Below are positions 1-64,000 of a stretch of 64,000 nt of DNA, one piece after another; within the stretch, counting starts at the first letter, position 1, and every line of letters starts with the position of its first letter. The notes beneath the pieces were generated by a model. It worked only from the letters and a program-made list of their open reading frames with translations. It was not told the origin of the DNA and did no database searches. Source of the DNA: an uncultured Chlamydiae bacterium (GTDB lineage Bacteria; Chlamydiota; Chlamydiia; Chlamydiales; SM23-39); assembly GCA_963730605.1 (NCBI GenBank), contig CAVSSM010000004.1, positions 17,712-81,711 on the forward strand, in the 5' to 3' direction. Made by a program: the position numbers and the translations under genes.

Positions 1-755
1 AAATCCCGCAAATGTGCGACGCCTACAATATTGTGATGGATGCGATGATAGACAGGAACGATCGGGACATAGTGGATGCTTAAGAGATGGCGCACGTCAG
101 CCACAGTCGCAGTCGTCGGCGCCATTTGAACGTTCGCAAGCGGGGTCATGAGCTCACCAACGGTCAGGGTTTTTAGCTGGAAAATCCTCCCTGCAATTTT
201 ATTGAACTCATCCTCGCTTCCCTTCTCTTTCTCCTCGAAGGCCATCCTGACCTCTTCTCTGGAGAGGAAAAGCGGAGTGTCAACGGGCTCTCTCATGAGG
301 CGATGGATGAGGCGGGAGAGGGCATCGAAGGTCCAGATCACCGGTGAGAGGATCCGGGCAAGAGCCGCCATCGCGGGAACCAAAAGCATGGCTGCTTGTT
401 CAGGGTGGCGCCTAGCTGCAAACATCGGGGAGAGCTCGGCGAACACAATGACGATGATGGCCTGGGTAATCGGGGAGAGGTCGGGATTTAAATGGATCGA
501 CTCATAGAACCTGCGCGAACATTCGGAACCGATCTGGAGGGCCATGTTGATGCCAATCAGGGTCGTCCCGAAAAGACGGGAGGGGCGGTTTAAGAGATAA
601 TTGAGCCAAATCGCCCTTTTCTTTCCAATGCTGACATAATATTGAAGGCGCACCTTGTGAAAGGAGATGCAAGCCATTTCAAACAGAGCAAAGACGCCTT
701 GCACAGCGATAGATAAAAGCGTAAAGAGCAAGAAGGGAAGCCAGTGGGGGGTCAC
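1..755 (-). CDS. Hemolysin-family CNNM (DUF21)/CBS membrane protein, truncated by window edge
   Basis: Manual translation from GTG at 755 (overlaps upstream TGA): MTPHWLPFLLFTLLSIAVQGVFALFEMACISFHKVRLQYYV...RPSRLFGTTLIGIN, a typical DUF21 N-terminus; tandem with the CNNM gene upstream. Confidence 0.8.
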   Translation of the reverse strand, partial: MTPHWLPFLLFTLLSIAVQGVFALFEMACISFHKVRLQYYVSIGKKRAIWLNYLLNRPSRLFGTTLIGINMALQIGSECSRRFYESIHLNPDLSPITQAIIVIVFAELSPMFAARRHPEQAAMLLVPAMAALARILSPVIWTFDALSRLIHRLMREPVDTPLFLSREEVRMAFEEKEKGSEDEFNKIAGRIFQLKTLTVGELMTPLANVQMAPTTATVADVRHLLSIHYVPIVPVYHRIHHNIVGVAHLRD

Positions 756-1993
756 TTGGGCCCCCCCAGCCGCCTCACATAGATGCGGCGGATACGGTTA
801 GGATCCGCAGCTAGGATGTAGAACAAAAATTGGTCGTTTGCGTACTTTGTCCCAGGCGTAGGTATGTCTCCGAGCTGTTCGATCAACCACCCTCCGAGAG
901 TCAGGATATTCTCATGGGTTTTGAGGGGGATGCCGAAAATTTCCCGAAATTCGGTAAGTTCGAGTTTCCCGCTCGCGATGATCACATCGTCGGTAGACCG
1001 GGTATATCGGCTCTTCGCATCCCGCCTATCGGAGATCTCGCCAACCATAGCCTCGCTTAAGTCCTCTTGAGAAATGAGCCCGGAGACAGCGCCGTACTCG
1101 TCAACGACGATAGCCAGGCTCTCCCCTCTCTCCCGCATGTTGCTAAGTAGCGTCCAACATCTCGTCGATTCAGGGACGTAGTACGGTTTTTTCAGGATCG
1201 GGATGAGATCGCTAGGAGATGCGATCTTGTTTTGATGAAAAAAGAAGCGCTTGGTCGATAGGATGCCGAGAAGATGATCCAAATTTTCCTCGCAAACGGG
1301 AACGCGCGTCGTCTCGAGATCCACGAAAAGGTGCTTGAGCTTTTCCAAAGACTCGTCAATCGAATAAAAGAGAATCTCGTCTCTCGGCCGCATCCTTTCC
1401 TTGACGATGGAGCGCTGCAGATCGAGAGTTCCGCTCATCAGCCTGACCTCTTGAGGAAGAAGGATCCCCGTTTCTTGAGAGGTTTTTAAGACGTGGCGCA
1501 ATTCATCTGCCGAAATTTCCTTCTCTTTGCGGAAGAAAAAGAAAAGAACTCGAGAAATCCAACCGGTCGCTTTCGTCAATGGGTTGCGGATCGGCCTGAG
1601 GATGCGGGTAGCTGATGAAATAAATGGAGCTGTCCGATAGGCGACTGCCGCGTTATTGGTCATGGCGACCGATTTGGGCAAAACTTCCCCGAAAATGAGG
1701 GTGAGGGCGAGAGGCACCCCCACTTTTAAAAGCCAACTGGGAAACGCGTTGAATAGGGACGAAACAGTATTTTGGACGAGCAGGTTTGCCAAGACATTGA
1801 GCATCAGGATCGTGACGAGGATGTCCCTGGGGCGCGACATCATTTTGGCAATCAGCGCCAGCCTGGGATCCCCTCTCCCCTTGTACGACCTGAGGGTCAA
1901 TGGCGATAAGGAAAAGAGGGCTGTCTCGGCAGCCGAGAAATAAGCCGAAGAGAAAAGCAAAAGGATCAAGAGTGCGATGAGGAGCGCAGTCAT
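752..1993 (-). CDS. Hemolysin-family CNNM/CBS/CorC transporter
   Basis: FSAAETALFSL, IFGEVLPKS, CBS pair (VVDEYGAVSGLIS) and CorC_HlyC tail; ATG at 1993 overlaps upstream stop (ATGA). Confidence 0.9.
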   Translation of the reverse strand: MTALLIALLILLLFSSAYFSAAETALFSLSPLTLRSYKGRGDPRLALIAKMMSRPRDILVTILMLNVLANLLVQNTVSSLFNAFPSWLLKVGVPLALTLIFGEVLPKSVAMTNNAAVAYRTAPFISSATRILRPIRNPLTKATGWISRVLFFFFRKEKEISADELRHVLKTSQETGILLPQEVRLMSGTLDLQRSIVKERMRPRDEILFYSIDESLEKLKHLFVDLETTRVPVCEENLDHLLGILSTKRFFFHQNKIASPSDLIPILKKPYYVPESTRCWTLLSNMRERGESLAIVVDEYGAVSGLISQEDLSEAMVGEISDRRDAKSRYTRSTDDVIIASGKLELTEFREIFGIPLKTHENILTLGGWLIEQLGDIPTPGTKYANDQFLFYILAADPNRIRRIYVRRLGGPK

Positions 1994-2280
1994 CTCGTAA
2001 AGTGAACCTTGAGCCACCCTTCAGGGACGACTCCAAGATCTCTCATAAGGATCATTTCGATCCAGCTCGGGTCGCTTTGAGATTCGATCTGGAGGCGGAG
2101 GGATTCACGCTCTTGGAGAGCGAGCAGCTTCTGCCGATTCACCTCTTCAAAACGGCCAGTCAGTTCCGCAACCTGGCTTTTTTTCTCTTTGATGAAATGA
2201 AAATAGACAGAAAGCGCCGTAAGACAAACACATACGACCCACCACCACGCCCCCCACCAAGATCCGTTTATTTTTGCCAT
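1990..2280 (-). CDS. Small membrane-anchored coiled-coil protein (FtsL/DivIC-like septum initiator fold suspected)
   Basis: One TM helix, a coiled coil, then DPSWIEMILMRDLGVVPEG; lies next to dcd as in chlamydiae. Confidence 0.6.
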   Translation of the reverse strand: MAKINGSWWGAWWWVVCVCLTALSVYFHFIKEKKSQVAELTGRFEEVNRQKLLALQERESLRLQIESQSDPSWIEMILMRDLGVVPEGWLKVHFTR

Positions 2281-2321
2281 CGGACCCATTATCTCGATTC
2301 CCGAATTGTTTTAAAGAGAGG

Positions 2322-2888
2322 TCAAATAGATGGGTGGGTGATTTCCATCTGCCTCATGTATTTCCCTTTCCGGTCGGCATAAGAGACCTCGCAGATTTCT
2401 TCGGCCACAAAAAAAAGGACTTGGGCAAGACCCTCCCCGGCATAAATTTTTGCCGGCAAAGGTGTTGTATTCGAAATTTCCAATGTTACGTATCCTTCCC
2501 ATTCAGGCTCGAACGGGGTCACGTTGACGATGATGCCGCACCTTGCGTAGGTCGATTTGCCGATGCATAATGTTAAAACATTCCGCGGGATCCGAAAATA
2601 TTCGACACTCCTCGCCAAGGCGAAGGAATTTGGGGGGATGACGCAACACTCCCCGCTGATATCGACAAAGGCGTCGGGCCGGAAATGTTTGGGGTCGACG
2701 ATCGAATTGTAGACGTTCGTGAACACCTTGAACTTGTCCGCGACCCGAAGGTCGTAGCCGTAGCTCGAGAGTCCATAACTTACGATTTTTTTTCCAGCCG
2801 CTTCTCGCACTTGAGAATCGGCAAATGGTTCGATCATTTTATATTCTAGCGCCATGCGGCGTATCCATCGGTCGGATCGCAAACTCAT
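2322..2888 (-). CDS. dcd: dCTP deaminase
   Basis: [35 protein letters not shown] motifs. Confidence 0.97.
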
Positions 2889-2959
2889 ACAAAAACTCGG
2901 GGGTTAAGAGGAGTAGGTATAGCGCGCGAAATGATTTTCTTGCTACCATTTTCAATAAC

Positions 2960-3970
2960 ATGGAAAAGCCCTACATCGAATCTTCGTGGACAAAGCCGGA
3001 TACTCCCTTTGAAACTCCTTTGAGACCCCAAACGCTCTCTGATTTTTTGGGCCAGGAACCGGTCCGGCAAAGGCTTGAAGTCTTCATCGAAGCCGCAAAG
3101 TCGCGGGGCGAAGCCTTGGGGCATTGTCTTTTTTCCGGCCCGCCCGGGCTTGGGAAAACGACCTTAGCCCACATCATCGCTAAAGCGATGGGGACGCAAC
3201 TTTTCGTCACCTCAGGCCCGGCCATCGAGAAAGCGGGCGATCTCGCTGGGCTTCTGACCAACTTGAAACCAGGGGACGTCTTATTTATTGACGAAATCCA
3301 TCGCCTCTCCAAAGTCGCGGAAGAATTTCTCTACCCGGCCATGGAGGATTTCTCTCTCGACCTCATGATCGACTCGGGCCCGAGCGCGAGGTCCGTGCAA
3401 GTCAAACTGAATCCGTTCACTCTGGTCGGGGCGACGACCCGCTCCGGACTCCTCAGCTCTCCGATCCGCTCCCGCTTTCTCGTGACTCTTCGGCTCGACT
3501 ATTATGACGACCCGACACTTTGTAAAATCATCACCCGCACAGCCGGCCTGCTAAAGGTCGCATTGAGCCCGGAAGCTGGCCTCGAGATCGCAAAAAGATC
3601 GCGCGGCACCCCGAGAATCGCGAACAACCTCCTTAGGTGGGTAAGGGATTTTGCCCAAATCCAAAAGCGGAAATCGATCGACCTTCTTCTTGCGAAAGAG
3701 GCCCTCGAAATGTTGGCGATCGATGAAAAAGGTTTGGATGAAATGGACAAAAAAATCCTCTTCGTTATGATAGATCATCACAGCGGGGGTCCAGTAGGGC
3801 TCAATAATTTGGCCGCGGCGGTCGGCGAAGAGGCTCATACGTTGGAAGAGGTCTACGAGCCCTTTCTCATCTTGCAAGGATTCATTAAAAGGACGCCGCG
3901 CGGACGGGAAGCCACCGAGCTGGCTTATAAACACATGGGTCGGAAAAGACCGCAAAGGGAGTTTTTATGA
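2960..3970 (+). CDS. ruvB: Holliday junction branch migration helicase RuvB
   Basis: [12 protein letters not shown], Walker [27 protein letters not shown] at 2960. Confidence 0.97.
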
Positions 3971-5151
3971 AAAGCCTATTAATAATAACTATCGCCGTCT
4001 TTTTTTGCGGCGCACTGTTTTCGCAAGATTCCTCTTTCGAAAGGATCACTGCGCCAATCGCCCCGAGGCACATCCAGGTCCTCCTTGAAAAAGACGCCAC
4101 TGAGGCGCTTCTGGAAGTGAAAGGCCCCTACACTCTCTTTAACCCCCACGATGGAACCAAAATTACTTCCGGGCTCCTCGGAAAGCGCTTCATTGTCAGG
4201 GAAACGGAAAATGGACTCAAATGGGGAGAAGAGTTTCCCGGCATCCACCAATTTTACATCCTCCCGAAAAACCCAGACACCTCCATTTTCCTCAATGGGA
4301 TCCAATATAGCGGCGCTGTCGCAGTATTTGGGGTAAACGGAACCATCAATATCGTCAACGACCTCGATATCGAATCTTACGTCAAATCGATCCTCTCCAC
4401 GCAATTTACAACCCCCATGGAGCCTGAAGTGATGTCTGCGCTCGCGATCCTCATCAGGACGAACGCCTATTACCATGCGATGAAAAATCCGAACAGCTAT
4501 TGGCATATCTCCAGCGCGGCAGATCAATATTCCGGCAGCGCTCTCATCACATCCAACTCTCCTGCGATCCGAGCTGCCGACACCACGCGCTATCTGATCC
4601 TCGTCCATCCGATAGAAGGGAGAAATTTCCCAATCCCTGCTACTTGGACAGAACATAGCGCCGGCAAGACGGCCGGATATGAAACGATCTTCCGGCTCGA
4701 TGTCGATGCGATGGCAAAGGGAGTGGACGCGCCTCATGCCGCGCTCGTCCGCCAAGATTCGAAGTGGACCTATCAGATCCCCAAAATAACCCTCGCGAAG
4801 CTGCTCGATATTCCCAACATTAAGTCCGTGGAAGTCTTCGTCGATCTGCCCTCAGGGAAAACCTACGGGCTCCGGATCAAGGAGAGTAACGAAACGCACG
4901 ACATCGACTTTTTCACCTTGCAAGAGCGGCTGGGCAAAGACCATATCCTCAGTTCCGATTTCTCCGTCGCGGTCAAAGAAGACGCGGTGCTCTTCACCGG
5001 CTTTGGAAAGGGGCATGGGGTCGGCCTTTGCCTTTACTCCGCCTCTTCGCTCGCGCAAAATGGAGATAACGCAGTGAAAATCCTCTCCAAATTCTTTCCT
5101 GAAACCTACCTTTACAACCTGGACGCCCTGCCAGACGGGATTGTGAAGTAA
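3967..5151 (+). CDS. SpoIID/LytB-domain peptidoglycan-processing protein
   Basis: Signal peptide, [37 protein letters not shown]. Confidence 0.85.
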
Positions 5152-5218
5152 AAATTTAAGATATAGTCTTTTGCGTTTTGAGAAGCTTTCTGATAGACTA
5201 TACTTTCTCGAAGAGTTT

Positions 5219-5315
5219 CACCGGGGAACTCGTGGAATGAGCAATCTGAACCAGGTCAGAGCCGGAAGGCAGCAGCCTTAAGGAACCTGTCTCATGCCGC
5301 GGGCACTCTCCGGTG
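5219..5315 (+). ncRNA. ffs: Signal recognition particle RNA (4.5S)
   Basis: Conserved helix 8 CCAGGTCAGAGCCGGAAGGCAGCAGCC; ends CACCGG...CCGGTG pair; followed by a T-run. Confidence 0.93.
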
Positions 5316-5334
5316 TTTTTTTATTGGTAAAAGT

Positions 5335-6093
5335 CTATATCTCAAACCCTTGACTTCGATAAAAATCGTGCCTGATTGAATTCAAAGTGCCAGGTTTGAG
5401 CCGGTCTCCATGGAGAGGAATGGTGGTAGACGTGTTGGTCAATACATGTTTCAGCTGATAGTGGCTACCCCGAACCCGTTCAACCACAAAGCCGTTCGCT
5501 AATAAGTGCTTCAAGGCTTCCTCAGAACTTGCTCGTGGTGGAAAATAGGGCCTCTCCATTGCGGGCGCGGCAAAGGCTGGCAAAGAGGGGGCGGGTGGGG
5601 GTCTTTCGGTAGAAGGCGGCGGTGGGTTCGGACGGGTTTTGATTTTCATGCGAGGCTGGATCGGCCTCTTCTCTTCCTTTGAGGACAAGGAAGAGGGGGC
5701 AGGAGTCGTTGCCTGAGCAGGAGTCGTTGCCTGAGCAGGAGTTGTTGCCTGAGCGGGAGTTGTTGCCTGAGCAGGAGTTGTTGCCTGAGCGGGAGTTGTT
5801 GCCTGAGCAGGAGTTGTTGCCTGAGCGGGAGTTGTTGCCTGAGCAGGGCTCGTTTTATGAGCAAAAGTTGTTGCCTGAGCAGAAGCCGTTTCATGAGTAG
5901 CGTTCCATCTTCCGTACACCATCGACCCTACCCCTCCTCCTGCCAGCAAGCACATGGCAACTGATGCTTCTATAGCGCCAGCGGCAACAAAAGCGACTGC
6001 GCTGGCTACTGCTAACCCAGCAATTCCTGATATTAATTTCTGCCCAGCAATAAAGTTTTTGGTTACTTGGTGCCAAGTTTGAATAGATGACAT
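5335..6093 (-). CDS. Membrane-anchored (bilobed hydrophobic) protein with PAQATT repeat stalk and C-terminal HicA-family RNase domain
   Basis: C-terminus EEALKHLLANGFVVERVRGSHYQLKH...TIPLHGDRLKPGTLNSI matches the HicA pattern (GSH, PxH, GTLxSI); about 40 hydrophobic residues near the N-terminus. Confidence 0.8.
   Translation of the reverse strand: MSSIQTWHQVTKNFIAGQKLISGIAGLAVASAVAFVAAGAIEASVAMCLLAGGGVGSMVYGRWNATHETASAQATTFAHKTSPAQATTPAQATTPAQATTPAQATTPAQATTPAQATTPAQATTPAQATTPAPSSLSSKEEKRPIQPRMKIKTRPNPPPPSTERPPPAPSLPAFAAPAMERPYFPPRASSEEALKHLLANGFVVERVRGSHYQLKHVLTNTSTTIPLHGDRLKPGTLNSIRHDFYRSQGFEI
5699..5878. repeat. 18-bp coding tandem repeat (GCAGGAGTTGTTGCCTGA): 8 near-perfect units plus 2 degenerate in-register units
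   Basis: Read directly; encodes (PAQATT)n on the minus strand. Confidence 0.95.
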
Positions 6094-6174
6094 ATTTTAA
6101 CTCCAATATTTATTATTTTATTTATACTAAATTATAATATATTTACATGTTTAATTCAATATATAATATTTTAT

Positions 6175-6529
6175 TGTAAGCGTTTTTTTTAAAATGTCCG
6201 CTTTTTGGTAATCACAAGTCGTTGATTACCAAAGAGGAGGAGACTAAACAATGGAGCGTATCCCAATGAGCGAAGAGGACTTAAAGAGATTAGAATATTT
6301 GAAGAAGATCAAAGAAGGTCGGTGTAAACAAACAACGGCGGGACGGAATTTGGGGATAAGCACGAGGCAGATCAGACGTTTGGTCCGTAGACTCGAGAAG
6401 GAGGGCCCAAAAGGGATTATTTCTAAGAAACTAGGGGCTCCCGGCAACCATCGGCTGCCCCATGACAAAACCATACTCCAACTCCTCGCTGGGAGCCTTC
6501 TCGAGCAACGCTGCCAAACCAGAGTCTAG
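6175..6529 (+). mobile_element. Truncated IS (ISNCY/IS1202- or IS481-like): left end plus N-terminal HTH of the transposase
   Basis: ORF 6251-6529 MSEEDLKRLEYLKKI...AGRNLGISTRQIRRLVRRLEKEGPKGIISK; upstream TGT...AAAATGTCC end-like motif; no DDE domain. Confidence 0.7.
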
Positions 6530-6759
6530 TCCCCTATTTCTCTTCATTTTTAACCAGTAAGTTAATACAAGGTTAACATTCTGGTCATTTTCAGGCAATA
6601 ATAGTCAGGCTTTTCTCTTTTTTTATATAAGCATCTTACAACAAGAACGTTATGATATCCCATCCTATTATCAACGGTCATTCGAATCTGCGGATATGAA
6701 CAGGACACTCTCCGGTGTTATTGGTTCAGAGACACTTTCCTGTAGAGAGGAACCTGTCA

Positions 6760-7924
6760 TTACTGGCTCTGACGCCACGAATCCAAGAGTTCTTTCTCCT
6801 TTGCAGGATCAAGACCGGCTTGGATCGTATGTCCCATTCTTCCTTCATTCCAACGGAGAGTCGCTGAGATGGTATCAGTTAGTGGCCGCAACCTAAGTCC
6901 TGCCTTCAAGGCTTTTTCTATACTGACACTGAGAAAACCAGGCATATTCCTTTGGCTGAAGAGATATAAGGGAAGCTCTACCCAATCTTTGACTTCCTTG
7001 GTTGTAAGGAACTCTTCACCCACCCATTCAAGCTTGACATCTGATTTGCATACTTTTTGACATTCCAAAAGCAATTTTTCAAAAGAAATCGGATGTCCTG
7101 TCACATTGTAAACGCCGGTCGCTCGCTCTTCGACCTTTTCCACGATCCAGGCGGCAAGGTCGCGGACATCGATGACCTGGACGCTGCGGGACGGTGTGCC
7201 GGGAACTAAGACCGTGCCCCCCTTTTGGATGCGGAGAGACCAATAGGTAAAGCGATCCGTTGGATCCTTGGGCCCTACGATCAATCCCGGACGAACGATC
7301 AAAGACCCTAGCCGGAAAATACGATTGCACAATTTGCTCGCACTCCGCTTTCAGCGCGCCATATGTTTTTTCTGTTATTTCTTCAGTGGTTCCCTCTAAT
7401 TTTGAGAGCGGTTCGGTTTCGTCAATCCCCGAATGATCGAAATTTGCAAGACTCCAATCGTGGAGATGAAGGTGTAATCTCGACTTTGTACAATTTTTGG
7501 CGAGCAGATCCAGAGGAAGCGCTCTGCAATTTTTTTCTTTTTTTGCGAAATTCATAGCCGAAGGCGCTATTTATGAGCAAAAAAAGGAAAAAAGGGCCAG
7601 CGATTCTCTCGGAGATGCCGTCACAAAATTGTACAAAGTCGAGGTAATGGTCCGCTTTGCCATTCAGCAATTTTGATGAGGCCTCAACGACGCGGGGAAG
7701 ATGGCCTGAGGTATCGATGATCGCACCCCACCTTCTTCCAACGAGTGCGCTCAAACGCCGTCCCTATCTCCACAGAGCGTTTCGATGCCGGGAAAGGGAG
7801 ACGGATGAGTGCCTCGGTGAAAGAGAGTGGCCTCATGGCCTCGGGTTTTTATTTCTTCCACCAAATGGGGACCCAGGAAGTTCGTGCCGCCTAAAATCAA
7901 TATTTTTAAAAGAGCGTCTTTCAT
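6760..7924 (-). pseudogene. NAD-dependent epimerase/dehydratase (SDR) pseudogene, interrupted by a MITE and frameshifts
   Basis: Fragments read MKDALLKILILGGTNFLGPHLVE, AIIDTSG, ADHY|TFISTIGV, YGALKAECE, IVRPGLIVGPKDPTDRFTYW in different frames. Confidence 0.85.
7479..7643. mobile_element. 165-bp palindromic MITE (family A) with a 5-bp target-site duplication GTAAT
   Basis: Terminal IR CTCGACTTTGTACAATTTT...AAAATTGTACAAAGTCGAG; GTAAT at 7474-7478 and 7644-7648; removal restores ADHYTFIST. Confidence 0.9.
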
Positions 7925-7935
7925 AAGTGCCTATT

Positions 7936-9761
<1,826 letters not shown>

Positions 9762-9783
9762 TTAAAACTGAAAGAATAGCCAG

Positions 9784-9892
9784 AGCAACCTGATTAAAAT
9801 TAAGATGCAATTTCACTATGAGGGTGTCTGCACTTTGTAGACACCCTCTAAAATGATTTCATCATTTTTCATATTTATTTTATGAGGTTGCT
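9784..9892. repeat. Imperfect palindromic element with a nested collapsed family-D element at 9820-9848
   Basis: Outer IR AGCAACCT...AGGTTGCT; inner GAGGGTGTCT...CACTTTGTAGACACCCTC matches the ends of the 35131-35303 element. Confidence 0.7.
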
Positions 9893-9956
9893 AAAAGAAT
9901 ATTTGGAAGAATTTTTTCTTGCGGCAATTGGCCCCTTTGTGGGATGACGTTTGGTC

Positions 9957-12704
9957 ATGAATCAGAAAATCATCGAAATCCCTCACGAAATGCCTTCAAG
10001 GGTCGGCCCCTATTCCATCCTCGACAATCTCGGCAGAGGAGGAATGGGAGAGGTCTTTCTCGCCAAGGACCTCGCGTGCGGCCGCAAGGTGGCCTTAAAG
10101 CGGATCCGGCCCGACTTGAAGGGAAACAAGACGCTGCAAAGCCGATTTTTGCGGGAGGCCAAAGTCGCAAGTGCATTGACCCACCCTTCCATCATTCCCA
10201 TTCTTTCGGTCGAAATGAAGCCGCCCGATATCTATTACACGATGCCCTTTGTCGAAGGAGAGACCCTGCGCCAAATCCTCCGCAAAACCCGAGAGCAGGA
10301 AAAAAACGGCGAGGTTCTCCATCCGATCGGAAAATCGATTCCTTCTCTGACGAGGATCTTCCTTCAGGTGTGCGAGGCGGTCGCCTACACCCACTCGAAA
10401 GGGATCCTCCACCGCGACTTGAAACCGGAGAATATCATCGTCGGCAAATATGGCGAGGTGATGATCCTCGATTGGGGCATTGCCGATTACCTCGACCAAA
10501 TCAAGGATGAGGGAAAGCCAGCCGATATGGAGAATCCTGGGAGCATCGATCTCACTAGGCCGGGCAAAATCACAGGGACGCTTGCATACATGCCTCCCGA
10601 GCGGCTCACCGGAGGCGCCCTCCCTTCCGTCCAAACTGACGTATATGCCCTTGGGGTGATCCTCTATCAACTTCTCACCCTGCAGCTTCCTTTCCAACGC
10701 AAGACGATTGCGACCTTCCGCAAAACCCTCCATACAGAAGAGCTCACCGATCCCGTGGAGATGGCCCCTTACCGCGATGTCCCCCATGAGCTTGCGGCCG
10801 TCTGTAAGAAATGCCTGGCCCGCCACGCATCCGAGCGTTATGAAAACGTAGAGCAATTGATCGCGGAGGTGAAAAACTACATCGAAGGGAAGCCTGAATG
10901 GCTCTATTTGGGAGATCTCGACCTACAAAAAGAGAACGACTGGCAATTTAAGGAGCACATCCTGCTCGCTAAAAACATCGCGATCACCCGCTCGCTCGAC
11001 GTGACTGAATGGGCTGCGCTTGCCATTTCGCGCCGTTCTTTTCCGGAGAACATCCGGATGGATGCGGAAGTCAAAATGGGGATGAATGGCAAAGGGATTG
11101 GTTTTCTTTTGAGCGTGCCTGAAGCGGACGTCCGGAAAAGCCTTGAAGAGGGCTATTGCATCTGGCTGGGCTCTCAAAAAGACCCCTCCTGCCGCCTGTT
11201 CCGGAATAATGTCCAAGTCATGGAAGCGAAAGGGGTCTTCTTAAAACCGGGCAAGGAACACCGCATCCGGATCGAAAAGGCCGAAGAGCATCTGAAATTC
11301 TATTTGGATGGGCAGCTGCGCCTGGAACTTGCGAGCCATCTTCCTTTGGCAGGCACTCATGTAGGCTTTCTTCAAAGAGACGCCGATTTTCAATTGAAAA
11401 AATGGTCGTTTTACGACGGCAGCCATAATCTCATGGTCAATTGTTTGAGCGTCCCAAACGCTTTCTTGAGCCATAAGCTCTATGACTTGGCCTTGCGGGA
11501 ATATCGCCGCATCGGGCAATCGTTCCCAGGAAGGGCTGAAGGCCGCGAGGCCCTTTTCCGCGCAGGTCTTACCCTTCTCGAAAAAGGGAAGGCGGGGATG
11601 GAAGAGAAATTCGCCCATCTCGCCCTCAAGGAATTCGAAAAGCTTTACCGCACGCCCGGCGCGCCGATGGAATACCTTGGAAAATCTCTCGTCTATGAGG
11701 CGCTCGGCGACGCGGAAGAAGAGGCGAAATGCCTCGAGCTTGCTTTAAGAAAATTTCCCAAGCATTCGCTTCTGCCTATGCTCAAGGAACACATCGTTTA
11801 CCGGATGCACGAAAGCTCTCTGAACAATCGGGAAGCCGCTTACCGGATTATCCTCGTCGCGATAAGACACATACCCGATTTAATCGAAAACCCCGATACC
11901 AAGGATCTTCTGGCCAGCCTTCAAAAGAATTGGGAGACGCTCCCTTTCATCGAGGAGTCTTTAGACATCCTTCAGAACATGACAATCCCTCTTGCCTTCT
12001 GGCTCGGCAAAGCGCCTATTTTAGTCGAAATAGGAGAAACCCTATTGAAAAAAGAACCGGTCGATGAGATTTTGCTTGGCAATGTAGTCTTTTCCTTGAT
12101 CGAACTGGAAGCCATTGAGCAGGCAAAGAAATTTCTCGATCTCCCCTATCCCCGCATCTTAAAGATAAAGGACGCCTTGAAACCGATGAGCACGTTTGAG
12201 ATCCCTCTCACGCTGGGCAAATGGGAATGCCGCTGCCTCTACTACAAGATGCGGCGGGCGCTCAAGAAAGGAGAGATGGGGCCGTTGGAAAAAATGTATG
12301 CGGCTCTGGAGGGGCGCAAAATCCCGAAACTCTTCAAGAGCCTCTTCGACGCCATTGAACTTTGGCACTGCCTTTTGATGAAGGATTTTCGGCAGGCGGC
12401 GAAAATTTTCAACAAATACCCATCGGGCGCGGTAGCGCAAGAAACCTCCCCTCTCCACTTCCCCTTTGGGGCTTGGGTTTATTTGAAGGAAGGGTCTAAA
12501 GCCGCCGCGGCACACTTCGCCGCCGCTTTAGACACCCCCTACCCGCCGACAGCGGCCCTTCCCAGCCATTTCTTAGCGGGGCGCATAGGCGAAAAGAAGG
12601 GATGGATCGAGCGCGCCTTCTGGTGGGAAAAGAATGAACTCTACCGCCAACTCGACCTTTTCTACAAAGCGGTAGGCAAAAGAAATTACCCGAGTAAATT
12701 ATGA
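9957..12704 (+). CDS. pknD: Serine/threonine protein kinase PknD
   Basis: LGRGGMGEVFLA, VALKRI, ILHRDLKPEN, ILDWG, GTLAYMPPE; long C-terminal region; upstream of valS as in chlamydiae. Confidence 0.9.
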   Translation: MNQKIIEIPHEMPSRVGPYSILDNLGRGGMGEVFLAKDLACGRKVALKRIRPDLKGNKTLQSRFLREAKVASALTHPSIIPILSVEMKPPDIYYTMPFVEGETLRQILRKTREQEKNGEVLHPIGKSIPSLTRIFLQVCEAVAYTHSKGILHRDLKPENIIVGKYGEVMILDWGIADYLDQIKDEGKPADMENPGSIDLTRPGKITGTLAYMPPERLTGGALPSVQTDVYALGVILYQLLTLQLPFQRKTIATFRKTLHTEELTDPVEMAPYRDVPHELAAVCKKCLARHASERYENVEQLIAEVKNYIEGKPEWLYLGDLDLQKENDWQFKEHILLAKNIAITRSLDVTEWAALAISRRSFPENIRMDAEVKMGMNGKGIGFLLSVPEADVRKSLEEGYCIWLGSQKDPSCRLFRNNVQVMEAKGVFLKPGKEHRIRIEKAEEHLKFYLDGQLRLELASHLPLAGTHVGFLQRDADFQLKKWSFYDGSHNLMVNCLSVPNAFLSHKLYDLALREYRRIGQSFPGRAEGREALFRAGLTLLEKGKAGMEEKFAHLALKEFEKLYRTPGAPMEYLGKSLVYEALGDAEEEAKCLELALRKFPKHSLLPMLKEHIVYRMHESSLNNREAAYRIILVAIRHIPDLIENPDTKDLLASLQKNWETLPFIEESLDILQNMTIPLAFWLGKAPILVEIGETLLKKEPVDEILLGNVVFSLIELEAIEQAKKFLDLPYPRILKIKDALKPMSTFEIPLTLGKWECRCLYYKMRRALKKGEMGPLEKMYAALEGRKIPKLFKSLFDAIELWHCLLMKDFRQAAKIFNKYPSGAVAQETSPLHFPFGAWVYLKEGSKAAAAHFAAALDTPYPPTAALPSHFLAGRIGEKKGWIERAFWWEKNELYRQLDLFYKAVGKRNYPSKL

Positions 12705-13243
12705 GAAAGTTACCGATTGTCAAATCCTCCCGCATAGTTCACGACGGATTCGTCTCGCTGCGCGAAGACCTTTTGGAGCAAGACGGCGGACGCGTCCAGC
12801 CCATGAACACGTTCATATGCGTCGATGCCACGACCCTGCTCGCCCAAGACGCAAAGGGGCGATGGATCCTTAATTCCGAATATCGCCATCCGACGGGACA
12901 AATCCTCCTCGGGTGCCCGGGAGGACGGTTGGAGGCAGGGGAAGACCCGGTAGCAGGAGGGAAACGGGAGTTTTTCGAGGAGACAGGATATTGGGCCGAT
13001 GATGTCGTAATCCTCGGCTGCTCTTATCCATTCCCCGGCCTCTGCAACCAGAAGATCTATCATCTTTTGGCCATTGGAGCTGTCAAAAAGGGAGATCCGA
13101 AGCACGATCCGTTCGAGTTCATCGAGACGGAGCTTTTGACCGACGAGGAGCTCCGGAAACGGATTTTAAGCGGCGCGCCTCTAGACGGGATCTTGCTGAC
13201 AGCCCTTTGGTTATATTCTCAAAAAAAAGACCATTTTTGTTAA
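12701..13243 (+). CDS. NUDIX hydrolase (ADP-ribose pyrophosphatase-like)
   Basis: PGGRLEAGEDPVAGGKREFFEETGY Nudix box. Confidence 0.85.
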   Translation: MRKLPIVKSSRIVHDGFVSLREDLLEQDGGRVQPMNTFICVDATTLLAQDAKGRWILNSEYRHPTGQILLGCPGGRLEAGEDPVAGGKREFFEETGYWADDVVILGCSYPFPGLCNQKIYHLLAIGAVKKGDPKHDPFEFIETELLTDEELRKRILSGAPLDGILLTALWLYSQKKDHFC

Positions 13244-13252
13244 TATTTTCCC

Positions 13253-16054
13253 ATGACAACTCTTTCTACCGCCTACGATCCGAAACTTGTCGAAGAAAAG
13301 TGGTCTTCCTTTTGGAAAGAAGGGGGCTATTTCAAAGCCGATCCCCTCTCGGAAAAACCTCCGTTTTGCATCGTCATTCCCCCTCCCAACGTGACGGGGG
13401 CTCTCCACATGGGACATGCCCTTGTAGATACGGTCCAAGACATCCTGATCCGCTGGAAGAGGATGCAAGGCTTCGAAGCCCTTTGGGTTCCAGGAACCGA
13501 CCACGCCGGCATTGCCACCCAAACCGTCGTTGAGCGCAACCTTTTCGTCCAAACCGGAAAACGGCGAAAGGATATGGGCAGGGAAGAGTTCTTGGCCCTT
13601 GTCTGGGATTGGAAAGAAAAATGCGAGGGCCAAATCTTAGGCCAGCTCGAAAAGCTCGGCTGTTCTTGCGATTGGTCGCGTCTTCGGTTCACCATGGACG
13701 AAGGGAATAACCGCGCGGTTCGCACCGCATTCAAGAAGATGTTCGACGACGGGCTTATCTACCGCGGCGATTACCTAGTCAACTGGGACCCTGTACAGCA
13801 GACGGCTCTTTCCGACGACGAAGTGGAACATGAAGAGAGGCCGTCCTTCCTTTGGCATATCCGCTATCCCCTCGCAGACGGCGATTCCATCACCGTCGCT
13901 ACCACCCGTCCCGAAACGATGCTCGGCGACACTGGCGTCGCAGTCCACCCTAGCGACGGACGCTACGCGGCCTATATCGGCAAGACTGTCCGGCTGCCTT
14001 TGATGGACCGGGAGATTCCCGTGATTGCAGATCCTTTCGTCGATCCGGCCTTCGGGACCGGCGCTGTGAAAATCACCCCTGCCCATGATTTCAACGATTT
14101 CGAAATGGGGATCCGCCATCATCTACCCCGCATCAACATCCTAACGCCCGATGCCCGCATCAACGAGGCGGGGGGATCGTTTGCCGGCCTTTCTGTGGAA
14201 GAGGCCCGGATCGCCGTTGTCCATGAACTGAAAAAACAAGGCTTTTTAGTCAAAGTCGATCCCCATTTTCTCCGAGTCGGCGTTTCCTACCGATCGAAAG
14301 CCGTGATCCAGCCCTATCTATCCAAACAATGGTTCGTCAAAATGACCTATTTCAAGGATCGGCTCATTTCGGCCGTGAAGGAAAAGCGGATTAAACTCAT
14401 CCCTCCCTATTGGGAAGAGACCTATTTTCATTGGATCGAAAACTTGCGGGATTGGTGCATTTCGCGCCAGCTTTGGTGGGGCCACCGGATCCCGATCTGG
14501 TATGGCAAAGGCGGCGAAGTCCTTTGCTGGGAAGGAGCTCACGCTCCCCCTGAGGCTGAAAAAGACCCGTCCTATTGGACACAGGATGTTGATGTTTTGG
14601 ACACTTGGTTTTCATCTGCCCTTTGGCCGTTCAGCACGCTCGGCTGGCCGGCAAAAACCCAGGAGCTCAAAAAATTTTATCCCACATCGGTCTTGGTCAC
14701 TGCCCACGACATCCTCTTTTTCTGGGTCGCCCGGATGATCCTGATGGGAGAATACATCATGAAGGCCCCCCCTTTCCATGAGACATTCCTCCACGGGCTC
14801 ATCTACGGCAAATCGTACTGGAAGAAAAACTCGGACGGCTCGGCGGCCTACATCATGGGCGAAGAGAAAATGAAATATGATCTTGGCTCTTCCTTGTCGG
14901 CGGACGTTGAATCGAAATGGGAAAAGATGTCCAAGACGAAAGGCAATATCATCGACCCCCTTGAGGTGATCTCGACCTTCGGCACCGACGCTCTTAGGAT
15001 CGCCCTCTGTTCCAGCCTCACTCATGCGCGGCAGATCGACCTGGACCGCAGGAGATTCGAAGAGTATAAGAATTTCGCCAACAAGATCTGGAACGGCGCC
15101 CGTTTTGTCTTCCTCAACCTCGAAGGGCTCGCTCTTGAATCAGGCATCGACCGGCAGCTCTTTACCCTTGAAGACCGATGGATCCTCTCCGTCTTGAACC
15201 GGACGATCCGCGAGATCAACCAAGCCTTAAGCCACTACTCTTTCGATAGGGCCGCGGCAAGAAGTTATGAATTCTTCTGGAATGATTTTTGCGCAGTGTA
15301 TCTGGAAACCGTCAAACCGGTCCTTTTCGGGCGGACGGGCTCATCTGAGCTCAAAACCAACAAACAAAAAATCCTCATCGTCCTCCTCCTCAGCTCAATC
15401 CGCCTCCTCCACCCGATTACTCCCTTCATTACTGAGGAGATCTTTTCGCTTCTCAAAGCGGCGTTCCCCCATCTTCCTCTCCTGAATGGCGATCCGTATC
15501 TCTACGACGCAAGCGTCGCTTTAAGCTCTCCTGCATGCATCGTAACCCCTTATCCTAAAGTTCTCGAGGAGTCCGATATCGATCCCGAAATCGAAAAAAC
15601 CTTTACCGCCATGAACGATCTCATCCGGGCGATCCGCAACATTCGCACCGAGATGCAAATCTCCCCCGCCGAAAAGACGGATCTTTATTTTTCCGGGGAC
15701 AAGTCAGCCGAATGGGAGCTGGCTGAGGCTCACCAGGAGATCATCCTCGCCCTGACCCCCACGGCAAAGATCCTCTTTTCAAAGAATGAGCCCAAACTTT
15801 TCGGAAGCTCCGCTCTTTGGGGCAGTTTGAAACTGACGATCCCCATCCCCGAATCTCTCAAGGCAAAAGAACGCACTCGCCTCGAGAAAGAAAAAGAAAA
15901 ACTCGAGAAGATGAGAGTTGGAACTGAGGCGAAACTCGCGAACGCAGAATTCCGTACAAGGGCTCCTCAAGAAATTGTCAATCAACTCGAGCAAAATCTT
16001 GCTCAGACAAAGAGGCAACTGGGCGACATTCAAGAACAACTAAAAAGGCTTTAG
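13253..16054 (+). CDS. valS: Valine--tRNA ligase
   Basis: PPPNVTGALHMGH, DWCISRQLWWGH, KMSKT, C-terminal coiled coil. Confidence 0.98.
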   Translation: MTTLSTAYDPKLVEEKWSSFWKEGGYFKADPLSEKPPFCIVIPPPNVTGALHMGHALVDTVQDILIRWKRMQGFEALWVPGTDHAGIATQTVVERNLFVQTGKRRKDMGREEFLALVWDWKEKCEGQILGQLEKLGCSCDWSRLRFTMDEGNNRAVRTAFKKMFDDGLIYRGDYLVNWDPVQQTALSDDEVEHEERPSFLWHIRYPLADGDSITVATTRPETMLGDTGVAVHPSDGRYAAYIGKTVRLPLMDREIPVIADPFVDPAFGTGAVKITPAHDFNDFEMGIRHHLPRINILTPDARINEAGGSFAGLSVEEARIAVVHELKKQGFLVKVDPHFLRVGVSYRSKAVIQPYLSKQWFVKMTYFKDRLISAVKEKRIKLIPPYWEETYFHWIENLRDWCISRQLWWGHRIPIWYGKGGEVLCWEGAHAPPEAEKDPSYWTQDVDVLDTWFSSALWPFSTLGWPAKTQELKKFYPTSVLVTAHDILFFWVARMILMGEYIMKAPPFHETFLHGLIYGKSYWKKNSDGSAAYIMGEEKMKYDLGSSLSADVESKWEKMSKTKGNIIDPLEVISTFGTDALRIALCSSLTHARQIDLDRRRFEEYKNFANKIWNGARFVFLNLEGLALESGIDRQLFTLEDRWILSVLNRTIREINQALSHYSFDRAAARSYEFFWNDFCAVYLETVKPVLFGRTGSSELKTNKQKILIVLLLSSIRLLHPITPFITEEIFSLLKAAFPHLPLLNGDPYLYDASVALSSPACIVTPYPKVLEESDIDPEIEKTFTAMNDLIRAIRNIRTEMQISPAEKTDLYFSGDKSAEWELAEAHQEIILALTPTAKILFSKNEPKLFGSSALWGSLKLTIPIPESLKAKERTRLEKEKEKLEKMRVGTEAKLANAEFRTRAPQEIVNQLEQNLAQTKRQLGDIQEQLKRL

Positions 16055-16093
16055 CATCTCGTAAAATCTCGGATGACCCTCTTCAGATCCTTT

Positions 16094-16381
16094 CTACAAC
16101 GTAGAGGAATGCTGATCTCTCACTTCAACATTTGATGCGCCCGCCTGCCGTCTTCCATATGTTTTGGTTCGGCAGGCAATCCCTGCCTTAATATAAAGGG
16201 AATTCCTCGATTCTCCGAAAGGTAAAAAATAAAATTTTATCGGTTTTTTTTCGCAATTCGATTCGATTATTTTCTGAAATTGATGTTCATAGTCCTTATT
16301 GAGACATCCCATCAAAATGGCAATGTTTTGCTTATTCGAAGTTTGCGCCGTAACCATATTGTACAAAGTCGAGCTGACATG
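16094..16381 (-). pseudogene. Probable remnant of an orphan gene with a family-A MITE end near its start
   Basis: GGAGAG-ATG at 16379-16381 is out of frame with the 90-aa ORF; ATTGTACAAAGTCGAG (16358-16373) equals the MITE A terminus; AT-rich upstream. Confidence 0.35.
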
Positions 16382-16516
16382 ATTCTCTCCTAGCGTTTAT
16401 TCACAACATTATAGAAAAAGTAAATTTATTTTGCAATATTATTCATATAATATTATTTATTTAAACACTTTTTTAATTAACTATGTAGAAAAAATTTAAA
16501 AAAACTCCTTCAGCTC

Positions 16517-17884
16517 TTAACTAGTCGTAGTCTTCCGTTCGAATTTGAGGAGTTTTTCGAATTCGCGCGTCTCGGCTACAACGATCGCCGATAGGCCCAA
16601 AAGCCCGACCAGGTTCGGAAACGCCATCAGCCCATTCATGATATTGGCAAAACTCCAGACAGCGTTCAGGCTCGAGGTGGCTCCCGGGATAAGGACTAGG
16701 GTAAACAAAACTCGGTACCAGCGGACGGCAGAGAGCCCGAAAAGATACTCGGTGCACTTTTCCCCGTAGTAGGCCCAGCCGAGGATCGTCGAATAACCGA
16801 AAAAGATGAGCGATAAGATCACAAGGGTTGCCCCAAAAGGAATCGCGCTTTTGAAGGCTTCCAAGGCGAGATGCGCTCCATTTAAAGTGGCGCCATCGGG
16901 ACCGGGCTGGCCCAAAAGACCACTCACGGCAATCGCAAGGCCAGTGATGGTGCAGATGATGATCGATGTGATGAACACTCCGCTCATCGATATGAGCGCT
17001 TGCCTGCCAGGGACGTCGGTCTTCGCGGCCGCCGCAGCGATCGGGGCTGTCCCCAATCCCGCTTCGTTGGAAAATACGCTCCTCGATACACCGAATTGAA
17101 TGGCCATCATCAGCGTCGAGCCGGCAAATCCCCCCGCCGCGGCCTTCCCTGAAAAGGCCTGGATGAAGATTTCCTTGAATGCGGCGCCGAGCATGTCAAA
17201 GTTGAGAACGATGAGGAGAAGACCTCCGAGAATGTAGAAGAGAGACATGGCTGGCACAAGCCAGCTCGACATCTTGCCGATGCTCTTGACCCCGCCGAAA
17301 AGAGCTGCGCCTGTAACGGCGGCAAGGACGATCCCGATCCAAAGGGGATCGACATACTCCTTAGCCGCGGCGGCAATCGAGTTGGCCTGAACCATGTTTC
17401 CTGTCACCAAGGCCGTGAGCGCACCGGCTATTGCAAAAAATACTGCGAGGCCTTTCGATTTCAAACCCTTCTCGAGATAGATCATCGGCCCGCCGCACAT
17501 TTCCCCCTTCTTGTCTTGGGTCCGATATTTGACGGCCAGGATGGCTTCCGCATATTTAGTCGCCATGCCGATCAAAGAGGCGACCCACATCCAAAAGAGG
17601 GAACCCAGCCCTCCCAGCGCAATCGCGGTAGCGACGCCTGCAATGCTCCCGATCCCAATCATGCCCGCAAGCGCCATCATCAGCGACTGGAACTGGCTGA
17701 TATCTCCTTGCGCCGCGCCATCTTGCCGGGTTAGAGCCAATTTGATCGAATAGCCCAAATAGCGAAATTGGATCCCTCTCAGCGCATACGTCAAGTAGAG
17801 GCCGACCGATGTTAGAAGAAACAAGAGCGGAGCGCCCCAGACCCAGTTTTCTATCCGAGAGAGCCACGATTCGAATGGGGACAT
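16517..17884 (-). CDS. Sodium:alanine/glycine symporter (AGCS family)
   Basis: GDISQFQSL, TKYAEAILAVKYR, GGPMIYL, FSNEAGLGTAP, GWAYYGEKC. Confidence 0.95.
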   Translation of the reverse strand: MSPFESWLSRIENWVWGAPLLFLLTSVGLYLTYALRGIQFRYLGYSIKLALTRQDGAAQGDISQFQSLMMALAGMIGIGSIAGVATAIALGGLGSLFWMWVASLIGMATKYAEAILAVKYRTQDKKGEMCGGPMIYLEKGLKSKGLAVFFAIAGALTALVTGNMVQANSIAAAAKEYVDPLWIGIVLAAVTGAALFGGVKSIGKMSSWLVPAMSLFYILGGLLLIVLNFDMLGAAFKEIFIQAFSGKAAAGGFAGSTLMMAIQFGVSRSVFSNEAGLGTAPIAAAAAKTDVPGRQALISMSGVFITSIIICTITGLAIAVSGLLGQPGPDGATLNGAHLALEAFKSAIPFGATLVILSLIFFGYSTILGWAYYGEKCTEYLFGLSAVRWYRVLFTLVLIPGATSSLNAVWSFANIMNGLMAFPNLVGLLGLSAIVVAETREFEKLLKFERKTTTS

Positions 17885-17980
17885 AATTTCTTCCTAAAAT
17901 TAATTTCGAAGGTCTATGATATAAAGCGTTCGACTTTTTGTCCCTCGCAAAAAACCATATTGGACGTAAGAAATTTTTCT

Positions 17981-18994
17981 ATGAACTGTCTGCCCTCTCC
18001 CATCGCGCTGAAACGGCAGTTCCCCTCTCCCTCCTTTCCCCTGCAGGCTCGCAAAAAGGCGGAAGAGATCCTTTTGGGCAAGGAAAACCGGCTCGCAGTC
18101 TTAGTGGGCCCTTGCTCGATCCACGACGTGGAAGCCGCCTTGGATTATGCGGGGAGGCTCAAAATCATCGCCGAGAAAGTCGAAGAGACCTTATTTCTCG
18201 TTATGCGCGTATTTCTCGAAAAGCCCCGTACAAGGTCCGGGTGGAAAGGGATCTTGTACGACCCTCATCTCGACGCCTCGCACGATATAGGTTCGGGGCT
18301 AAAAGTTGCCAGGGAACTCCTCGTCAGCCTGGCCGAGCTCGGAGTGCCGGCCGCTACAGAACTCCTCGACCCTCTCGCCTCCTTCTACTTTGACGATCTC
18401 ATCACATGGGGGATGATCGGAACCAGGACCTCCGCCTCCCAGGTCCATAGGCAAATGGCCTCGCGGCTTCCTTTCCCGGTCGGCTTCAAAAACGATCTGC
18501 TCGGATTTCTTGAACCTGCGATCTTGGGGATCCTATCAGCCCGAAAGCCCCACTCCCAGATCGGCCTCGACCCCTATGGAAGGGTCAGCAGGGTCGAGTC
18601 GAAGGGCAATCCCTTGACCCATCTTGTCCTCCGCGGCTCGGACAAGGGGCCTAATTGCGATGCGGCCTCTCTGGTCTATGCCCTCAAACGGCTTGCCGAA
18701 CACCAGTTGGATGCGCGGCTCCTTGTCGATTGTTCTCATGGCAATTCGGGGAAAAACATCGAGCGGCAAAAAGAGGCGTTCCTTTCCTTGATCGAGCATG
18801 CCTCTTCCGGCAGCCGCGGCATCGCGGGCCTAATGTTGGAGAGCCATCTTTTTGGCGGGAAACAACCCTACACCGAAGACTCTTCAAACCTTGCCTATGG
18901 AGTATCGATTACCGACCCCTGTCTTTCTTGGGAGGAAACCGAGGAGCTGCTCCTGTGGGCCAACGAGAAGCTGTCCCTAGTCCAGATAAAATAG
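17981..18994 (+). CDS. aroG: 3-deoxy-7-phosphoheptulonate (DAHP) synthase, class I AroG/F/H type
   Basis: VGPCSIHD, EKPRTxxGWKG, PVGFKN, VDCSHGNS, YGVSITDPCLSW. Confidence 0.92.
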   Translation: MNCLPSPIALKRQFPSPSFPLQARKKAEEILLGKENRLAVLVGPCSIHDVEAALDYAGRLKIIAEKVEETLFLVMRVFLEKPRTRSGWKGILYDPHLDASHDIGSGLKVARELLVSLAELGVPAATELLDPLASFYFDDLITWGMIGTRTSASQVHRQMASRLPFPVGFKNDLLGFLEPAILGILSARKPHSQIGLDPYGRVSRVESKGNPLTHLVLRGSDKGPNCDAASLVYALKRLAEHQLDARLLVDCSHGNSGKNIERQKEAFLSLIEHASSGSRGIAGLMLESHLFGGKQPYTEDSSNLAYGVSITDPCLSWEETEELLLWANEKLSLVQIK

Positions 18995-19008
18995 CCTCCA
19001 CGACAATC

Positions 19009-20802
19009 CTAATGAACTATGATGAGATTCACATTTGCCAAAACTGCAAGCCCGGCATCGGTGGTCTGAAGGCCCCGGCTTAGGCTAAGGTTGGTGAGTT
19101 TTGCCAAAGTTGCCAAAGAAGCAAGCCCGGCATCAGTGATCCGATAGCACCATCTCAGAGTGAGGCTGGTGAGATTCTCCAAATTTGCCAAAGACGCAAG
19201 CCCGGCGTCGGTGATTTGACAGCACCAGCTCAGATCGAGGCTGGTGAGATTTGTTAAATTTGCCAAAGACGCAAGCCCGGCGTTGGTGACCCGTTCGCAC
19301 CCTGCCAGGCTGAGGCTGGTGAGATTTGCCCAAGTTGCCAGGTGCTGCAGCCCATTGTCGGTGATCAGATAGCAGGATGCCAAGTTGAGGCTGGTGAAAT
19401 TTGCCAAAGAAATTGCTAGGAGCTGCAGCCCGGCGTCGGTGATACCGCACCCTGCCAGGTTGAGGCTGGTGAGATTTGCCAAAGTCGCCAGAGATGCAAG
19501 ACCGACATCGGTAATATCGCACTCTGCCAGGCTGAGGCTGGTGAGATTTGCCAAATTTGCCAGAGATGGAAGACCGACATCGGTAATCCGAAGGCATCCT
19601 TTTAGATCGAGGCTGGTGAGCTTTGCCAAAGTTGCCAAAGACGCAAGCCCGGCGTCGGTGATCCGTTCGCACCCTGCCAGGTTGAGGCTGGTGAGATTTG
19701 CCAAATTTGCCAAAGACGCAAGCCCGGCGTCGGTGATTTGATAGCACCAGCTCAGATCGAGGCTGGTGAGATTTGCCAAAGTCGCCAAAGACGCAAGCCC
19801 GGCGTTAGAGATTTCATAGCATCCTGCCAGGCTAAGGCTTGTGAGATTTGCCCAAGTCGCCAGAGATGCAAGACCGACATCGGTAATATCGCACCCTGCC
19901 AGGTTGAGGCTGGTGAGATTTGCCCAAGTCGCCAGAGATGCAAGACCGACATCGGTAATATCGCACCCTGCCAGGTTGAGGCTGGTGAGATTTGCCAAAT
20001 TTGCCAGAGGCTGCAGCCCAGCATCGGTAATCCGACGGCATCCTTCCAGATCGAGGCTGGTGAGATTTGCCAAATTTGCCAGAGGCTGCAGCCCAGCATC
20101 GGTAATCCGACGGCATCCTTCCAGATCGAGGCTGGTGAGATTCTCCAAATTTGCCAAAAACGCAAGCCCGGCGTTAGAGATTTCATAGCATCCTGCCAGG
20201 CTAAGGCTTGTGAGATTTTTTAAATTTGCCAGGTACTGCAGCCCGGTGTCGCTGAGATTGCCGTTTCGTGCATTAATTTCAATAATGTTAGGAAAACGCA
20301 AAATAATATTTTGCAGCTCTGAATTAGTAATGTCACTGTTTGATAAATCAAGTTTTAACGGTATTAACTTTATTGAAAGATTTAGATTGAATGCTCTGAA
20401 AAAATTTGGATCGACTGCTCTGAGTTCTCTAATCTCTTTCAAGGTAATCGGATATCTGCCTGTCACTTTGTCTTCGAAACGACGAATGGCGGCCATAAAA
20501 GGGTTTTTAGCCAGGTTTTGCTTCTGTTCTGTCGAAGCGAGGGCTGCATTGTCTCTCCGGTTTAAAAATTTCTGGATGTTTACCAATACTTCGTCGGGCA
20601 TTGAAGAAAGAGAGGGAGGAGGGGGGCGCCTGAGTAAGCGCAAGCAGCGGCTTACGAAATCCGGCATCCACGCGAGTGTCTGGCCCATTACAGTAAGTCC
20701 CAAAACTGATACAGGATCTGAAACTCTTAGATACTTAGCGGCCACCCCCGTTATCCCTATACCAACCCCAATTTTTACAGCCGCATTAATCTTCACAAGC
20801 AC
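19009..20802 (-). CDS. F-box-like plus leucine-rich repeat effector-like protein
   Basis: LSSMPDEVLVNIQKFL F-box-like motif, then about 16 Cys-containing 24-25 aa LRRs (LANLTSLxLAGCxxITDAGL); true start uncertain. Confidence 0.85.
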   Translation of the reverse strand: MLVKINAAVKIGVGIGITGVAAKYLRVSDPVSVLGLTVMGQTLAWMPDFVSRCLRLLRRPPPPSLSSMPDEVLVNIQKFLNRRDNAALASTEQKQNLAKNPFMAAIRRFEDKVTGRYPITLKEIRELRAVDPNFFRAFNLNLSIKLIPLKLDLSNSDITNSELQNIILRFPNIIEINARNGNLSDTGLQYLANLKNLTSLSLAGCYEISNAGLAFLANLENLTSLDLEGCRRITDAGLQPLANLANLTSLDLEGCRRITDAGLQPLANLANLTSLNLAGCDITDVGLASLATWANLTSLNLAGCDITDVGLASLATWANLTSLSLAGCYEISNAGLASLATLANLTSLDLSWCYQITDAGLASLANLANLTSLNLAGCERITDAGLASLATLAKLTSLDLKGCLRITDVGLPSLANLANLTSLSLAECDITDVGLASLATLANLTSLNLAGCGITDAGLQLLAISLANFTSLNLASCYLITDNGLQHLATWANLTSLSLAGCERVTNAGLASLANLTNLTSLDLSWCCQITDAGLASLANLENLTSLTLRWCYRITDAGLASLATLAKLTNLSLSRGLQTTDAGLAVLANVNLIIVH

Positions 20803-20883
20803 CTTCTTGAATGAATTATTTTAAAAATTAATGAAATTATAACAGATGAAAAAATACAATACAATAAGTATTTACAAGTGTAA

Positions 20884-22269
20884 GGGATTGTCTGAGGATA
20901 ACTCGTACACTTTCATAGGGAAATACCGATTCTTACCATTGGAGAAATGGTATAATTCCAGTCACCACGAAATTCATTGAAGGTGATCGCAATCTCTCGA
21001 AAATCTTCATCGCTAATCTCTCTGCCTTTTTCATACTCTCTGAAGTCGATTTGGGCTTGAATTTCTAGCCCTTTGGTCGTTTTTGTGCTACCGATTAACT
21101 GCACGATCGCCTCACGGGTGATCAGCGGCACCCCTCTCCAGTTCTGAGAAATATAGCTGAACATCTTGTGTTCGATTTTATTCCATTTACTTGTCGCTGG
21201 CGGGAAATGACATACATGAATTTCTAACCCCAATTCATTTGCCAGTTTTTGCAGTTCCCACTTCCAAAGCCTCACCCTATTGCCATTGCTGCCACCACAA
21301 TCGGCAGTTATCATCAACTTGGAGGCATTTCGATAGTCTTTTTTTCCTATTTTTTGCCACCAACTACGAATCGTATTTACAGCAAATTCAGCAGTGTCGC
21401 TCGTAATTCCAACACTGACCCAGCCCTTATTTTTGCCAATATCATATACCCCATACGGGGCCACTTTCCCCGCTTCTTTGTCGGGAAAATCATGAACATC
21501 GACCTTAACTGGCTCTCCTCGCTTGAGGTCATGGACGAATGGAGTTCAGAAAGATTTATGCGACGGATGATTTGGACTGGTTGCCTCAGAAGAACGAGTG
21601 GGTGGGCCTACGGTCTATCATCAAATTAGACTCGGTGAGATGGGCAGAGGGCAAAAGACAACAGGAAATCAAGTATTACATCAGCAGTTTACCACCCGAA
21701 GCGGAAACCCTCTCTCGTGTGATTAGAGGGCATTGGAGCATTGAGAGCAGATGTCATTGGGTATTGGATGTGGTATTCGCCGAAGATCGCAATCCGATAG
21801 TAGAAGGGCACGCTCCAGAAAATCTGAGGGCTGTGAACTTGTTAGCGGCAAAAATGTTGAAAGAGGAAAAATCGTGTAGAAAGGGCATTAGAGCCAAACG
21901 GTTTAAGGCGGCGCTTGATAATGACTACCTACACAGGGTGTTGCTGGCCGCTAACTTTTGATGCGCTCGCCCTGGTTTTTGTTGGATATCTTTGATCCCC
22001 AAATAGATTGTCGAACGACTAACTTTAGTAGCGGCATGCACCAATGTTACTCCGCCCTTTCCAAGTGCTAACGCTTCAGCGGCACACCACAAGCGACGGC
22101 TTTTTTCGTTCAATGAGTGATTGACTCGAAGATATTTTGTTCGGATTATGTTCTGAGAAACCACGCTCTCTACTCTGAGGGCAGGAAGAGTAGCATCAAT
22201 ATATATTTTTATCTATGGAAATTTGAAAAATTTCCTATGAGAGTGTACGAGTTATCTTCAGACAATCCC
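20884..22269 (-). mobile_element. ISAzo13-family IS (Rhodopirellula-type DDE transposase), disrupted
   Basis: About 40-bp terminal IRs GGGATTGTCTGA(G/A)GATAACTCGTACACT, flanking TAA duplication; N-terminal fragment LNEKSRRLWCAAEA and C-terminal fragment PYGVYDI...TADCGGSNG...PPATSKWNKIEH. Confidence 0.92.
21525..21974 (+). mobile_element. ISAs1-family transposase C-terminal fragment with right IR, nested in the ISAzo13 element
   Basis: GHGRME, YYISSL, IRGHWSIESRCHWVLDVVFAED; end TTTGATGCGCTCGCCCTG. Confidence 0.88.
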
Positions 22270-22494
22270 TAAGCATTGGGAGATTAGCGGCTTTAGCCAT
22301 CCGCTAATTTTGCTCAACAGCGGGATGACTTCTTTGCGCTCATCTCCTGAGGCCCGTGCTTGTAACGACCAAGGGTTGCCCTAAAGCATCAACAAGCAGG
22401 TGGCTCGTTACTCCCTTCCCCTTGTATCCATAGTCAACCTTCTCGCCGCCTCCCTTCCCTCCGGAAAAAAAGACAGCGTAATCCCATCTCCTTT

Positions 22495-22606
22495 CTTGCC
22501 TATGGAGTGTCGATTACCGACCCCTGTCTCTTTCTCTCTCTCTCTCTTGGGAAGAGACGGAAAAGCCGCTCCTCTCAGCCAGAGAGCATCGGTCCGAGAG
22601 AAATAG
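22495..22606 (+). repeat. Decayed duplicate of the DAHP synthase gene 3' end (18890-18994)
   Basis: 34/35 identity CTTGCCTATGGAGT(A/G)TCGATTACCGACCCCTGTCT, weaker similarity to AAATAG, with a CT microsatellite expansion. Confidence 0.85.
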
Positions 22607-22607
22607 G

Positions 22608-23228
22608 TTATTCTTCTTCTAGCGGTTTATCCATTTTTTTTTGGGGTTCTAGATCTGGGATAACCCCGGCACTTTCAAGTTCGTTTTGAGGTACTAGATC
22701 TGGGATAACCCCGGCAAATTCAAGTCCTCTGGCGATAAAAGCAAGGCCGAGCCTGTGGCCGATATTCGCGCGATCGACATCTTTTTTCAGCTTTTCGCAG
22801 ATAGGGATAGCCAGGGCTGTACACTTGGTACCCTTTGGGATGACGATGACATTGCCGAACTGTCTTTGTATCTTGGTTTCATCTGTATCCGTGACACAAA
22901 GAATACCGGGACGCCCAGTCTGAGCCTCGAAATCATCATCACGATTGCCCGTGGATGAATTTTCCCAACCCAAAGCATAATCAACAGCCGTCGCAATATG
23001 AGAAACATCAAGAAGATAAAGATCGTGCTTGGTAGTAAAGGATTTGGACTCTTCCGGTTCGATGTCGAATCGCCCCCCATCCCCCCGTACGCCATTGATC
23101 GTTGTGCCGTGAATTCCAATTAATTTATCACTTGAAATATTGGGCATTTTTTGTTTAAACCACAGATTACTCAGGTGTTCTGCACCTCTTTTTCCTATGA
23201 AAAGGCTTCTTAAAATACTCAGCGTCAT
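22608..23228 (-). CDS. Orphan protein, possible ADP-ribosyltransferase-fold effector
   Basis: Clear AGGAG RBS and AT-rich upstream; IHGTT...LYLLD...AVDYA pattern; 15-aa C-terminal duplication (AGVIPDL x2). The ORF is well supported, the function speculative. Confidence 0.5.
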   Translation of the reverse strand: MTLSILRSLFIGKRGAEHLSNLWFKQKMPNISSDKLIGIHGTTINGVRGDGGRFDIEPEESKSFTTKHDLYLLDVSHIATAVDYALGWENSSTGNRDDDFEAQTGRPGILCVTDTDETKIQRQFGNVIVIPKGTKCTALAIPICEKLKKDVDRANIGHRLGLAFIARGLEFAGVIPDLVPQNELESAGVIPDLEPQKKMDKPLEEE

Positions 23229-23321
23229 AAACTCTCCTTAATTTACTTGTTATTAATACATATATTATAACATAGAACATTTATTAATTAAAGAGTTATT
23301 TTATTTATAATTACATTTTTA

Positions 23322-23768
23322 TTAGCGGGATAAACCCTTGTTTCCCACATCGATGAGCTTCGTCCAGAATTGATGTTCCCACTCGCCGGCGACCTCCCCT
23401 TTTTCCGAGATTGCTTGCACCCGATAAGTCAGGATCCGCCGGTCAATGCCGCCGGCAGCCTGCGGGAAAAAGAAAGCGGTGTAGTCCGTCTCCTTTCGAT
23501 TGGCTGGCAGATCGTCTCTTTGGGAATCGTCCCAGAAACGGATCGTCAGATGGAGTTGCAGCCCCTTTTCGAAAACGCTTCGAGGAAAATCCCAACTCAC
23601 TAAAAGACGCTGCCCTACAGGCGCATCCTCTTGCCGAGGGTCAGGCGTCCGGATGTGGCTGCTGGCCAGATAATCCCGGTCGATCCATTCTTGCTGGACA
23701 TTGAAATGGTTCTTATAGCAAGAAGCGAGGTTGATTGCGGCGAGGATTAGGAGTATCTTAAAATACAT
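23322..23768 (-). CDS. Conserved chlamydial lipoprotein
   Basis: Lipobox LASC after MYFKILLILAAIN; YLASSHIRTPDPR...GQRLLVSW, WEHQFW; lies between valS and the V-ATPase operon. Confidence 0.7.
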   Translation of the reverse strand: MYFKILLILAAINLASCYKNHFNVQQEWIDRDYLASSHIRTPDPRQEDAPVGQRLLVSWDFPRSVFEKGLQLHLTIRFWDDSQRDDLPANRKETDYTAFFFPQAAGGIDRRILTYRVQAISEKGEVAGEWEHQFWTKLIDVGNKGLSR

Positions 23769-24273
23769 GAATCTCAAAAGTGGGCCCGAAAGCGTTGCCG
23801 GCGTTATTTTCAATCCTGAACGGACAGCTGTTCTCCTCATCCAACGCCGCGACGTCCCTGTCTGGGTGCTCCCAGGCGGCGGAGTGGAAAAGGGGGAACT
23901 GCCGCAGGATGCCATCGTACGGGAAATTTTGGAAGAAACCGGCTTAACTGTCAAAGCCGAGAGACTCGTCGGCATCTACACCCCGATCAACCGGCTCGCT
24001 CGCCATACGCTCCTTTACGAATGCACCTCATTGAGCGGCGACCTTACTCTCTCCAATGAAACAAAGGGCGTTTCTTTCTTCTCTCTAAACACTCTTCCGC
24101 CACTTCCTCCTCCTTATCAGGAGTGGATCGACGACGGAGCCGCCATGGGTCCTACCCTGATCAAACCCCTAACATCCGTCACCTATTCGGCCTTGCTCAA
24201 GAATCTCATGCTCCATCCCATTCTCGTCATCCGGTTCCTTTTAGCCCGCCTCGGATTCGCGATCAATTCTTAA
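23767..24273 (+). CDS. NUDIX hydrolase
   Basis: WVLPGGGVEKGELPQDAIVREILEETGL. Confidence 0.9.
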   Translation: MNLKSGPESVAGVIFNPERTAVLLIQRRDVPVWVLPGGGVEKGELPQDAIVREILEETGLTVKAERLVGIYTPINRLARHTLLYECTSLSGDLTLSNETKGVSFFSLNTLPPLPPPYQEWIDDGAAMGPTLIKPLTSVTYSALLKNLMLHPILVIRFLLARLGFAINS

Positions 24274-24303
24274 AGAAGGTTCAAAATTTCCCATGCACTA
24301 ATA

Positions 24304-24468
24304 ACCTGAGTTTTGGGTTCATTTGCCTGAGCTTCAATTTCTTTCGGCATCTTTTTGACTTTTCGCCTCGGCAAGATGCTCGTCCCGATATTGCTCTCGG
24401 CTCCAAAGCGCAAAAATATGCTCGAAATATCCTTGAATCTCATAGACAAATGAACCCAAAACTCAGGT
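24304..24468. mobile_element. 165-bp palindromic MITE (family B), copy 1
   Basis: IR ACCTGAGTTTTGGGTTCATTTG...CAAATGAACCCAAAACTCAGGT; flanks TAATA/TACTA; near-identical inverted copy at 61015-61179. Confidence 0.9.
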
Positions 24469-24487
24469 TACTAAGCGCGGCTGTAAA

Positions 24488-24793
24488 TTGTCTTTTGACA
24501 AAGGCGAGGCTGAAGTGGATCTTGAAGCAAGCACACTGCGCATTCAACGCAACGATCATTCCCCTGTAGTATTTGACTTGAATACTAGAAATATTCCCCA
24601 TGCTGGCGGGGATGTCTATGTAGCCCATACAGTGCTTGGCACTTTGCCTCAGGGGAATCACCAGGCAGAGTTTGCCGACCCCTCCGTACAAATCTCAACA
24701 ATCCTGTCTCTTGTATCAGAAGAACAAGCTCGGACCTGCGATCCCACACCCCGCAAAATTTCTAAGGTGAACAATCAATGGGTTGTGGAGTAA
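24488..24793 (+). CDS. Hypothetical protein, probably a 5'-truncated remnant next to MITE B
   Basis: 101-aa ORF with protein-like composition, TTG start, no RBS. Confidence 0.35.
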   Translation: MSFDKGEAEVDLEASTLRIQRNDHSPVVFDLNTRNIPHAGGDVYVAHTVLGTLPQGNHQAEFADPSVQISTILSLVSEEQARTCDPTPRKISKVNNQWVVE

Positions 24794-24798
24794 GAAAG

Positions 24799-25731
24799 TC
24801 AAAACCTCGTCTGAAGGGTACTAATTTGAATAGCCCTTTCGAAAATCTCTTTCGAGCCAGAGGAGAGCGTCCCCGACTTGAACTTATAATCCTCGGAGAG
24901 AAAATCGAGCGGCTTTCCTTTTAGATCGGTGATGTTCCCTCCCGCTTCTTTCAAGATCACGGCGCCGGAAGCATAGTCCCAGACGCTTCCGCTCTCTCCG
25001 CTAGACGCGTAGATATTTCGGCTCCCTTCCGCGATCATGCAAAGCCTAAGACCGCAACTGCCCACGTTCTTGAAATCTCGCTTTAGCATTTTGGGGGTAA
25101 GCTCCATGCCTAAAAGAGAGGTGTAAAACAAGTGGACAAAGGAGGATTTCCGCGAGGAGATAACCGGACGGACCACTTTCGCTTTGCCTTCGACGCGGAT
25201 CCGTTTCAGCGCCCCGTTTCTCACCTGCTTATAGGCTCCGCATCCAAGGACAGCCAAGTACATTTTCTTTGCCACCGGATAGTAATTCACTCCCAAAACC
25301 GGCTCGCCGAAATGTAAAAGGGCGATGTGGATCCCGAAATCTTTTCCTCCGGCGATGAAAGATTTCGTCCCATCCAGAGGATCGACCACCCAGGTCCATT
25401 CGGCCTCTCTCCAGCGGGCGATGGCCTTTTCCATCATTTCTCCATCGATTTTCTCTTCGGTCAAAAGCCCATAATCGGGAAAGGCTGCTAGAAGCTTTTT
25501 ACAAATCGCCTCGTTCGATTGCAGATCGGCGATCGTCACTGGCGTCTCTCCCTTCAGCTCGGTCTCGAGGTCGACGCCCCGGTTCCAATACTGAAGCAGG
25601 ATACTCCCCGCCTCTCTTGCAGCCTCCCTGGCCGTCTCCAGTTCTTTTGGGTAGGAAAACACCGGAGCCTTCTCCTGTTTAGAGAATAGGCAAGAGACGA
25701 ACAAATTCAAAAGCAACAAAATCCTCAACAT
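24799..25731 (-). CDS. cysQ: Inositol monophosphatase / 3'(2'),5'-bisphosphate nucleotidase (CysQ-like)
   Basis: PVTIADL, LTEE, WVVDPLDGTKSF, WDYASGAVILKEAGG; hydrophobic signal-like N-terminus. Confidence 0.8.
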   Translation of the reverse strand: MLRILLLLNLFVSCLFSKQEKAPVFSYPKELETAREAAREAGSILLQYWNRGVDLETELKGETPVTIADLQSNEAICKKLLAAFPDYGLLTEEKIDGEMMEKAIARWREAEWTWVVDPLDGTKSFIAGGKDFGIHIALLHFGEPVLGVNYYPVAKKMYLAVLGCGAYKQVRNGALKRIRVEGKAKVVRPVISSRKSSFVHLFYTSLLGMELTPKMLKRDFKNVGSCGLRLCMIAEGSRNIYASSGESGSVWDYASGAVILKEAGGNITDLKGKPLDFLSEDYKFKSGTLSSGSKEIFERAIQISTLQTRF

Positions 25732-26064
25732 ACTGCGGCCATAACCCAAAAAACTTAACCACAGAGAGCAAGAGAGCTCACAGAAGCGCGAAGCGCGCGA
25801 AACTGCTTCTATTCTTTCTCTCTTGTGCTCTGTGTTCTCTTCAGACTTTCGTACCCTTTGGGATAAATGTCCTCATATTTCTCGCTCCTCCAGAGCCTTT
25901 CAACGAACACGTTTTCAGAAAACTCGCACATCGCGTATATCCATTTCATTGTAAAAAATTATCCTTTTTGAAAAGTCAAGTCAAAAAACGAGACTATAGA
26001 TTCCAAGTCCAATGAAGTCAAGGCTATCCCCAAGTTGCTCAGGAGCGACATACCGGTCGCACTC

Positions 26065-26098
26065 ATGTGCGATTTTCCGCTTCGGAAAACTCGCACAT
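26065..26098 (-). terminator. Hairpin downstream of atpK, candidate terminator of the V-ATPase operon
   Basis: ATGTGCGATTTTCCG-CTT-CGGAAAACTCGCACAT stem; no long U-tract. Confidence 0.4.
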
Positions 26099-26110
26099 CG
26101 CGTAAAATCC

Positions 26111-26533
26111 TTACATCAAAAGCAGCGCGAAGACGAAGGCGAACAGGGCGAACGATTCGATAATGGTGATCGACACAAGCGTCTTCCCGTAGATAGCGGG
26201 CTGTTTCGCCGCGGCTTGGATCGCAGTCGCGCAGCACTTGCCTTGAAATAAGGAGGAAGCGATGAGAGCCAGGCCGACCACAAACCCGATTCCGATCGCG
26301 CTGACTCCGGTGAGAGTGCCCGCTTTGATGGCGTTTTTCATCATGACCATGAGGATCAGGCCGTAGATAGACTGGGATGAAGGGATCGCTGAGAGGGCGA
26401 TGAATTTGGCGTGTCCTTCATCGAAGCGAGACATGATGGCGTGGGAGGCCATGCCGGCAATGCCGCATCCAACCGCGCTTCCAAAACAGCCGAGACCCAT
26501 CACGATCGCGGGGCCTATCATATCGAAATTCAT
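26111..26533 (-). CDS. atpK: V-type ATP synthase subunit K (c)
   Basis: Four TM helices, PSSQSIYG, IIESFALFAFVF. Confidence 0.95.
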   Translation of the reverse strand: MNFDMIGPAIVMGLGCFGSAVGCGIAGMASHAIMSRFDEGHAKFIALSAIPSSQSIYGLILMVMMKNAIKAGTLTGVSAIGIGFVVGLALIASSLFQGKCCATAIQAAAKQPAIYGKTLVSITIIESFALFAFVFALLLM

Positions 26534-26541
26534 AAGTTCTC

Positions 26542-28464
26542 CTATTTAACTTTGCGTATTCTAAGTGGATTGAAAAGGCGCCCTCCCCCCTCGAAACAAA
26601 AACGGTACCATTCCAGGAAGTTGAGGCGGAGGCCATGGATCGTCGCCGACATAGTAGAAAGGCTGATGTTGATCAAATGGCCAAAGAGGACGACAAAGAT
26701 GGTTGCGATGACGCCGAGCTCAATTCCGAGGGTCGTATTCACCGTATTGGCCATCACCATGCCCGCGAGAGCCAAAGCGTAGAGGCGAAGGTAGGAAAGG
26801 ACGTCCGAAAAGACCTGAATGCCGTTTGTCAACTCGACAATCGAGAGCCATTTTTTTCCTTGGAAAAGGGAGGCGATAAGGACGATGGCGGGCCCGACGG
26901 CGAGGAACTGTAACCCGAGGAAGCGGGCCAAAGACTGCGAAATCAGACCGGTGAAGTTCGCGATCGAGGCGGCGCCTAAATAGACCGGGAAATACAAATA
27001 TCCGCCGATCATGAAGAGGATCCATCCGAGCCCAGCGGGATTCCGGAGCAGCCATCGGCAAAAGGAGGTTGTGAGATGGACGATCCCGACAAGAAGCGAG
27101 AGTTCGAGAAGGATGTTGTTGAAAAAATCTTCAAGCGCTTTGTATTTGATATGACCCTCTTTCCTATAGGCCGTCTTTACGAGGAAATCATGTCCGTCGG
27201 CAGCGTCTTTGACGCCCGGATAATCTTTGAGATAGGAATGATAGACCTCGTCTTTTTGCTCTAGGTGATAACCGGCTTTTTTTTCCGCAAGGAAGTCAAT
27301 GAATGACGTCTTGCGGAGGGGGTTTTCCGCTCCGATCTCAATCCCGAAGTAAGAAGCGGTGACGCATCCCCAGACGATGCAGGAGATGGAGAGAAGCATG
27401 AATAGCTTCGCGAACCGCTTCAGGGTGCCCGGCGCGTCTTTCGGAATTTTCCATTTGAGGATCAGGGCGATCACAAGGAAGATGAACCCATAGCCGGCAT
27501 CCGAGATGATCATGGCAAAGAAAAGAGCAAAAAACCAAAGGATCCAAGCAGAGGGGTCAAGGTCTGTGGAAGCGGGGACGTCGTAAATATAGATGAGGTC
27601 TTCGCCGAGTTTCGAGATTCTTTTGTTTTCGACGCAGGTGGGAATCCTGTCCGCCGCTTCGATCGCGATCTCTTCGCATTGGACGTTCAGGTTGCTGAGC
27701 AGGCCAAAGAGGGCCGCCGTACGGTTTTCAGGGACCCAGGCCTCGATCGCGAATACGGCGTCGCCAAGAGGGGTCGTTGCGTCGTGTTTGGCAAGGTTCA
27801 AAGTATATTTATTCAGACAGTCATTGAAGCCGTTTTGCAGCTCGGGGAGGGCGTTGCAGAAGAGGCGAAGATCGGCTTCGCACCGGGCGAGCTCGCCCTG
27901 CGCAGTCAGGAGCCTTTCCTTCAGTTCTCCGACGGGAGCGTCGATCAGGATCTCGATCATTTTGGGATATTGGACCCGCTCTTTGTTTACGCTCACGAAA
28001 TAATCGAGATCATATTCGGTGCCGACGAAAATAACCTCAGAGGGGAGGACCATCTCCCGGGCAAGATCGCTTTTCATGCAGAAGAATTGGATGACCCGTT
28101 TGCCAGCGCTTTCGACCTCGGCAAGATCCATCTTGGAAAAGTCGCCGAAGATGGCGATCCGGGAGATCTCGGCTTTCAAGATCCGCTGCTCTTCGAGAAG
28201 CCTCTCCTCATCCGCATGCAACTTCAGGATTGTTTGCGCAATGAGGAGAGGCTCGAGCGGAGGGGCCTCTTTAGGATGGATGAAATGGTGTTTGGCAATC
28301 TTGATGGCGGTTAGGATCGTCTTTGCGTCCTCTGGCAGCTCAATGGCTTTTTTGTGGGAAAGGCCGATGAACTCCAAAAAGCCAGCCCGTTGGGCCAAGG
28401 TGAAAAAGCGGTCTGTCTCGCTTTTACTGCCCCAAAGGAGGTATTTATGCATTTTGATGATCAC
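26542..28464 (-). CDS. atpI: V-type ATP synthase subunit I
   Basis: FAMIISDAGYG, FSDVLSYLRLYALALA, IHGLRLNFLEW. Confidence 0.95.
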   Translation of the reverse strand: MIIKMHKYLLWGSKSETDRFFTLAQRAGFLEFIGLSHKKAIELPEDAKTILTAIKIAKHHFIHPKEAPPLEPLLIAQTILKLHADEERLLEEQRILKAEISRIAIFGDFSKMDLAEVESAGKRVIQFFCMKSDLAREMVLPSEVIFVGTEYDLDYFVSVNKERVQYPKMIEILIDAPVGELKERLLTAQGELARCEADLRLFCNALPELQNGFNDCLNKYTLNLAKHDATTPLGDAVFAIEAWVPENRTAALFGLLSNLNVQCEEIAIEAADRIPTCVENKRISKLGEDLIYIYDVPASTDLDPSAWILWFFALFFAMIISDAGYGFIFLVIALILKWKIPKDAPGTLKRFAKLFMLLSISCIVWGCVTASYFGIEIGAENPLRKTSFIDFLAEKKAGYHLEQKDEVYHSYLKDYPGVKDAADGHDFLVKTAYRKEGHIKYKALEDFFNNILLELSLLVGIVHLTTSFCRWLLRNPAGLGWILFMIGGYLYFPVYLGAASIANFTGLISQSLARFLGLQFLAVGPAIVLIASLFQGKKWLSIVELTNGIQVFSDVLSYLRLYALALAGMVMANTVNTTLGIELGVIATIFVVLFGHLINISLSTMSATIHGLRLNFLEWYRFCFEGGGRLFNPLRIRKVK

Positions 28465-29075
28465 GGAGCCGCCTCCGCCTTGCGCTTTTGGATTTTTCTT
28501 TTTGCGACTTTTGCTTGGGCCACTGCCGCAAGCTGCTGATCGCCGAGGAAAATCCGGATCTTGCTGATGTTCGCCTGCGACCTTGGGATCAAAATTTTTT
28601 CAAAGAGGTTCACTCGGATCGAAACCTCGCGCAGCTCCTTTTGCAATGCCCGCTTCTTTTCGAGTGCGATCGTAATTTTTTCCCGGATCGTAACGAGCTC
28701 CCGAAGAAGCTCTGTGGCCCGGTCTGTCCAGGCGGGCGTGTCGAAGAGAAAATATTCGGGATCCCTGAAGACCACTTTTTCCAAAATGGGGATTTCGACG
28801 CCTGCGATATTCTCATACTTTTTTTTCACATGGAGGACATCGGCATACTCGAGAAGATTGACTGTGACCTTTTCAAGAAGAAAAGGGGAAACGCCGTCCA
28901 CCTGTTTGCGAGATAGTTTCAAATCGTCGGAGAGCCTCGCGATTTCCATGTCGGCGGCCATGACTTCGAACTGGAGCATCGCTTTTTTGAGCTGAAGAGT
29001 AGGAAGATACCGCTGGAACTGCGTCAAGCGCGTTTGCTGGCTGCGCAGCTCGAACTTTGTCAGTTTCAAGGTCAT
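28461..29075 (-). CDS. atpD: V-type ATP synthase subunit D
   Basis: [29 protein letters not shown] overlap with atpB. Confidence 0.95.
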
Positions 29076-30388
29076 GAGATGATGGGTAGCTCCTTCGGCC
29101 AATACTTATCAGAAATCTGCTTTTTCACTCCGATCTCTTCTAATTCAAAGCATTCGGCCAGTGTCAGCCAGCCGAGATCGAGCGCCGCTTCTAAAGAGAG
29201 GTTCACATCCAGGTCCATCATCCTCTCCTCGAAGAGAAATGAATAGCGGAGGAGCTTTTCGTCCCAACGAGAGAGGCGAAATCCCATCGCTTGCCGCTCG
29301 CGCGCCTTTTTCGAATCGGCATAAAGGCGGATCATGGTATTGGCAAGGTCGCCGTGGTCTTCCCGGGTCACTTTCCCGATCACCTGCTGCTTGAGCCGGG
29401 ACAATGAGCCGAAGGGGTCGATCGATCCGTCATGAAGGTAAAACTGTCCCTCGGTGATGTATCCGGTGTTGTCGGGGATCGGATGAGTGACGTCGCCGCC
29501 GGGCATCGTGGTGACGGCGATGATCGTGATCGAGCCGCTCCCTTCGATGTCGACCGCCTTTTCATATCGGAAAGCCAGGTCGGAATAGAGAGAGCCCGGA
29601 TAACCCCGGTTCGAGGGGATCTGATCCATCGTGATCGCGATTTCTTTGATCGCATCGGCATAGGCGGTCATGTCGGTCATCAGGACCAAGACCGTTTTCC
29701 CAGCAAGGGCGAATTTTTCCGCGACCGCGAGGGCCATGTCAGGGACAAGGAGGCACTCTACCGGAGGATCGGTGGCTTGATGGATGAACATGACGGTTTT
29801 TTCGATCGATCCCGCTTTTTCGGCATTGTCGATAAACGCCTGGGTATCGTCGAAACGGAGCCCCATCCCTGCGAGAATCACGACATCGGCATCGGTCTGG
29901 TTGGCGATCCGCATCAAAAGAGGGTTGTATGGTTCTCCCGCGACCGAAAAAATGGGGATTTTTTGCGATTTGACAAGACAGTTGAAAACGTCGATCATCG
30001 GGATATTGGTCCGGACAAGCTCCCTCGGAATGATCCTCCGGGTCGGGTTGAAGGAGGGCTGGCCGATATCGACGCTCTCTCCCACGATTTCCGGACCTTC
30101 GTCTATGGGGTCGCCGGCGCCGTTCAAACGGCGCCCTAATAGGTCATCGGTAAAGGTCGCCGCTATTTGCCTCCCAAGAAAGGTGACTTTGTCTCCCGTA
30201 GAGATCCCTCGGATATTTTCGAAGACCTGCAGGGTGACGAGATCTTCATCGAATCTAAGAACCGATGCGAAAGTGCTTGTGCCGTTCGCTTTATGGATCC
30301 GAGCCACCTCTCCAAGGGAAATACCGACCGCTGCGACCGTGATGAGGTTGCCGCGCATATCGATGATCCGGTCGTATACTTTTCTCAT
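29072..30388 (-). CDS. atpB: V-type ATP synthase subunit B
   Basis: [33 protein letters not shown]. Confidence 0.96.
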
Positions 30389-32175
30389 GCTTTTCTCATC
30401 GTTCTCGTTTTCGCATCGATCTTTTGTTCCGCTGCGTGAATGGCCGCCTTATACGCTTGCGACTGGAATGGGAGGAAGTTGATGTTCTTGATATCGTTTT
30501 GGAGAGTGAGAAAAAAGCTTCTCGCCTCATCGTGCGCATCAAAATCGAATTCGACATCGAAAATTTTCTGGATCAAGCGGAACATTTCGATTTGGCGCTC
30601 GAGAGGACAGTAGGCGTCTTCCTTATCGAAAGCGTTTTGCTGCAAATAGGCAAACTCATAAAGCTCCGATTTGAGGAAGATGATCATATCGATGAGCGCC
30701 ACCCCTTCTTCGCCCACCACCTCCATTCTTTTGCCAATCTCATCCCCTTTGCGAAGGATCTCCGCTGCTTTGCGGACCCGATCCGCCCACTTGGCATACC
30801 GTTCATTGAGATTGGCCCCCGCCTCGTCCAAATATTTCGTCCAAGAGATGAGCGGATCGATCGCTGGATAGCGGCGAGCGTCCGACCTGGCCCTCGAAAG
30901 CCCGTGGAACGCTCCGACGATGGCAAGAGACGCCTGAGTGACCGGCTCTTCAAAGTTGCCGCCGGCCGGCGATACGCTGCCGCCGATCGTCAAGGAGCCT
31001 ATCCGGCCGCCCTTCGTCTCGACGACTCCCGATCTCTCATAGAAAGAGGAGATGCGGGAAGCGAGATAGGCGGGGAAAGCTTCTTCGCCGGGAATCTCTT
31101 CGAGGCGGCCCGACATCTCGCGCATGGCCTGAGCCCAGCGGGAGGTCGAATCGGCTAAGAGAAGCACATCGATTCCCATCTGGCGGTAATATTCGGCGAT
31201 CGCGGCCCCCATGTAGACGGAAGCTTCGCGGGCGGCGACCGGCATCGAAGAGGTATTGCAGATCATGACCGTCCGCTTCATCAGGGAATCGTTCGTATGG
31301 GGGTCGGTCAGCTGCGGAAACGTGCGGAGAACCTCGACGATCTCCCCTGCTCTCTCCCCACACGCTACGATGACGACGATATCGACGGCCGAGTACTTCG
31401 AGAGATGGTGCTGCATGACGGTTTTTCCGGCGCCAAACGGGCCCGGAGAACAGAACGTCCCCCCTTTGAGGACAGGGAACTGGGTGTCGAGGATCCTAAG
31501 GCCGGTATCCATCATGCGGCTCGGCTTGATTTTTCTCCCTTCGAACAGGGGGTTCTTAACGGGCCATTTTTGGACCATGGTAAAAGAAACCGTCTTCCCC
31601 GATTCATCCACCCCTTCGGCCACTTCCGTGTCGATCGTGTAGGTCGCGGCCTTAGCGACGCGTGTGATCTTCACCTTGCCGAAATAAGAAAAGGGAACCA
31701 TGATGAGGTGCTGAAACCTCCCCTCAGGAACGAAGCCGAGGGTCTCTCCTCGAGAAAGGACGTCCCCAGGTTTTGCGACAGGGGTAAAATCCCATTTTTT
31801 CTCCCGGTTCAAAGGTTTGATATAGACGCCGCGGGAAAGATATACGCCGGTCGCATTCGCCACCTCTTCCAAAGGGTTTTGCAATCCATCGAAAATGGAG
31901 GTGAGGAGGCCTGGGCCAAGCTCCGCTTCGAGTAAATGGCCCGCGAAATGGACCGGCGTCGCGAACTTAACGCCGCGTGTATCTTCGAATACCTGCATCT
32001 TCGCCTCTCCAGAGGCGATTTCGATCACCTCGGCGAGAAGTTGGGAATGGCCGACTTTGACGTAGGCGACCTCTCCTTGGCGGATCGAGCCGTTGAAGCG
32101 AACGTGCAAGAGGTTGCCGAACGCTTGGACGACAGTCCCGGAAGCGTGCTTTGATGATGGATCGGACTCATTCAT
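30385..32175 (-). CDS. atpA: V-type ATP synthase subunit A
   Basis: Walker [34 protein letters not shown]. Confidence 0.97.
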
Positions 32176-32944
32176 ATTCACTCAATTTTTCTACTTCTAA
32201 TCTTCCCTTCACTCGATCGAGTTGAAACCAGTTGTCGATGATGAGGAACCGGGCCGCAATCCCTAGAACCTGATCGATCGAAAACGGGGCCTCTTCATCT
32301 TCCATTTCTTCGATTTTCTTTAAACGGTACTCCAAGAGAGCACGATCTAATTTTTCTGGATCGTGGGCATTTTCTACAAACAAGATTTTCAAATCTTCGT
32401 ATTCTTTCGGTGGGATGAAATCTGCCGCGTCTTTTTGAGCCAGGATATTTGCGATGAAAGGATCTGCCGGATCCTCGAACTGCAGCTCCCTTAAGAGATC
32501 GCGGTGAGCCGCCCTTGCTCTTAGCGCCGTTAAAATCAGCGCCCGCTCCCTTTCAAAACGATAGTAGCGGCTCAAAAAACCCTTCAAGGAATCCTCTGAT
32601 TCGCGAAAAAAGGAGGCGAAAAGCGATGGAAAGGCCTTTAACCTCTCTTTTGGCGACTCATGACGGTCCAAAAATTCCGTGAGGTACAAAGGAAGCCCCT
32701 CCTGCAAGAGCATGGCCTCCTCGAGTTCCTGCCCACTGAGATTTCCCCTCTCGTCCAAAGGCATCCCGAGCCATAAGGCGCGGATATTATAGAGATCGAT
32801 CGGCCGGAGCAAGGCCTGGAACTTTTTTAAATCGGGAGGCGTTAGGTTCAAAGAAAAAAGTCTTTTTAGCTCCTTGAACGTCATTTCGGGAGCCGCCTTC
32901 AAGCTTAAGGGAGGAAGGGCGGGAAGAAGAAAATAATAATACAC
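32168..32944 (-). CDS. V-ATPase operon protein (DUF2764, subunit C-like)
   Basis: MYYYFLLPALPPL start; position between atpE and atpA. Confidence 0.8.
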   Translation of the reverse strand: MYYYFLLPALPPLSLKAAPEMTFKELKRLFSLNLTPPDLKKFQALLRPIDLYNIRALWLGMPLDERGNLSGQELEEAMLLQEGLPLYLTEFLDRHESPKERLKAFPSLFASFFRESEDSLKGFLSRYYRFERERALILTALRARAAHRDLLRELQFEDPADPFIANILAQKDAADFIPPKEYEDLKILFVENAHDPEKLDRALLEYRLKKIEEMEDEEAPFSIDQVLGIAARFLIIDNWFQLDRVKGRLEVEKLSEYE

Positions 32945-32951
32945 TGATGCC

Positions 32952-33578
32952 TTATACGCTAAAAATAAGATCCCGGAAATCGCGCCGTATGTACTGGGCG
33001 ATCACTTCCCTCACCGCTTCATCGGAAATGTCGATCGTGATTTTTCTCTCTTTGAGCCGGACTTTAGCCCCTCCGGCAAAGCCGCCAACGGCGATCCCCT
33101 CTTTTTTGAGGCGATCTAAGACCTGGGCAGCTAAAAGGGAGCTAATCGTTCGGGGCGCGATCGATTTCGGGATCACGGCGACAAAATCGTCATCGATCCC
33201 CTTCTCCTCCATCGCCTTCATAAACGCATTGAGAATGTGGGCGACGGCTTTCGGATCTCCCATTTCCTTTTCGACAAGGCTGAAAAGCTCGCGGTTGAAA
33301 AGTTCATGTTCGATCTCTTGCTTCATCCGCTCGATCCCCTGGCGGCATGCCATCGCAAGGGACGATTCGAAGATTTTCTTTCTTTCCTCGATCTCTTTTT
33401 CAGCCTTGCGGATCTCCATTTCCGCTTTTTTCTTCGCCACTTGTTCGATTTCAGAGGCAGCGAGATGGGCGTTTTCGACGATCTCCCTCGCCTCTTGCTT
33501 AGCCGGCTCCAAGGTCTCTTTCCGGAGCGCGTCGCAAATCTTTTGGACTTTGTCCTTTCCTGTCTCCAATCCTTTCAC
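32952..33578 (-). CDS. atpE: V-type ATP synthase subunit E
   Basis: KVQKICDALRKETLEPAKQEA; GTG start at 33578 with GGAGG RBS. Confidence 0.9.
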   Translation of the reverse strand: MKGLETGKDKVQKICDALRKETLEPAKQEAREIVENAHLAASEIEQVAKKKAEMEIRKAEKEIEERKKIFESSLAMACRQGIERMKQEIEHELFNRELFSLVEKEMGDPKAVAHILNAFMKAMEEKGIDDDFVAVIPKSIAPRTISSLLAAQVLDRLKKEGIAVGGFAGGAKVRLKERKITIDISDEAVREVIAQYIRRDFRDLIFSV

Positions 33579-33640
33579 CGGGGCCTCCGCTAACAATTCC
33601 TCATCGATTCTACACCTCGCTCTATTTTTTTACCTAAAAA

Positions 33641-33656
33641 ACGCGAGTTCTCGCGT
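33641..33656. repeat. Collapsed 16-bp family-C element flanked by a TAAAAA duplication
   Basis: TAAAAA-ACGCGAGTTCTCGCGT-TAAAAA; ends match the 57991-58137 element. Confidence 0.65.
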
Positions 33657-33837
33657 TAAAAATGCTCCAAAAAATCTCCAAAAACTGATGAAGTTCCAAT
33701 CCCTTTTCAGTCTCTAACTCCTTCTTACAAAGAGGGTTTTTGAAATTTCTAGAAAAAATTGAGAAAAAATTATATAAACTGGTATTTACGAGTCGTAGGA
33801 CTTCGGTTATGCTGTTTTTCAAACCTGGAGAGTTAAA

Positions 33838-34065
33838 ATGAAAAAAATCACGATGTTAATAGCAGTGCTAGCGATGGTGGGAAGCAATTCTGCTTTTGCC
33901 CAAAATAACAATATGGGGAAAGGCTCTGCTGCCAGTGCAAACACTAGCTCTAGCAACGGTTATATGAGCTGGCTAGTCGGGCTGGGCTCGTTGGCAGTGC
34001 TTGGGACAGTTGTCGGCCTTTCAGCCGCTTCTGCTTCCTCCACGCCATCTACCTTTGGCCACTAG
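33838..34065 (+). CDS. Small exported/membrane protein (signal peptide, C-terminal TM, Ser/Thr tail ending in His)
   Basis: GGAGAG RBS; MKKITMLIAVLAMVGSNSAFA signal; WLVGLGSLAVLGTVVGL. Confidence 0.75.
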   Translation: MKKITMLIAVLAMVGSNSAFAQNNNMGKGSAASANTSSSNGYMSWLVGLGSLAVLGTVVGLSAASASSTPSTFGH

Positions 34066-34151
34066 AAGTTTAAACCAGATCCCTCCTTGCCCAGCCTCTC
34101 TCTGATTGCCTGAAAGTCGGCGATATGAGATAAGGGGGCTTAGGGGGGATT

Positions 34152-34409
34152 ATGATTCGTCGAGCATTGCTTGTCGTCCTGGCTCTCGCTTTTCTCTCCA
34201 CGGGCTTTGCCCAGGAGGCCGTAAGCCGAGAGAGAGCTGCGCGGCGCGGTGAAAACGCCGGTTACGGTTCCAGGAATGCTACCGTTTTATCCATGATGGG
34301 CTGGGGGGTTGGCTTAGCTGTTGGAATTGCAACGCTTTGCGCATTGATTCCAATCAGTGAAGCATCCACCGCTCATGTAAGCTCAACCTCTAGCACTACC
34401 TCTCACTAA
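34152..34409 (+). CDS. Small exported/membrane protein with the same architecture
   Basis: MIRRALLVVLALAFLSTGFA signal; WGVGLAVGIATLCALI; ends SSTTSH. Confidence 0.75.
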   Translation: MIRRALLVVLALAFLSTGFAQEAVSRERAARRGENAGYGSRNATVLSMMGWGVGLAVGIATLCALIPISEASTAHVSSTSSTTSH

Positions 34410-34419
34410 GACACATTAT

Positions 34420-35103
34420 ATGGCCCTTCGATTTTTGCTCTCCTTGATTTTTCCTTGTTTTCTCTTGGGCGCGCAAATGTCCCCCATCCCTCTTTTCGAC
34501 CCTCCCCAAGGCTGGGAGTGCGCATTTCCAGAGAATCTATCTCCTTGTATTCAAATAGGATTTCTCGGGAAAGGCTCGACGGCTTTCCGTCCGTCGGTCA
34601 ACATGGCGATCGAAGAGATCGACGTTGGGTTGCAACAGTACCTAAAAGCCGTAAAAGCGATCCATGCCGAGGAACATGGCACGACTTGGCGCGATCTCGG
34701 GAAATTCAACACCCGCGCAGGCGTTGGCCGCCTGACGGAGATCTGCACTACGTCTCATCTTGGACCCGTCAAGATGCTGCAAATGATCGTTGTCTCGGGA
34801 AAAGCCGCATACATCTTGACAGGCGCTTCGATTAAAGACGACTTCCTCCGGTTTCAGGAAACGTTTATGAAAACCTTCCAATCCTTTCGCTTAATGAGCG
34901 ACCTCTTCTCTCCTCTCCCCTCGGAGAAAAAGAAGTGCTTTGAATCGTTTTTCTTAGAGCTTGGGCAGTCTGCCATGGACACGGCAGAAAGAGAAGCGAA
35001 ATGGGCCGATTTGCAAGCGCTTGTGAACCAGGAGGTCCATGAAATGGGCAGCTATTGGCAAGTTCTCGTATTAAAATCGGGCCGAGAAAAGATCTACCAT
35101 TAA
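34420..35103 (+). CDS. Conserved chlamydial exported protein (PsbP/DcrB-like fold suspected)
   Basis: Signal peptide; FDPPQGWE, FRPSVNMAIE, AAYILTG; between the V-ATPase operon and tal. Confidence 0.7.
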   Translation: MALRFLLSLIFPCFLLGAQMSPIPLFDPPQGWECAFPENLSPCIQIGFLGKGSTAFRPSVNMAIEEIDVGLQQYLKAVKAIHAEEHGTTWRDLGKFNTRAGVGRLTEICTTSHLGPVKMLQMIVVSGKAAYILTGASIKDDFLRFQETFMKTFQSFRLMSDLFSPLPSEKKKCFESFFLELGQSAMDTAEREAKWADLQALVNQEVHEMGSYWQVLVLKSGREKIYH

Positions 35104-35130
35104 AAATCTAGAGGGAATATAGGGAGTTTG

Positions 35131-35303
35131 GAGGGTGTCTACAAAGGGAGGGAACGCCCGAGTTTTTGGATTATTTTGGCCGCTTTTCGACTTCAAAGCT
35201 TGGGGGGCCATATACTGCTGTCGATATTGCCCCCAAGTCTTGAATCGAAAATCGGCTCAAAAGAACCGAAAAATCGACAGAACCTCACTTTGTAGACACC
35301 CTC
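35131..35303. mobile_element. 173-bp palindromic element (family D)
   Basis: IR GAGGGTGTCTACAAAG...CTTTGTAGACACCCTC; core shared with 56438-56609. Confidence 0.85.
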
Positions 35304-35332
35304 TTAGATCAAGATGAAGGGAAGGACTTCCC

Positions 35333-35629
35333 ATGCAAAAAATCTTTTTCCTAATCCTTGTGCTCCTTGCCATGAGTCCAAAGCTTTGCGCCGAGGAAAG
35401 CGAGACCGCAGCGGCTCTTGCGGCCGAACCGCCCCAGCAGGAAACAGAGACCTCCGAGGCCTCCTCGTCAGAAGCGACGAATCCGCAAACAGGCGCAGCG
35501 TCAGCGTCCTCGGCGGAAGCGGGCCAGAAGGCCGTTTGGCAAAATTGGGTGTTCGCTGGCAGCGCGCTTGCGACCGTGACCGCGGGAGTCGTGATCATTT
35601 CGCTCAATTCAGGCACTACCTCGCACTAG
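35333..35629 (+). CDS. Small exported/membrane protein with acidic linker, same architecture
   Basis: MQKIFFLILVLLAM signal; WQNWVFAGSALATVTAGVVIISL; ends GTTSH. Confidence 0.75.
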   Translation: MQKIFFLILVLLAMSPKLCAEESETAAALAAEPPQQETETSEASSSEATNPQTGAASASSAEAGQKAVWQNWVFAGSALATVTAGVVIISLNSGTTSH

Positions 35630-36069
35630 TCGCAGCATGGGTTTTCAGCGGCTGCATGGCAGCTAGCCCTTGGAAGCTCGACTCGATTTCAACAGGGGTA
35701 GAGAGCTTCGATTCCGCGCGGTTGACTTATTCGACAGCCGACTCCCCTCTCCGTTTTGAGATCATGGCCGCCCAAGATGGGATCGAGACATTTTTAAGTC
35801 TGACGAGGCACAAATTCACTCCCAAAGAGGACGTAAAAGTGGCAATCTCGATCGGCGGCGAAAAATCTGTAGAGACAATCCCTTTCTTAGAGGGGAAAAT
35901 GCGGCTCCGCTTCCCCCTGGAGACGACAGAGAGGATTCTTAGGGCCTTGCAAGAAGGGCAGGAAGTTGCTATCATGGTCGATGGTTTTGAAGGGCGTCTC
36001 TCTCCTGAACGATTTTTGAGCCAATATGAAAATTTATTAGAGCGCAGCCCTTTCAAAGGACTCTTTTGA
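35590..36069 (+). CDS. Hypothetical lipoprotein, start uncertain, overlapping the upstream gene
   Basis: Lipobox-like LALVAAWVFSGC followed by about 135 aa of protein-like sequence. Confidence 0.5.
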   Translation, partial: RDHFAQFRHYLALVAAWVFSGCMAASPWKLDSISTGVESFDSARLTYSTADSPLRFEIMAAQDGIETFLSLTRHKFTPKEDVKVAISIGGEKSVETIPFLEGKMRLRFPLETTERILRALQEGQEVAIMVDGFEGRLSPERFLSQYENLLERSPFKGLF

Positions 36070-36098
36070 CGTTTAAACCCTAATAGTGGGATAGGCTC

Positions 36099-37046
36099 AT
36101 GAACCAACTCGACCAATTGAAGAAATTCACCACAGTTGTCGCTGACACGGGAGATTTCGAGACTCTCAAACACTACCATCCCACCGACTCGACCACTAAC
36201 CCCTCCCTGATCTTTGCCGCCAGCCAGCAGTCCCAGTATAAACACTTGGTCGACGATGCGGTTCGGTATGGCAAATCCAAGGGCGACAAGAGCCTGGGCC
36301 ATGCGATCGATAAAGTCTTTGTGAATTTCGGGCTTGAGATCCTGAAACTGATTCCTGGGCGGGTCTCCACGGAAGTGGACGCCCGCCTCTCCTTCGATGT
36401 CGAAGGGAGTATGACCAAGGCGCATCATCTGATCTCTCTTTACGAATCGGCCGGCGTTGACCGAAAACGGGTTCTTATTAAGCTTGCTTCTACCTGGGAA
36501 GGCGTCATCGCTGCCCGCCAGCTAGAAAAGGAGGGCATCCATTGCAATATGACCCTCATGTTCAGCCTTCCGCAAGCGATCGCTTGCGCAGAGGCCAAAG
36601 CGACCCTAATCTCCCCCTTCGTCGGCCGCATTCTCGACTGGCATAAGAAAAACGAGGGCGTCGCTTCTTATCCTCCTGCGGAAGACCCTGGGGTCAAATC
36701 GGTGGCCAAGATCTACAACTATTACAAAAAATTCGGCTATAAGACGCAGATCATGGGAGCCTCGTTCCGCAATAAGGATGAAATTTTGGAGCTCGCAGGC
36801 TGCGATCTTCTGACGATCTCCCCTCCCCTTCTTGAAGAGCTTAAGACCTCTTCGGTCCCTGTCTCCCGCAAGCTCGATCCCGAGAAAGCGAAAGCCAACT
36901 CGATCGAGAAGATCTCTGTCGACGAGAAGGCCTTCCGCTACCTTCTTAACGAAGATGCGATGGCAACTGAAAAGCTCTCCGAGGGGATTCGCAATTTCGC
37001 GAAGGATATCATCAAGCTCGAAGCCATCCTTAAAAAATTGCTATAG
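36099..37046 (+). CDS. tal: Transaldolase
   Basis: [49 protein letters not shown]. Confidence 0.97.
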
Positions 37047-37118
37047 AGTAGTAAGAAGGCGGGATATTAAGCAGGTATCTATATCGAGCAAGCGGGACAA
37101 AAATTGGTGAGAGCGCTC

Positions 37119-38258
37119 CTAGAGAAGTATTCTTAAATGTGCCACATGCGCCACGAATGCACGACCGGCAGAGGTAATGCTTTCTGAGTCTGAAAGGGTG
37201 AGGCCTGTGAGTTTTGTTAAACCCGCTAGATGCTCCAACCCGGCATCGGTGATTTCGCACCCTGCCAGGTTGAGGGTTGCGAGATTTATTAATTTTGCCA
37301 GAGGCTGCAGCCCGAGGTCGGTGATCCGATGGCACCCTGCCAGGTTGAGGCTTGCGAGATTTGTTAATTTTGCCAGGGGCTGCAGCCCGAGGTCGGTGAT
37401 CTGATCGCACTCTGCCAGGTTGAGACTTGTGAGATTTGTTAAATTTGCCAGGAGCTGCAGTCCGAGGTAGGTGATCTGACGGCACGCCGTCAGGTTGAGG
37501 TTTGTGAGAGCTGTTAAATTTGCCAGAAGCTGCAGCCCGAGGTCGGTGACCTGATCGCACCATGCCAGGTTGAGGGTTGCGAGATTTGTTAATTTTGCCA
37601 GGGGCTGCAGCCCGAGGTCGGTGAGAGCATAACAGGCTGATAGGTTGAGGCTTGTGAGAGCTGTTAAATTTGCTAGGGGCTGCAGGTCGGTGATCCGACG
37701 GCACCCTGCCAGGTTGAGGCTTGTGAGAGCTGTTAAATTTGCCAGGGGCTGGAGGTCGGTGATCCGATGGCACCCTGTCAAGTTGAGGGTTGCGAGATTT
37801 GTTAATTTTGCCAGATGCCGCAGCCCGGCGTTGGTGAAAGCAGGACAGTTTGCTGCATTAATTTCAGTAATGCCAGGAAAATGTGCAATAATATTTCCCA
37901 GTTCCTTATTAGTAACGTTGCTATTCGATAAATTAATTTTGAACAGCACTGAACTTGAAAAATTTGGATTTAGTTCTCTAATCTCTTCCAAGGTAATCGG
38001 TTCTCCGTCTGCGACTTTGTCTTCAAAACGGCCAATGGCTGCCCCAAAAGGGTCTGAAGCATGATATTGCGTCCGATTCGCCAAAGCGCAAGCTGCATTG
38101 TCTCTACGGTTTAAAAATTTCTGGATATTCGTCGATATGAGTTGTGGCATTTGAGATAGGTAATTAGAATCTTCTGACTCTGTGGCATGACGTCCATCGG
38201 CTTCTCTTTCCGAATTGTAGCCTGGTGTCCCAACTCCGCTCACTGTCATATTTGCCAT
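37119..38258 (-). CDS. F-box-like plus LRR effector-like protein, paralog of 19009-20802
   Basis: LSQMPQLISTNIQKFLNRRDNAA followed by about 9 LRRs (LTNLATLNLAGCxxITDLGLQPL). Confidence 0.85.
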   Translation of the reverse strand: MANMTVSGVGTPGYNSEREADGRHATESEDSNYLSQMPQLISTNIQKFLNRRDNAACALANRTQYHASDPFGAAIGRFEDKVADGEPITLEEIRELNPNFSSSVLFKINLSNSNVTNKELGNIIAHFPGITEINAANCPAFTNAGLRHLAKLTNLATLNLTGCHRITDLQPLANLTALTSLNLAGCRRITDLQPLANLTALTSLNLSACYALTDLGLQPLAKLTNLATLNLAWCDQVTDLGLQLLANLTALTNLNLTACRQITYLGLQLLANLTNLTSLNLAECDQITDLGLQPLAKLTNLASLNLAGCHRITDLGLQPLAKLINLATLNLAGCEITDAGLEHLAGLTKLTGLTLSDSESITSAGRAFVAHVAHLRILL

Positions 38259-38300
38259 CTGGTTATGGGGATAATCCCCTAAGCCTATTTTGGTAATTCC

Positions 38301-38332
38301 GCAAAAAAGATCAGGGGGTTGATCTTTTTTGT
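38301..38332. terminator. Bidirectional intrinsic terminator downstream of rpoC
   Basis: CAAAAAAGATCA-GGGGGT-TGATCTTTTTTG. Confidence 0.65.
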
Positions 38333-38401
38333 GAGAAGCAGACGCCCTTTGCCTGAGGTGCGGAGCGAAAGCTCCGCCTCCTATGCCCGTGTCCAGAGCT
38401 T

Positions 38402-42612
<4,211 letters not shown>

Positions 42613-42629
42613 CTTCAACCTTTCTTTTA

Positions 42630-46440
<3,811 letters not shown>

Positions 46441-46594
46441 GGGTACTCGCTCCTATACGCAGACTGATTCAAAAAATAAGAGTAGAAGCCGTCCTTAAAC
46501 AGCCTCCACTCGGCAGGAAACTTAAAATAACATAGCACTTAGACTCGACTTTGTACAATAAAAAATGAGTGCAGTCGAATTTGACATGAAAAGT

Positions 46595-46987
46595 TTACAA
46601 CCCTTTCAGGGTAACTTTGGCGCCAGCAGCAGTGATTTTCTTTTTAATTTCCTCCGCTTCCGCTTTAGGGCAGCTAGCTTTCAAATCTTTTGGAGCCCCT
46701 TCAACAAGATCTTTGGCTTCTTTCAAGCCAAGGCCTGTCACTTCGCGAACCGCTTTAATGACCGAGATTTTCTTATCGTCTGTAACTGGGCCTTCTAAAA
46801 TAACTTTGAAGTCCGTCGACTCGGAAGCGGCCGCTTCTGCGGGAGCCGCCCCAGCTGGGGCTGCGGCAGCCATTGCTACAGCCGCTTTTACGCCCCATTT
46901 CGCTTCCAGTTTTTCTTTCAGCTTAGCCATGTCCAGCACAGAAAGCTGGCTTAGCTTTTCGACGAGTTCATCTAATTGTTGACTCAT
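46595..46987 (-). CDS. rplL: 50S ribosomal protein L7/L12
   Basis: [24 protein letters not shown]. Confidence 0.97.
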
Positions 46988-47004
46988 GGTGATTTTCTCC
47001 TATT

Positions 47005-47513
47005 TCATTCACTTTTTTGGCTAATAATCGAAAGCGGCTCGGCCATCACTGCCTCCAGGACTGCAAGCATTTGGGACATCGGCGATGTGAAAAGCCCCAG
47101 AAGCATAGCGCTCATTTCGTCGATTCCAGGCAGCTTGGATAGCACTTCCAAATCGGCTCCAGGAACGAATTTCCCTTCAATTTGTCCTCCCAACACCTCG
47201 ATCATCTGTTCGTGCTCTTCCGAGAATTTATAGAGCAGTTTTGCCGAAGGCATTGCATCGGGCTGTTTCACGAAAACAACTCCGATATGGCCTTTTAACA
47301 AGCCGGCATCGATGGCGATTCCCAATTGGTCAGCCGCTTTCATAAAAACTTGTTTTCGGACAACCTCGAGTAACCCGCCCGATTTGGCGAGCTGATCGCG
47401 GAGTTGCCAAGCGTGTTGGGAGCGAGTTTTTCATACCGAGTAATGATCATGGCGGTCGAGCCATTGATCTTCTCTTTAATCTCGTTCAATAACAGTTGTT
47501 TTTCCTTTCTCAT
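47005..47513 (-). CDS. rplJ: 50S ribosomal protein L10 (apparent frameshift)
   Basis: MRKEKQLLLNEIKEKI start at 47513; LEVVRKQVFMKAA, LSKLPG; between rplA and rplL. Confidence 0.88.
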
Positions 47514-47522
47514 CTTGCCCCC

Positions 47523-48222
47523 TTAACCCAAATCCAGCGACTGCAGATCGATTTTCAACCCTGGCCCCATCGTCGTAGAAATATAGAGCGAGCGGAGGAA
47601 GTTGCCTTTTGCGCTAGCAGGCCTTACGCGGGCGATGGCCTGCAGCAGAGACCTCAGATTGTCGACAAGCTGCGGCGCACTAAAAGACATTTTCCCAACC
47701 GCATTGTTGACGTTTCCGGTTTTATCGACTTTGAATTCGATTTTTCCCGCTTTGACCTCTTTGACCGCTTTCGCAACATCTGTCGTTACAGTCCCGGCTT
47801 TGGGAGTAGGCATCAGGCCTCTCGGACCTAGCACTTTACCAAGCTTGCCCAGTTCGCGCATCATGTCCGGAGTCGAGATCAACGCAGAAAAATCGGTCCA
47901 TCCTCCTTTGATTTTCTCCAGGAGATCGTCCGCGCCGACAAAATCGGCTCCTGCATCGAGAGCTTCTTTGGCTTTATCCCCTTTGGCGATGACGACGAGC
48001 GATGACTTTTTGTCCTGTGCCGTGAGGGAGAGATACTGTGCCACGCACTTGTTGATCCGACTTTTTCGGATCGATGCCGATTTTCAAAGAGGTATTGACC
48101 GATTGATCAAATTTTACGGAAGGGCATTTTTTTAAAATATCGACAGCTTCTTCCAACTTATAAATCTTATTTGGATCGACCATCTCGTCGATTTTTTTCA
48201 TTCGTTTCGATCGATGAGCCAT
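47523..48222 (-). CDS. rplA: 50S ribosomal protein L1 (apparent frameshift)
   Basis: [43 protein letters not shown]. Confidence 0.95.
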
Positions 48223-48223
48223 C

Positions 48224-48652
48224 TTACTCCTCCACAATATCTACGCCCATGGAGCGCGCTGTTCCCATGACCATCATCTCTGCGGCTTCCACAGAAACGA
48301 TCCGCATGTCTTCGGCTTTCGATTGGGCAATCTTCTTTACTTGTGCACGGGTCATCTTGCCGACTTTATCGCGGTTCGGCACCTTGGATCCTGACTCGAT
48401 GCCGAGTTCTTTCAGGATCATCCGTGACACGGGCGGCTGCTTCGTAATAAAGCTGAATGATTTATCCGTATAAACGCTGATAATGACAGGGAGAACGTCC
48501 CCTGCTTTATCTTGGGTCTTTGCGTTGAATTCCTTGCAAAAGGCCATGATATTGATGCCAGCCGAACCCAAGGCAGGGCCAATGGGAGGGGCGGGATTCG
48601 CCTTTCCTGCGGGAATTTGCAGTTTGATCTGCTTGACGAGTTTTTTTGCCAT
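48224..48652 (-). CDS. rplK: 50S ribosomal protein L11
   Basis: [27 protein letters not shown]. Confidence 0.98.
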
Positions 48653-48748
48653 TTCAATCCTCTCATGAGTTCAAACGAAGGATCTCTCCTTCTCCTCATC
48701 GTTATTTCCCCCCAAAGACGATGCGTCTTTGGGGGACCCCTTACATAT

Positions 48749-49291
48749 CTAACCTGTATTTTCTGACGTAGCTTCCACTTGCCAAAATTCCAGGTCGTCG
48801 ACGCGGGTATCGCGCCCGAAAATCGATACCATGACGCTCAATCGTCCTTTTTCGTGATTCACTTCGGTCACCGTTCCAATGAAATTGATAAAAACTCCAT
48901 CGGTAATCTTGACCTTGTCTCCCACATCGACTTTGTGCTTTTGCACAATTCCTTTCTTCCGGTCTTCCAACTCTTTCATGATGTCGGCCACTTCTTTCTC
49001 CGTTAAAGGAGTTGGATTTGCGCCGCCCAACAAGTCGATGACGCCGTCTGTATCTTTTACATAGGCCCAAGCCTCTTCAGTCAGATTCATTTTCACGAGG
49101 AGATAGCCTGGCCACATCCGCTTTTCGCTGATCTTCTGCTGGCCCCGTTTCACTTCCGATACATTTTCGGTCGGGATCAAGATCTCGGAAATATCGTCAT
49201 CGAATCCTTTCGCATGGCGGAATTCCTCGAGAGATTTCTTCACCTTCTTCTCTTGGCTCGACATGACTTGAACGACATACCACTTATGCAT
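48749..49291 (-). CDS. nusG: Transcription termination/antitermination factor NusG
   Basis: KWYVVQV, WPGYLLVKM, KOW motif, VSIFGRDT. Confidence 0.97.
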   Translation of the reverse strand: MHKWYVVQVMSSQEKKVKKSLEEFRHAKGFDDDISEILIPTENVSEVKRGQQKISEKRMWPGYLLVKMNLTEEAWAYVKDTDGVIDLLGGANPTPLTEKEVADIMKELEDRKKGIVQKHKVDVGDKVKITDGVFINFIGTVTEVNHEKGRLSVMVSIFGRDTRVDDLEFWQVEATSENTG

Positions 49292-49340
49292 ACTCCCCTA
49301 TCCTTTTTTACCCAAAGTCGATGCGATTTTGGAGGACCCT

Positions 49341-49562
49341 TCAACCAAATATTGCTTGAAACAGCGTGTTTGCGGCATGCAAGGCTCCGCTAATTCCTAA
49401 GTCTACCAAATAAATAGCAAAACCAAACACGAAAGTCGCGATGATGACGGCCTTCGTACAAAAGATCAACTCTTCCTTCGAGGTCCATGTCACTTTTTTC
49501 AATTCATTTTGAACTTCTCGAAAGTACGAAGCCTTTTTCTTTTCCGTCGTAATCGTCGTCAT
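49341..49562 (-). CDS. secE: Preprotein translocase subunit SecE
   Basis: ELKKVTWTSKEEL plus one TM; between tRNA-Trp and nusG. Confidence 0.93.
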   Translation of the reverse strand: MTTITTEKKKASYFREVQNELKKVTWTSKEELIFCTKAVIIATFVFGFAIYLVDLGISGALHAANTLFQAIFG

Positions 49563-49623
49563 ACCTATCCTGCCGGTCTAACTATTTTTCCCCAAAGTCG
49601 ATGCGACTTTAGGGACCCCTTCT

Positions 49624-49696
49624 CGAGTGCGGAGGGATTCGAACCCCCGACCCGCGACTTTGGAGATCGCTGCTCTACCAGCTGAGCTACACACCC
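49624..49696 (-). tRNA. tRNA-Trp(CCA)
   Basis: Cloverleaf GGGTGTG...GCGAT-CTCCAAA-GTCGC...TTCGAAT...CGCACTC. Confidence 0.95.
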
Positions 49697-49758
49697 CAAT
49701 TTTCCCGAAAGACGATGCGACTTTGGGGGCCCCTTAGGATACACCCTCGCTTGCATCC

Positions 49759-50945
49759 CTATTTCAAGATTTTAGAAATGGTTCCAGCTCCAATGGTTCT
49801 ACCGCCTTCGCGGATCGCAAAACGCATCCCTTCTTCCATCGCAATCGGATGGATCAGTTCAGCTGTCAATTCAACGTTATCGCCAGGCATAACCATCTCG
49901 GTTCCTGCCGGCAGCTCAACGGTTCCCGTTACGTCTGTCGTGCGGAAATAAAACTGCGGACGATATCCTGTAAAGAACGGCTTATGGCGGCCGCCTTCAT
50001 CTTTAGTCAGAACGTAAACAGTTCCTTTGAATTTTGTATGCGGAGTGCAAGTTCCCGGAGCAGCGAGAACCATTCCGCGCTCTACATCGTTCTTTCTCAA
50101 TACTGCGCAGAAGAACTCCCACGTTTTCGCCAGCGAGCGCTTCATCTAGAATTTTGTTGAACATTTCAAGACCAGTCGCAACGGTGTCTCGGGTTTCGCG
50201 GATGCCGACAAGTTGGATCTTATCGTTGACCTTGATTTTGCCTCTTTCGACACGGCCTGTAACCACAGTTCCGCGGCCAGAGATCGAGAACACATCCTCA
50301 ATCGGCATCAAGAAAGGCTTGTCCACTTCACGAACCGGCGTTGGGATTTTTTCGTCAACCGTTTCCATCAATTTGACAATCGACTTGAACATAGTGCTGG
50401 ATCCCCTTCGAGAGCTTTGAGAGCCGAGCCACGGATGATCGGGACATTCTTATAGCCTTTGGATCGAGAAGTTCGGTCAATTCCATTTCAACGAGTTCGA
50501 CGAGCTCTTCATCCCCTTTGCCGATCATATCCATCTTGTTCAGGAATACGACGATCGCAGGAACACCGACTTGACGTGCGAGCAGGATGTGCTCTTTCGT
50601 CTGCGGCATCGGACCGTCGGTGGCGGCAACAACGAGGATCGCTCCGTCCATCTGCGCCGCGCCGGTAATCATGTTCTTGACATAGTCGGCGTGGCCAGGG
50701 CAGTCTACGTGCGCATAGTGCCGCTTGTCTGTCTCATATTCTACGTGGGACGCGTTGATCGTAATCCCCCGTGCTTTTTCTTCCGGCGAATTGTCGATCG
50801 AAGCGTAGTCGCGAAATTTCGCTTGCCCTTTTTCAGCCAACACTTTAGTGATGGCAGCGGTCAGCGTTGTTTTACCGTGGTCGACGTGGCCGATCGTTCC
50901 AATGTTTACGTGGGGTTTCGTTCTCTGATAAGCTTCTTTTGCCAT
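49759..50945 (-). CDS. tuf: Elongation factor Tu (apparent frameshifts)
   Basis: [47 protein letters not shown] in three frames. Confidence 0.96.
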
Positions 50946-50972
50946 TTTCTTAGATCCTCCGTTCTTTATTTT

Positions 50973-51044
50973 TGCCCAAGATAGGAATTGAACCTACGAC
51001 CACTTGCTTACCATGCAAGTGCTCTACCACTGAGCTACCTGGGC
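50973..51044 (-). tRNA. tRNA-Thr(GGT)
   Basis: GCCCAGG...CTTGC-ATGGTAA-GCAAG...TTCAATT...CTTGGGC-A. Confidence 0.95.
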
Positions 51045-51120
51045 GGGCGCTTTCACGATTCCTAAAAGCATGCTAGATTAAGGCTACTTGGGACAATAAA
51101 ATCAATCCTTATTCAACCAA

Positions 51121-51339
51121 CTATTTTTGACGGTATACAATCCGCGCTTTCGTCAAATCATAAGGCGACATCTCGACCGTTACGGCATCACCTGCGTAGA
51201 CTCGGATATTCCGCATCCGCATCTTCCCGCTCAGGTGAGCGATGACTCGCATCCCGTTCTCAAGGACTACACTAAAATTCATATTGGGCAAAAGCTCTTC
51301 AACTTTACCCTCCATCTTGATCGTTTCTTCTTTCGACAT
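51121..51339 (-). CDS. infA: Translation initiation factor IF-1
   Basis: [39 protein letters not shown]. Confidence 0.97.
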
Positions 51340-51399
51340 AGAATATTCGGCTCGGAAATGCTTACAATCAAACAGGATTTCGGCTATGTTGTCAAACAC

Positions 51400-51650
51400 T
51401 ATTAACGGGGGTAGTAAAAAGATGACCATATGCGCCAGCGAGCCGCCGCCAAATCGAAGAGGGCAAAGCCCCCGTTCTGAACGAGGAGCACCATTGCCAG
51501 AGGCAAGGGCGACGAGAAAGATCGATTTGGCTGCGGAATCGAGAAAAAGGTTCGAGGAACCTTTTTCTCGCGGAGCAGATGAGCGAAGCGAATCGGCCCG
51601 AAGGGAGGCGCAGCAAGCAGATTGTCAACTTTTTACCACCCTTGTTAATA
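51400..51650. mobile_element. About 250-bp palindromic element (family F) between divergent infA and sufE
   Basis: Imperfect IR TATTAACGGGGGTAGTAAAAAG...CTTTTTACCACCCTTGTTAATA; internal hairpin CGAGAAAAAGGTTC-GAG-GAACCTTTTTCTCG. Confidence 0.7.
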
Positions 51651-51657
51651 AATGCTT

Positions 51658-52095
51658 ATGAGCGGTACTTTTCAAGAAAAAGCTAATGCGGTTAAAAAAT
51701 TCTTCCCTCAATTTCTATCGGCGGAAGACCGCTACAAGGCGCTGATCGACCTCGGGCGCAGCTTACCGACATTGCCACCTGCTCTCAAGGTCCCTGAAAA
51801 TCTCGTTTCCGGCTGCCAAAGCAACCTGTACCTCGCCGCTCGGTTTATCGATGGTTTGGTCTTTTTCGAAGCGGGCTCGGACGCCCTGATCTCCGCTGGG
51901 CTCGCAGCCCTTCTCATCAATGTATATAGCGGCGAGCCTCCCGAGACGATCCTCAAACAGCCCCCCGACTACGTCCGCGACCTCGGCATCGCCGCTTCCC
52001 TTTCCGCCAATCGCTCTAACGGACTTGCCCACATTCATTTGCGCATGAAGAAAGAAGCTCTAAAATTTTTAGTGACCTTAAGAGGGTGTTGCTGA
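51658..52095 (+). CDS. sufE: SufE-family Fe-S assembly protein
   Basis: RYKALIDLG, NLVSGCQSNLYL, SDALISAGL, LSANRSNGL. Confidence 0.92.
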   Translation: MSGTFQEKANAVKKFFPQFLSAEDRYKALIDLGRSLPTLPPALKVPENLVSGCQSNLYLAARFIDGLVFFEAGSDALISAGLAALLINVYSGEPPETILKQPPDYVRDLGIAASLSANRSNGLAHIHLRMKKEALKFLVTLRGCC

Positions 52096-52130
52096 TTTAA
52101 GCTTCTATCGATAATTCAGCAACACCCTCT
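52081..52130. repeat. 50-bp hairpin with family-D-like ends supplying the sufE stop codon
   Basis: AGAGGGTGTTGCTGA...TCAGCAACACCCTCT. Confidence 0.65.
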
Positions 52131-52195
52131 AAATATTTCTTGATTAGGATCATACTCCCCATTCGTGTATTCTTTAAGAGCAAAAAAGGAAACCT

Positions 52196-53047
52196 ATGTC
52201 GCTTGCAGTAACCTCTGGATCCGCGATTACCTCCAGACCCACGACGCCTCAGTTAAGCCGTTATGTAACTGAACTTCCTCAAAAAATTGCGCATGAGCGG
52301 AGCCGGAAAGCGGCTCTTTACAGCCTGGCTTCTAAAGTCTGCCTCGTCGCGTTCATTGCGATCGTGGCAGTCTTCCTTGCCATCTCGATCGGCCTTCTTT
52401 CGCCCCTCTCTCCGGCCCTCACAATCCCCTTAATCTTCAGCGCTCTCCCCCTTCTAGAGGGCGGTCTCTCGCTGGATTGCTCGGAAGCGGCGAGGCAAGC
52501 GATTGACACAGCCCATGAGTTTGCCCGCATTCGGCATTGGACAAGCCCGCAAATCAAGGCATTTTTCGAAAAACATCATCTGTCCTTAGAGAAGCTTCCG
52601 ATGGATTTGCTGCGGAAGGCGAACCCCAAGGAACCTCTAAGAGCCCTTTTGCCTGCGATCGCATCCTACAATTATTTATGCCATAAAGCGGAAAAACACT
52701 TTAAAGAACACGAGAATAATCTATATAACAGGACGGAAAATCCAATTCTGCGCCACCACGGGCGCCTGGGAGGCTGGAAGAAATTAGAATGCGAAGCGAT
52801 CCCCGCGGCGCTCCAAGCAGCCCTTGTTTTACAGACGATCTCCCAACCTACGCTTCAACTGCAGCTGGCCGATCTTGGCGCCTGCACCCCGAAAGCATTC
52901 GATCAGCGGCGATTCGACCAGCTCCTGGAGGGGTCGGACGCTTATTTTGTGTTCAAGGATCAAGCCCGCGCGCCACTCACTTTCACTGCCCTGCAAGAAC
53001 TTGTCTCAAAGCAGAACTACGATGGGCTGAGGGTCAAATTGTTCTAG
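52196..53047 (+). CDS. Inc-like hypothetical protein (bilobed hydrophobic segment)
   Basis: Ser/Thr/Pro-rich N-terminus; VCLVAFIAIVAVFLAISIGLL-SPLSP-ALTIPLIFSALPLL. Confidence 0.6.
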   Translation: MSLAVTSGSAITSRPTTPQLSRYVTELPQKIAHERSRKAALYSLASKVCLVAFIAIVAVFLAISIGLLSPLSPALTIPLIFSALPLLEGGLSLDCSEAARQAIDTAHEFARIRHWTSPQIKAFFEKHHLSLEKLPMDLLRKANPKEPLRALLPAIASYNYLCHKAEKHFKEHENNLYNRTENPILRHHGRLGGWKKLECEAIPAALQAALVLQTISQPTLQLQLADLGACTPKAFDQRRFDQLLEGSDAYFVFKDQARAPLTFTALQELVSKQNYDGLRVKLF

Positions 53048-53050
53048 AGC

Positions 53051-54241
53051 TTAGAGAAGGCAGCGGATCTCATCCTGCTCCCCGCCGGTCACCTCGACTC
53101 GGCCATCTTGATGGACGTATACGTCGGATTCAAGGCGGATGCCGAATTCCTTGGATAGATAGATTCCAGGTTCTACCGAAAAACAAGTCCCGGGCAAAAT
53201 GGGCCGATCGTCGTGCATTTCCAGGTTGTCTAAAGAAGCGCCGCTTCCGTGCAATTGGATCTCGATGCTATGACCGGTCCTGTGAAGAAAATTATCCCCG
53301 AAACCCGCTATCTGAATGACTTTCCTTACCGCGTCGTCCACTTCAAATCCTAAGACCTTTTTTTTCTCGGCAAAGCGGCGCTTCACGAGAGCAATGCCGG
53401 CTTTCTGAGCGGCAGCGCAGGCATCGAATACTTGTTTTTGCCGCGCGGTCGGGCGCTCGCTTGCGACTGCAACTCTCGTAATATCCCCAAACACTGCCCC
53501 TTCCCCCTTTTCTTTCGCCCATAAATCGATCAGGAGAAAATCCCCCTTTTTAAGAAGGCTCGGGTCCAGGCTTGCAGTTTCGAAATGGGGATCGGCGCTA
53601 TGGGCGTTGACTGCAACAATGGGAGGGTGATCCGTGATCAAATGAAGCCGTTCAAAGTCCTTCATGATCCGCTGCTGGATCTGGTATTCGTTGACCGGTT
53701 TATCTTCTCGTAAGCGCTCTCCGATCCACTGCCACGTCTCTTTCACGATTTTATCGAGGGCCGATGCGGCGCGGATGTGGCTCTCCCCTTGCTTGGCATC
53801 GATCACAGCGGTGAAATGAGGCAAAAACGGCCCCGAACTGACAATCTCCGGCCCAAAGGAGCGGACGAGGTCGACCGTCCCTCCATCTACATAGGAAACA
53901 TAAGGGTTTGCGTTGAGGGGGGAATATTCCATCGCCACCCGCCGCGAGCCCGATATGGCAGCCTCGAGTTCTGTGCGGAGCGACTGCCAAGAGAGAAAAA
54001 TTCTCTTTTCTCCCGGCCATGCGTTTAGGATATGGGGTTCGATCGCATGGACGATCTTGACGGGGGTACCCATGGCAGGAATCCAATAAAAAAAACGGCG
54101 CGATACCATCTCATGCTCTGGAATTTCGAGGAATTGGTGCGCGAGATGATTCCTCTTATGAAAATCATAGAGCAGCCAACCGTCAGCCCCCATTTCTTTG
54201 AGATATTTTCTTGCCTCGAGGATTTTTTTTTCTTTCGTCAT
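53051..54241 (-). CDS. M24 family Xaa-Pro peptidase
   Basis: SADPH, LLIDLWAK, GDITR, FLHRTGHSI, FSVEPGIY, GIRLESD; ATG at 54241. Confidence 0.93.
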   Translation of the reverse strand: MTKEKKILEARKYLKEMGADGWLLYDFHKRNHLAHQFLEIPEHEMVSRRFFYWIPAMGTPVKIVHAIEPHILNAWPGEKRIFLSWQSLRTELEAAISGSRRVAMEYSPLNANPYVSYVDGGTVDLVRSFGPEIVSSGPFLPHFTAVIDAKQGESHIRAASALDKIVKETWQWIGERLREDKPVNEYQIQQRIMKDFERLHLITDHPPIVAVNAHSADPHFETASLDPSLLKKGDFLLIDLWAKEKGEGAVFGDITRVAVASERPTARQKQVFDACAAAQKAGIALVKRRFAEKKKVLGFEVDDAVRKVIQIAGFGDNFLHRTGHSIEIQLHGSGASLDNLEMHDDRPILPGTCFSVEPGIYLSKEFGIRLESDVYVHQDGRVEVTGGEQDEIRCLL

Positions 54242-55968
54242 CTGTTGAGGCATTGGATGAGCGCGGCCGCTGCAGCGACGCGCAAAATAGGAAAAGGTTC
54301 TCGGAAAATGCCAACGAGAAAGCTGAACGAATGGGCAGTGCCCATCCGCCCAAGCGCTTCTAAAATATGGAGTTTCCGTTCGTGATTCGCGCCGGCATAA
54401 GCCCCTTGCAAATCGCTCAGGACCGATTCGTCGCGGCCCATCATCGCCAATACAAGGCATGCTTGCAACCGGACATTCGGGTCGTTATCCTTCAAACATT
54501 CACGGACGATTGCGAGGGCTGATTCGTCCCCCTCTTGAAGGAGAGTGGCCGCGGCGACGCCGCTGATCCCCCAGCTCCTTTTCTGCAAGAAACTCTTGAG
54601 GGCATCGCTTGCTCTCGGATCTTCGACAATGGCTAGGAGCGATACCAGATTCAGCCGGGTCATTTGATCGATCGATTCGGGGTAGTTGGGAATGTGGTCG
54701 ACGTAGCGGACTTGGCTCGGCGCCAGGACTTGAAAGAGCGGGTTTGGGCGGGTATCCCACATCCACATCCGCTTTTCGCTTTGCAAAAATTCATAAATCG
54801 AGTCGCAGCATAGGCCCGTTTCGACCCTCTGCCCTAAAAGCCCTAGGGCAAGATTGGCTTTTACATAAGGGTCGCTTCCGCCCTTGATCGTTTTCAGGGC
54901 GAGATCGGTTCCTCTTTTTCCCGTAGCTGTCAGAGCAGCGGCAGCGAGGCGCCGGTTCTCCGGGAGAGAATCGGCCAACCATTTTTCTAAAGCCGGCGCT
55001 CCGAAAGAGGGGTCCACGAGCATGGCGGCCCATCCGGCAGTGATCGCCACCGCAGGGTGCGGATCCGAGAGGAGGTTCTTCAGCGCTTCTTTTGCCTCGC
55101 CCGCAGGCGTTTCATCCCGATAAACAAGTCCGAATGCGTTCAATGCCGCGATCCGGACGTCGGGATGAGTGTCTTGGATGAGCTTTAGAATTTCAAGCTT
55201 TGCATCCCGCAGTTTGAAATGCGCTGCGATCGAACAGGCCAAGTGGCGGATTCCCGCTCGATTGCTTGCGGCGAGGGCCTGGAATTCGGGAAGAGAAATG
55301 TCTTCGTAAATATTCACGAGCGCTTCGATCGCGATCTGACGCTCTTCGTAAGTCGCCCTTTCCGACTGGACGATCGCCTGGAGTTTTGGAGCTAGCGACT
55401 TCATTTTCAAGGCTCCGATCGCTTTGATCACTTCGAGGCGGACGACCCAGACCCGCTCTTCCTCCATCAACCTCATGATCTCGTCTTTCAACGGCGCATC
55501 CTGGTAAGAGGAGGACATCTGGACCGCAATGGATCGGATGATCGCGTTGGAATCGCGCATCATCTTTTGCAAAACCGCTACAGCGCGGACATCATGAGTC
55601 AAATAGGCGCCGATCAATGCCGCCAGCCTGACGCCGTTCTGAGTCGAGTCTAACCCTTTCTTCAAAATCCCCCATGAAAGCTCTTCCAGCAAATGTCGCT
55701 CTTGGATGAGGTCGGGATATTTGGCAGAGAGGCGGTGCCAGGCGTCGAGGGCTTCGTCTTCTCGCTTTCCCGCAGCAAAGGCTTCGACGAGGACTGAACC
55801 CACGAGCCGCGAATCAGGGCATTGCTCCGAAAGGCTCAAGGCCTCTTGGAGAGCCGAAGCCGGGTCGTCGATCAAGAGATGGGCCTGAACTCTCCTGACC
55901 CCTTCTTCTTCCTTGCTAACGGAAGCAGAACCCAGGAGCAAAATGGCGAAAATAGACAGACATCTCAT
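54238..55968 (-). CDS. HEAT-repeat protein
   Basis: Repeats such as DTHPDVRIAALNAFG and DNDPNVRLQACLVL; N-terminal signal. Confidence 0.85.
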   Translation of the reverse strand: MRCLSIFAILLLGSASVSKEEEGVRRVQAHLLIDDPASALQEALSLSEQCPDSRLVGSVLVEAFAAGKREDEALDAWHRLSAKYPDLIQERHLLEELSWGILKKGLDSTQNGVRLAALIGAYLTHDVRAVAVLQKMMRDSNAIIRSIAVQMSSSYQDAPLKDEIMRLMEEERVWVVRLEVIKAIGALKMKSLAPKLQAIVQSERATYEERQIAIEALVNIYEDISLPEFQALAASNRAGIRHLACSIAAHFKLRDAKLEILKLIQDTHPDVRIAALNAFGLVYRDETPAGEAKEALKNLLSDPHPAVAITAGWAAMLVDPSFGAPALEKWLADSLPENRRLAAAALTATGKRGTDLALKTIKGGSDPYVKANLALGLLGQRVETGLCCDSIYEFLQSEKRMWMWDTRPNPLFQVLAPSQVRYVDHIPNYPESIDQMTRLNLVSLLAIVEDPRASDALKSFLQKRSWGISGVAAATLLQEGDESALAIVRECLKDNDPNVRLQACLVLAMMGRDESVLSDLQGAYAGANHERKLHILEALGRMGTAHSFSFLVGIFREPFPILRVAAAAALIQCLNR

Positions 55969-56093
55969 CACTTCCTTCTTATGCCAGATGCCCGCCATAT
56001 AATGGAAGAATGGGAATACCACCTCACAGTAGGACGCAATAAAATAGTAAAGACTAGACCACTATTGCACCGCCGAAATTTTCAGGAATATGA

Positions 56094-56429
56094 CTACCCC
56101 ATAGGGCCGAGGATGCGGCCGCCGATGAGGTGGAAATGAAGGTGGAAAATCGTTTGGCCGGCATCGGGGCCGTTATTGGTGAGCAGCCGATAGCCATCGG
56201 CAACCCCCTTTTCGATCGCAATCTTCTGAGCCACTTCGATGATTTCACCGATCAAAGGGAGATCGTGCGGCTCTATCCGCTGCAAACTCGGAATTTCTTT
56301 CTTTGGCATGATGAGGATATGGACCCGGGCGATCGGATGGATATCCTCGATCGCCAAAATCCGTTCGTTCTCAAACACTTTTTTGCAAGGGATCTTCCCT
56401 TGGATGATTTTGCCAAAAACGGTCGTCAT
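56094..56429 (-). CDS. hinT: HIT-family nucleotide-binding protein
   Basis: TVFGKII, AGQTIFHLHFHLIGG. Confidence 0.93.
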   Translation of the reverse strand: MTTVFGKIIQGKIPCKKVFENERILAIEDIHPIARVHILIMPKKEIPSLQRIEPHDLPLIGEIIEVAQKIAIEKGVADGYRLLTNNGPDAGQTIFHLHFHLIGGRILGPMG

Positions 56430-56437
56430 AGTCATAA

Positions 56438-56609
56438 GAACCTATCCCAATAAAAAGTTTCAGTCGATTTTTCGGTTCTTTTGAGCCGATTTTCGATTCA
56501 AATTTCGGGGGGCAATATCGACATCATGTATATTACCCCCCGAATTTGAAGTCGAAAATCGGCCAAAATAATCCAAAAACTCGACGAAAAATTTTACTTG
56601 GATAGGTTC
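56438..56609. mobile_element. 172-bp palindromic element (family H) sharing its core with family D
   Basis: IR GAACCTATCC...GGATAGGTTC; 56463-56583 is a reverse-complement homolog of 35159-35278. Confidence 0.85.
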
Positions 56610-56616
56610 AAGGCAC

Positions 56617-57480
56617 CTACCTTTTCATTGCGATGTGCAGCGCCTTGATTGCATCTTCCTTCGTCTCCCAGATGGAGATGAACCGCCCCTTATGGCAAAA
56701 AATCGCGCCGGGAATGCCGGAGACTTGCTTCAACTCTTCTTCATGGAGGCCTGCCCAGCTCTCTGGCAGCGGCCTCCGTACCTGCATCCGTTCATGGAGA
56801 TGCGGGGGGATCCCGCGCAGCTTCCAGTGCTTGCCGGCAGGCATGATGATAAACTCGGCCGGATGCAAATCTCCCCCCAGTTCGAAAAAATTTTCCATCC
56901 AGGGAAGAGGGTGGTCGAAGATCAGGACGTTCTGCGATTCAGCCATCGCGATTTTCACGAAATTCTCGCAGTTGAGCATGTAAGCAAAGCGCTTTTGGAA
57001 CCGGTCGAGGTACCCATGAACAAAATCGACCGCTTCGAAAAAAGCCTCGTTCACGACCTCTTGGGGCGATTCGTATTCGATGGGCAGGAAATTGGAGACG
57101 ACTTGGGAAAACGACGTGATACCGGGCGGTAGGGTCACGCGGCCGTTGTCATGCGCATCGACTCCCATGATGATCACTTTGTTGAACGATTCATAGAGGT
57201 GGGGAGAAATCATGACCTGATTTTTCAAGTAGAGGAGGATCATCCCAGCACTGCTCATCGGCCCTTGGTATTCGATCTGATGATGGTCGAAGCGCCGTTT
57301 GCTGGGATCGTAAACGCCGCCCACATCGCAGACGTAATCGCACCGGGCGAGAATCTCCGGGTCGCGCGTCCGGTGAATCTTATCTCTGTCGATCCGGTCG
57401 AACAGGAGCAACAGGGAGCAAGCCGTCACTTCGTCAGCGTGGAATGACCCGTCATGCGTGCCAAAACTTCTTGGAAGCAT
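56617..57480 (-). CDS. MYG1 family (UPF0160) metal-dependent hydrolase
   Basis: GTHDGSFHADEV, DVGGVYD, FDHHQ, SSAG, FCHKGRFI; ATG at 57480. Confidence 0.93.
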   Translation of the reverse strand: MLPRSFGTHDGSFHADEVTACSLLLLFDRIDRDKIHRTRDPEILARCDYVCDVGGVYDPSKRRFDHHQIEYQGPMSSAGMILLYLKNQVMISPHLYESFNKVIIMGVDAHDNGRVTLPPGITSFSQVVSNFLPIEYESPQEVVNEAFFEAVDFVHGYLDRFQKRFAYMLNCENFVKIAMAESQNVLIFDHPLPWMENFFELGGDLHPAEFIIMPAGKHWKLRGIPPHLHERMQVRRPLPESWAGLHEEELKQVSGIPGAIFCHKGRFISIWETKEDAIKALHIAMKR

Positions 57481-57528
57481 AAACCAAGTAAGGATATATT
57501 CAAGATGGATTTCGCTCAAGGAGGATCC

Positions 57529-57990
57529 ATGCAACTGACAAGCCGCGCATTCAAAGAAGGGGGCATCATCCCATCGCTCTACACCTGCGAAGGAAAAAAC
57601 ATCAGCCCACCGCTTGAAATCGCCGGCGTTCCTCCGGCAGCGAAAAGCTTGTGTCTCATCATGGACGATCCCGATGTCCCTGCCAGCGTCCGCCCCGAAC
57701 GGATGTACGACCATTGGATCGTCTTTAATATGATGCCGAATCTCCGGAGCATCCCCGAAAATTCCGTACCCCAAGGCCTTCAAGGACGAAATACAGGCGG
57801 CAAAAACCAATACATCGGCCCTTGCCCTCCTGACCGCGAGCACCGTTATTTTTTTAAGCTATACGCTCTGGACAAGATGCTCGATTTGCACGTAGGGGCG
57901 ACAAAACAAGCTGTAGAAGGGGCGATGAAGGGACATATCGTCACCCAGTGCCAGCTCATGGGCCGCTACGAGAAAGGCAAGAACTACTAA
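57529..57990 (+). CDS. YbhB/YbcL (PEBP) family protein
   Basis: YTCEGKNISPPL, MDDPD, HWIVFN, YIGPCPP, HRYFFKLYALD. Confidence 0.93.
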   Translation: MQLTSRAFKEGGIIPSLYTCEGKNISPPLEIAGVPPAAKSLCLIMDDPDVPASVRPERMYDHWIVFNMMPNLRSIPENSVPQGLQGRNTGGKNQYIGPCPPDREHRYFFKLYALDKMLDLHVGATKQAVEGAMKGHIVTQCQLMGRYEKGKNY

Positions 57991-58137
57991 ACGCGAGTTT
58001 CGGATAATAAAGGCTGAGATGCAAAGAGATCGCTCTACAGATACGGGCGAGCGCGGCCTTTGGCGCGTTTCGCGCCGCTCCAAATCTGCCAGCGAGGATT
58101 TGCAGATCAGCTCTACTTTGTTATCCGAAACTCGCGT
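57991..58137. mobile_element. 147-bp palindromic MITE (family C) with a 6-bp TACTAA duplication
   Basis: IR ACGCGAGTTTCGGATAA...TTATCCGAAACTCGCGT; TACTAA at 57985-57990 and 58138-58143. Confidence 0.88.
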
Positions 58138-58139
58138 TA

Positions 58140-58850
58140 CTAAGATCTCTGGATCAAAAACACCGCGGGCTCTTTGCCGATCTCAAAAGAGAGGGCCCGC
58201 CACTCATGGACAGTATGTGACGCTACTCGCTCTGCGGGAGTCGTGAGGCTGACGGCAAGAGAAAGCTGAGTCCCAGGTTGTAGCCACTGTTTCAGGGCGT
58301 CAAACATCTTGGCGGACCGATACGGCGCTTCGATCCAAATCTGGGTCTCCCCGATCGCAGCCTTCTCTAGATCACGGACGGTTTTTTCCAGCTCGCCCGC
58401 CATCCTGGGCAGATATCCGTGAAAGCGGAACCGCTGCCCAGAAAATCCTGAGAGTTGCAGCGCTAAGGTCAGGGAACAAGGGCCTGGGATAGCTTCGACC
58501 TCCACTTTGGCTCGGCGCGCGGCTGCCACAAGATCGGCGCCCGGATCGGCGATGCAAGGAAGCCCCCCGTCTGAAACAATGCCCCATACCTGGCCGCCCA
58601 ATACGGGTAATAGGTACTCTTCGATCTCCTTGCGTGGGGTGTGCTCATTGAGAAGCCGCAAGGGAAGCGCGGCCATTTTCTCGTGGCTCAAAAAACGGCG
58701 CAGGTACCTACGCGCTCCCTTCTCGCTCTCGGCAATAAGCCCATCGAGCCCCTCTACGGCCGCCTGAAGAGACGCTGGCAAAAACGGCTGAGCGGGCAGC
58801 GATTCTTCCAAAACGTTTGGAAGAAGGATCAATCGGCCTCTACTGGACAT
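58140..58850 (-). CDS. SAM-dependent methyltransferase, tetrapyrrole-methylase/RsmI-like
   Basis: LNEHT, VSDGGLPCIADPG, IPGPCS, SGFSGQRFRFHGYLP, IEAPYR. Confidence 0.9.
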   Translation of the reverse strand: MSSRGRLILLPNVLEESLPAQPFLPASLQAAVEGLDGLIAESEKGARRYLRRFLSHEKMAALPLRLLNEHTPRKEIEEYLLPVLGGQVWGIVSDGGLPCIADPGADLVAAARRAKVEVEAIPGPCSLTLALQLSGFSGQRFRFHGYLPRMAGELEKTVRDLEKAAIGETQIWIEAPYRSAKMFDALKQWLQPGTQLSLAVSLTTPAERVASHTVHEWRALSFEIGKEPAVFLIQRS

Positions 58851-59817
58851 GCAACCTCATCCGGAATAAGTCTAGGAGAGCCCCTTCGCGCCCCGCTCCT
58901 GTTCGCGAGAGGAGCTCAATGTGAAACAGGAGATCAAGCCCGTTTTTAAAAAATGAGCGGCCAAGCTTTGCTGCCTGAGCGCTCCTTTTTTCGAGCATTT
59001 TTGGCCAAAGGCGCGGCAGGAACGACGACCATTCTTCACGGGGCGTCTTAGCAGCGAGAAGACTTAAGAGCTTCAGCCCTATCTGCAATTGAGAGCGCAG
59101 GCTCGGAATGATACTGTGAAAGGCCGCGGGATCCATCGGAGGGCTCTCCCCTTCCCAGACGATCGCTTCGGCTGTTTGCCAAAAGGTCAACTCGCGGCTG
59201 CAGGCCGAGATCCGGAAAACATCGGATCTTTCGATCATCGGCCTTATCCCCACAAAGCAGATCAGTTTGTCGATTTCGCTCTCCAGCAGGGCCGCATCGC
59301 TCCCCAACCGCTCGAAAAGAAGCGGTACAGCATCGGAGGCCAGCCGTTTTCCCCCGCTTTGGGCCCGCTCGATGATTTGCTCGGAGAGCCGCTTTTCTTT
59401 ATCCCAAGGTTTTTCCTCCGTGAGATCGAAGACAACCCCAGCTTTTTCAAAAGCTGGGGCAATCGAGAGTTTAGACCGCGCTCCGCAAAGGAGATATCCG
59501 TAGTTTCCCGCCCCGGCGGCAAGCTCGGAGAGCATTTGGAGCTCCTTCTTTCCCATTTTCTCCGCCTGGTCGAGAACTACGACCGGCTCTCCTCCGAAAA
59601 GCGAAGGGCTGAGTAGCTCGCCTACGATTTGGCGGCACTCGGCTTCTTCGCCGTTGAATGCGGTCTGCGGACGCTCTTGGAGATGGGCGAGGATCGCTCG
59701 GATCGCTTTGGCCCGTTCATAGTCATCCGGAACCATTACAAGGTAGCACCTGCACAGGCGATCCGGCGCCGCTGAAGCAAGATGCTTCTGAAAAGAGCGG
59801 AAATTCTGATAGCGCAT
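58840..59817 (-). CDS. holA: DNA polymerase III delta subunit-like protein
   Basis: SPSLFG, LLESEIDKLICF; 325 aa, typical of delta. Confidence 0.75.
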   Translation of the reverse strand: MRYQNFRSFQKHLASAAPDRLCRCYLVMVPDDYERAKAIRAILAHLQERPQTAFNGEEAECRQIVGELLSPSLFGGEPVVVLDQAEKMGKKELQMLSELAAGAGNYGYLLCGARSKLSIAPAFEKAGVVFDLTEEKPWDKEKRLSEQIIERAQSGGKRLASDAVPLLFERLGSDAALLESEIDKLICFVGIRPMIERSDVFRISACSRELTFWQTAEAIVWEGESPPMDPAAFHSIIPSLRSQLQIGLKLLSLLAAKTPREEWSSFLPRLWPKMLEKRSAQAAKLGRSFFKNGLDLLFHIELLSRTGAGREGALLDLFRMRLHVQ

Positions 59818-59833
59818 TCTTTAGATCTACCTC

Positions 59834-60244
59834 TTAGAGTCCCCACACGAAATCGATTTCTTGCTTGACGTCCTCGTGGAGGCTCGCATGGACGGGGCAT
59901 TGCAGCGCGGCTTGTTCGAGCTTCTCGCGTATCTGAGGCTGCGGCAAGCGGGGGCACCGGATCCGGACGATGACTTTTCCTATGCGGCGCTTTGGCGTGA
60001 GCGCCATCTCTTTTTCCACTTCCGCCGTCGTATCAGATAGGTCGAACCCTACTTTTTTCGCTACTATCCCCATAAGGGTGATCATACAGCTTGCGACGCT
60101 GACCGCCAGTAAATCGGTCGGCGAAAAGGCCGTCCCCTTTCCCTCGATGTCTTTTGGGGCATCGGTCAAGATCTTCACTCCCGATTCCAAATGGATGCAT
60201 TCAGTACGCAGATCGCCTAGATACCGGATCTTCATTTTCGTCAT
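59834..60244 (-). CDS. OsmC family protein
   Basis: TDAPKD, FSPTDLLAVSVASC, CPVHASL. Confidence 0.9.
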   Translation of the reverse strand: MTKMKIRYLGDLRTECIHLESGVKILTDAPKDIEGKGTAFSPTDLLAVSVASCMITLMGIVAKKVGFDLSDTTAEVEKEMALTPKRRIGKVIVRIRCPRLPQPQIREKLEQAALQCPVHASLHEDVKQEIDFVWGL

Positions 60245-60317
60245 TGCTGAGAGCCTCATCAAATCAAATTTTTACTCGTATTTATTTTAAATGAGAAATG
60301 AATTAAAATGAAGGGCT

Positions 60318-60758
60318 ATGGATTTGGGACTTCATCTTATCAAGTTTATTCGGGATTGGACGCTTCCCCAGCAAATCCTTATGATGAGACAGGGAGGGTT
60401 GGCTCGCGTCAAAACAGCCCGAGTCGCCTTTGGCAGCCTCACCGCTTTTAGCTTCGGGCTTGCCATCCTCAATGCGTACAATCAACACCTGTTCCCGACT
60501 CTAGGTTTTCTTGTTCTATCCTATGCTAGTTATGAATGCTATAGGGTCTTCGATAATATACGTACAATCCTTAACCACCCAGGCAAAGAAATCCAGGCAG
60601 CCTACTACTCCTACTGGACGAAAAAGTTATGGAGGTTCGTGACGGATGAAGCGCCCATTGCCCGAAAAGTGGGAGAATACTACTTCAGCGATCCCGAAAA
60701 TAAAAATCAGGAACCGAAACCTACTAGCAGCGGATTAAAACTTGACAAAGACCCTTGA
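60318..60758 (+). CDS. Hypothetical membrane protein (two TM helices)
   Basis: 146-aa ORF with RBS-like GAAGGG and two hydrophobic segments. Confidence 0.55.
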   Translation: MDLGLHLIKFIRDWTLPQQILMMRQGGLARVKTARVAFGSLTAFSFGLAILNAYNQHLFPTLGFLVLSYASYECYRVFDNIRTILNHPGKEIQAAYYSYWTKKLWRFVTDEAPIARKVGEYYFSDPENKNQEPKPTSSGLKLDKDP

Positions 60759-61015
60759 TGAAGGGTATCCTACGTGACATGATTTTTTTTAGAAAGAAAA
60801 AACCAGAAGCTCCCCCTCCCAAACCGGCCAAACTAGCCAAACCGGATATGGCTGCGGCGGCACCCGTTAAGCCAGCCAAAAAACATGAACCTCCTCCAGT
60901 CGCGCCTGAACCCAAAAGCCTTAAACCTCTCCAAGAGATCGCCCACACCCGCGTTTTGACAGCGGAAGGCTGGCGCAGGTCCATGGTAATGAAAGTCCAA
61001 AAAAAAATTAAATAA
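60758..61015 (+). CDS. Small Lys/Pro-rich hypothetical protein
   Basis: TGATG coupling to the upstream gene; C-terminal VLTAEGWRR; stop abuts MITE B. Confidence 0.55.
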   Translation: MKGILRDMIFFRKKKPEAPPPKPAKLAKPDMAAAAPVKPAKKHEPPPVAPEPKSLKPLQEIAHTRVLTAEGWRRSMVMKVQKKIK

Positions 61016-61179
61016 CCTGAGTTTTGGGTTCATTTGTCTGTGAGATTCAAGGATATTTCGAGCATATTTTTGCGCTTTGGAGCCGAGAGCAATATCGGGA
61101 CGAGCATCTTGCCGAGGCGAAAAGTCAAAAAGATGCCGAAACAAATTGAAGCTCAGGCAAATGAACCCAAAACTCAGGT
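61015..61179. mobile_element. 165-bp palindromic MITE (family B), copy 2, inverted
   Basis: Same IR as 24304-24468; perfect AAATA duplication at 61010-61014 and 61180-61184. Confidence 0.92.
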
Positions 61180-61185
61180 AAATAG

Positions 61186-61959
61186 TCACTTTTCCTTTTT
61201 TTTCTTTTCCTGCCCGATGATTTCTTCTGCAAGAGCGCGGTAATCTTTCGAGCCCTTGCAAGACGGATCATAAATGGTGACAGGCTTCAAGTGGAGCGGC
61301 GCTTCCGCCAAGCGGATGTTTTCCCGGATCACCGTATTGCAGACCTGTCCGGCGAACCGCTGGTTCAGTTGCTTTAGCACTTCTTGAGAGTGTTTCGTCC
61401 GTAAATCGACCCTGCACGCTAAAATGCCGGCAATTGCAAGATTTTTGTTCAAACGCTGTTTGACCAAATTGATCGTTTTGAGAAGTTGGACAAGTCCATG
61501 AAGAGCCATCACATGGGCCTCGACGGGAATCAGAACCTCGTTCGCCATTGTCAGCGCATTGAGCGAAAGGATGCCAAGCGCAGGGGGGCAATCGATCAAG
61601 AGGTAATTCCAAGGCCTGCCGGGCAATTTTTCCACCTTTGTTTTGAGGATGATCTCGGAGGCGACTTCATTCGCGAGCGTCTTTTCGACGCCGGCCAACA
61701 TGGGCGAGGAAGCCACCATGTGAAGCGATTCGATGCAGGTCTTTTCAATCGCATCCTCCAATTTCCCATCTTCCGTCAACGCTTCGTAGAGCCACTTGCC
61801 CCGGTCTTTGAGCCCATACCAAAGGGATGCCGAACCTTGCGGATCGAGATCGATGAGCAGCACCTTTTTGCCCGCCTCAGCCAAGGCCGCCGCCAAGTTG
61901 ACGGCCGTCGTTGTTTTGCCCGAGCCGCCTTTCTGGTTTACAATCGCAATCGTCCGCAT
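61186..61959 (-). CDS. parA: ParA/Soj family ATPase
   Basis: NQKGGSGKTT, LIDLDPQG, LIDCPP, IRENIRLAEAP. Confidence 0.9.
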   Translation of the reverse strand: MRTIAIVNQKGGSGKTTTAVNLAAALAEAGKKVLLIDLDPQGSASLWYGLKDRGKWLYEALTEDGKLEDAIEKTCIESLHMVASSPMLAGVEKTLANEVASEIILKTKVEKLPGRPWNYLLIDCPPALGILSLNALTMANEVLIPVEAHVMALHGLVQLLKTINLVKQRLNKNLAIAGILACRVDLRTKHSQEVLKQLNQRFAGQVCNTVIRENIRLAEAPLHLKPVTIYDPSCKGSKDYRALAEEIIGQEKKKKEK

Positions 61960-62097
61960 GCATCCCTCGTTTGAACCGAATTCCTAGAGATATAAAAAAT
62001 TATTTACTCGCCATCAAGAAAAAAGTGAAATTCCCTCCCTTTTCCTTTTACAATTTTGGAGAAACTGATAAACTACCGCTGTAAACTCTGGGGTTTT

Positions 62098-63039
62098 ATG
62101 TTAGGAATCGACCTGAAAGGAAAAAAAGTATTTATCGCCGGAATCGGCGACGACCATGGCTTTGGATGGGCGATTGCCAAATCGCTCGCTGAGGCAGGAG
62201 CAGAGATCCTTGTCGGCACCTGGGCTCCGATCCTCAAGATTTTCAAAACCTCGCTCGCGAATGGCAAGTTTGATGCCTCCCGCAAATTGAAAAATGGGAA
62301 AAATCTCGAGTTTGCCAAGATTTATCCGATCGACGCCGTCTTCGACACGATGGCCGACGTCCCCCAAGAGATCCAGGGCAACAAGCGCTATGCGGAACTG
62401 ACCGGCTACACCATTTCCGAAGTGGCGAAACAGGTGGAGGCCGATTACGGCAAGATCGACATCCTGATCCACAGCTTAGCGAACGCCCCTGAAGTGACCA
62501 AGCCGCTTCTCGATACCTCGAGGAAAGGGTATCTCGCCGCTATGAGTTCTTCTTCCTATTCATTCATCAGCCTGCTCGCCCACTTCGGCCCAATCATGGC
62601 CTCCGGCGCCGCCGCCTTGTCTTTGACCTACATCGCCTCCGAACGGTGCATTCCCGGTTATGGCGGAGGAATGAGCTCTGCGAAAGCGGCCCTTGAAAGC
62701 GACACCCGCACCCTCGCTTGGGAAGCCGGCCGTAAATGGAATCTCAGAATCAACGCCATCTCGGCAGGCCCCTTCCGCAGCCGCGCGGCCCGCGCCATTG
62801 GGGTGATCGACGATATGATCGGTTATTTCAAAGCCAACGCTCCCTTAACCAAAGACCTCGACGGAGAGGAAGTGGGCGCTGCTGCGGCATTCCTCGTCTC
62901 TCCCCTCGCCTCAGCCATCACCGGGGAAGTGCTCTACGTCGATAACGGCATGCACGCAATGGGCCTTGCCATCGACAGCGCCTCGCTCCAGAAGAATACC
63001 GCTTACGCAGCTCCTGTAGCCGCTCCAGCGGTTACTTAA
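62098..63039 (+). CDS. fabI: Enoyl-ACP reductase (chlamydial/plant-type FabI)
   Basis: [39 protein letters not shown]. Confidence 0.95.
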
Positions 63040-64000
63040 CGTTCATGGCTAATGCAATGCGGCAGTTCGGAGAGCGGCGCAAGGTGCGCATCGCGATCCG
63101 CCAATCGAAGGCTTCGTAAAGAAGCTCGCCCTTACAAGCTGTTTGGGCAGGCCGATTCGCGCGCGTTATCTGTCCGCAAAAATCGCCCTCTCCTGCCTCA
63201 AGGTCGAACCGCAATTCGACCATAAGAGTTGAAGTCCGGATTTCTACAGTTGCCCCAAGAGGAAATACCGTCCCCTTTTTCCCGCAGATCGTCAGCTCCG
63301 TCTCTGGAGAGATGTCGCAATAAAGACCCGCTTCGATAAGATCCCCCTTCTCTACGAGAGGAGGCTCCGGTAGATCGAAATAGATCTTCCCCTCTTTCAA
63401 ATGGCCTCCTGGCGCGGATAAGCTGTGCAGTTTGCAGCCGCCCCTCCAAAGGAGGCGAGGCCTCTCTGGAATCAGAACAAACGCGCTGGAAGGTAATATC
63501 CTTGGCTCTGAGATAGGAAAAAGGAGCGCCGCATGGAGCATAGCAATGTGGTCTTTCTGCAGCCGTTCGGGAAACCCCGTTTTTTCCGCCAACGTCCATT
63601 CGAGAGGCGTGGGCCGCGGCTCCCCCTTTTCTTGGACCTCCTCGCCTAATAATGCTTGGAGATCCGGATGATAAGGGATAACGCGTTCGCACTCTAAAGA
63701 ATTGAGCTGCTCGCTCATGAGCCAATGAAACCATTCGTCAGGGGCCTTAGGGCTATAGTCGGAAGACATTCCGTGCAATTTTAGAAAGCGGTGCTCCCAA
63801 AGGGGTGGTCGATTCGGCTTTCGGCATGTTTCAAAAGCTTGGGGAGGGCAGCCGCTATTTTTTTCTTCAATTCAGCTCCCATCACAGTCCCGAAATGGCG
63901 CTGAATCTGAATGAGAATAGGGGCAATACGAAGGCCCATCCAAGGATCGTAACACCTTGGGGAAGTCATGGAGATAAATGGGGAAATTCCCCTCAGGAAT
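63032..64000 (-). CDS. Hypothetical protein, 5' end outside window, with an apparent frameshift near 63810
   Basis: Frame ...KHAESR joins [16 protein letters not shown] of the 63032-63778 ORF after a shift. Confidence 0.55.

Follow-up and report, generated by a model that had tools for sequence, protein, structure and literature searches.

One palindromic core under the ends of several insertion sequence lineages in a 170-bp MITE of environmental chlamydiae

The window analysed here, a stretch of 64,000 nucleotides from an uncultured chlamydial bacterium, carries nearly the same palindromic sequence at two loci between ends that differ, which raises the question of how one core came to lie under different ends and what keeps it conserved. 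An earlier note on this DNA had pointed out the high similarity between 35159–35278 and the reverse complement of 56463–56583, and had considered either a modular system that exchanges its ends to ride on different insertion sequence (IS) families or a functional non-coding RNA. The two segments indeed align; the shared core, which is 88% identical between the copies, reaches about 6 bases farther on the left and about 4 farther on the right (35153–35282 and 56459–56588), and in both cases forms the interior of a complete MITE (element A, 35131–35303; element B, 56438–56609 on the minus strand; Table 1). Each element folds into a single long hairpin (z -10.2 and -14.4, respectively), and the differences in the inner stem preserve pairing, as had been proposed. 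The loop-proximal motif CGATATTGC, present in both cores (35222 and 56512), recurs at 24386 and 61089 in the other 170-bp hairpin family of the window, which is presumably the "family B" where the note had seen it.

Table 1. Parts of the two MITE copies in the window
Feature	Position	Strand	Remarks
Element A, left target duplication	35128..35130	+	TTG, one mismatch to the right copy (TTA)
Element A, left terminal repeat and junction	35131..35152	+	class I (A type)
Element A, shared core (copy A)	35153..35282	+	imperfect palindrome
Element A, right terminal repeat	35283..35303	+	class I
Element A, right target duplication	35304..35306	+	TTA
Element B, left target duplication	56610..56611	-	TT
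Element B, left terminal repeat and junction	56589..56609	-	class II (B type)
Element B, shared core (copy B)	56459..56588	-	
Element B, right terminal repeat	56438..56458	-	class II
Element B, right target duplication	56436..56437	-	TT, adjoins the ATG of a HIT-family gene

At both loci of the window, a ~170-bp type II MITE of environmental chlamydiae has inserted. The elements have terminal inverted repeats and target duplications, are short, multicopy, and without a transposase, resemble IS only in their repeats, and occur as filled and empty sites. A contig of a related strain lacks 175 bases at the site of element A, and another contig lacks the 174 bases of element B and its duplication (one contig each); the empty site of element B is also present in a second genome (G003). 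The possibility that only these two copies exist is contradicted by 44 loci matching the core in this genome (assembly 83% complete), including 31 full copies, of which 28 have A ends, two have B ends, and one has a third type of end. An exact TNA duplication flanks 25 of the 29 A-type entries. When 149 sampled genomes of the phylum were searched with a covariance model, the family turned up in 36. Its 241 profile hits yielded 186 full-length elements with flanks, 10 of them broken; genome-level statistics are based on 155 of the 186, the remainder being broken or without genome label, and L215–L245 and some titled loci were left out to avoid double counting. All but two elements are 166–177 bp long. 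The insertions are scattered and vary between strains; element B immediately adjoins the start codon of the HIT-family gene (56094–56435). Coding constraint was rejected, because element length varies base by base and none of the six frames of copy B is free of stops. A-type copies with their duplication (177 bp) have an open frame on each strand. No viral contig contained an exact match to a 20-base motif of the core.

The ends fall into four classes, each with its own duplication rule: TNA in class I, any 2 bp in class II, TA in class III, and 4 bp in class IV. Among the 186 extracted elements, the exact duplication was found in 78 of 115 members of class I, 31 of 43 of class II (TA in none), and 13 of 18 of class III, with classes assigned by pattern and a few elements misassigned (class IV was counted in the class I bin). 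At 15–18 of 18 bases, the repeats agree with the termini of IS from three IS5 lineages and with those of an IS1182-like element. Class I repeats agree with L348, L353, and L364 at 18, 17, and 16 of 18 bases, respectively, and also bound a decayed IS5 element in G017; class II repeats reach 17/18 with the IS5 element L298, and class III repeats match the ISL2-type elements L331 and L324 at 18/18. The class IV repeats match L248, an IS1182-like element, at 15/18 bases in the same genome (G063), where a 4-bp duplication flanks eight of nine IS copies and three of five MITE copies; the rule fails in all four class IV entries from elsewhere, two of which (L398 and L186) share identical flanks. The subgroup labels (IS1031, IS427, ISL2) are our assumption from domain content and duplication. 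Both the IS5 family (NF033580-type, HTH_Tnp_4/DDE_Tnp_4-type) and the IS1182-like elements share with the MITE the terminal 17–19 bases and the duplication rules but not the interior. The core was absent from all 16 IS tested, and by sequence comparison the interior of the MITE is not derived from the matching IS.

The assertion that the ends of the two window copies are unrelated has to be qualified. Their sequences (GAGGGTGTCTACAAAG and GAACCTATCC) agree at only 7 of 21 positions without gaps, but each agrees with IS5 elements of the NF033580 type, and the transposases of these share ~25–33% identity. Clearly distant ends (ISL2-type and IS1182-like) occur in genomes other than this one; in tblastn, the ISL2-type and L248 transposases had no hit to those of classes I and II.

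The correspondence between ends and resident transposases, which the earlier note had proposed to examine, was seen for class IV in G063, whereas this genome (assembly 83% complete) yielded neither an intact IS with A ends nor an exact partner IS. Its ISAzo13 follows the same TNA rule as the A type, but the ISAzo13 loci tested match MITE ends at only 8–13 of 18 bases, and ISAzo13 was rejected as the partner of A, although it might cross-mobilise the element. In the IS5 of this genome, the ends resemble the B type apart from an additional G, and the duplication is TA. A resident element in G061 follows the class II duplication rule; G062 harbours at least 10 MITE copies and none of the five transposase families searched. 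Among nine genomes picked for their matching IS (in addition to G063), eight are without a core element; the exception, G082, has core elements mostly with class III ends, though its IS belongs to class II. A stand-alone DUF4096 gene, which seemed to co-occur with the core, was rejected as a domesticated helper because it is missing from G002, G062, and G063, all rich in copies.

When cores and ends were tabulated, as the note had also suggested, the core did not track end type. In this genome, the A core, one B-ended core, and one C-ended core are 97–98% alike, whereas the B core of the window reaches only 88%. Among 67 genome-by-end-type representatives, cores from the same genome were closer to each other than in any of 500 label shuffles; cores with the same end type were not (108/500). 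Nearest cores were matched by end type rather than genome in 15 of 36 representatives, and the core tree, of poor resolution with support for 12 of 63 branches, shows a slight clustering by end class (17 changes versus 20.8 when shuffled; 2/200 as low). By these comparisons, the sequence of a core goes with its genome rather than with its type of end. The existence of hybrid-ended copies (L182 and L064), together with a loop that is forward in 76, reversed in 18, and unassigned in two of 96 elements, points to recombination as the swapping route, and it is likely that cores were exchanged between end types in this way. Two copies in G063 (L444 and the second copy of L436) carry one junction type on both arms. 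Of the modular system envisaged in the earlier note, the combination of one core with ends of different transposase lineages stands; a dedicated swapping machine fits the data less well than recombination between copies.

The structural alignment, which comprises 82 rows (80 of 97 representatives and the two window copies), bears out the suspected covariation: 33 of 55 pairs changed on both sides, a number not reached in any of 500 shuffles. The same signal would be expected from DNA copying between the arms. Conservation is strongest outside the pairs, with 90–93% in unpaired outer-core columns versus 55–69% in terminal-repeat columns, and unpaired core positions also exceed the paired stems. 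The folded core has a 4x3 internal loop, and the inner span measures 52–58 bases in 94 of 96 elements. An apparent compensation between loop and stem length (rho -0.51) was set aside, since the boundary rule itself could create the correlation.

A/T tracts, which contain 17 of the 30 invariant columns, are phased with a peak at 10.6 bp; in copy A, where the apex is at 35210–35227, the centres of six tracts (approximately 35165, 35175, 35186, 35250, 35261, and 35271) share one phase within one base. In the inner stem, AAA has been replaced by TTT in 12 of 82 rows, and the tract is retained in 71. In a post hoc test based on one ancestral sequence, the AA/TT amplitude at 10.5 bp was 0.145 versus 0.042 in shuffles, and the end-to-end ratio in a wedge model was 0.66 versus 0.86. 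The curvature of the two window copies also exceeded that of palindromic controls (p 0.02 and 0.005); of 18 further hairpin families in the genome, only one passed this comparison. That most invariant columns lie in phased A/T tracts suggests that the core may be a bent-DNA spacer. Element B contains no IHF consensus site, even with one mismatch allowed; an HU/IHF-family gene was present in all five genomes checked and is split in two pieces in this one. The unpaired T (35257 in copy A) is retained in 94 of 96 elements, which curvature does not explain.

Taken at the level of sequence, the family is a ~170-bp type II MITE in which ~18-bp repeats matching different IS (IS5-type and one IS1182-like) flank a conserved palindromic core; it is probably moved in trans by their transposases, and its cores are probably exchanged between end types by recombination. 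A visiting DDE transposase would bind the repeats that match its own and spread that type of end. Through homologous recombination or gene conversion acting on the 120-bp cores, the most common core of a genome would then enter copies with other ends, with crossovers yielding hybrid ends. Copying between the arms of one element would account for most "compensatory" changes and could match hybrid ends again. Finally, selection may keep the core because it assists transposition in cis, most likely in the form of a duplex with intrinsic curvature, whose helically phased A/T tracts would help two ends only 170 bp apart to join; this last step is the weakest, and we advance it tentatively. On a broader reading, the core would be a portable enhancer of transposition that works independently of the transposase (as pre-bent DNA and perhaps also as a folded strand), with which the element outlives any one IS by adopting new ends through recombination and arm-to-arm repair; we give this somewhat less than an even chance.

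By analogy with attC sites, which integrases recognise, and with REP hairpins, which are read by HUH enzymes, the core might act as a cruciform arm or a folded single strand: a protein would recognise its unpaired T and internal loop and thereby promote end capture or transposition. We regard this as rather unlikely. It agrees with the covariation of the stems and the simultaneous retention of asymmetric features (besides the unpaired T, the left ATTATTTT in 87, the right AAAAGAA in 91, and a junction bulge in 86 of the 96 elements), but relative to these features the loop is found either way round, there is no strand bias with respect to local GC skew (13/23), the target duplications obey DDE rules, and the Y1 transposase domain, present in four of five genomes, is absent from G062 and represented only by a weak fragment in this genome. 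It is unlikely, too, that a single ancestral MITE underwent drift of its ends by point mutation and arm-to-arm copying under resident IS, without end capture, and that the core is conserved only by recent horizontal spread and gene conversion. The nearly fixed arm length (21–23 bases in all classes), the near-continuum of class I ends, and the relatedness of the transposases matching classes I and II would be in line with such a history, which leaves unaccounted for the 17–18 of 18 matches to IS of other genomes (including lineages without detectable protein similarity), the near-identity of cores under ends as different as those of A and B, and the higher conservation of unpaired core positions.

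Selection might also act on RNA if co-transcribed hairpins are put out of the way by folding or cleaved by RNase III, making insertions tolerable or even regulatory, as in Correia elements, whose transcripts RNase III cleaves according to the available text of PMC10969869. The very stable fold, the location of many copies at most 300 bp from the end of a gene, and the slightly better folding of the top strand in 69 of 97 representatives speak for this analogy. We nevertheless consider it improbable, since G-U does not significantly exceed A-C in the repeats (32/23), the outer core (29/37), or the inner stem (20/22), read-through orientations are balanced (11 versus 12), and the invariant sequence and its phasing would be left unexplained. 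The absence of a G-U excess and of an orientation bias also fails to support the functional non-coding RNA of the earlier note, despite the strong covariation and one sigma70-like site in copy A (35187–35216; 0.3 expected by chance), whose -10-like hexamer is lost in many copies. Neither element matches an Rfam family, inversion of the loop would alter the RNA, and the insertions are scattered and strain-variable, which makes a function of this kind very improbable. Among sequencing runs, no RNA run was listed as carrying the element, a result without bearing on expression.

The usual view takes MITEs for decayed derivatives of a single IS and defines them by their ends. Like other type II prokaryotic MITEs (PMC10969869, in the text available), the chlamydial family resembles IS only in its repeats, duplicates its target, lacks a transposase, and forms a stable stem-loop in many copies, but it has one core under the ends of four transposase lineages. 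The accessible parts of the literature state that cores of MITEs from different bacteria have no similarity (PMC3184786) and mention only the reverse case, the same repeats with different interiors (PMC11602168). QMITE1 of Coxiella burnetii is likewise a long palindromic MITE with repeats of 21–28 nt, duplications of 2–4 bp, variable ends, and a conserved core; it differs in its size (~400 bp) and consensus IHF site, and in the portion of PMC5896051 available the variation of its ends is not linked to different IS. YPAL/RU-2 of Yersinia and the Rickettsia palindromic elements (RPEs) are also long imperfect hairpins (105–168 bp) of recent mobility, a likeness of description, and YPAL has duplications of 3–26 bp (PMC2229807, as far as its text is available). 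The cycling of heteromorphs and homomorphs in maize Mutator, where recombination between divergent repeats leads to hybrid and then matched ends while the interior is kept, is comparable, but according to the accessible text of PMC10401008, these eukaryotic elements are kilobases long, encode transposases in their interior, and have repeats of one transposase family. The HUH-mobilised REP/REPIN units differ from the chlamydial MITE, which is bounded by IS repeats with DDE-type duplications. REP/REPIN units are bounded by REP tags, and in RPE families an inner segment is common to members with different ends. Our literature search, mostly of openly accessible papers, retrieved no description of this chlamydial family, of a bacterial MITE core common to several transposase lineages, or of phased A-tracts in a bacterial MITE.

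For RNA discovery, the family is a caution that strong covariation is possible in a DNA palindrome without RNA function. It also allows the question of why bacterial MITEs form hairpins of ~170 bp to be tested directly. In this family, inheritance and constraint lie with the middle, and the ends change according to the transposase, which would explain its persistence across the phylum while helper IS come and go. If the core is a portable enhancer, it would be the unit of descent and the ends exchangeable keys of the next IS5- or IS1182-type invader, and many long-hairpin repeats of bacteria may be built in this way.

The two hairpin elements of the window, A and B, are real, mobile, and modular. 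The similarity described in the earlier note between positions 35159-35278 and 56463-56583, the latter read as its reverse complement, is borne out at 88% identity; the hairpins are longer than the aligned stretches, have folding z-scores of -10.2 (A) and -14.4 (B), and share 7 of 21 terminal bases. A collection of copies from G000, the genome of the window (2.2 Mb, 83% complete), recovers the shared core at 44 loci and thus more often than twice; the 31 full-length copies carry A ends (28), B ends (2), or a third end, C (1).

Coordinates of features in the window and on contigs C1, C2, and C9 of G000
Feature	Location	Strand	Remarks
Element A	window 35131-35303		flanked on both sides by ORFs without NCBIfam hit
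Element B	window 56438-56609	minus	directly 5' of the start codon of a HIT-family gene
Second hairpin family (170 bp)	window 24300-24472, 61013-61186		
ISAzo13 element	window 20884-22269		TAA duplication; split by ISAs1 fragment
Two ORFs	window 18994-20610, 37119-38258		75-base (25-residue) tandem repeats; leucine-rich-repeat-like by period
Small palindromes	window 48698-49736		CCCCAAAG..CGATGCG..TTTGGGG type; recurring near tRNA
A element within a B-type terminal repeat	C2:192771-192846		inserted at TAA
Resident IS, 1137 bp	C9:129508-130644		presumably IS982-like
Hairpin copy	C9:155366-155528		interior related to second family; 17-base ends same as IS5 of G061
HU/IHF-family gene	C1:145227-145494		split over two frames
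Stand-alone DUF4096 gene	L112:1483-1839 (C1); also L108-L118		~118 residues, single-copy, without DDE frame

Exact TNA duplications are present in 25 of the 29 A-type entries of G000. One contig of a soil metagenome lacks B, skipping 174 bases (the element plus 2), and a second contig from the same metagenome lacks A, skipping 175 bases, one short of the 176 expected; each observation concerns a single contig from a related strain, matched at relaxed likeness. Element B is also missing from its position 5' of the HIT gene in the relative G003. Both A and B are mobile insertions. At 56436-56458, the right arm in one contig of run X2 is B-type but of another sequence, and the 9 bases after it agree with the start of the HIT gene; this is a weak hint that the arm at this site differs between strains.

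The core occurs in 20 of 60 other genomes, including 16 of 36 from the same family, and of 149 genomes sampled across the phylum, 36 gave a hit with the covariance model called for in the earlier note. The model detected no copy in any of the 26 members of family f35, whose listed genomes are about 1 Mb in size. A pattern scan of a species-level genome collection yielded at least 111 stretches; the 80 titled stretches among the matches listed are labelled as Chlamydiota, Verrucomicrobia, or unclassified metagenome bins.

The arms of 186 full-length elements, compared with the termini of autonomous IS that occur in the same order, comprise 21-23 bases and sort into classes, each with its own duplication: exact TNA in class I, that of A (78/115), exact 2 bp in class II, that of B (31/43, TA in none), and TA in class III (13/18). 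Classes I-IV match the ends of such IS at 15-18 of 18 bases. Class I ends agree with NF033580 elements that have a TWA duplication (18, 17, and 16 of 18), class II ends with another, 878-bp NF033580 element with a 2-bp duplication (17/18), and class III ends with HTH_Tnp_4/DDE_Tnp_4 elements with a TA duplication (18/18). Class IV, found in G063, where all four classes are present, matches 15/18 bases of a resident 1575-bp element, whose 401-residue transposase scores best with IS1182, albeit below the cut-off. This IS has a 4-bp duplication in 8/9 copies; the class IV MITEs have it in 3/5 copies in G063 and in 0/4 entries from other genomes. The transposases of classes I and II are ~25-33% identical over their aligned parts, and those of classes III and IV had no match to either. 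In G017, A ends also flank a decayed 672-bp IS5 (L375:168-839) that retains a short transposase-like start together with a passenger ORF of 180 codons, which indicates that A ends can carry cargo.

The class IV end in G063 has a candidate resident partner. A search of G000, at 83% completeness, found no exact partner IS for its MITE ends. None of five transposase families searched was found in G062, which has core copies, and the core element is absent from 8 of 9 genomes picked for a matching IS, which together argues against a simple IS-MITE partnership; the helper IS would be transient. The core was absent from all 16 IS inspected.

Core and ends are decoupled. When core and end combinations are tabulated for G000, the A core shares 97-98% identity with those of one B-ended and one C-ended copy, and the core of B in the window is 88-89% identical to all of these. 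In a set of 67 representatives, with a single one for each combination of genome and end type, cores from the same genome are nearer than chance (0.136 versus 0.198; 0/500 shuffles), whereas sharing an end type brings no such closeness (0.192; 108/500). The core tree has low resolution and shows slight clustering by class; it requires 17 class changes, with a minimum of 2. Apparent recombination products are visible in L182, with a class I left and a class II right end, in L064, with two class I ends unlike each other, and in two copies of G063 with an identical junction on both arms. Junction bases go with the end class, which places the exchange points within the core. The end swapping proposed in the earlier note holds in substance. 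The B-type end also flanks at least three other cores in G000, so that sharing occurs in both directions, and the nested insertion on C2 could be a seed of end exchange.

Further hairpin MITE families, more than 15 in number and 150-260 bp long, are present in G000. The second family of the window has ends matching the resident 1137-bp IS, contains CGATATTGC, and reaches 39 bits against the core model. The small palindromes also occur elsewhere in G000, nested within larger hairpin elements. The DUF4096 gene is conserved across genera of the family and looks like a domesticated IS5 DNA-binding domain.

The A/B element shows every feature tested of a type II MITE in the sense of PMC10969869. 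QMITE1 is likewise described as combining variable ends with a conserved core (PMC5896051), and the Mutator elements of maize cycle via hybrid-ended forms (PMC10401008). The literature covered, outside which key primary papers lie, gave no account of a single bacterial core common to several transposase lineages.

The covariation anticipated in the earlier note is present: over 82 rows, both partners vary in 33 of 55 pairs, with a score reached by no shuffle in a control that ignores relatedness. This covariation does not point to RNA. The functional ncRNA suggested as an alternative is not borne out, since mismatches show no excess of G-U over A-C in any segment, copies show no orientation bias to read-through transcription (11 versus 12) or local GC skew (13/23), and A and B had no match in Rfam. 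Watson-Crick pairs are exchanged for Watson-Crick pairs without wobble intermediates, and in 18 of 96 representatives the apical loop is flipped with respect to the outer core, which fits arm-to-arm copying at the DNA level as the probable source of the paired changes.

Neutral decay of the core fits poorly, because unpaired outer-core columns are better conserved (90-93%) than the terminal repeats (55-69%). A/T tracts make up 17 of the 30 invariant columns, and AAA is exchanged for TTT in the variable inner stem, which usually keeps a tract. AA/TT steps peak at 10.6 bp with an amplitude more than threefold that of shuffled sequences, the six tracts of copy A keep one phase over the two arms, and a wedge model predicts a bend (0.66 versus 0.86); this predicted curvature, noticed after inspection of the alignment, amounts to a single evolutionary observation. 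Against palindromic controls, the two copies of the window reach p values of 0.02 and 0.005, and only 1 of 18 other hairpin families of G000 passed. The persistence length of DNA is not far from 170 bp, and the ends of several transposons are brought together by bends that IHF induces; the IHF consensus is absent from B. The split of the HU/IHF-family gene on C1 reflects either a frameshift or an assembly error. Recognition of the core as a folded strand is a live rival. An unpaired T is retained in 94 of 96 elements, which bending does not explain. The phased tracts, the predicted bend, the length, and the lack of an IHF consensus tentatively favor a core that may act as a pre-bent spacer, which would be useful to any DDE transposase.
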